NCBI GenBank assembly: GCA_964369035.1
Contig: CAYJDU010000001.1
Location: forward strand, 1 to 32,758
DNA: 32,758 bases
Direction: 5' to 3'
Source: an uncultured Methanomassiliicoccales archaeon
Lineage (GTDB): Archaea; Thermoplasmatota; Thermoplasmata; Methanomassiliicoccales; Methanomethylophilaceae
Under the pieces are notes generated by a model that ran no database searches, was not told the origin of the DNA, and saw only the letters and a list, made by a program, of their open reading frames with translations. Shown piece after piece: positions 1 through 32,758 of this stretch (its first letter is position 1; each line of letters opens with the position of its first letter). A program made the position numbers and the translations under genes.

Positions 1-714
1 ATTGTATTCTTCGACCAATTTCATTTGGTCCTCGTAGCTCTTTATCTTTGCTCTCAGAACAGTACTTTCTTCCTGCTTACCTCTTAGTATTTTTAACTCG
101 GTCTCAAGACGGACCTCTTCTTCTACCAGTTCATTATATTCCTGGCCTTTTGTTTTAGCTAAGGCGATAAGTTCCTCATTTTTATCTATTTTATCGACGA
201 TTTCGCCAATCCCTTTGTTATAGGTTATCCTAGAGGTATTCAACAGTTCTTCCATCTCTGAATTGATATCTGCGGAGATTTGTGGCATGTTCTCCCCTCC
301 AGGAACCGTAAGGAAGCGTTTCTTAATGTCCCCAGACTCAACAAGTTTCGTATCTATCAGTTCGTCTGGATTCATCGCGTAGACGTTCCTGTAGATATCT
401 GGGTCCACGCCTGAGATGTCGGATGGCATCTTCTCAATATTCGAGGATACTTTGTTCCCGTCACGTTTGATTGTGAATTTTTCTTCGGAATCCGTGGTAC
501 AGTCTATCTCCCCGGAGTCTGTGTTAGAGGTTAGTGGATACACTCCTTTCGTGCGTGCGGATGTTTTGAACAGCGTGGTCCGGATGAACTCTTTCAAAGT
601 TGTTTTCCCACTTTCGTTCTCTCCATAACATACCGTCAATCCAGACGACATGGGGCCGAAGTCCCTATTTACCAGTTTACCGAAAAGACGTATGCGTATA
701 GCATCTATCTTCAT
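1..714 (-). CDS. SbcC/Rad50-like (YhaN-type) AAA ATPase, N-terminal 238 codons; the gene continues past the left edge
   Basis: Absent from the ORF track because it is truncated. My translation from ATG 714-712 gives MKIDAIRIRLFGKLVNRDFGPMSSGLTVCYGENESGKTTLKEFIRTTLFKTSARTKGVYPL..., with Walker A GENESGKT. I checked the frame open from 714 down to nt 181. It turns charged and helical (...SEMEELLNTSRITYNKGIGEIVDKIDK). The ATGA start/stop overlap at 711-714 with the upstream metallophosphoesterase gene gives the classic SbcD-then-SbcC order. Confidence 0.75.
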   Translation of the reverse strand, partial: MKIDAIRIRLFGKLVNRDFGPMSSGLTVCYGENESGKTTLKEFIRTTLFKTSARTKGVYPLTSNTDSGEIDCTTDSEEKFTIKRDGNKVSSNIEKMPSDISGVDPDIYRNVYAMNPDELIDTKLVESGDIKKRFLTVPGGENMPQISADINSEMEELLNTSRITYNKGIGEIVDKIDKNEELIALAKTKGQEYNELVEEEVRLETELKILRGKQEESTVLRAKIKSYEDQMKLVEEYN

Positions 715-1898
715 TCCGAGGCCTCCAAAAAGCGTTCTAGAAGTCTTATCTCTGCGTCTTGTACCAATCCTTTGAGTTCATCGTCGCTCATATTTTCGAA
801 ATATCTCTGAAGATGTATCTTGGAGGTCCCTGTGCTGCAGATAGCTTCTATCAGACTTTTCCGGTCTACGTTCCCTACCGAGTCTGAAACTTCTGTGACC
901 TTGGATACAAGGTCATTCTTACCAGCGGGGGGTGAACTTCCAGGTCTGGACCTTAATTCTATTTTTTCTATTATACATTCCGACCTGTCTTGTATCGTTT
1001 TTATTACATCCTCGGGCGCGGTCCTCAACATATGGTCCAGCACGCCCCGTCCAATTATCGTCAGTCGTATAACTGAATCCTTTTTGACCGATGAGGTTAC
1101 CTGTTCTATGAACGTATGGAGGTCACATCCTGTAATGTCCACTTCGATCTTTTCCCAAATGATGGTCTGGGTCGGGACGAAACGTAAATCTGTTAAAGTA
1201 TTACTCGTGACGGTGACGACATAAGCACCTTTTTCGCCCGATTCTTTTATGTTCCTTCCTTGTGGATTGCCCGGGTATATGACGTAAGGGCGTTCGTGCA
1301 TAACCATACGTTTGTGTATGTGTCCTAGAGCCCAGTAATCGATATCTTTAGTTATCAGATCGCTTAACTTACTAGGTGCATATCCAGAATCATCTTGGGA
1401 ATCAACGTCGCAGTGGACACAACCGACTGTGAATATCCCTTTGGACCCTTCTAATCTTATTGCAAGGTCCTCACTGGTATTCTTGAACATAAAACTTATT
1501 CCAGCTATCTCTACCCGCCCCCCGTTTTTAAGATCTATAGCAAAACGTTCGGGCTCCCCTCCGAATTCATATGCGTTGATTGGAAGTGGTATACTGTCTT
1601 CCCAGTTAGTTTTTGAATCGTGGTTCCCTCTGGCGATAAAACATGGGACGGCCACCTTTTTGAGCAGTTCTGCGAATCGGAATCTTGTACCAGGTGTGAT
1701 CGTTTCTTTATCGAATATGTCTCCGGATATTACCATGAAGTCTGCGTTCTCTGAAACCACAAGATCTATTATATTAGAGAACGAATCAAATGTGGATTCG
1801 GTCATTTTTTCTGCAAGATGCGGGTCTTTGGACCTTACCCCGGAGAATCTGCTGCCTAAGTGTAGGTCCGCGCAGTGTACGAATTTGAAGCCGGACAT
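711..1898 (-). CDS. SbcD/Mre11-family metallophosphoesterase DNA exonuclease (YhaO-like)
   Basis: 395-aa ORF with calcineurin-like phosphoesterase motifs in order: HCADLHLG, SGDIFD, RGNHD, ALGHIH. It is translationally coupled to the downstream Walker-A ATPase. Confidence 0.85.
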   Translation of the reverse strand: MSGFKFVHCADLHLGSRFSGVRSKDPHLAEKMTESTFDSFSNIIDLVVSENADFMVISGDIFDKETITPGTRFRFAELLKKVAVPCFIARGNHDSKTNWEDSIPLPINAYEFGGEPERFAIDLKNGGRVEIAGISFMFKNTSEDLAIRLEGSKGIFTVGCVHCDVDSQDDSGYAPSKLSDLITKDIDYWALGHIHKRMVMHERPYVIYPGNPQGRNIKESGEKGAYVVTVTSNTLTDLRFVPTQTIIWEKIEVDITGCDLHTFIEQVTSSVKKDSVIRLTIIGRGVLDHMLRTAPEDVIKTIQDRSECIIEKIELRSRPGSSPPAGKNDLVSKVTEVSDSVGNVDRKSLIEAICSTGTSKIHLQRYFENMSDDELKGLVQDAEIRLLERFLEASE

Positions 1899-2027
1899 AT
1901 TTTTAGTAAGGGTCCACTTCTTTAAATAATGGGTCAGAGGAGATAGACCGAATACTCCGAAAATGGACCTACGTCATCAATACCGTCAAATATTAAACTA
2001 TGAACACTATTCAAATGCTGGCCATAC

Positions 2028-3833
2028 ATGGACTGCATAAAGAAAAAGGTAAAAGAGGAAGTGGAACGGGGATGCATAGGTTCGGACCTGGACTGCCCTT
2101 ATTATCCGAGCCATTTTGTAGGCCAGGATTGTACGTTCTGTTATTGCCCATTCTATCCTTGCGAGGATACTATTTTTGGTAAATTTAAGACTTCTAAACG
2201 AGGTAAAGAGGTATGGGACTGTAGTGACTGTCTGTTCATACACCGTAGCGACGTCGTCAAGTTCGTAATGAATTCCGTCCGAAAGGTTGGTATCGATGAC
2301 TGTAACGATCAAAATATCAAGGAGATATTCAGCGAAGCTAAGGAAAAGTTCTGGCGTAGGGGAAAGGCATTCATGGTCCTCGGTGCGACATCCGATGCAG
2401 GTAAATCGGTAACGGTAGCGGCAATCTGCAGGATATTACATAGAAAAGGGTTGATAGTTTCCCCTTTCAAGTCCCAAAATATGAGCCTCAACTCAAAGGT
2501 CACCCGCACTGGTTCTGAGATCGCAATGATTCAGACCCTCCAGGCTCAGGCCGCTGGACTTAAAAACACAGATTTCCACATGAATCCTATACTCATGAAA
2601 CCCAAAGGGGACACTGTATCGGAAATCATTGTGGACGGTGAACATTTTGCTAATTATGACGTTACATCATTTTACAAAGATTTTGTTCCAGGACCTGGCA
2701 CGGAGGCAGTAAAAAGAAATGTTGATTTTCTCCTGAACAGATATGACGTGGTGGTCATGGAAGGCGCTGGATCCCCAGCGGAGATAAACATCTACGATCG
2801 TGACATAGCGAACATGAAGGCTGCTGTGATTGCAGATGCGAATTGTATACTGGTGGTGAATGCAGAATGGGGTGGGTCCTTCGCTTATGCCCTAGGTACG
2901 GTGGAACTCATACCTAAAAACGATAGGGGACGCATCAAAGGCATAGTCATCAACAACGTGCGGGGGGACCCTGAGAAGATGAGGCCTGGTGCCAACGAGT
3001 TAGAGAGTATGTTAGGCATACCTGTCATCGGGATAGTTCCTCACGCTGATGTTAGACTTCCACGGGAAGATTCTGAAAGTTTCCGCAATTCTCGCACCGT
3101 TGGTGACGGTGACCTTCGTATAGTCGTTGTCAAATTCCCTAGGATATCTAATTTTACAGACGTAGACCCTCTTTTACTGGAGGATGCAACGGTGGTGTTC
3201 GCCCAATATCCGGAAGAGTTCGAAGGTGCAGATGCCATCGTGCTGCCTGGGACCAAGAATACGATATCCGACCTAGAATGGATGAAAAATTCCGGGATAG
3301 CATCTAAGGTCCTTTCCATGAAAGGTAAAGTACCTATCATAGGTATCTGTGGAGGATATCAGATGATGGGTAAGGTCCTCTCAGATCCTAAAGGTATAGA
3401 GGAGAGAACGCCGACGGAAGTCGATGGACTAAGTCTTTTTAATAACGTTACGACTTGGGACGAAGGTTATAAATGTGTAAGGCAGGACCGTGGTACCATA
3501 ATTAACACGGGAGGGGCCGTCACAGGATATGAGATACATTCAGGCGTCACAGAAGTCAACGAAAAACCGCTTTTTAACATTAATAAGTTCAATAAGAACA
3601 ATCCGGAGGGGTCGGTGCGAGAGGACGAGATGCTGTTTGGAACGTACTTACATGGGGTATTCGACACAGTGGATTTCCGCAATTATTTCCTATCTTTCAT
3701 AAAAGGTGCCAAAGGCAGTAAAGGCATAGATTATTTTGATTTTGTCGATGAGAACCTTGATAAGTTAGCTGACGCGTTCGAAAATTCACTGGACATAGAA
3801 AAAATGATGGATATTATAGGGGCGAAACAATGA
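2028..3833 (+). CDS. cobQ: Cobyric acid synthase CobQ/CbiP with an N-terminal Cys-rich small domain
   Basis: 601 aa. The first ~70 aa hold 9 Cys, including QDCTFCYCPFYPC, the signature of the cobalamin-associated Cys-rich small domain. The CobQ ATPase domain follows (LGATSDAGKSV, MEGAGSPAEINIYDRDIAN), then the GATase-like domain with the nucleophile motif IGICGGYQMMG and YLHGVFD. Confidence 0.9.
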   Translation: MDCIKKKVKEEVERGCIGSDLDCPYYPSHFVGQDCTFCYCPFYPCEDTIFGKFKTSKRGKEVWDCSDCLFIHRSDVVKFVMNSVRKVGIDDCNDQNIKEIFSEAKEKFWRRGKAFMVLGATSDAGKSVTVAAICRILHRKGLIVSPFKSQNMSLNSKVTRTGSEIAMIQTLQAQAAGLKNTDFHMNPILMKPKGDTVSEIIVDGEHFANYDVTSFYKDFVPGPGTEAVKRNVDFLLNRYDVVVMEGAGSPAEINIYDRDIANMKAAVIADANCILVVNAEWGGSFAYALGTVELIPKNDRGRIKGIVINNVRGDPEKMRPGANELESMLGIPVIGIVPHADVRLPREDSESFRNSRTVGDGDLRIVVVKFPRISNFTDVDPLLLEDATVVFAQYPEEFEGADAIVLPGTKNTISDLEWMKNSGIASKVLSMKGKVPIIGICGGYQMMGKVLSDPKGIEERTPTEVDGLSLFNNVTTWDEGYKCVRQDRGTIINTGGAVTGYEIHSGVTEVNEKPLFNINKFNKNNPEGSVREDEMLFGTYLHGVFDTVDFRNYFLSFIKGAKGSKGIDYFDFVDENLDKLADAFENSLDIEKMMDIIGAKQ

Positions 3834-4648
3834 GAATCCTGTTCTTAGGTACATCCTCTGGTGCAGGGAAGACGACGATAGCTGCTATGTATTGTAGATA
3901 TCTAGCCAGGGGTGGCATATCGGTAGCTCCATTCAAGGCGTCTAACCTTTCTTTTAAATCTTGTATTACAGATGATGGTGAGATAGGTATAGGTCAAGCT
4001 TTCCAGGCGCTCGCATCAGGTATAGTCCCGGAAGTGGACATGAACCCGATCCTCTTAAAACCTCTAGGTAATGGAAGGATACAGTTGCTTTTGAATGGAG
4101 TCCCTCATTCTTATATAAGTTACAAAGACCCCTTGGACGTTGGAATGGCAACAGCTGAAGCCTGTAAGGCATTCGACCGTCTGTCCGAGAAGTATGAAGC
4201 GATAGTATGCGAAGGCTCCGGTTCTCCTGCAGAGATCAATCTACGCGATAGGGATATCGCCAATATCGGTATGATGAGGGAACGTGGTATTCCTGCCGTA
4301 CTTATCGGTGATATCGAAAGAGGCGGTGTGTTTGCAGCTCTGTATGGAACTTGGAAATTGATCCCGGAAGACCAAAGAGGTCTTTTAAAGGGATTCATAA
4401 TAAACCGTTTCCGGGGTGATATCACGATACTTGGAAGCGGTATAACCCGTATAGAAGAACTGACGGGCATGAAATGTCTCGGGGTATTGCCCTATGTTGA
4501 TCTATCTTTCCCAGAAGAAGACTCCTTATCAAACAAACATGAACCCGAAAGCGATGAAGGGTACATCAAGAATCTGGATTCTATGATAGATGGTGCAGGA
4601 CAATGGGGATTCGATTTTAAATCCTTAAGGAAGATCTCTGAAGGATGA
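3830..4648 (+). CDS. CobQ-like nucleotide-binding domain protein lacking the glutamine amidotransferase domain (paralogue of the upstream gene)
   Basis: 272 aa with an ATGA overlap onto cobQ. It aligns by eye with the cobQ N-terminal half: LGTSSGAGKTT vs LGATSDAGKSV, CEGSGSPAEINLRDRDIAN vs MEGAGSPAEINIYDRDIAN, FIINRFRGD vs IVINNVRGD, LPYVDLSFPEEDS vs VPHADVRLPREDS. It ends before any GICGGYQ-type region. Confidence 0.7.
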   Translation: MRILFLGTSSGAGKTTIAAMYCRYLARGGISVAPFKASNLSFKSCITDDGEIGIGQAFQALASGIVPEVDMNPILLKPLGNGRIQLLLNGVPHSYISYKDPLDVGMATAEACKAFDRLSEKYEAIVCEGSGSPAEINLRDRDIANIGMMRERGIPAVLIGDIERGGVFAALYGTWKLIPEDQRGLLKGFIINRFRGDITILGSGITRIEELTGMKCLGVLPYVDLSFPEEDSLSNKHEPESDEGYIKNLDSMIDGAGQWGFDFKSLRKISEG

Positions 4649-4888
4649 TCATCCCCCAGAGGCGACCTTGATAGTTTGTATCCTCATACCTTCCCTGAGG
4701 GGTGTGTCCGATGGAATCGGGATTCCATCCACTAAAAACAAGAATGTGTTAGGGGGGATATCCATAGAACGAAGGGCATCTGCTATGGTGCCTTTTATCT
4801 CTAATTCGGTGTCCTTTCTGTTCATTGTGATAATAGCGCCCACAATTACGTATATTTGCGTATCCTTGATATTCTTTCCCATCACCAT
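4649..4888 (-). CDS. ThiS/MoaD-type beta-grasp ubiquitin-like small protein with C-terminal Gly-Gly (SAMP-like)
   Basis: 79-aa ORF ending ...GMRIQTIKVASGG-stop. Size and the diglycine terminus fit ThiS/MoaD/SAMP. An alternative start at Met22 (ATG 4825-4823, 58 aa) has a TATA-like AAATATA about 28 nt upstream on the minus strand. Confidence 0.55.
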   Translation of the reverse strand: MVMGKNIKDTQIYVIVGAIITMNRKDTELEIKGTIADALRSMDIPPNTFLFLVDGIPIPSDTPLREGMRIQTIKVASGG

Positions 4889-4917
4889 TTTTATAAAATA
4901 AACGTTATTCTTACAGG

Positions 4918-5172
4918 ATGAAAGCAGCGTATCTGTTGGTATTGTTGTTTACAGTGTTCGCTATAACCGTTGTCGTTATAGCCGATGACGTTGCCGCTGA
5001 GGCTGAGTCGGAACACTTAAACATCGTCGATATGACTCTTTCTGAGATATTCGAATATTACAAACCACTTTATTTTCCAGGACTTTGTCTGACGGTCTCG
5101 GTGTTCTTCTTTTATAAGATTATGAGGTATTCTTTTTTTGATGAGCCTAAGGAGAGGAAGAGATCGCGATGA
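4918..5172 (+). CDS. Small membrane protein with two predicted hydrophobic helices
   Basis: 84 aa. Hydrophobic stretches are AAYLLVLLFTVFAITVVVIA and PGLCLTVSVFFFY, with a basic tail KERKRSR. It overlaps the next gene as ATGA. TTTATAAAAT at 4890-4899 lies about 24 nt upstream of the ATG. Confidence 0.45.
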   Translation: MKAAYLLVLLFTVFAITVVVIADDVAAEAESEHLNIVDMTLSEIFEYYKPLYFPGLCLTVSVFFFYKIMRYSFFDEPKERKRSR

Positions 5173-5786
5173 GTAAAAAATTCTATACGTTGGAAGATTT
5201 TTTTGTCGAAGATATTTATGTGTTAGATACGGAGACCACAGGTCTCAAAGGTGCACCAGAAGATGTTATAGTGGACATAGGTGTCTGTAAAGTGGATATT
5301 AAAAGCGGGAAGGTAGAGCCTGTGTATTCGTCGATAGTGGGGTACGATACGTCGAGATGGAACGACTACCGTCGTAACGCATGGATATTTGATAACACTG
5401 ATTTGACCTTGGAGATGGTCCACTCCGCACCACCGTTAAGTAAGATCCTGATCGAGATATCTGCTCTGTTGAGTGGTAAAAAGGTCACATCGTACAACAC
5501 AGATTATGATATGGATAAGTTCCTTTATCGTGAACCATGGAATATGAAAGGTCTGTTCATACCTTGTACGGACATAATGAAGGCCGCTACATACGTGTGC
5601 AAGGTCCCAAGTCAATATTATGGCAGGGAATATCAATATCCCAAACTGGACCGTGCTTACATGATGATAACCGATGGTGATCCCGCTGGAATAGATGGTA
5701 AGCAGGATCATCGTGCGTTGTCCGATGCAACGGTAGCTTCACATGTTATGATACAAATGTATCGTGACGGGACTTACTCGCCCTGA
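5169..5786 (+). CDS. DEDDh (DnaQ-like) 3'-5' exonuclease
   Basis: 205 aa. ExoI is VLDTETTGL (D20/E22, nt 5226-5234), ExoII-like is SYNTDYDMDKFL, and ExoIII is DHRALSDA with the His. Confidence 0.8.
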   Translation: MSKKFYTLEDFFVEDIYVLDTETTGLKGAPEDVIVDIGVCKVDIKSGKVEPVYSSIVGYDTSRWNDYRRNAWIFDNTDLTLEMVHSAPPLSKILIEISALLSGKKVTSYNTDYDMDKFLYREPWNMKGLFIPCTDIMKAATYVCKVPSQYYGREYQYPKLDRAYMMITDGDPAGIDGKQDHRALSDATVASHVMIQMYRDGTYSP

Positions 5787-8425
5787 ACGACGTTATTCTG
5801 GACCACGCCGTCCTCTTCCATGCTTTTAATTATTTCCTCGTTTAGTTTCTTATCGAACCATCTTTCCGTATAATCAGATAGGAAAGAGAATACCCCGCTG
5901 CGTAGGACGGCCCTGGTAACAAAGAACCAGACCGCAACGAGGCCGATTAACGGTAGATAATATTCTGGCGGGAATACCGCGGTCCAAAGGAATTTTATAA
6001 CGAAATGTTGGGTTTGCGGTAAGAAGAAGATGCCGCAGAACAACAAGATCAACAATGCAACGAGGATTGTAGGTTTTTTGTCCTTAATGACCTTATCATC
6101 GGTTGAGAAGAATCTGTGTAACGGTTGGACCATCAGAAGCACAAGCATCCCTGAGAGTATCATAAAGAAGAACATGGCGTTACGCGCGTTGACATCTGCT
6201 ATGTTATTCTCAAAGCTCTCTATCGTCGTAAACATTCCTTTCAGGTCGATTCTCTTTATCATCTCTTCATAAGGGATACCGGCAGATTCGGCCATAAGGT
6301 GGTAATCTATGTTTATGAAAGATCCTGTGCCTACGTAAAATATAGCGTAAATAATCAGTCCGAATATGCCAATCATTATCGACGTTGGAATCGCGAAACG
6401 AATAACCTCAGGTAGTACCCTGTCCTTGTTGATTTCTGGTTTTGCCCATAGAGTCATCAGGAATGCTGCGATGGATACGGTCATCAAAGCGTACAGAGTG
6501 TTCTGTATCGGTTGTATAGGTGCGTTGCGTAGAAGCAACATAGTGAATAGTATGAAGACCACAAGGGTGAAGTTCCTGGTCAAATATATTTTTAAGATGT
6601 CCCTCATCCCGGTGACGGTCCTCCGTCCTTCAGTCAGAGCCTTTGGTAACGCAGAGAAGCTATCCTTCATAAGGACCATATCTGCAGCCCCGCGGGTAGC
6701 TCCACTCCCGCTTTCCAATGATATGCCTACTTGAGCGGACTTGATCGCTTTAACATCATTCACTCCGTCCCCGACCATTGCAACATATCGGTTGTTCATT
6801 CTCAGAGTGTCTATTATGGCCTCTTTTTGGTCAGGTTTCATGCGTCCGAATATGTTTGTTGCAAGAATAGCGTCCGTCCTTTCTTGACCTTCTAAGGCAT
6901 CTAGGTCGTCGCCGGACATTATCCTCCTTTCACCCGGTATATCTGCGATGTTGAACAGTGCTTCAACGGTCTCAGGGTCATCTCCTGAAATAACCTTTAT
7001 GTCGATATTGTTCTGTATGAATATTTCCATGGTCTCCCTGCAATCAGGGCGGATCTCGTCGGCTATCGCTACTACGCCTATGATTTTTAGTCCGTTCCGT
7101 ATAATCGGTTCTTCCCCATCAAAAAGATTCCCTGAACCTTCACATATTACGATGCTTCTCAATCCCTGTTTCGACATTGAACTGATTATCTCAGAAGCAT
7201 CCATCTGATCTTCCACATGTCTTTTCAGGACGTTCCATGCACCAACGTAAATCGTATGTTCCATCCCGTCTTTTTTCACACGGACCGCGCTATATTTCCT
7301 TTCGGATGAGAATTGTATCTCTTCGATCAGATCACTTTTCTCTGAACCGAATTTATCATCCAACACTTCCACAGTCCTGTTACGACTACCCGTTGCACCG
7401 GTGAACAGGCGTATCTGATTTTTCGCTCGTTCTTCGTCAATCTTAAATTCTATGCTCCTGAACAACAGACGGTTACTGGTGATGGTACCAGTCTTGTCCA
7501 TACAGACAGTATCCACATGGCTCATGGATTCCACCGAATTGGATCTTTGAAGCAATACTCCGGTATCGGCCATCCTTACGGCCGCTATCATGTACGTTAG
7601 AGTAATTAGAAGGAACAATGCTATTGGCACGACGTCCAGGATGATTGCGGCAGCTTTCAGTTCCTGCACTATAGATGTGAACTCTCCAAGGACGAATTTG
7701 AGGATCATATAGATGATCAGGACTATCCCTGCTACGGATATCAGTAGCTTCGTAACAGCCGAGGTCTCTAACTGTAGGGGCGTTTTCTTTCGTTTGTATT
7801 TACGGGCACTGACCAACATGTTCGCCGCAAATGTATCTGGTCCAAGTGCGGTGACCCTGAAGTAAGATTCGCCAGTTATACAGAACGAACCTGAGTATAT
7901 GGTATCTCCAACATGTTTCCTCACGGTGCTGGATTCTCCCGTCAAGGCAGCCTCGTCCATCTCAAGGGAACGCATTTCCAGGATCTCGCCGTCCACTAGG
8001 ACCTGATCTCCAGCCACAAGGTGGATGACATCGTCCATGACGATTTCTGATTGATCGATCACCACATCCTGACCGTTCCTGATGACGGTGACCATAGGCC
8101 TCATCTGTATGGCGATCCTGTCCAGCCTACGTTTGGCTTTGATTTCCTGTATGGTGGAGACAAAGATGTTAAGAGCGATTATACCTGTAGCCGACAGGGC
8201 GCTGTAAAGGTCCCCTGCTATGTACAAAAGTACACCCAGGATCATAAGGATCAAATTGAACCAATTCAGGAAATTCTCTATGAATATGTCTTTGTAACTA
8301 CGACTTACTGTTGTTTCGACGGAATTTATAAGGCCCTTTGCCTTCCGTTGTTCAATTTCATCGGCACTTAGGCCGCTGATACCCATAGACCCACATTCAA
8401 CTCCTTTATTAAATAGGCTGTACAT
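5774..8425 (-). CDS. Cation-transporting P-type (P2-like) ATPase
   Basis: 883 aa with TGES (ALTGESS), phosphorylation motif CMDKTGTITSN, hinge MVGDGVNDVKAIK, and multiple TM segments at both ends. The likely true start is MGISGLSADEIEQRK at ATG 8386-8384. Ion specificity cannot be read from the sequence. Confidence 0.9.
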   Translation of the reverse strand: MYSLFNKGVECGSMGISGLSADEIEQRKAKGLINSVETTVSRSYKDIFIENFLNWFNLILMILGVLLYIAGDLYSALSATGIIALNIFVSTIQEIKAKRRLDRIAIQMRPMVTVIRNGQDVVIDQSEIVMDDVIHLVAGDQVLVDGEILEMRSLEMDEAALTGESSTVRKHVGDTIYSGSFCITGESYFRVTALGPDTFAANMLVSARKYKRKKTPLQLETSAVTKLLISVAGIVLIIYMILKFVLGEFTSIVQELKAAAIILDVVPIALFLLITLTYMIAAVRMADTGVLLQRSNSVESMSHVDTVCMDKTGTITSNRLLFRSIEFKIDEERAKNQIRLFTGATGSRNRTVEVLDDKFGSEKSDLIEEIQFSSERKYSAVRVKKDGMEHTIYVGAWNVLKRHVEDQMDASEIISSMSKQGLRSIVICEGSGNLFDGEEPIIRNGLKIIGVVAIADEIRPDCRETMEIFIQNNIDIKVISGDDPETVEALFNIADIPGERRIMSGDDLDALEGQERTDAILATNIFGRMKPDQKEAIIDTLRMNNRYVAMVGDGVNDVKAIKSAQVGISLESGSGATRGAADMVLMKDSFSALPKALTEGRRTVTGMRDILKIYLTRNFTLVVFILFTMLLLRNAPIQPIQNTLYALMTVSIAAFLMTLWAKPEINKDRVLPEVIRFAIPTSIMIGIFGLIIYAIFYVGTGSFINIDYHLMAESAGIPYEEMIKRIDLKGMFTTIESFENNIADVNARNAMFFFMILSGMLVLLMVQPLHRFFSTDDKVIKDKKPTILVALLILLFCGIFFLPQTQHFVIKFLWTAVFPPEYYLPLIGLVAVWFFVTRAVLRSGVFSFLSDYTERWFDKKLNEEIIKSMEEDGVVQNNVVQGE

Positions 8426-11300
8426 GAGACGCTATTTCTTTATCGGACATAGGTTCGAATTCTACTGTCTCCCCTAGAGATATAAAATCTATGACGCACT
8501 TCACCGGACATTTGTAATATCCTGATACTGCGTTGGCGTAAACACTGAGTTGTAGTCTATACGTATCAACATTATTTTTCGACACATCGGTCTTGTAATC
8601 GTGGACCACAGCGTGGTCGGGATACAATGCCAGAAGATCTATTATCCCTCTTAATGTGACGTTGATGTCGTTAAGAGGTAACGAACAAGGTCTTTCTACG
8701 AGGATCAGGTCTGCGTCCTTCAATGAATCTAAGATATCTCTTATCGCCCTTATCTCCGGGATATTTTCTTCGTTTTCTCGAGGCTCTATACCTCTGGCTA
8801 GTCCTTCGGCTATGGCGTGGACTTTAGTACCGTATTCCATACCCTTGCCGGATATCTCGTCGGAACCTTCTCCCGGTGTTCCGCCTTCGAAGGTCATTAT
8901 ATCGTGTACACCTATTATCCTGCGACGAGGTTTAAATGGTGCCAGGTCAGGTTTGTTCACAACATGCACATAATTTTCTTGTATCGGTGCGATAAGATCG
9001 CCTATGGTGCCCAGATATTCGTTACCGGAAAGTTCTTTTATAAAGTTTGAAGGGCTGTAACTGCAGATCATGGTTACGTATTGTTTCGCTCTAGATATGG
9101 CTACGAATAATGTGCGACGATCTTCACTATAGTCTTTTTCTAAAACTGAACGGACTAGTTCGGTTTTCCAAGAATGGCCGATCCTAAGGAACCCATCCAC
9201 GGATACGATATCCTTTGAACATCTGATTCCCTCTATCTCGTTGAACGAGACATCGGAGAAATCACTCCTATGGTTCGGTATAACCCCTTTGTCCAGTTGA
9301 GGTATTATGACTATGGGATATTCCAGACCTTTGGACTTATGCATGGTCTGTATCAGTACCGCATCGGTATCCAGGTTCGCATCTATGTTGTACGTGTTAT
9401 GTTCTTTGATATCAGTCTCAATTATTCTTATCAGGTCCGATATTGTTAGAAGTGATGAACGATAAGCGGATGATAGGGTCGTTATGATAGCTTGTGTGAT
9501 ATCATTGTTAAGGCCATAATATGTGAAGATCGATGATATCAAGTCGGTAATTCGACGTTTCTTTTTTATGAGTTCCCCTCTTATAGTCAGGATTTCGGAA
9601 GGTACATCAGCGAAATTACCTTTCTTATCAGGGCGTAATATATCGCGTATATCGTTTATGTTATACTCCATGTCTGAAAGTATACCTGCCAGACCCCATG
9701 GGTCACGTTTGTTGTTCAAATATTTCATCCAGGACAGAAGAAGTTTTCCTTCTCGGGCGGACATTATCTCCACGTCTCCTTGAAGGAACGCAGGAATTCC
9801 TCGTCCTGTGGCGTTCTCGTATACTGCACGACACATCTTCCCGTTCTTGCATATAACGGCTATATCGCCATAATTAGGCTCTCTTGGAATGTCCCCGTCG
9901 CATATGACGTAATCCCCAGTGACGTAATCTATGATCCTGGAGACCGTTTCTGCTACTTCGTCCTCCCTTGGGACCTGTACATATCTCACGTGAGTATTAT
10001 CGCCAATCCTCTTATTCCCCGCGGTAAGTTCTATGATAGTTTCTGGATCCAGATGTACGATCTCTTTCTGTGTTCCTGGTATGCTAAGAACACGGAATGA
10101 GGTATCTATAATGGTCTGGGAGCTACGATAGTTCACATTTAATGATAGACGGTTCACACTAGGTATCTTGAACGGCACACGTTCATTGTCGTCATTCAGA
10201 TAACTACGCATGACCACAGCACGTTTTTCAAAATCTGTTATGTTCTCTATGGATACGAACCTGAATCCATATATCCCCTGTTTCCAGTCACCGACGACAC
10301 AGAGATTCGGTTCCTTAAGGAGCATAAGTGAGATCATCATCTGATTCTCATTGGTATCTTGGAATTCGTCGATCATAACGTATCTACAGGACATACGGTC
10401 CCGCACTCCGGCGTTACTATAGAGTATCAAGAAAGCGAATATGGAGGTCAGTCCGAAGGTAAGTCTATCATCAATCACCGAATGGCGTATGAACTCGTAA
10501 TAGACGTCATGGATGAACTCTATGATATCGCTGCGATCCTCGTATGCAGAAGCTTCGAGAACATCTAAGGGAATCTCCACATTATCGCTCACCATCGGGA
10601 AACCTTCGCTGTATAATGATCCCTTATCCATTTTGTCCTGAATCTTCTTTAACGTATCCTTCCTATTCTTGGGATCATTGTTCATCTTTTGAAGGAGTGA
10701 CATTATCTCGTCGGTGTCTCCTAATAGGTCTTTACCATCCCTGCCGCCGAACCAACCCTTCCTTAACGGGACAATACCTTTGGACATGAGTTTACTTATC
10801 AATCCGTATATGTTCGAGGGAATGGTGCTGGCGATGATCGCTATATCCCCATATTCTTCATTGTTATCAGCACTAAACCGATCAAAAAAATCACTGAAAT
10901 ATTCTCTGTTCAGTGTTTCGTTCTCTATCAACGTCGCCCCCCTGGTCAGACGTTCTTTGAAACCGAGAAAATCGCTGACGACCTCAGGCGACTCCTTGAC
11001 AATGGAATAGCAGAAAGAATCGAAGGTTCCCGCCTGCACTAATCGCGTATCTTTCTCTAATTTGCTGGAAGTAAGTTTTTCTCGGATCCGTTCTTCCATC
11101 TCTGCAGCGGCATTTCTTGTGAACGTAAGGAGCAGGACATCCCTGGTCTGTACATCCGGCCTACTTACGATGTTCACATATCTGTTGACTATCGTGAAGG
11201 TCTTTCCCGTTCCAGGTCCTGCGTCTACTACGTAGAAGCCGTCAAGACTTTCTGAGATTCTCTTCTGTGATGGATTAGGTTCACTGGTCATATTCGTCAC
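8409..11300 (-). CDS. AddA-like UvrD/Rep superfamily-1 helicase fused to a C-terminal PD-(D/E)XK (RecB-type) nuclease
   Basis: 963 aa. Helicase motifs: AGPGTGKTFT, TFTRNAAAEM, MIDEFQDTN, VVGDWKQGIYGFR, TMHKSKGLEYPIV, VAISRAKQYV. C-terminal nuclease motifs: GTKVHAIAE ... IIDLL ... VHDYKTD ... RLQLSVYA. Confidence 0.85.
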   Translation of the reverse strand: MTNMTSEPNPSQKRISESLDGFYVVDAGPGTGKTFTIVNRYVNIVSRPDVQTRDVLLLTFTRNAAAEMEERIREKLTSSKLEKDTRLVQAGTFDSFCYSIVKESPEVVSDFLGFKERLTRGATLIENETLNREYFSDFFDRFSADNNEEYGDIAIIASTIPSNIYGLISKLMSKGIVPLRKGWFGGRDGKDLLGDTDEIMSLLQKMNNDPKNRKDTLKKIQDKMDKGSLYSEGFPMVSDNVEIPLDVLEASAYEDRSDIIEFIHDVYYEFIRHSVIDDRLTFGLTSIFAFLILYSNAGVRDRMSCRYVMIDEFQDTNENQMMISLMLLKEPNLCVVGDWKQGIYGFRFVSIENITDFEKRAVVMRSYLNDDNERVPFKIPSVNRLSLNVNYRSSQTIIDTSFRVLSIPGTQKEIVHLDPETIIELTAGNKRIGDNTHVRYVQVPREDEVAETVSRIIDYVTGDYVICDGDIPREPNYGDIAVICKNGKMCRAVYENATGRGIPAFLQGDVEIMSAREGKLLLSWMKYLNNKRDPWGLAGILSDMEYNINDIRDILRPDKKGNFADVPSEILTIRGELIKKKRRITDLISSIFTYYGLNNDITQAIITTLSSAYRSSLLTISDLIRIIETDIKEHNTYNIDANLDTDAVLIQTMHKSKGLEYPIVIIPQLDKGVIPNHRSDFSDVSFNEIEGIRCSKDIVSVDGFLRIGHSWKTELVRSVLEKDYSEDRRTLFVAISRAKQYVTMICSYSPSNFIKELSGNEYLGTIGDLIAPIQENYVHVVNKPDLAPFKPRRRIIGVHDIMTFEGGTPGEGSDEISGKGMEYGTKVHAIAEGLARGIEPRENEENIPEIRAIRDILDSLKDADLILVERPCSLPLNDINVTLRGIIDLLALYPDHAVVHDYKTDVSKNNVDTYRLQLSVYANAVSGYYKCPVKCVIDFISLGETVEFEPMSDKEIASHVQPI

Positions 11301-13977
11301 CTCCTTCTTCTATCGATACAGGTTCACGGGTACAGATCGATATATAATTGCATTTTTCACAATTTTTTATAGGTTTTGCAGGGAATTTTGAATTCATCAT
11401 AATGGAAGCCTCCGAATGATCCCTGTCTAATTTCTCCAGGAACATATCCATAGAATCTGATGGTATCAGGACCGTACCGTTCGATACCCAATAATCTTCT
11501 ACAACGATTTTGAAAAGCTTTTTTAGAGCTCCTATGACCTTGTCCCTTTTACTTTTTAATGGTTTCATATTGAGGGAAAAAAGTATCGCATCAATTAGGG
11601 AATCATTGTTAAACCATTCTTCAGGGGGAAGACCGGAGGCAAATATGGGAGATATAAAAGAATCCCAATCATCATACATTTCTACGTAGGAATCTACGTT
11701 ATTGAAAGATTCTCGGATGGGTGAGTTCTGGCCTCGTATCGCCTCTATCTTGGTCTCCTTTAGTAAATGAACGTCCAATACACTACCTCTGATGGAAGTT
11801 TCATCTTTCACACGTCCGTCCATGCCGAACAGATAAAAGAGGCCGAAAGTTCCATATGCGGAGATCCCGGAATCTCTCATGAGGGCAAGATAAATCAGGG
11901 GTTGTGTCTCGATGTAATTCTTACCGTCCATCTTGAATCCTTTTATGACATCTTTTGCAGTATTGAATTTACCGGTCTTGTAATCAATCACTTGCGAATC
12001 AAGCAGTAGGTCGAACTTGCCGTAGATTGGATGTAGGGGTGAATCCGAATCTCTCTCAACGGAACTACTGGTTTTCTCTAACCCTTCGGCCCTCATCAGT
12101 TCGTTTGGATATTTACGTGAGGAATTATCAACATCAAGAGGTACAGGCCCATCCATTCTCGAGTCTATGAAAACCATAAGGTTCCTGAGCCCTATCCGTA
12201 TACGGTCCAGATCCAAGTCCTCCATCATCGGACAGGATAAGCCTGCATATGTATTTCCGATCCGTTCAACATAATATTCCAGGTCCTTTTCTCTAATAAC
12301 GTTGGGATAACAGACGTACATCTCGGCGAACTCATGCAAAAGGATACCGAAGGCGGTCCGTTCATTATCGGGCGTTGAAACAAGATTGCCGTAATAGAAC
12401 GCCCGAGGGCACATACAATAATCATTGTATGTAGATTTGGTGAATCTCCATTCATTCGATGTATCCTTGTCCAACTGTTCGATGCCTGTCTCAGGGAAGG
12501 ATTGTTGTTCCTCTAGATACCACGACCCTTTCTTCACATCCGCAATATCGTTGAATTTGACAATAGGGCGAGATCTTCTTTCAATTTCGTGAATGCCTTC
12601 AAAAAGTAAAGTCGGTTTTGCGACCTTTCCGTTCTTCGTTGCGTTGACAGCATATATCCTTGAAGAACCCTGTTGGAGCAGTACGCGGAACTTCATGGCA
12701 TCTTTTTCTGCCTCTGATTCCTTATCGATATATTGTTTACCTATGATCTTGTTACCCCATCCGTTCCCCATTCCCAGATAAGCGACGAAAGGCCTATCGA
12801 CGAACATGGATTTTTTACAATCTGCCAACAGAACACCTTTCTTCTCACTTTCTGGTATCTGCTCGTTATGATGAAGTTCGGAGACATTGTTTACAGCATA
12901 GTTCATTTCCCCTACTAGCTGTGGGGTTACCATCTGTTCGTTAAATTTGAGTTCGTCCAATATCATGCGGACCTGAGGCCGGTGACGTTCACGAACCACA
13001 AGGTCGCAGACCTCTTCGAATGTCATCTCTTTGATATCTTTCATACAATTGGCAAGTTCAAGGGCCCTGCCGCCTATATCGGGGAGTCTAGAAAGCAATA
13101 CATTGTCGTGTTTTTGTCGTATGGTGCCACCGTATGCAGAGAAAAGTTCCCTTACATGTCTAACCCTTACAGTTCTATATGATATCCCGAAATTCAAAAA
13201 ACGTAAGAAGTCACGTATCTGCGAAAGATCGCGAACGGTCATAGTGTTCTTGAACGGTATTCCGCGCCTGTATAGGGCGGCACGGACAGCATCGGCTATA
13301 CTGCTTTCAGTATCCATAATTATAGCTATATCTGTGGCTCGTTCAATATCTATCAAGTCTATAACGTTCTCTGCGATCTGTCTATCATTACCTATTTCGT
13401 AAATGGTCTCTATCTCGAATTCTTCTGTTTCGATAATTATTTCGATCTCTTTGTGTTTGATTGGGATGAAGTGTTTATCCAGGTCATCAAAGAATTCTAT
13501 GCCTACGACCGCCGTACTTTTACCAAGGAACATATTCTCGGAAATCACAAATCCTGCTATGCTCTTTTCATGATAGGTCTCGGGTACGAATATGTCCATG
13601 GCCTTCTCGATGGTTGGAAGGACAGAATAGGATTCAAAAACATTTCTCGATAGACGAGAATAAAGGTATTTTTTAACATCCGAAGTATATTTTCTTATGT
13701 TCCTAATATTCTCTATCTCGCCATGGACATACTTGAAACCATAGCCGGTCTCATCAGCAACAGTGGCCACAACTTCCAGGTCGCTCATGAGGGCCCCTCC
13801 GAGAATCTGTACGGAAAGTTCAGCAGCTAGTTGTCTCGGTGTATATGCGAAGCCTCCGACTCTAGGGGTATCTATCCTACCGTTCAGAGCTGTTGCGAGA
13901 GGGGCATCATTTGTTATAACGATGTCAAAATCTCTAACTTCCTGATATATCTCGTCGATACTCTTGGCCCTATACAT
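11281..13977 (-). CDS. AddB-like subunit with a degenerate helicase-like N-terminal region and a Cas4/AddB-type PD-(D/E)XK nuclease carrying a 4-Cys cluster
   Basis: 898 aa with no canonical N-terminal Walker A. Nuclease motifs: LLHEFAE, GKFDLLLDSQVIDYKTGK, QPLIYLA. One Cys lies before the nuclease core (CMCPRAFYYG) and CX2CX5C follows it (CEKCNYISIC, nt 11332-11361), the AddB/Cas4 Fe-S arrangement. It overlaps the downstream AddA-like gene by 20 nt. Confidence 0.75.
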   Translation of the reverse strand: MYRAKSIDEIYQEVRDFDIVITNDAPLATALNGRIDTPRVGGFAYTPRQLAAELSVQILGGALMSDLEVVATVADETGYGFKYVHGEIENIRNIRKYTSDVKKYLYSRLSRNVFESYSVLPTIEKAMDIFVPETYHEKSIAGFVISENMFLGKSTAVVGIEFFDDLDKHFIPIKHKEIEIIIETEEFEIETIYEIGNDRQIAENVIDLIDIERATDIAIIMDTESSIADAVRAALYRRGIPFKNTMTVRDLSQIRDFLRFLNFGISYRTVRVRHVRELFSAYGGTIRQKHDNVLLSRLPDIGGRALELANCMKDIKEMTFEEVCDLVVRERHRPQVRMILDELKFNEQMVTPQLVGEMNYAVNNVSELHHNEQIPESEKKGVLLADCKKSMFVDRPFVAYLGMGNGWGNKIIGKQYIDKESEAEKDAMKFRVLLQQGSSRIYAVNATKNGKVAKPTLLFEGIHEIERRSRPIVKFNDIADVKKGSWYLEEQQSFPETGIEQLDKDTSNEWRFTKSTYNDYCMCPRAFYYGNLVSTPDNERTAFGILLHEFAEMYVCYPNVIREKDLEYYVERIGNTYAGLSCPMMEDLDLDRIRIGLRNLMVFIDSRMDGPVPLDVDNSSRKYPNELMRAEGLEKTSSSVERDSDSPLHPIYGKFDLLLDSQVIDYKTGKFNTAKDVIKGFKMDGKNYIETQPLIYLALMRDSGISAYGTFGLFYLFGMDGRVKDETSIRGSVLDVHLLKETKIEAIRGQNSPIRESFNNVDSYVEMYDDWDSFISPIFASGLPPEEWFNNDSLIDAILFSLNMKPLKSKRDKVIGALKKLFKIVVEDYWVSNGTVLIPSDSMDMFLEKLDRDHSEASIMMNSKFPAKPIKNCEKCNYISICTREPVSIEEGGDEYDQ

Positions 13978-14043
13978 ATTTCTGTATCTATCGATTAGTA
14001 GTAATGTTTTCCCTGAGATGCGGTAAAATATGTTTTAGAATCG

Positions 14044-14634
14044 GTGGCATTATCTATCATCCTTAACGTTCAAAGTTATGTGAAGGATATGTATGTGATC
14101 GAGGTCAACGCCGATGGCGACAAAGGTTATCCTGACAATATTGTGGTGGAGGTCGGGGTCTGTAAAGTTGATTTGGACCGTATGGATTTCGACTCGATCT
14201 ATAGCGACATAATAGTACTAGATCCGTTGAACATGGGAAAGACATCTTTAGATTGGCTCACAGATACTGCCGGTATAGATGTCCGCGAGCTTTATATGGG
14301 GTTACCACAAGAGGAGGTGGTTTCTAATGTTAAAAAGTTACTTAAAGGGAACGAAGTGGCTTGTTTTGACATAGGTGAGACATTTGGAAGATTCCTTTTA
14401 TTCGAACCTTGGGATTTCACTAAGGAAATGACGATCATGTCCTCTGTCTCATCTAGGATGCCTAGGAATGCATCCCCGATTCTGAAAACTAACTTACAGG
14501 GACGCATCGGATATGCTTACGCTAAGTTATGTCCTGATGACCCTGCAGATGTAGGGGACGGGCGTAGAGCACTTCAATTGGCACAGATGACATCCGAGAT
14601 AACAATCCGACTTCGTAAGAGCGGGCTGTATTAG
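14044..14634 (+). CDS. Catalytically degenerate paralogue of the DEDDh exonuclease at 5169-5786
   Basis: 196 aa with clear paralogy: DMYVIEVNADGDKGYPDNIVVEVGVCKVD vs DIYVLDTETTGLKGAPEDVIVDIGVCKVD, and FEPWDF vs REPWNM. All DEDDh residues are replaced: DTE to EVN (nt 14101-14109), YNTDYD to FDIGET, HRALSD to RRALQL. The track start is GTG 14044; the in-frame ATG 14089 is an alternative. Confidence 0.65.
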   Translation: MALSIILNVQSYVKDMYVIEVNADGDKGYPDNIVVEVGVCKVDLDRMDFDSIYSDIIVLDPLNMGKTSLDWLTDTAGIDVRELYMGLPQEEVVSNVKKLLKGNEVACFDIGETFGRFLLFEPWDFTKEMTIMSSVSSRMPRNASPILKTNLQGRIGYAYAKLCPDDPADVGDGRRALQLAQMTSEITIRLRKSGLY

Positions 14635-15068
14635 ACTCTGAAAAACTTAAGTACTGAACCGAAACGTGTTTCGACTAATTGTGCCAGATAAGACGATATG
14701 TAAACTACAGCAAGAATTATAACTGCAAAAACAAGGATTACCTTGGTAAATGAACCCACAGAATTTCCCCAGTCTATGCACAGGTACATCGACATGAACA
14801 ACATGGCCCCGATGATAAGGAAATACCAACCTTTGCTTTCTTTATGATTTAGATATATCAACCCAAGTCCTTGTAACCCGAATATCCCTGGTATCACTGC
14901 CAACAAAGTAGCGAACAACATGTTTTTTTTGGGCACTTCACGATTTACGGACCCAGTTGTTTTTCTCTCAGGTATATCGTCCCTAGGGACCGGACCATAA
15001 CATTTAGGGCAGGTCACACTATTGGACGGTACTAGCTCGTTACAGTTTGGACATCTTTTACTGCTCAT
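14631..15068 (-). CDS. Zinc-ribbon membrane protein
   Basis: CPNCNELVPSNSVTCPKC, followed by three hydrophobic segments. I prefer ATG 15068-15066 (MSSKRCPNC), which forms an ATGA overlap with the PaaI stop, over the track start at 15098. Confidence 0.6.
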   Translation of the reverse strand: MSSKRCPNCNELVPSNSVTCPKCYGPVPRDDIPERKTTGSVNREVPKKNMLFATLLAVIPGIFGLQGLGLIYLNHKESKGWYFLIIGAMLFMSMYLCIDWGNSVGSFTKVILVFAVIILAVVYISSYLAQLVETRFGSVLKFFRV

Positions 15069-15499
15069 TCTCTCACCTTGATTTTGAAACCAGTGCATAC
15101 TGCCGAAGCGACCAGTTCATCCTTATTGTAAACTTTCACGTCATAATTAGAGATTGAACGGGACTCGTTTATGAGTACAGCCTCGGCTCTCAGTAGACCG
15201 TCCTTAACGGTACGGTGATAGTGGACGTTAACAGACTGGCCCACTGAATCTCTTTCGATATTGGAAGCCACTCCAAAGGCGTGGTCTATCAACGCATAAG
15301 TGGCTGCGCCATGTACAACACCCAGGCTGTTAAGTATCCCTGGCCGTACTGACATCTCAGCTATCGTCTTTTCTTTTGAAACTAGGACAGTGGTGATCCC
15401 CACTTCTTTTGCGAAAGGCGCATCGGACATGAATCTGATCCTGTCCACGTTGGACCGACTATCTTCATCGATAATTGAAAGTAGCTCGTTTTGGTCCAT
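15065..15499 (-). CDS. PaaI-family hotdog-fold thioesterase
   Basis: 144 aa, with a size and core motif typical of PaaI/YdiI-type thioesterases: NSLGVVHGAATYALIDHAFGVA. TTAAATA on the minus strand (about 15520-15527) lies about 25 nt upstream of the ATG. Confidence 0.8.
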   Translation of the reverse strand: MDQNELLSIIDEDSRSNVDRIRFMSDAPFAKEVGITTVLVSKEKTIAEMSVRPGILNSLGVVHGAATYALIDHAFGVASNIERDSVGQSVNVHYHRTVKDGLLRAEAVLINESRSISNYDVKVYNKDELVASAVCTGFKIKVRE

Positions 15500-15564
15500 G
15501 GTAATTAATCATCTTACTGTATTTAACAGAAACGCAACTTCGAGCGACCCAAGAAATTAAAGAG

Positions 15565-16920
15565 ATGGGCGCCTTTGTATTGAACATGGCCGAGAGTCTA
15601 ACGGTAACACAACTTAACACGAGGGTTCGGTCCATACTCTCTGAATCTTCGTCGGTAAAGGATATCTGGGTCATAGGAGAGATATCCAATCTTAAGTGCT
15701 ATGCGAGCGGTCATTATTATTTCACTCTTAAGGACGAAGGAAGTGAGATCCGATCCGTAATGTTCAAAAATTCCCGAGGGCGTATCGATTTTGAACCTGA
15801 AGAGAACATGAAGGTCAAGGCCTTCGGACGTGTGGACCTCTACGTACAGAGGGGAAGCTATCAGTTCATAGTGGAGACCATGCAACGCTCTGGCATAGGC
15901 AATTTATTCTTGGAATATGAGAAACTCAGGAAGAAGTTGGAATCGGAAGGGCTCTTTGAGATATCCCGTAAAAGAAGTCTTCCCATCTATCCGAAGACCA
16001 TAGGGGTGGTCACATCAGAAAGCGGGGCGGTTATCCATGACATTGTATCCACAACGGGTAAGTTGTTTCCTGTAAATATTTTACTGGCACCTGCACAGGT
16101 ACAGGGGGATGGTGCAGCGGCCTCCATAGTAAGAGGTATAGAGTTATTGAACCGTGAGAACGTGGACGTCATAATAGTCGGAAGAGGGGGAGGATCCATC
16201 GAAGACCTTTGGGCGTTCAACGAAGAGATCGTCGCTAGAGCTATAGTGGCATCAAAAGTACCGATAATATCTGCTGTAGGTCACGAATCCGATCTCACAA
16301 TAGCTGATTTCGTTGCTGATGTCAGAGCACCGACTCCTACAGGAGCGGCGGAACTCGCACTTCGTGATAAAAGAGAGGTAATCAAGCAAATAGACGGAAT
16401 CGGGATCAGGGCCAACAGAGCTTTGGTCCACGTTACAAAGTTGATGCATTCCCGCATGGACTTGATGTCATCTAAATTGAATCCAGTCAGACAATATGAA
16501 AGACTGGCTATGTTAGAGATACGGACGGGACAGCTTTCTGACCGTGCCGATTCGGCTCTAAGGTCCTCGGTGCAGATAATGAGGTCCCGCTTCAACGCGA
16601 TAGGATCGAAAATATCTCCTGTCGCCGCGATGCGTAATGTAGTATCCTTGAAGGAGAACATCAATTCCATATCTGGACGTCTGACGATGGCTATGGACCG
16701 CCGTATCAGGGACGCCTCATCAAAAATAGATTCCTTGCAAAAGAGATCGGAGGCCCTCAACCCATTGGGGGTCCTAGAGAGAGGTTATAGCTACGTCACG
16801 GATTCTGAAGGAAGGACCTTAACATCCGCAAAGGCCTTGTTAGAAGGATCTATCATCGATGTCAGATTCCGGGACGGCAGTGCTGAGGCAGAAGTAAAAA
16901 AGGTGAAGAACAATGAATGA
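15565..16920 (+). CDS. xseA: Exodeoxyribonuclease VII large subunit
   Basis: 451 aa. The N-terminal OB-fold signature is LTVTQLNTRVRSIL...IWVIGEISNLK...SGHYYFTLKD. The catalytic core has GVVTSESGAVIHDI, IIVGRGGGSIEDLWAFNEE and SAVGHESD, followed by a long helical tail. An alternative leaderless start at ATG 15586 has AAATTAAA (15554-15561) about 28 nt upstream. Confidence 0.9.
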   Translation: MGAFVLNMAESLTVTQLNTRVRSILSESSSVKDIWVIGEISNLKCYASGHYYFTLKDEGSEIRSVMFKNSRGRIDFEPEENMKVKAFGRVDLYVQRGSYQFIVETMQRSGIGNLFLEYEKLRKKLESEGLFEISRKRSLPIYPKTIGVVTSESGAVIHDIVSTTGKLFPVNILLAPAQVQGDGAAASIVRGIELLNRENVDVIIVGRGGGSIEDLWAFNEEIVARAIVASKVPIISAVGHESDLTIADFVADVRAPTPTGAAELALRDKREVIKQIDGIGIRANRALVHVTKLMHSRMDLMSSKLNPVRQYERLAMLEIRTGQLSDRADSALRSSVQIMRSRFNAIGSKISPVAAMRNVVSLKENINSISGRLTMAMDRRIRDASSKIDSLQKRSEALNPLGVLERGYSYVTDSEGRTLTSAKALLEGSIIDVRFRDGSAEAEVKKVKNNE

Positions 16921-17146
16921 AGACATAGAGAAGATGAGTTTTGAGGAATCGATATCGGCCCTTGAAGAGATTGTGAAAAAGCTTGAGGACGGAACACTTG
17001 ATCTCGATGAGAGTCTTGTAGTGTACGAACGTGCCACTGTTCTCAGGGACCGTTGTAAGAAGATCCTGGAGGAGAGCGAACGCAGAGTACAGAAGATAAC
17101 CGAGACCTCTCAAGGTGTCGTAAGGTCAGAGATGAAGGTTGAGTGA
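16913..17146 (+). CDS. xseB: Exodeoxyribonuclease VII small subunit
   Basis: 77 aa. MSFEESISALEEIVKKLEDGTLDLDESLVVYERA is the XseB helical-hairpin signature. It overlaps xseA by 8 nt. Confidence 0.85.
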   Translation: MNEDIEKMSFEESISALEEIVKKLEDGTLDLDESLVVYERATVLRDRCKKILEESERRVQKITETSQGVVRSEMKVE

Positions 17147-17992
17147 CCATAGTTTGAAACATTTCTTTTTGGCCCACTTATCAGTGTCCCCATAAAGATT
17201 GGTGTTCGCGAAGTAATGGTCGTTGAAAGCTAGCCTTAGCGATCCAGAGAGTTCACCACTTCTTATGGTCTTACAATTAAAGGAACCGAAGTTGCATCTC
17301 AATCCGACTAGCAATACATCTACTGCATCATGGCCTCGAGCATAATCTTCGGGGTTATGTCCCTTAGAACTCTCTACCAATAGAATATCTAAAAGTTTCT
17401 TCTTGTTGATGCGTGGGTTGGTAGTGCAGCTCACAATATCATCAATCAGTCTTTTTTTATCGATTCGGAGACTTCTCTGATCGATAAAATTGTCAAAATT
17501 CAAGTTTTTAAAACATAAGCTCAGTCTATGTTCCTCGGAAATGTGCATCAACAATCCGATAGGGTAACAGGCCGATATAACCGCATCGAACACAGGACCG
17601 TATTTATTTCTAAAAGCTTCCAGGGCCTCTGTGTCTGCATACTCGCTAAGAACATCGCCGAGCGCAGGACTGGACATCATCATAATCTCAAGATCCCGAT
17701 AATCTGTCTGGAATATAGGTGGAGTACGTTTCCTGCCCTGGATCCTATCTAGGTCCGCATCTACTATACCTACGACAGAAGTTATTTTACGATTGTGCCA
17801 GCATTCATCTACCGCTTTTCGAACGTTGCTCTTCGAATGGCCGATGACCACTTTCACTTTGTCATTATCGCTGAACTTACTGTAAAGTCGACTGTCAGTT
17901 ATGCCTTCTACTACCAATACCGTGTCTTTGCCGGAGGATGCCAGCATCGATATCTCATTCGCAATATCCGTCGGTGTCAGTGAGTTCCGCAT
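17126..17992 (-). CDS. DUF4435/Toprim-like putative nuclease (AriB-like effector of a PARIS-type pair)
   Basis: 288 aa with the acidic Toprim constellation in DUF4435 order: VLVVEGITDSRLY (Glu29), GIVDADLD (DxD, aa 78-82), TDYRDLE. It lies immediately downstream of an ABC ATPase gene and overlaps it by 38 nt. An alternative start at Met16 (17947) would remove the overlap. Confidence 0.7.
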   Translation of the reverse strand: MRNSLTPTDIANEISMLASSGKDTVLVVEGITDSRLYSKFSDNDKVKVVIGHSKSNVRKAVDECWHNRKITSVVGIVDADLDRIQGRKRTPPIFQTDYRDLEIMMMSSPALGDVLSEYADTEALEAFRNKYGPVFDAVISACYPIGLLMHISEEHRLSLCFKNLNFDNFIDQRSLRIDKKRLIDDIVSCTTNPRINKKKLLDILLVESSKGHNPEDYARGHDAVDVLLVGLRCNFGSFNCKTIRSGELSGSLRLAFNDHYFANTNLYGDTDKWAKKKCFKLWSLNLHL

Positions 17993-19025
17993 TTATATCC
18001 CTCAGTTCTCTTGCCATATCCCACTTGTCGTGGATTATTTGAGGGGAATGGGTTGCAACCACGAACTGCAGATTTCTCAGCCTTGCAATATCTAAGAATG
18101 TGCCACTCAGTTTTTGCTGCCATTCGATATGTAGTGAATTCTCTGGTTCGTCTATGATGACGATGGAACCTTCCGCGGTTTGAAAAAGTAGGCGATACAT
18201 GATTATGACAATATTCTTCTCGCCAGATGAGAGTGCGTTAAGTGGTAGGTCTTCTCCAGTATCTAATCTAAAAACAAGATTATTCTTCTCGTTGATCATT
18301 ATTGTCTTTCTGTAGAACATTTCGTTCAATATATCCTGGAAAACAACGATAGATTCCGATAATTGATATGACCTTTTTATGTAATCATCGAGGCCGAACG
18401 CCAGATCCTGATATTCCTCCCTCTTTTTAGAAAGGTCACTGTGACTAGGCGGAAAACGTAGGGATGAAGGGGAATCAGGCTCCAATCCCGCTTCTTTCAT
18501 AAAGTCCAGTTTGGCCTTTAGGTCTTTAAATAAGAATACGAGCTCCCCGTCCGATAGGTCGGGGCGTTGTCCTTTTTTGGGTTTTGCAAGTTCGCTGTTT
18601 TCCTTCGCATATCTTATGCGGTCTCTGAGCTCTGTCGCATACACGATAACTGCGGGGACCAGATGTCCGTCCCCTCTTTTCACGGTCTGCCTCTCAGGTG
18701 GAATGTATGTGATTTGGAAAAGTCTGCGGAGCTCTGCCTCGTCTATAGGCTGTTCCAGTTCGTTCTTTTGTATCTGCACTTTAAGCTCTTCGTAATTCTC
18801 TACGATAAGGTTGACATCGCTGGTGTAATTGACGTCCATCCTATTGAATGGCAGGTTCTTTAAGACCTCGAACTCCCCTTTCATGGCCGAGACGAGAGCT
18901 CTAAGGGTCGTTGATTTTCCAAAACCGTTCCTAGAATATATGAAAGTAAGAGGGCCCGGACTAAAATCTAAATTGCAATCGCAGTGATGCAACAGTCCGT
19001 AAATAGTTATTGACTTGATCTTCAT
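17955..19025 (-). CDS. ABC/OLD-type AAA ATPase (AriA-like sensor/scaffold of a PARIS-type pair)
   Basis: 356 aa. Walker A is SRNGFGKST (nt 18909-18935), the signature-like motif is LSSGEKN, Walker B/D-loop is IVIIDEPENSLH, and the H-loop is VVATHSP. TAAAATATA on the minus strand (19048-19056) is centred 27 nt upstream of the ATG. Confidence 0.75.
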   Translation of the reverse strand: MKIKSITIYGLLHHCDCNLDFSPGPLTFIYSRNGFGKSTTLRALVSAMKGEFEVLKNLPFNRMDVNYTSDVNLIVENYEELKVQIQKNELEQPIDEAELRRLFQITYIPPERQTVKRGDGHLVPAVIVYATELRDRIRYAKENSELAKPKKGQRPDLSDGELVFLFKDLKAKLDFMKEAGLEPDSPSSLRFPPSHSDLSKKREEYQDLAFGLDDYIKRSYQLSESIVVFQDILNEMFYRKTIMINEKNNLVFRLDTGEDLPLNALSSGEKNIVIIMYRLLFQTAEGSIVIIDEPENSLHIEWQQKLSGTFLDIARLRNLQFVVATHSPQIIHDKWDMARELRDINAELTDTDGYCE

Positions 19026-19117
19026 CTTACATCTGAATGTTCATAAGTATATTTTAAGTGCACTATGCCCGTTCGAAGGGGCTATCTTTATTTTCATGTA
19101 ACAACTCTAGCGATTCA

Positions 19118-19966
19118 ATGGAAGATAAAAACGTGTTCTTGGAGGTCAGGAAAGTGATCGCTACAGGGCAGATAGATTTGGCCGAGACGATGCTCAGGGA
19201 TATCGCATTCTCCTCGAATGACCCGTTCTCACGGATACAATGTGCATCTACTTTGTTGGTCATAGGAAGGGGCGTGGCGTCGGAAGACGTCCTTTACGAT
19301 CTTTATGAGGACCTTTCAGATCATGATGGTGACATATTCCCTATCGCTCAGGCGATGAGAGGACTTGGAAGGGCGGATCTGGCCGTAGAATTACTGGCAG
19401 ATATAGAAAAGAGTGACCATGTTCTTAGGGAATATGCACTCTCACTCAATATGATCGGTCGTTTCTCTGATTCTGTAGATATCATAAACAAAATCGGGAC
19501 TTTGAGTCTTTCGGATAAGGTATTAGCTGTCGATTCACTCAGCTCTTTGGGCAGGTCCGAAGAGGCGATGAAGGTATCCGACACCTTATATCGTGAGGCG
19601 CCCGAGAATTATGGTGTACTACGTTCAAGATGTGCGGTACTGATATCCGCAGGAAGGGACAAGGAAGCAGTGAAGTTCGTACGTGGTCTTCTAAAGGCTG
19701 ACAAGAATTCGGCCAATGCCAATGCTGCAACAGCTTACGTCATGCATGTGATAGGTAACACTAAACCGGCTGGTGCGTTCTCTTCTAAGGCACTACGTAC
19801 GGACCCCTCCCATATTGGCGCCATGGAAATATTGGCGCTAAGCTTGATGGAAAAGGGCAAGTTTAGGGACGCAAGTATAGTTGCAGGGGCCATGAACGAG
19901 AAAGAGCCGGGAAATCCCGCTGCCGTCAGAATATTGAAGGAATGCGGCGGAAGGATGGATCAGTAA
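19118..19966 (+). CDS. TPR-like helical repeat protein
   Basis: Repeated ~34-aa amphipathic helix pairs rich in A/L/G (e.g. AQAMRGLGRADLAVELL, AVDSLSSLGRSEEAMKV, ALSLMEKGKFRDASIV). I prefer ATG 19118, which has TTTATTTT (19087-19094) about 27 nt upstream, over the track GTG start at 19058. Confidence 0.55.
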   Translation: MEDKNVFLEVRKVIATGQIDLAETMLRDIAFSSNDPFSRIQCASTLLVIGRGVASEDVLYDLYEDLSDHDGDIFPIAQAMRGLGRADLAVELLADIEKSDHVLREYALSLNMIGRFSDSVDIINKIGTLSLSDKVLAVDSLSSLGRSEEAMKVSDTLYREAPENYGVLRSRCAVLISAGRDKEAVKFVRGLLKADKNSANANAATAYVMHVIGNTKPAGAFSSKALRTDPSHIGAMEILALSLMEKGKFRDASIVAGAMNEKEPGNPAAVRILKECGGRMDQ

Positions 19967-21534
19967 TTATCCATACGGCCTTTCATGTTTATCTTCCTGT
20001 TACTGACCCTGCGGGACCTTTTCCCTCCGCTCCTAAATACTTCTTTCCAGAAACCAGGCATGAAGAACAACAGTGCTAGAGCTATCTCTAGACGTCCTAG
20101 GAACATGACTATGATCATGACAATCTTGACTATCGGATTTAACATGTACATCCCATCAATCGGGCCGTAATTACTTACGGCGGCACCAGTGTTACATACC
20201 GATGTTATTGCCAATCCTACAGAATCTTCCGGCAACATCCCATTTATCATGAATATGACCGAAGCGATCACAAGAGTCAATGCAAAGAGCGCTATAGCTA
20301 CGAAGGCATTGATCACCGATGTCTCCTCCACACTTCCTCCGTCCATTTTGACGTCATATACGGCCATGGGATGGAGGGTCTTGTAGATACTGTTCTTAAT
20401 GTATTTCCCGATTATGACGAAGCGGTACATCTTCACCCCACCTGCTGTGGACCCGCTCATGCCACCTATGAAAGCAACGATAAGGAGAAGCATAGTGCAC
20501 AACGGCATCGGCCATACTGCTGGGTCTGTAATATCTATCACCGAAAATCCGGTAGTAGTACCCATAGAGATGACGGTGAATATCACATCACCGAAGGTTT
20601 TCATTATATCGCCTGAGCTAACGATATGATTGAAATTGATCAACAAGACAGAAATCAACACAGCAATTCCAGTATACCAATAGATGGTCCATCTGAACTC
20701 GGTGTTGTTCACGTAAGGCTTTATCTGTCCTTTGTAGAATCCTTTGAAATGCAAATAAAAGTTCGTACCGCCTATGAACATGAACACGACCACGATAGAT
20801 TTGATAAGCGCACTATAATCGGCAAGACTATCCGCATTGTTCATGAATCCCCCTGTGGATACTGTGGACAGCGTCATACAAGCCGAATCGATCCCATTTA
20901 CGCCGAAGATCATAAGCAATATGAACTGGACAATCGTGATCAGTACGTAGATCAGCAGAAAGCTCTTCGCTGAGTCTTTAAGTCTGACCGAGAAATTCTT
21001 TGTTCCGGACCCAGACATCTCATTGATGAAGAATCCCTTCCCACCTAGGCCCATTATAGGCAACATATACAAGAATATCAAAATGACGGACACACCGCCT
21101 ATCCACTGTGTCAGAGATCTCCAGAGGAACAAGCTTTGAGGGAACGTATCGAAGTCCCTTACCATGGTGTAACCTGTCGTGGTTATGCCGCTCATGGACT
21201 CGAACAGTGTGTCTAGGATATCCATGCCATAGATCATGTAGGGTGTCGACCCCACCATGAGCATTATCAGGAACGCTCCCCCTATCATTAAAATTCCCGA
21301 GGTGGCCTGCATCCCTTCTTTATCTTCTTTGAAAGCTAGAGATATCAATAGGCCGACAGGAATTACAAAGGCCATAGGGATAAGGAACATCAAATAATTT
21401 TCTTCGTAGTAAAAAGATGCTGCCAACGGGATCAATAATGCCGATCCCATGAATACCATTATCAACCCTAGAGAATGGGCTACCGTGTTTTTCCAACGAC
21501 CTTTATCGGCATTGAACCTGTCCAATAGGGCCAT
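19960..21534 (-). CDS. trkH: TrkH/KtrB-family K+ transporter membrane subunit
   Basis: 524 aa and highly hydrophobic. It has four pore-loop motifs: SGITTTGYT, VSTGGF, MGTTTGFS, CNTGAA. It sits directly downstream of trkA. Confidence 0.85.
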   Translation of the reverse strand: MALLDRFNADKGRWKNTVAHSLGLIMVFMGSALLIPLAASFYYEENYLMFLIPMAFVIPVGLLISLAFKEDKEGMQATSGILMIGGAFLIMLMVGSTPYMIYGMDILDTLFESMSGITTTGYTMVRDFDTFPQSLFLWRSLTQWIGGVSVILIFLYMLPIMGLGGKGFFINEMSGSGTKNFSVRLKDSAKSFLLIYVLITIVQFILLMIFGVNGIDSACMTLSTVSTGGFMNNADSLADYSALIKSIVVVFMFIGGTNFYLHFKGFYKGQIKPYVNNTEFRWTIYWYTGIAVLISVLLINFNHIVSSGDIMKTFGDVIFTVISMGTTTGFSVIDITDPAVWPMPLCTMLLLIVAFIGGMSGSTAGGVKMYRFVIIGKYIKNSIYKTLHPMAVYDVKMDGGSVEETSVINAFVAIALFALTLVIASVIFMINGMLPEDSVGLAITSVCNTGAAVSNYGPIDGMYMLNPIVKIVMIIVMFLGRLEIALALLFFMPGFWKEVFRSGGKRSRRVSNRKINMKGRMDNY

Positions 21535-21537
21535 GGA

Positions 21538-22887
21538 TCACAGCCCCAATATGTCCTTGCCTAGAAGTTTTTTGATTCCGCCACTTTTAGCCATGTACGT
21601 GTAGACCAATACTTTGTCGCCTTCTCTGAAATCAGTGTCATATCTTAGGTACATTATTTTTTCGTCACGAACCACAGCGACGAAGCGTACCCCCTCAGGG
21701 ATCAAAATGTCTCCGTATAATTTATTGAAGATGGGTGTACGGGCATCGATCTTCGCGCTGAAAAAGTATTCATTATCATGTTTCATCTTCAGGATAGAAT
21801 CCTCCTCGGAGACAAGTCCTTTTGTTATTTCGTTGGCGATGATCAGATGATATCCTATTATCGTCTCAATCCCGGTGAAACTGAAAATATCCTTGTATTG
21901 TCTGGTTAGATATCTGGATATGACCTTTCTGGTGCCGAACTTCAGTGATGCCATACATGCAAGGAGATTTTTCTCATCTGCATCTGTAACGCTTATGAGC
22001 ACATCAGCTCTTCCGACGTTCTCTGTTTTGAGTATATGTGGATCTATAGTATCCGAGTTAACGACTATAGCATCTTTTAGATTACGGGAAGCTTCCCTGC
22101 AAAGTTCCTTGTCCTCCTCAATGATCTTCACATAGACCTTTTTATTCATTTCACTTAAGGCTTTTGCAACATTCATCCCGACGACACCTGCACCCATTAT
22201 CACGAATTCCAGTGCCTCTTCCTTGATGCCGATCATTTCGTTGAAAGCTTTGAGGCTGTCCTCGTTACCTATCACGGTTATACGGTCCCCGGATCGTATC
22301 TCTACTGTCTCTACATCGAGTATGACATCGTCACCACGATAGATGCATATGATATCACACTTAGAGGGTATGTCGAGATTCAGTGTTATCTGACCTACGA
22401 TATTTTGATCGTCTGTGACTTTGAACGTCGCTATCGCGATACCAAGGGATTTTATGGACTCGTAATCTATGGCATTCTCCAATGTAGCAAGCTTGAATAT
22501 CTTGTTAGAGCTGATTATCTCGGGGGAGATTATCATATCTACACCCTCGTTCCCTTCTGCGGTGGTCTTTATAACGTAATCAGGATCCTTGATGGTGGCC
22601 ACAGTGCGCAAGGAAGGACGGTACCTTTTACAAGTTATACATACGAAAAGGTTCATGCCGTCAGACGATAAGGTAGATACGATGAGATCGGCGGCATGTT
22701 TTTTTATCGCGGATTCTAGGACTCTAGGGTTGGTCCCATCCTCGTGAAGTACAGAGACGTTAAGCATATTCTTGATGGCGTCTGCCTTAACGTTGTCCTT
22801 CTCGATTATCATAACATTGTGGACGGCGGAGAGAGTCTCTGCGGAAGTAAATCCTACGTTCCCTGCACCTATGATTATGATATTCAT
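21538..22887 (-). CDS. trkA: TrkA K+ uptake regulatory subunit (tandem RCK/NAD-binding domains)
   Basis: 449 aa with two Rossmann GxGxxG motifs (IIIIGAGNVGF, FVIMGAGVVGMNVA), each followed by an RCK_C-like segment. Confidence 0.9.
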   Translation of the reverse strand: MNIIIIGAGNVGFTSAETLSAVHNVMIIEKDNVKADAIKNMLNVSVLHEDGTNPRVLESAIKKHAADLIVSTLSSDGMNLFVCITCKRYRPSLRTVATIKDPDYVIKTTAEGNEGVDMIISPEIISSNKIFKLATLENAIDYESIKSLGIAIATFKVTDDQNIVGQITLNLDIPSKCDIICIYRGDDVILDVETVEIRSGDRITVIGNEDSLKAFNEMIGIKEEALEFVIMGAGVVGMNVAKALSEMNKKVYVKIIEEDKELCREASRNLKDAIVVNSDTIDPHILKTENVGRADVLISVTDADEKNLLACMASLKFGTRKVISRYLTRQYKDIFSFTGIETIIGYHLIIANEITKGLVSEEDSILKMKHDNEYFFSAKIDARTPIFNKLYGDILIPEGVRFVAVVRDEKIMYLRYDTDFREGDKVLVYTYMAKSGGIKKLLGKDILGL

Positions 22888-22894
22888 TTAAGAT

Positions 22895-22899
22895 CCTCC
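22895..22899 (-). promoter_or_regulatory. Shine-Dalgarno-like GGAGG upstream of trkA
   Basis: The plus strand reads cctcc at 22895-22899, i.e. GGAGG on the minus strand, with a 7-nt spacer to ATG 22887-22885. Confidence 0.5.
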
Positions 22900-23075
22900 C
22901 TTTCGAGATACTTAGTGACGTTATGTAGGTAATGCCTCGATATAATAGTCTGAACCTACGCCAATATGTAATCAATCTGCTTTGAATGTAAATGCTTTTC
23001 GTAAAAACAATGCAAAAAAATCTAAAATTATATCATTTCTTATTTTATGAAAAACCAACCACGTTAATCGCGTAG

Positions 23076-23082
23076 TATAAAT
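23076..23082 (+). promoter_or_regulatory. TATA-box candidate for a leaderless hisD transcript
   Basis: TATAAAT is centred 27 nt upstream of the hisD ATG (23106), with no SD-like element between them. The same ~27-nt geometry recurs upstream of the AriA-like, TPR, PaaI, larE and larB starts. Confidence 0.45.
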
Positions 23083-23105
23083 CACCGTAGTATGATTTAG
23101 GCCAC

Positions 23106-24362
23106 ATGTGGAAACATGTTAGCGAGGATTTCTGGAAAGAGAACCGCGCATCCAAAGTCGGCGATGTTACGGACGTGGTCCGCGAAATAATAGAGGATGT
23201 CCGTGTGAACGGGGATAAGGCACTGTTGGAACTTACAAAAAAGTTCGACAAGCAGGATCTAAAATACTTAGAGGTGACCCGTGATGAGATCGAGGACGCA
23301 TACGACATGATCGATCAAGAGCTTATCGATGAGCTTGAGAACGCGGCATATAATATTCAGCGTTTCCACGAGATGCAGGTACCTCCAGATATGTGGCTCA
23401 GAGAAGTGGAGCCCGGTGTAACGTTAGGGGTGAAGAGTACTCCTCTTGAGACCGTAGGTTGTTACGTCCCTGGAGGTCGTGCATCCTATCCCAGTACCGC
23501 TCTAATGTGCATAATACCTGCAAATGTTGCTGGTGTGGAAGAAATAATCTGTTGTACTCCTGCCCCGGTCAACCCAGCTACGTTGGTGGCTATGGATATC
23601 GCTGGTGCGGACTCGATATACAAACTGGGCGGGGCCCAAGCCATCGCCGCGATGGCGTTAGGCACAAAAAGCATCCCCAAGGTGCAAAAGATAGTAGGTC
23701 CTGGTAACGTTTATGTAACTTCAGCAAAAATGATGTTACGTGATGTAGTCGAGATAGATTTCCCTGCAGGACCAAGTGAGATTGGCGTCCTCGCGGATTC
23801 ATCTGTGAATTGTGAATTCATTGCGGCCGATCTTATAGCACAAGCCGAGCACGACCCATCATCTGCCAGTATATTGATAACCGACAATCCTGATCTTCCA
23901 GGTAAAATATGGTCATTTATGGAGAAGATGATCGATAGGCAGCCTAGAAAGGAAATAATACTGAAGGCGTTGAATAATTCTGGATATATCGTGGCGGCGG
24001 ACATGGACCTAGCTATAGAGAGCATGAACCGTATAGCACCGGAACACCTTTCGATACAGACCGTGAATCCTATGGACACATTGTCTAAGATCAAAAACGC
24101 CGGTTCGATCTTCATCGGTCCTTATACCCCGGTAGCCGCTGGAGATTATGCTTCGGGGACCAACCATGTACTTCCTACAGCTGGTAGTTCGTCAACAGCA
24201 TCTGGCCTGAATGTAGCACATTTCCGTAAGACCTCAACGGTCCAGATGTTGACCCGTGATGGATTGCAGACTATCGCACTCACTATAGAGACAATCTCAA
24301 CATCCGAAGGGCTACATGCTCATTGCGATTCTGTCAGGGTGCGTTTCGACGATGAGGAGTAA
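23106..24362 (+). CDS. hisD: Histidinol dehydrogenase
   Basis: 418 aa with KLGGAQAIAAMALGT, KIVGPGNVYVTSAK, IDFPAGPSEIGVLAD and AADLIAQAEHD. Confidence 0.92.
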   Translation: MWKHVSEDFWKENRASKVGDVTDVVREIIEDVRVNGDKALLELTKKFDKQDLKYLEVTRDEIEDAYDMIDQELIDELENAAYNIQRFHEMQVPPDMWLREVEPGVTLGVKSTPLETVGCYVPGGRASYPSTALMCIIPANVAGVEEIICCTPAPVNPATLVAMDIAGADSIYKLGGAQAIAAMALGTKSIPKVQKIVGPGNVYVTSAKMMLRDVVEIDFPAGPSEIGVLADSSVNCEFIAADLIAQAEHDPSSASILITDNPDLPGKIWSFMEKMIDRQPRKEIILKALNNSGYIVAADMDLAIESMNRIAPEHLSIQTVNPMDTLSKIKNAGSIFIGPYTPVAAGDYASGTNHVLPTAGSSSTASGLNVAHFRKTSTVQMLTRDGLQTIALTIETISTSEGLHAHCDSVRVRFDDEE

Positions 24363-24366
24363 GAGC

Positions 24367-26439
24367 ATGAAGGAGCGCATAGACCTCTACGACCCTAATC
24401 TGTATATCAATCGTGAACTTTCTTGGTTAGAGTTTAACCGTAGATGTCTACAGGAGGCCAATGACGACAGCGTCCCTTTACTTGAGCGTCTGAAGTTCCT
24501 TGCGATATGTTATGGGAACATGGACGAGTTCTTCATGATTCGTGTTCCAGGTATAATCAACGGGATAGCTGCGGGAGCCCCTATATTGGACGCCCCGGAC
24601 ATAGATCACAATAATTTTCGACTCCTATCGAACATTAATATCAAAGTTCGAGATCTTTTAAACGGATATACCGAGTGCTGGGATAATTTAAGGGCATCGC
24701 TCTTTGAAGGGGGGATACATATGCTCATGTTCGACGATCTAACAAAAAATCAGGTCGAGGTCATAGATAATTTCTATGACGAACGTATACACCCATTACT
24801 TACGCCTCTGGCCCTTGATACATCCCATCCTTTTCCCTTCATATCCAATAACACGTTAAGTCTGGCCACTAAGATGAAGAATTCTAAAGGTCAGAATATG
24901 TACGCAAGGATAAAGATCCCTTTAGGTGCCTTCGATCGATTCATACGCATCCCTTCTGAATCATCAGCAATGAATTATGTCCTGTTGGAGGACATCGTAC
25001 GTCATAATGTGCATAAACTGTTCCCTGGCTTCAATATCGAGGGTGTTTACGCTTTCAGGGTCACAAGGAACGCGGACACGAAAGTGATGATAGATGAAGC
25101 ATGTGATCTCATGTCCGCGGTGGAGGAATCAGTCGAGGGGCGAGGTACAGGATTCCCCGTTAGGATGGTCACGGAATCTGCGATGCCTGATGACATGGTG
25201 GAGATCTTCGGTAAGAACCTCTCACTTACGCCAGAACAGATACACAGGTCCGATTCGCCGTTGATGTTGAACAGTCTTTGGGAACTTTATGATCTGAACT
25301 TACCTGAATTAAAGGAAGTGGGTTTCAAACCTCACTGTCCTCCTGAACTAGCCGAGGACAAATCGATATTCGAGGCTATGGCGAAAAAGGACTGGTTGTT
25401 ATACCATCCTTACGAATCCTTCGGGATAATAGTTAGGTTCTTACAAGAGGCGGCCCACGACCCTCAAGTGAAAAGCATTAAGATATGCCTTTACAGAATC
25501 GGGAAGGATCCCTCTATAATTCAGGCCCTTACGTATGCTAGAGAGCAGGGTAAGACGGTATCTGTGCTAATGGAGATCCGAGCTAAATTCGATGAGACCA
25601 ACAACATAAAGTTGGCCAAGGGCCTGGAGCAGATGGGTATCCACGTGGTCTTCGGTCCGGTGGAGCTTAAAGTACACTCCAAACTTTTACAGGCCGTTCG
25701 TCTGGAGGATGGACATCTTGTCAGGTATACGCACATGAGCTCCGGTAACTATAACGTAAGTTCTGCGAAACAGTACGCGGACATATCGTTTTTAACTGTA
25801 AATAATGAGATAGGTGAGGAAGTAGGGGAGTTATTCAATTCGTTAACCGGTTATTTTGGTCCAAGGGATTACAAAAAACTGTTGGTCTCTCCTTTAACGT
25901 TGAAAAGTTCCCTGTTGAAGATGATCGACGATGAGATAGGACACATGGAAAAGAACGGTCACGGATATATCGCCATGAAGGCCAATGGGCTGATAGATGC
26001 CGATGTGATCTCCAGCCTTTACAAAGCATCCATCGCTGGTGTGAAGATTGATCTTAACATCCGTGGCCTTTGTTGCCTACGTCCAGGAATTCCCGGGGTT
26101 TCAGAAAACATCCGCGTTGTGCGTGTAGTGGATATGTTCCTTGAACACGCCCGGATCTATTATTTCGAGAACGGTGGTGACCCTAAGATGTATATGGGTT
26201 CGTCGGACATCATGCCTAGGAATCTAATCGCAAGGGTTGAGACGTTATTCCCTATCCTTGACAAAGATATGCTCATATCAGTCAGGGATACCATCCTAAA
26301 GATCCATCTTTCGGATAATGTAAAAGCTAGCGAACTAACCGCGGACGGGACCTATGTACCCGTGGTCAGAAATAAGGGTGAACCTAAGATAAGGTCCCAA
26401 CAGTGGCTGATAGAGAATAGGGGGTGCTGGCACGGTTGA
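24367..26439 (+). CDS. ppk: Polyphosphate kinase 1
   Basis: YINRELSWLEFNRRCLQEA is the N-domain signature. There are two PLD-like His motifs (KVHSKLLQ, FLEHARIYYF). I prefer ATG 24367 (MKERIDLYDP...), which has GAGGAG 10-15 nt upstream, over the track start at 24316, which overlaps hisD. Confidence 0.92.
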   Translation: MKERIDLYDPNLYINRELSWLEFNRRCLQEANDDSVPLLERLKFLAICYGNMDEFFMIRVPGIINGIAAGAPILDAPDIDHNNFRLLSNINIKVRDLLNGYTECWDNLRASLFEGGIHMLMFDDLTKNQVEVIDNFYDERIHPLLTPLALDTSHPFPFISNNTLSLATKMKNSKGQNMYARIKIPLGAFDRFIRIPSESSAMNYVLLEDIVRHNVHKLFPGFNIEGVYAFRVTRNADTKVMIDEACDLMSAVEESVEGRGTGFPVRMVTESAMPDDMVEIFGKNLSLTPEQIHRSDSPLMLNSLWELYDLNLPELKEVGFKPHCPPELAEDKSIFEAMAKKDWLLYHPYESFGIIVRFLQEAAHDPQVKSIKICLYRIGKDPSIIQALTYAREQGKTVSVLMEIRAKFDETNNIKLAKGLEQMGIHVVFGPVELKVHSKLLQAVRLEDGHLVRYTHMSSGNYNVSSAKQYADISFLTVNNEIGEEVGELFNSLTGYFGPRDYKKLLVSPLTLKSSLLKMIDDEIGHMEKNGHGYIAMKANGLIDADVISSLYKASIAGVKIDLNIRGLCCLRPGIPGVSENIRVVRVVDMFLEHARIYYFENGGDPKMYMGSSDIMPRNLIARVETLFPILDKDMLISVRDTILKIHLSDNVKASELTADGTYVPVVRNKGEPKIRSQQWLIENRGCWHG

Positions 26440-27964
26440 AGACAAAATAGTAGGGTTCATAGACGTTGGTACTAACTCTATACATGTGTTAGTATCAAAA
26501 TTCTTTCCAGATGCACTAGGCACTCCGATATTTCATGATAAAGAATCCGTAAGGCTTGGTCAGAACCTGTTCTCCCAGGGATTCATAGACGAGGAGACCA
26601 TCAATAAGACGAAGCTCGTCGTAGGACATTTTGTCCGTGTGGCACAAGATATGGGAGCTAAAGAGATATTGGCATACGCAACTTGTGCTGCGAGAGAGGC
26701 GTTCAATAGGGACGCAATCCTTGATGCTGTTTCAGAATCCGGCATAGACCTGAAGATAATCTCAGGTAAAGAAGAAGCAAGGTTGGTAGGGCTTGGGGTG
26801 TTCGGTCCCTATGGACCACCGGACCGTTGTGTTCTCATCGACCTTGGCGGTGGCAGTACGGAAATAAACCTTACAAAGGGTAATGAGATTTTGTTACTTG
26901 ACAGCCTCAAGGCTGGTTCCATTCGTTTTTCATATGGACTTGGGATAGATCAACACGCTCGTGTATCAAAGTCAGACTACGATTTGATGCTTAAGGAAGT
27001 GGATAAGATTTCAAAGAACACAGCGAAGGAGCTTAACGAGGTGGGCTTTGACCGTGCGATTGGTTCTTCTGGAACGATTATAAATCTGGCTGAGATGTGT
27101 GCCGCCCGTAGGGACGGAGATTCCTCATACATGACCAAGAAAGAGCTTTCCGAGCTTATGAGGGACCTGTGCGGGATGACAGAGGACCAACGCCGCAACG
27201 TACCAAAAATGAATCAAGGACGTTCGGATATAATCATAGGCGGGGGAGCCATCGCTGAACAGCTGATGGACTCATTCGAGATTGACAAGATCTTCATAAG
27301 TGATCAGGGTCTCCGTGAGGGGATGCAGGTGGATTACCTGCTTGGACGCGGTCATAAAGAATTCAACCTGAGGAATTCATCCATATTGACACTGGCTAGA
27401 AGGTGCGGATCCAATGAGACCCATTCTGCACAGGTAAAGATCCTGGCATTACGATTATTTGACGGGTTAAAAAAGGCAGGCCTTCACATTATGGACGACG
27501 ATACAAAGGAAATCCTTGGATACGCTGCGATATTGCATGATATCGGTGAGTTCATAAGTTACAAAGATCACAATCTACATACGTATACGATCATCACAAA
27601 CTCCAATATGCCAGGCTTTAATGCAGATGAGATAGAGGACATGGCACTCATGGCGAAGTTTCATCACAAACGGTTCCCAGCAGGCACTAATAAGTTTCTC
27701 AGACCCTTAAATAAAAATCGTGCCAAGAATGTCAGGATGTGTGCTCTGATGCTTAGGATGGCAGATGTCCTCGATAGACACAGGTCGTCACCAGTGGAAG
27801 ATATGAACGGACGTTTGACAAAGAACAGCGTGATCATAGAACTAACATCAAAAGAGGACCTTAGCATGGAAGTATGGAAGATGGAAGAGCTCTCAGATGC
27901 CTTTAAGGACGTTTTTGGCTTAGACCTGAAGATATGTGCTTCAGGATGGGGAGATGAGATTTAG
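26436..27964 (+). CDS. ppx: Ppx/GppA-family exopolyphosphatase with C-terminal HD domain; the 5' end needs a frame change or a non-canonical start
   Basis: The ASKHA phosphate-1 loop IVGFIDVGTNSIHVLV (26447-26494) is in frame with the 492-aa track ORF but largely upstream of its first canonical start (GTG 26486). TTG 26436 (TTGA overlap with the ppk stop) opens MKTK-stop in the adjacent frame. The HD motif is ILHDIGEFISYKDH. See findings. Confidence 0.85.
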
Positions 27965-28052
27965 GTCCCCAACGGTGAGACGACCGTCGGTCATTAATAT
28001 TATTCATCTTCGCCATAATCATTAAATTTAATCAATGTATGACAAAGTTTAG

Positions 28053-28095
28053 AAGCGGGAAATCCCTTGCATGGACTAACGTCCGTTTCCCGCTT
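28053..28095. terminator. Perfect 10-bp inverted repeat (hairpin) between the convergent ppx and larE genes
   Basis: AAGCGGGAAA (28053-28062) pairs with TTTCCCGCTT (28086-28095) around a 23-nt loop, ending 4 nt from the larE stop codon. Any role in termination or RNA stability is inferred only. Confidence 0.3.
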
Positions 28096-28099
28096 TAAA

Positions 28100-28858
28100 T
28101 TATTTATATCCTTCAGGATCAAGCCTGAGGGATAAACCTTTTCTCAAGGCGATACCATTCAATTCTGGCATTTTGTTCCTAAGTTGTGCAATCTCTTCCG
28201 GTGAGGTCTGTATCAAGGCATCATCACCAAAATATCGGAACCTTATCTGACTTACGCCGGCAACATCCCTTATCAAAGATTCCCATTCCTCAATATAGTT
28301 AAGAGAGGCCTCCGTAAGAACAGTGCCAGTAGGTATGCGGGTGGCTAGACAGGTATCTTTGACCATGTTCTTTGACCAGTCTTTAGAGTTTACGTGGTCT
28401 AGTACATCCGACCTAGTTATCCTCAGGGTTTCTAAAGGACTGAGTACTCCAAGTTCCGAAGCGGCCCTCCGACCTGGACGATGTTGCAGGAGATCATCAT
28501 GATTATCTCCGCATAAACATACGTCTATCCCAAGTTCTTTCCCAAGTCCTTTCACAGCAGAATATACTGCCATTTTGCAAAAATAGCATTTCTCTAGATC
28601 ATTCTTGACAACATTGGTAAGGTCTCCCCACCCTATCTCGATTATCCTAAGCGGTATACCGATATCGTCGGCGATCCTTTCTGCTTCGGACCGTTGTCTC
28701 CTGCTTACTATGGGCATATCCACAAAAACTGCATAGGTCCGATCTAAAGAACATCTACAAGCCTCAGCCAGATAGGAACTGTCATATCCTCCGGAGAAGG
28801 CTAGGACGGCAGAGTCTAGTTCCTTGAGAAGTCCGCATACTTCACTGAACTTGTCCAT
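28100..28858 (-). CDS. larE: LarE-family PP-loop ATP pyrophosphatase (sulfur insertase for the nickel-pincer nucleotide cofactor)
   Basis: 252 aa. The PP-loop is AFSGGYDSSYLA, with the conserved DTCLATRIPTG and an additional CYFC. It is divergent from larB. Confidence 0.8.
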   Translation of the reverse strand: MDKFSEVCGLLKELDSAVLAFSGGYDSSYLAEACRCSLDRTYAVFVDMPIVSRRQRSEAERIADDIGIPLRIIEIGWGDLTNVVKNDLEKCYFCKMAVYSAVKGLGKELGIDVCLCGDNHDDLLQHRPGRRAASELGVLSPLETLRITRSDVLDHVNSKDWSKNMVKDTCLATRIPTGTVLTEASLNYIEEWESLIRDVAGVSQIRFRYFGDDALIQTSPEEIAQLRNKMPELNGIALRKGLSLRLDPEGYK

Positions 28859-28883
28859 GACAGTGTTGATTTCCGCGAATGTC

Positions 28884-28889
28884 TTTAAT
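28884..28889. promoter_or_regulatory. Single A/T box placed symmetrically between the divergent larE and larB starts (candidate shared TATA)
   Basis: TTTAAT/ATTAAA is centred about 28 nt from the larE ATG (28858) and about 26 nt from ATG 28912 of larB. It is the only A/T-rich hexamer in the 53-bp spacer. Confidence 0.3.
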
Positions 28890-28911
28890 CCTTCCCCATA
28901 TATCTGTGTCC

Positions 28912-29658
28912 ATGGACATCAGAGAGGTGCTCGAATCATACCGATTAGGGAAGATAGAGGCGGAAGAGGCAGAGAAAGCTCTTCGCACCGACTACATCGA
29001 GTCTCTCGGTAGGGACGTGAACCTGGACCTAGGTAGAGAGGTCCGTAAAGGCACACCGGAGGTTGTCTATGCAAGGACAAAGACCCCCGAGGTCGTAGAA
29101 AAGATAGTGAGGTCATCCACAAAGAGGATGTTGGTATCTGGTGCCAGCGAGAAACATTTTGAAATTATAAAAGACGTTGACAAGGCAGAATTCTTTGAAG
29201 AATGCGGTTGCATAGTAGTAGGAGGATTCCCTGACGAACGTCATTGTCCGGTGGCAATTATAACTGCGGGAACATCAGATGTGCCAGTAGCAAAAGAAGC
29301 GGTGCTGATGGCACGTATGATGGGTTGTCCATGTATAGAATTCTTTGACATCGGTGTTTCAGGTATGCATCGACTTATCGGACCTATGAAGGAGATCATA
29401 AGCAAGGATGTGGCAGCTGTGGTAGCGGTAGCAGGCATGGAAGGAGCTCTACCTACCCTCATATCATCGTTATCCCCGGTACCGGTCATCGGGGTCCCCA
29501 CGTCAACAGGATACGGGTTCGGAGGTGACGGAATCGCAGCGTTGATGGGGATGTTACAATCCTGTTCGCCTGGTCTCAGTGTAGTGAACATAGACAACGG
29601 GATCGGAGCTGGAGCCGTGGCAGCAATGATATCCAAAGGCAGGACAGCGGAGAAATGA
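28912..29658 (+). CDS. larB: LarB, pyridinium-3,5-biscarboxylic acid mononucleotide synthase (PurE-like)
   Basis: VAIITAGTSDVPVAKEA, DIGVSGMHRL, VAGMEGALPTLISSL, IGVPTSTGYGFGGDGIAALMGMLQSCSPGLSVVNIDNGIGAG. The track start at 28879 would include the only TATA-like box in the spacer, so I prefer ATG 28912 (MDIREVLESYRLGKI). Confidence 0.85.
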   Translation: MDIREVLESYRLGKIEAEEAEKALRTDYIESLGRDVNLDLGREVRKGTPEVVYARTKTPEVVEKIVRSSTKRMLVSGASEKHFEIIKDVDKAEFFEECGCIVVGGFPDERHCPVAIITAGTSDVPVAKEAVLMARMMGCPCIEFFDIGVSGMHRLIGPMKEIISKDVAAVVAVAGMEGALPTLISSLSPVPVIGVPTSTGYGFGGDGIAALMGMLQSCSPGLSVVNIDNGIGAGAVAAMISKGRTAEK

Positions 29659-30932
29659 GGCAGCAGACCCTCTTCGACCCGATGTTGAAGATGAATAGGA
29701 GCACGGATATCAAGTCAGGTCTGTGTTCCATCTGTAAAGGCTCTCGTAGATTGTGCGGTAAGGACAGATGTCCACTGATGATCAAGTTCTACTCCCAACA
29801 GAAGACCCTGCCCATGATGGATACAAAAGATATAGCTGGTTCAAGTCCCCCCTCGGTATTCGTGGGAAGACATGGATATCCGAAGGTGGACGTGGGGCCT
29901 CTCATCCCGCCGGAGTTCGGGGACACATCAATAATGGATACACCAGAACTCTGGATGGGTAAGACCATAGACGAGATAGTTGATTTCAGATTCAAACTTA
30001 TTCGGGGTAAGGTCAGTATAAACGCTTATGATTTCAAAAGTTCAGGTCGTGTAGTGGACGATATCCAGGAGATAGCATTAACAGAACGGCCGTTGGACAT
30101 CGAGGCGAAGTTTGCAAGCAAACCCCGTGGACGTGTGATACTGGACGATGAGGTACAACCTTTTGGGCCATCTGCAAAGATGACCTCGATGAAGAAGAGC
30201 AATGGTAGGTTCGAAAGGAACCTTGAGCGTAGTTTTTATGATACGGATATGAAGGCTGCAGATGCTGTTATAACATCATATCGTAACGGGACCCTCATAT
30301 CAGAGATCGAGAAAGCGTTCTCGGTGGGAACAATGGGTGTGGACAAAAGGCGTAAATTCGTTCCAACAAGATGGTCTATAACCGCCGTTGACGATATAAT
30401 CGGCAAGGACCTCCTAAGCACAACTAAGTTCTACAACACGATAGATGATTATCGCATATACCAGTGGGAACAATTGGATAATCGTTGGTGTGTACTGATG
30501 ATGCCTTGCACATGGAGATACGAGCTTATCGAAGCATGGTATCCAAACACTACGTGGAACCCCACCGGCCGTACGATAGATATAATAAGCGACCACGAAT
30601 TCTTCGATGGTCGTAAGGATTATGCGCATATAGGGGGTTGTTATTACGCGGCCAGGATGGCTGTCAACGAGCTTCTCATCAAAGAACAACGTACTGCTGG
30701 CACAGTGATATTCCGCGAGGCCCATCCAGGATATGTAATGCCCGTAGGCGTATGGAACGTCCGGGAGAACGTCCGCCACGCTCTAAGCACCGTACCATAT
30801 AGTTACGATACTCTGGACAAGGCTATGGACCACGTCGATAGAGTAATGGAAATTCCGAAGAGTACCTGGATATCTAATTCAGGCGTTCTTAAGGATTGGT
30901 ATACTCAAAGGAGGATCGAGGACTATTACTGA
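29655..30932 (+). CDS. Nre-family archaeal DNA repair protein with a C-terminal PCNA-interacting (PIP) motif
   Basis: 425 aa. The N-terminal Cys motif is CSICKGSRRLCGKDRCP, and the length and layout recall the Nre N and C domains. The last 8 codons (30906-30929) read QRRIEDYY, matching QxxIxxYY. It overlaps larB as ATGA. Confidence 0.65.
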   Translation: MRQQTLFDPMLKMNRSTDIKSGLCSICKGSRRLCGKDRCPLMIKFYSQQKTLPMMDTKDIAGSSPPSVFVGRHGYPKVDVGPLIPPEFGDTSIMDTPELWMGKTIDEIVDFRFKLIRGKVSINAYDFKSSGRVVDDIQEIALTERPLDIEAKFASKPRGRVILDDEVQPFGPSAKMTSMKKSNGRFERNLERSFYDTDMKAADAVITSYRNGTLISEIEKAFSVGTMGVDKRRKFVPTRWSITAVDDIIGKDLLSTTKFYNTIDDYRIYQWEQLDNRWCVLMMPCTWRYELIEAWYPNTTWNPTGRTIDIISDHEFFDGRKDYAHIGGCYYAARMAVNELLIKEQRTAGTVIFREAHPGYVMPVGVWNVRENVRHALSTVPYSYDTLDKAMDHVDRVMEIPKSTWISNSGVLKDWYTQRRIEDYY

Positions 30933-31701
30933 TCTTTTCGATTTTACTTCTGCGGATGAATGGGATGGGATATTCGAGACCGTAAAATGTAGACGTGCTC
31001 TTTCGCCTTCTGGACTACCAGATATAGATTATGCCCTTAATCCATATGGCGGATGTGAACATGGATGCGTATATTGTTACGCTCCAGAAGTAACACATAC
31101 CGATTGGAAGGAATGGCGGATCGTACGGGTACGTAGCAACATAGTTCAACGTCTGGCCAGAGAGTTGATCAATCTACGAGGCACCGTAGGCATCGGTACT
31201 GTCACAGACCCTTATCAATATGCTGAGAAAAGGTTCATGTTGACACGTCATTCAATCGAAGTTCTCAAAGCGGCAAGGATGAGGGTCCACATACATACAA
31301 AATCGGACTTGATTCTTAGAGATATTGATCTGATATCGAAAATGGAAGCCGAGGTCGGAATAACGATAACGACCTTGAACGATAATGTATCCCATGTCAT
31401 CGAACCAGGTGCACCAGTACCCGCTAAAAGGTTACATGCCCTTAAAAAACTCACCGAAGCAGGCATCGACACTTATGCACTGGTCGGCCCCGTTTTAAAT
31501 TCACTTGAAGGCTTAGAAGAAGAATTTGTTGCTGCCATAGTATCTACGGGCACCAAACGTATGTGCATCGACAGACTGAATATGCGTCCATTACTTTCGC
31601 AAAGACTTGAACGTATGGACATAAAAGGTTCTGAATCTTCTTTAAAAAAGATACGTCGTCTGGCCGAAGATTCCGGATTGAAGGTGACGGACGTATTCTG
31701 A
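30925..31701 (+). CDS. Radical SAM protein (SplB / COG1533-like), start codon unresolved
   Basis: The frame is open from 30847. It encodes ...ETVKCRRALSPSGLPDIDYALNPYGGCEHGCVYCYAPEV, with CX3CX2C at 31054-31077, which is 88 nt upstream of the first canonical in-frame start (TTG 31165, the track ORF). Possible starts are ATT 30925 (GGAGGA at 30910-30915, 9-nt spacer) or ATG 30956/30965 plus a 1-nt frame correction. Confidence 0.7.
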   Translation: MTDLFDFTSADEWDGIFETVKCRRALSPSGLPDIDYALNPYGGCEHGCVYCYAPEVTHTDWKEWRIVRVRSNIVQRLARELINLRGTVGIGTVTDPYQYAEKRFMLTRHSIEVLKAARMRVHIHTKSDLILRDIDLISKMEAEVGITITTLNDNVSHVIEPGAPVPAKRLHALKKLTEAGIDTYALVGPVLNSLEGLEEEFVAAIVSTGTKRMCIDRLNMRPLLSQRLERMDIKGSESSLKKIRRLAEDSGLKVTDVF

Positions 31702-31713
31702 GCGGTAGCTCAT

Positions 31714-31727
31714 TTTTATTTTTTTAA
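31714..31727 (+). terminator. Oligo-T tract downstream of the radical SAM gene
   Basis: TTTTTATTTTTTT begins 13 nt after the TGA at 31699-31701. Oligo-T is the usual archaeal termination signal. Confidence 0.4.
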
Positions 31728-31860
31728 TAATCATGGAGATCATACTGATCCTGGGTGACACAATATGGATGCCGCGAAGTTACGGATATATCACGGGAAA
31801 TGGCCATTATGGTGAACAGAGGATACTATACCAGATGTAAGATCGACAGTGGTCAGTGAC

Positions 31861-32373
31861 TCAGTCCTTAGACCATATGCCAGCGTCCATGTATCCATCT
31901 ATTACGACGTTGAAAGGCAGTATCTTTGTCCAGCCGTTACGATCCAATATGTCCATGAATCCGACGCCAATCAATCGAGGACCGCCAAGGCGGTCTATTA
32001 ATGCTTTCACATTTTCTATAGGACAGCCGATCTTAGGCATAGCTAGACCTCCTAGGACTACCAGGACGTCGACATGATTCAGTTCCGTCCTCTCAACACT
32101 CATCGTAAAACCCAGCCCCTCCGTCCACTGCATATTTCTCGCTTCGGCAGGGTCTGCCAGCGGTACATAGGTCAGTTCGAACTCTCTCCTCCTCACTCCG
32201 AATGCAAGCATCTCGGCCACAGGAGGGCAGCTTCCGATCGAGCCAGTGAAGGCTACTTTTGAACCGTTCGGTACATCTTCCACGCTATCCTTGAACAGAC
32301 CGGTCAGTCCGGCGAATCCTTTTTTTCTTTCACTGTCCTCCATATGACATTCCTCTATACCCTCAACGGTCAC
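31861..32373 (-). CDS. Conserved hypothetical protein (possibly an archaeal DUF family); no function assigned
   Basis: 170-aa ORF with normal, non-low-complexity composition: FTGSIGSCPPVAEMLAF, VDVLVVLGGLAMPK, LIGVGFMD. It starts at GTG 32373 or ATG 32343. I recognise no catalytic motif. Confidence 0.5.
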   Translation of the reverse strand: MTVEGIEECHMEDSERKKGFAGLTGLFKDSVEDVPNGSKVAFTGSIGSCPPVAEMLAFGVRRREFELTYVPLADPAEARNMQWTEGLGFTMSVERTELNHVDVLVVLGGLAMPKIGCPIENVKALIDRLGGPRLIGVGFMDILDRNGWTKILPFNVVIDGYMDAGIWSKD

Positions 32374-32758
32374 AAGGACCTTATGGTTATGCCTTATGTA
32401 ATACGGAAAGACCTCTAATGTTCACTGTAATAACTCCGATCTTGTTAACGATCCGCTGAGAGGAATCATCCCTGATATCAGGTCTTAATGATGGTCCGAT
32501 CCTTAGCGATGGCGATGTCTGTTCAGCAGGATTCCATCAGACTATATAGTATGTAGAATACTTACGCGATACTTGTTTCATAAGAGAGTTAACGCTGTGA
32601 CGGATATATTCTGCCAACAATATATAATCCAAATAATAATCACACTTCAGAACTCGGCCAAGAAGATTCTTAATAAGGCCATTATTACAAACAGAAAAAA
32701 TAGCAATAATAAACAACATTAATATAGAAGAACAAAATTACTGTAACTAAGATAATTG

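Follow-up and report, generated by a model that had tools for sequence, protein, structure and literature searches.

PARIS, a model solved only recently, shows how cells can detect viral proteins and respond by breaking down tRNA; it is regarded as a mobile bacterial system. The complex that has been described contains AriA and AriB in a 6:3 ratio, and a viral trigger frees AriB, which leads to tRNA cleavage (PMC11464382); of the two insertions in AriA, IS1 (residues 122-180) serves trigger recognition and IS2 (residues 242-289) hexamer assembly (PMC11464382). An operational rule for recognising such systems was given by Rousset et al. (2022), namely an ATPase scoring at least 32 bits against AAA_15 or at least 27 bits against AAA_21, next to a gene that reaches 27 bits or more against DUF4435. 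According to the same authors ariAB occurs in archaeal genomes too. One recent survey describes OLD classes 3 and 4 as restricted to bacteria, and no relevant paper came up when the literature was searched for PARIS in Methanomassiliicoccales. The other system that matters here is Cran1 (OLD class 5, Sulfolobales), which is essential in the cell cycle and showed no antiviral effect, and for which order-wide vertical conservation of an OLD-family gene had predicted just such a non-defence role (PMC12796447).

The whole stretch of DNA analysed here (32,758 nucleotides, referred to as the window) encodes an ATPase and a DUF4435 protein in two overlapping genes, which together with their immediate surroundings are laid out as follows:

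17955 to 19025, minus strand: gene for a compact AriA-like ABC ATPase, 356 aa (open reading frame, profiles and fold)
17126 to 17992, minus strand: gene for a DUF4435/Toprim nuclease, 288 aa (open reading frame, profiles and fold)
17955 to 17992, minus strand: overlap of the ATPase 3' end with the nuclease 5' end, 38 nt
16913 to 17146, plus strand: xseB, exonuclease VII small subunit (Pfam Exonuc_VII_S, 7e-17)
19026 to 19117, no strand: divergent intergenic region between the ATPase and TPR genes, 92 nt (read from the sequence)
19118 to 19966, plus strand: divergent gene for a TPR protein, 282 aa from its ATG (Pfam TPR_19, 2.3e-11)

The predicted ATPase carries the full set of ABC motifs, the coordinates of which were checked on the sequence:

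18906 to 18938: Walker A (YSRNGFGKSTT)
18216 to 18236: signature LSSGE (LSSGEK)
18129 to 18164: Walker B (IVIIDEPENSLH)
18042 to 18062: H-loop (VVATHSP)

Among 42 orthologues the residues G34, G36, K37, S266, G268, E269, D292, E293 and H326 are invariant. The protein matches Pfam AAA_15 (4e-24) and AAA_21 (2.5e-17) and, among the PADLOC models, AriA (7.8e-29); AriA (8ux9/8v45) is also the top match in a PDB sequence search (9e-16), and hhalign aligns the two proteins over their full length (probability 99.7%, E 1.2e-26). With the AF2 model of the ATPase (pLDDT 90.8) as query, the top Foldseek matches are all AriA, at E about 1e-19 and TM about 0.6.

In the predicted nuclease the acidic residues of a Toprim domain (the catalytic Glu, the DxD motif and one more Asp/Glu pair) are likewise complete, and are accompanied by a fourth motif:

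17903 to 17914: E29 (VVEG)
17747 to 17767: D78xD80 (IVDADLD)
17687 to 17707: D100/E102 (TDYRDLE)
17327 to 17338: RGHD

Eight positions (E29, D78, D80, D100, E102, G220, D222 and R253) do not vary across 51 nuclease sequences. Matches were obtained to Pfam DUF4435 (1.3e-9) and to the PADLOC AriB model (6.9e-17), and when the AF2 model (pLDDT 93.8) was submitted to Foldseek the only matches at E of 1e-3 or below were AriB chains, 8ux9_A and 8v46_D (E 3.4e-6, TM about 0.55 over the full length). PDB sequence searches with the nuclease, whether as a single sequence or as a profile, did not find AriB, which was found by fold comparison alone; a profile-to-sequence comparison by hhalign gave E 0.011, which is not significant, at 13-14% identity. 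Weak matches to Toprim proteins came from the sequence profile (1t6t) and from the fold search (2fcj, 6p74).

Both parts of the Rousset et al. (2022) rule are passed, the ATPase scoring 86.3 bits against AAA_15 and 64.3 bits against AAA_21 and the partner, whose gene overlaps that of the ATPase by 38 nt, scoring 38.6 bits against DUF4435; judged on sequence, the pair is PARIS by that operational definition, and AriA-like and AriB-like folds are present in the two AF2 models. The original prediction had proposed this architecture from an ABC ATPase next to a DUF4435 protein, listing the motifs and lengths of both, and it stands: every motif lies where it had been placed, the profile searches then suggested (DUF4435, AAA_15/AAA_21, PADLOC) gave significant matches for both proteins, and AriA and AriB are closest in sequence, profile and structure. 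The alternative then offered, an AbiL-like pair, was checked in the same way. AbiL of Lactococcus has a similar two-gene abortive-infection architecture, an ATPase with a Toprim-like protein, and its AbiLi model does match the ATPase (1.6e-14), although far below the AriA match; AbiL is the weaker assignment at the level of profiles, since searches at E up to 0.1 gave no AbiLii match for the partner. PtuA of Septu and retron I-A is a further relative, many PtuA models matching the C-lobe of the ATPase (down to 1.2e-24) and PtuA structures coming behind AriA in the Foldseek ranking (E about 1e-13), but the partner here is Toprim/DUF4435 with no HNH match, unlike the HNH protein PtuB, and no retron reverse transcriptase or retron non-coding RNA lies near the pair.

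Assignment to PARIS naturally raises the possibility of a canonical abortive-infection system. The ATPase would in that case sense a protein made by viruses of Methanomethylophilaceae (such as an anti-restriction DNA mimic) and free the Toprim nuclease, which would cleave host tRNA and stop translation, the pair being retained throughout the family because viral pressure is constant. Several points speak for this: the rule and the PADLOC AriA and AriB models are passed, no structures match better than AriA and AriB, both active sites are intact, and archaeal ariAB has been reported by Rousset et al. It should also be observed that the closest characterised relatives are all antiviral, which tells against a cellular role. 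We nevertheless regard canonical immunity as a quite possible reading with the balance somewhat against it, and the considerations that weigh on the other side concern the ATPase itself and the way in which the pair has been inherited.

As regards the ATPase, the original prediction had remarked on its compactness, and the region between its lobes indeed falls about 107 aa below that of AriA (119 aa as against 226 aa). Bacterial sister ATPases retain a full-length inter-lobe region. What is left in the archaeal protein is conserved to the same degree as the ATP-binding lobes, residues 161-180 being among the best-conserved blocks. The region that would correspond to the trigger sensor of AriA is shortened, and conserved rather than variable, which counts against canonical immunity. 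It is tempting to equate the 107-aa deficit with exactly IS1 plus IS2, to whose sum it corresponds, yet hhalign puts its gaps at scattered points within AriA residues 84-186 and 240-320, where the alignment is of low confidence and unreliable, and that description was dropped.

Turning to the locus, the original prediction had pictured an unusual, acquired defence island, with five 60-nt lines inside the pair averaging about 37% G+C against about 50% or more in neighbouring genes. Measured G+C is 43.4% in the pair, compared with 44.7% across the window and 45.8% in the genes on either side; of the 31 60-nt lines of the pair, just 4 fall at or below 37%, such lines occur in the neighbours too, and GC3 and codon usage lie inside the range of neighbouring genes. 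The composition of the pair is native, and the idea of a low-G+C island was abandoned. The window contains no integrase or transposase, in agreement with the earlier report of no mobile-element genes, and scans of it with Rfam and for tRNAs gave no match. That the host is archaeal, as had been supposed, is borne out by NreA and DUF2124 encoded in the window and by close homologues which, wherever they bear a name, are all from Methanomethylophilaceae or other Methanomassiliicoccales.

The spacings first described (38 nt of overlap within the pair, 21 nt of overlap between the convergent 3' ends of the nuclease gene and xseB, and 92 nt between the ATPase and TPR genes) were all found again. The 38-nt overlap suggests co-transcription and translational coupling, and at orthologous loci the two genes overlap by 4-38 nt or are separated by at most 5 nt. 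The ATG of the ATPase gene and that of the TPR gene are each preceded, at a distance of about 25-35 nt, by A/T-rich, TATA-like boxes, which are putative promoters for the two directions.

In all Methanomethylophilaceae relatives examined the same gene block recurs, in the order TrkA-TrkH, TPR, ATPase-DUF4435 and xseB-xseA. The shared locus is seen in L001-L005, L007, L130 and L131/L132, at 40-89% identity and including the Methanomethylophilus alvi/1R26 lineage, and the adjacency to xseB is kept at every locus long enough to show xseB, the pair reaching it directly or past a short insertion (L007, L113-L116). Presence and absence were further sampled by way of the TPR gene on metagenome contigs rather than complete genomes, a scan whose independence is reduced by the fact that TPR lies right beside the pair; 26 of 27 informative loci have the pair, and L100, where it is not beside TPR, is the sole remaining possible absence. 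Four further apparent absences upstream of TPR (L110, L112, L119 and L120) were set aside, the contigs stopping inside inserted genes of a type that precedes the ATPase in longer relatives. When xseA was searched against species-representative genomes, the matches listed were bacterial xseA genes at about 40% identity, with no close archaeal loci among them.

Divergence of the pair follows that of XseA, TrkA and TrkH with Mantel r of 0.94-0.96, as high as for housekeeping genes among themselves, and its evolutionary rate equals that of TrkA. The dN/dS values of the two genes are 0.050 and 0.096 (0.02-0.07 for neighbours), their dS matches that of neighbouring genes, and the archaeal clade is monophyletic in the tree. 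On IMG/VR viral contigs no close relative of this clade was found, one scan giving a single match at 26% identity. The pair is fixed at its locus, vertically inherited and under purifying selection, and among the relatives and loci examined it does not display the behaviour of a defence system, with patchy spread, horizontal transfer and carriage on satellites, phages or defence islands. Because the composition is native, the locus constant, the divergence congruent and purifying selection strong, the pair does not form an acquired island; comparison of the xseB/TPR junction in relatives had been proposed as a check, on the understanding that universal presence with native composition would refute the idea and point to a housekeeping role; this is the outcome observed, the pair being found there in all relatives examined. 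Strict vertical inheritance at one locus across a family, a housekeeping-like rate and native composition are atypical for a defence system and count against canonical immunity, as does the absence of close relatives from the viral contigs searched. As a separate observation, conservation taken alone is compatible with immunity that has become hard-wired throughout the lineage.

The same data bear on a different kind of explanation, in which the nuclease would act as a toxin with the ATPase as antitoxin, the pair being kept since loss of the ATPase, or of the module as a whole, is deleterious, and without benefit to the cell. Selfish modules of this sort normally move and decay. Housekeeping-level purifying selection on the two proteins, extending to the active site of the nuclease, over family-level divergence would go unexplained, as would fixation at a single locus with no sign of mobility, and we think addiction very improbable, in spite of the tight overlap of the genes, the name 'AriA antitoxin' in a PDB deposit, and the toxin-antitoxin-like behaviour described in the PARIS paper, where AriB alone is only mildly toxic (PMC11464382).

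The locus is not entirely static. Accessory genes are inserted at the 92-nt site in L007, L099, L109, L113-118, L121, L124 and L131, and in several lineages those next to the pair include the PADLOC phage-defence candidates PDC-S01 and PDC-S02, a weak defence-island signal. Such insertions also separate TPR from the pair in several lineages. In the Methanomethylophilus lineage a gene of about 460 aa, in the same orientation as the ATPase gene, lies just upstream of it. The original prediction had offered the TPR protein as a possible third component, a role that is unsupported because the gene is separable, is absent from the bacterial sister loci examined and has no match among PADLOC defence models. 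TPR orthologues are present in all archaeal loci (32-63% identity) and evolve faster, and on this comparison TPR is a co-conserved neighbour and probably no component of the system.

Bacterial sister pairs, whose ATPases are long, sit in variable contexts of the kind typical of defence genes, and PHROG matches indicate that related families are present in phages; both facts, like the defence candidates beside the pair, favour canonical immunity and weigh against a cellular role. The nearest bacterial homologue, from Tumebacillus, lies between a Ku/LigD ligase and a LigD Prim-Pol, but three further sister loci have unrelated contexts with no repair genes, and the Tumebacillus arrangement is therefore treated as a one-off. 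The link to NHEJ or DNA repair which it seemed to offer was given up as a main reading, surviving in the proposal that the pair joins xseAB and an AddAB-like helicase-nuclease in processing DNA ends or adducts. The pair does adjoin xseB directly or after a short insertion, repair nucleases are plentiful in the window (NreA, an AddAB-like pair, an Mre11-like phosphoesterase and an RNase T-like exonuclease), and the ATPase shares with Rad50/SbcC the ABC fold, its lobes separated by a helical insertion (Foldseek E about 1e-12). However, that insertion is very short, there is no zinc-hook match, the partner is Toprim rather than Mre11/SbcD, and in the Foldseek search AriA is ahead of Rad50 by some six orders of magnitude. 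Furthermore, xseB is convergent and lies outside the operon of the pair, the AddAB-like genes are unlinked to the pair in L001, L005 and L007, and adjacency may be inherited synteny with no functional link, xseB serving as a marker of the conserved locus boundary and being only a putative partner. A repair function is accordingly very unlikely, marginally more so than addiction.

The reading we favour, at a little short of even chances and slightly ahead of canonical antiviral abortive infection, is that the pair is a PARIS-homologous, ATPase-gated Toprim nuclease that has been fixed as a core gene with a conserved cellular role. The two genes would form one operon encoding a PARIS-homologous machine of split OLD class 4 type, in which an ATPase oligomer binds the nuclease and holds it inactive. 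ATP-dependent recognition of a signal would release or activate the nuclease, and the freed enzyme would cut nucleic acid (tRNA in the case of E. coli PARIS). Since the sensor region is shortened as well as conserved, we take a conserved and probably endogenous signal to be most likely, and by analogy with Cran1 the function may be one of cellular nucleic-acid surveillance or stress. As to origin, the module would have entered the Methanomethylophilaceae ancestor once and then descended vertically between TrkAH-TPR and xseBA.

Whichever reading holds, a compact PARIS homologue behaves as a core gene pair across a whole gut-methanogen family, the human-associated Methanomethylophilus alvi among them, and the pair is small and suited to biochemical study. 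If it is still immune in function, it would be a rare archaeal instance of abortive-infection immunity that is hard-wired and non-mobile, and the truncated sensor could help to reveal what AriA requires for sensing. Should the pair instead have been co-opted, it would strengthen the case, begun with Cran1, for the recruitment of defence-like ATPase-nucleases to housekeeping tasks, and automatic annotation (PADLOC, DefenseFinder) would consequently over-call immunity in these archaea.

Set beside PARIS of E. coli B185 (OLD class 4), the pair has the same order of ATPase then nuclease in overlapping genes, an AAA_15/AAA_21 ABC ATPase homologous to AriA along its full length, and a DUF4435 partner with, in the model, an AriB-like fold throughout; a catalytic Glu in VEG (E29 here, E26 in AriB) and an RGH(D/T) motif, the latter spotted by eye, are common to both nucleases. 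It differs in its archaeal host, in an ATPase of 356 aa against 464 aa with the shortfall apparently spread across the IS1 and coiled-coil/IS2 regions, in DxD and RDLE where AriB has DRE and HSLE, and in being fixed and vertical whereas PARIS is found on satellites, phages and plasmids. With Cran1 it shares archaeal ATPase/Toprim OLD machinery that is taxon-wide, vertically inherited and held at a conserved locus (PMC12796447), a likeness of conservation pattern only, the pair here coming from a different archaeal phylum. Cran1 is moreover a fused single polypeptide of another OLD clade, in an operon with a membrane protein, whereas the present pair is split (class 4-like) and has no membrane partner. 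Domestication of a PARIS-type (OLD class 4) module, as an ATP-gated nuclease for RNA/tRNA or DNA surveillance answering to an endogenous signal, is a more specific proposal that we hold with slightly more doubt than a conserved cellular role in general; if true, Cran1 would be joined by a second OLD-family 'defence' machine put to housekeeping use in archaea, and the first of the split, PARIS-like type.

The two genes at issue run in the same direction with a 38-nt overlap, and the second of them overlaps the convergent xseB by 21 nt:

17955-19025, minus strand, ABC ATPase gene (356 aa)
17126-17992, minus strand, DUF4435/Toprim nuclease gene (288 aa)
16913-17146, plus strand, xseB, convergent to the nuclease gene

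The ATG of a TPR gene lies 92 nt upstream of the ATPase gene on the opposite strand. These two ORFs, both overlaps and the 92-nt gap are exactly as first described, and all of the motifs quoted in the original prediction are present. TATA-like A/T boxes occur about 25-35 nt upstream of both ATGs in the 92-nt intergenic region and, to judge from their sequence and position, may be promoters. The window is archaeal, with the archaeal markers NreA and DUF2124 and with named homologues from Methanomassiliicoccales, and no integrase or transposase was found in it.

The ATPase matches AAA_15 (4e-24) and AAA_21 (2.5e-17) in Pfam and AriA in PADLOC (7.8e-29, ahead of PtuA and AbiLi), and its closest solved structure by sequence is AriA of PARIS (9e-16). 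A profile of the archaeal family aligns at full length with AriA of E. coli B185, the sequence of which was pieced together from alignments (hhalign probability 99.7%, E 1.2e-26). Fold matches of both proteins were sought from predicted models; for the AF2 model of the ATPase (pLDDT 90.8) the top 16 Foldseek hits are AriA chains (E ~1e-19), ahead of PtuA and Rad50 by roughly six orders of magnitude. The nuclease matches DUF4435 in Pfam (1.3e-9) and AriB in PADLOC (6.9e-17); PDB sequence searches with it did not find AriB, and its hhalign comparison with B185 AriB was not significant (E 0.011). Its AF2 model (pLDDT 93.8) gave only two significant Foldseek hits, both of them AriB at full length (E 3.4e-6, TM 0.56 and 0.53). 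Walker A K37, signature S266/G268/E269, Walker B D292/E293 and H326 are invariant in 42 ATPases, as are Toprim E29, D78, D80, D100 and E102, together with G220, D222 and R253, in 51 nucleases. A few of the archaeal DUF4435 proteins (P0038, P0070 and the P0085 cluster) are called at 397-412 aa rather than the usual ~288 aa; either their starts have been called too far upstream, or the proteins may really reach into the region of the ATPase overlap.

The pair passes the published operational rule for PARIS of Rousset et al. (AAA_15 of at least 32 bits or AAA_21 of at least 27 bits, adjoining DUF4435 of at least 27 bits), and, given the Pfam, PADLOC, PDB sequence, hhalign and Foldseek matches, the homology to AriA/AriB originally proposed is correct. 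AbiL is the weaker assignment, because the nuclease partner matches no AbiLii model in PADLOC.

Compared with AriA, the archaeal ATPase is shorter between its ATP-binding lobes, with 119 residues there as against 226. In AriA, the inter-lobe element IS1 has been assigned to trigger recognition and IS2 to hexamer assembly (PMC11464382); the 107-aa deficit equals IS1 plus IS2 in size, but the hhalign gaps are scattered and do not single out particular elements as missing. The compaction is specific to the archaeal clade, because the nearest bacterial relatives, with ATPases of 415-451 aa, keep an insert of AriA length.

A low G+C content had also been claimed for the pair, and this did not hold: the value is 43.4%, while the window as a whole has 44.7% and the flanking genes 45.8%. 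Of the 31 60-nt lines in the pair, 4 have 37% or less (such lines occur in neighbouring genes too), and GC3 and codon usage are ordinary.

The decisive evidence on the pair is its evolutionary behaviour. About 90 cluster-level relatives of the nuclease fall between 40% and 89% identity, of which all those named by source are Methanomassiliicoccales, mainly Methanomethylophilaceae; bacterial relatives appear from 34% identity downward. A neighbour-joining tree shows the archaeal clade as monophyletic, with Methanomethylophilus alvi and Ca. Methanomethylophilus sp. 1R26 among its members. The gene order TrkA-TrkH / TPR / ATPase-DUF4435 / xseB-xseA is the same in every archaeal locus retrieved via the nuclease (L001, L002/3, L004, L005, L007, L130 and L131/132; 40-89% identity). 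In a less biased test, using the TPR gene as anchor in JGI metagenomes, the ATPase lies directly upstream of TPR in 26 of 37 loci; ten are uninformative (the contig ends at TPR or within an inserted gene), and in one (L100:1-2135) the pair is missing from the 2.1 kb upstream of TPR, up to the contig end. Universality is judged here from these two sets of loci, the one anchored on the nuclease and the other on TPR. Beside TPR, L100 has a gene for a VCA0040-like (undecaprenyl-phosphate translocase-like) membrane protein in place of the pair.

Pairwise divergence of the ATPase and nuclease follows that of XseA, TrkA and TrkH (r = 0.94-0.96; 16-17 loci), the housekeeping genes correlating no better among themselves (r 0.92-0.95), and the pair evolves at the rate of TrkA. 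In comparison with L130, a close relative, the ATPase has a dN/dS of 0.050 and the nuclease one of 0.096 (neighbours 0.020-0.074), with dS similar to that of the neighbours. Among IMG/VR viral contigs the DUF4435 family profile found a single, distant match (L128:6004-6801, 26% identity). The original prediction itself named universal conservation at this locus, with native composition, as a pattern that would speak for housekeeping and against a defence island, and as far as it could be tested this is the pattern seen; its observations, the composition apart, largely stand, and its interpretation is supported in part.

The pair is best described as a homologue of PARIS, with a Toprim nuclease presumably gated by its ATPase partner, that has become a fixed core operon in Methanomethylophilaceae. 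By homology, the ATPase would hold the nuclease inactive until an ATP-dependent sensing step freed it to cut nucleic acid; trigger, substrate and stoichiometry are inferred. That this fixed operon serves a conserved cellular role is the reading to which we tentatively incline, at somewhat under even odds, while its persistence through addiction of a toxin-antitoxin-like kind seems very unlikely.

In relatives, the TPR/ATPase intergenic site (window 19026-19117) is a small insertion hotspot, as is, in L007, the adjacent TrkH/TPR junction:

L099:3654-4934, insertion
L007:3094-4476, insertion
L110:36-1079, insertion
L121, insertion
L124:916-1176, insertion, a small ORF, ribbon-helix-helix antitoxin-like by eye

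The inserts include AAA_14/DUF4143 (PADLOC PDC-S01, 9e-56) and YhcG/DUF1016 (PDC-S02, 7e-144) genes; in L007 a methyltransferase gene also separates the nuclease gene from xseB. The Methanomethylophilus lineage has a further, co-directional gene of ~460 aa, which lies ~60 nt upstream of the ATPase and makes the array one of three genes:

L131:4533-5912, plus strand, ~460-aa gene
L007:5499-6857, ~460-aa gene
L113:8560-9951, minus strand, ~460-aa gene
L118:2327-3739, minus strand, ~460-aa gene
L112, L119 and L120, partial copies

The protein seems to begin with a zinc ribbon (DPYRGTNPWSLARYLRNSC.RCPVC) and matches nothing in Pfam or PADLOC. Its gene is absent from the window's own locus and could be a component added in the Methanomethylophilus subclade.

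Abortive infection of the canonical antiviral kind, kept on as hard-wired immunity, is a real but lesser possibility. The nearest bacterial relatives occur in variable contexts, related families are found in phages, and several archaeal lineages have acquired accessory genes at the TPR/ATPase site, including the phage-defence candidates PDC-S01 and PDC-S02, a weak defence-island signal next to a pair that is itself fixed. Against it, the ATPase is conserved between its ATP-binding lobes to the same degree as within them, with residues 161-180 among the best-conserved blocks, which would not be expected of a sensor locked in an arms race against the triggers of viruses.

The nearest bacterial homologue, in Tumebacillus permanentifrigoris (L006:4743-9874), is an ATPase-DUF4435 pair within an NHEJ cluster, in the order Ku, LigD ligase, pair, LigD Prim-Pol; no repair context surrounds the pair at three further sister loci in bacteria. 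DNA-repair and nuclease genes are unusually many in the window (711-1898, 5169-5786, 8409-13977, 15565-17146, 29655-30932), comprising a Mre11-like metallophosphoesterase, an RNase T-like exonuclease, exonuclease VII (xseA/xseB), NreA and an AddA/AddB-like pair (UvrD-helicase plus PD-(D/E)XK; 963 and 898 aa). The AddAB-like genes accompany the locus in L002/3 and L004 and are unlinked from it in L001, L005 and L007. A specific repair partnership of the ATPase-nuclease pair with XseAB seems very unlikely. The archaeal XseA (window 15565-16920) shows 51-77% identity within its family and, among the matches listed (loci L011-L090), ~40% at full length to XseA of numerous bacterial phyla, as would fit a bacterial origin of xseAB in this archaeal lineage.

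The AddB-like and thioesterase genes are separated by two small conserved genes (14044-14634 and 14631-15098). The 196-aa product has no Pfam match, and a 188-aa gene in L004, matched by position only, has a weak RNase_T hit; the 155-aa product has an N-terminal zinc ribbon and then a hydrophobic stretch that is probably membrane-spanning. At 23106-27964, hisD and ppk1 overlap by 47 nt (24316-24362), and the gene after ppk1 encodes a Ppx/GppA phosphatase that carries an HD domain, giving a polyphosphate kinase/phosphatase pair that adjoins the Trk potassium-uptake genes.

The ATPase-nuclease pair is a variant of the PARIS type that is archaeal, compact and vertically fixed, a conservation pattern unexpected for such a system, and the competing readings are directly testable. 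In the dataset of one study (PMC12796447), OLD class 3 and class 4, the latter being PARIS, occurred in bacteria only, whereas Rousset et al. detected ariAB in bacterial and archaeal genomes alike. The former study also describes Cran1, a member of the OLD family that is conserved throughout Sulfolobales by vertical descent and acts in cell-cycle progression with no apparent defence role (PMC12796447); in its family, taxon-wide conservation and vertical inheritance it is a direct precedent for the pair.
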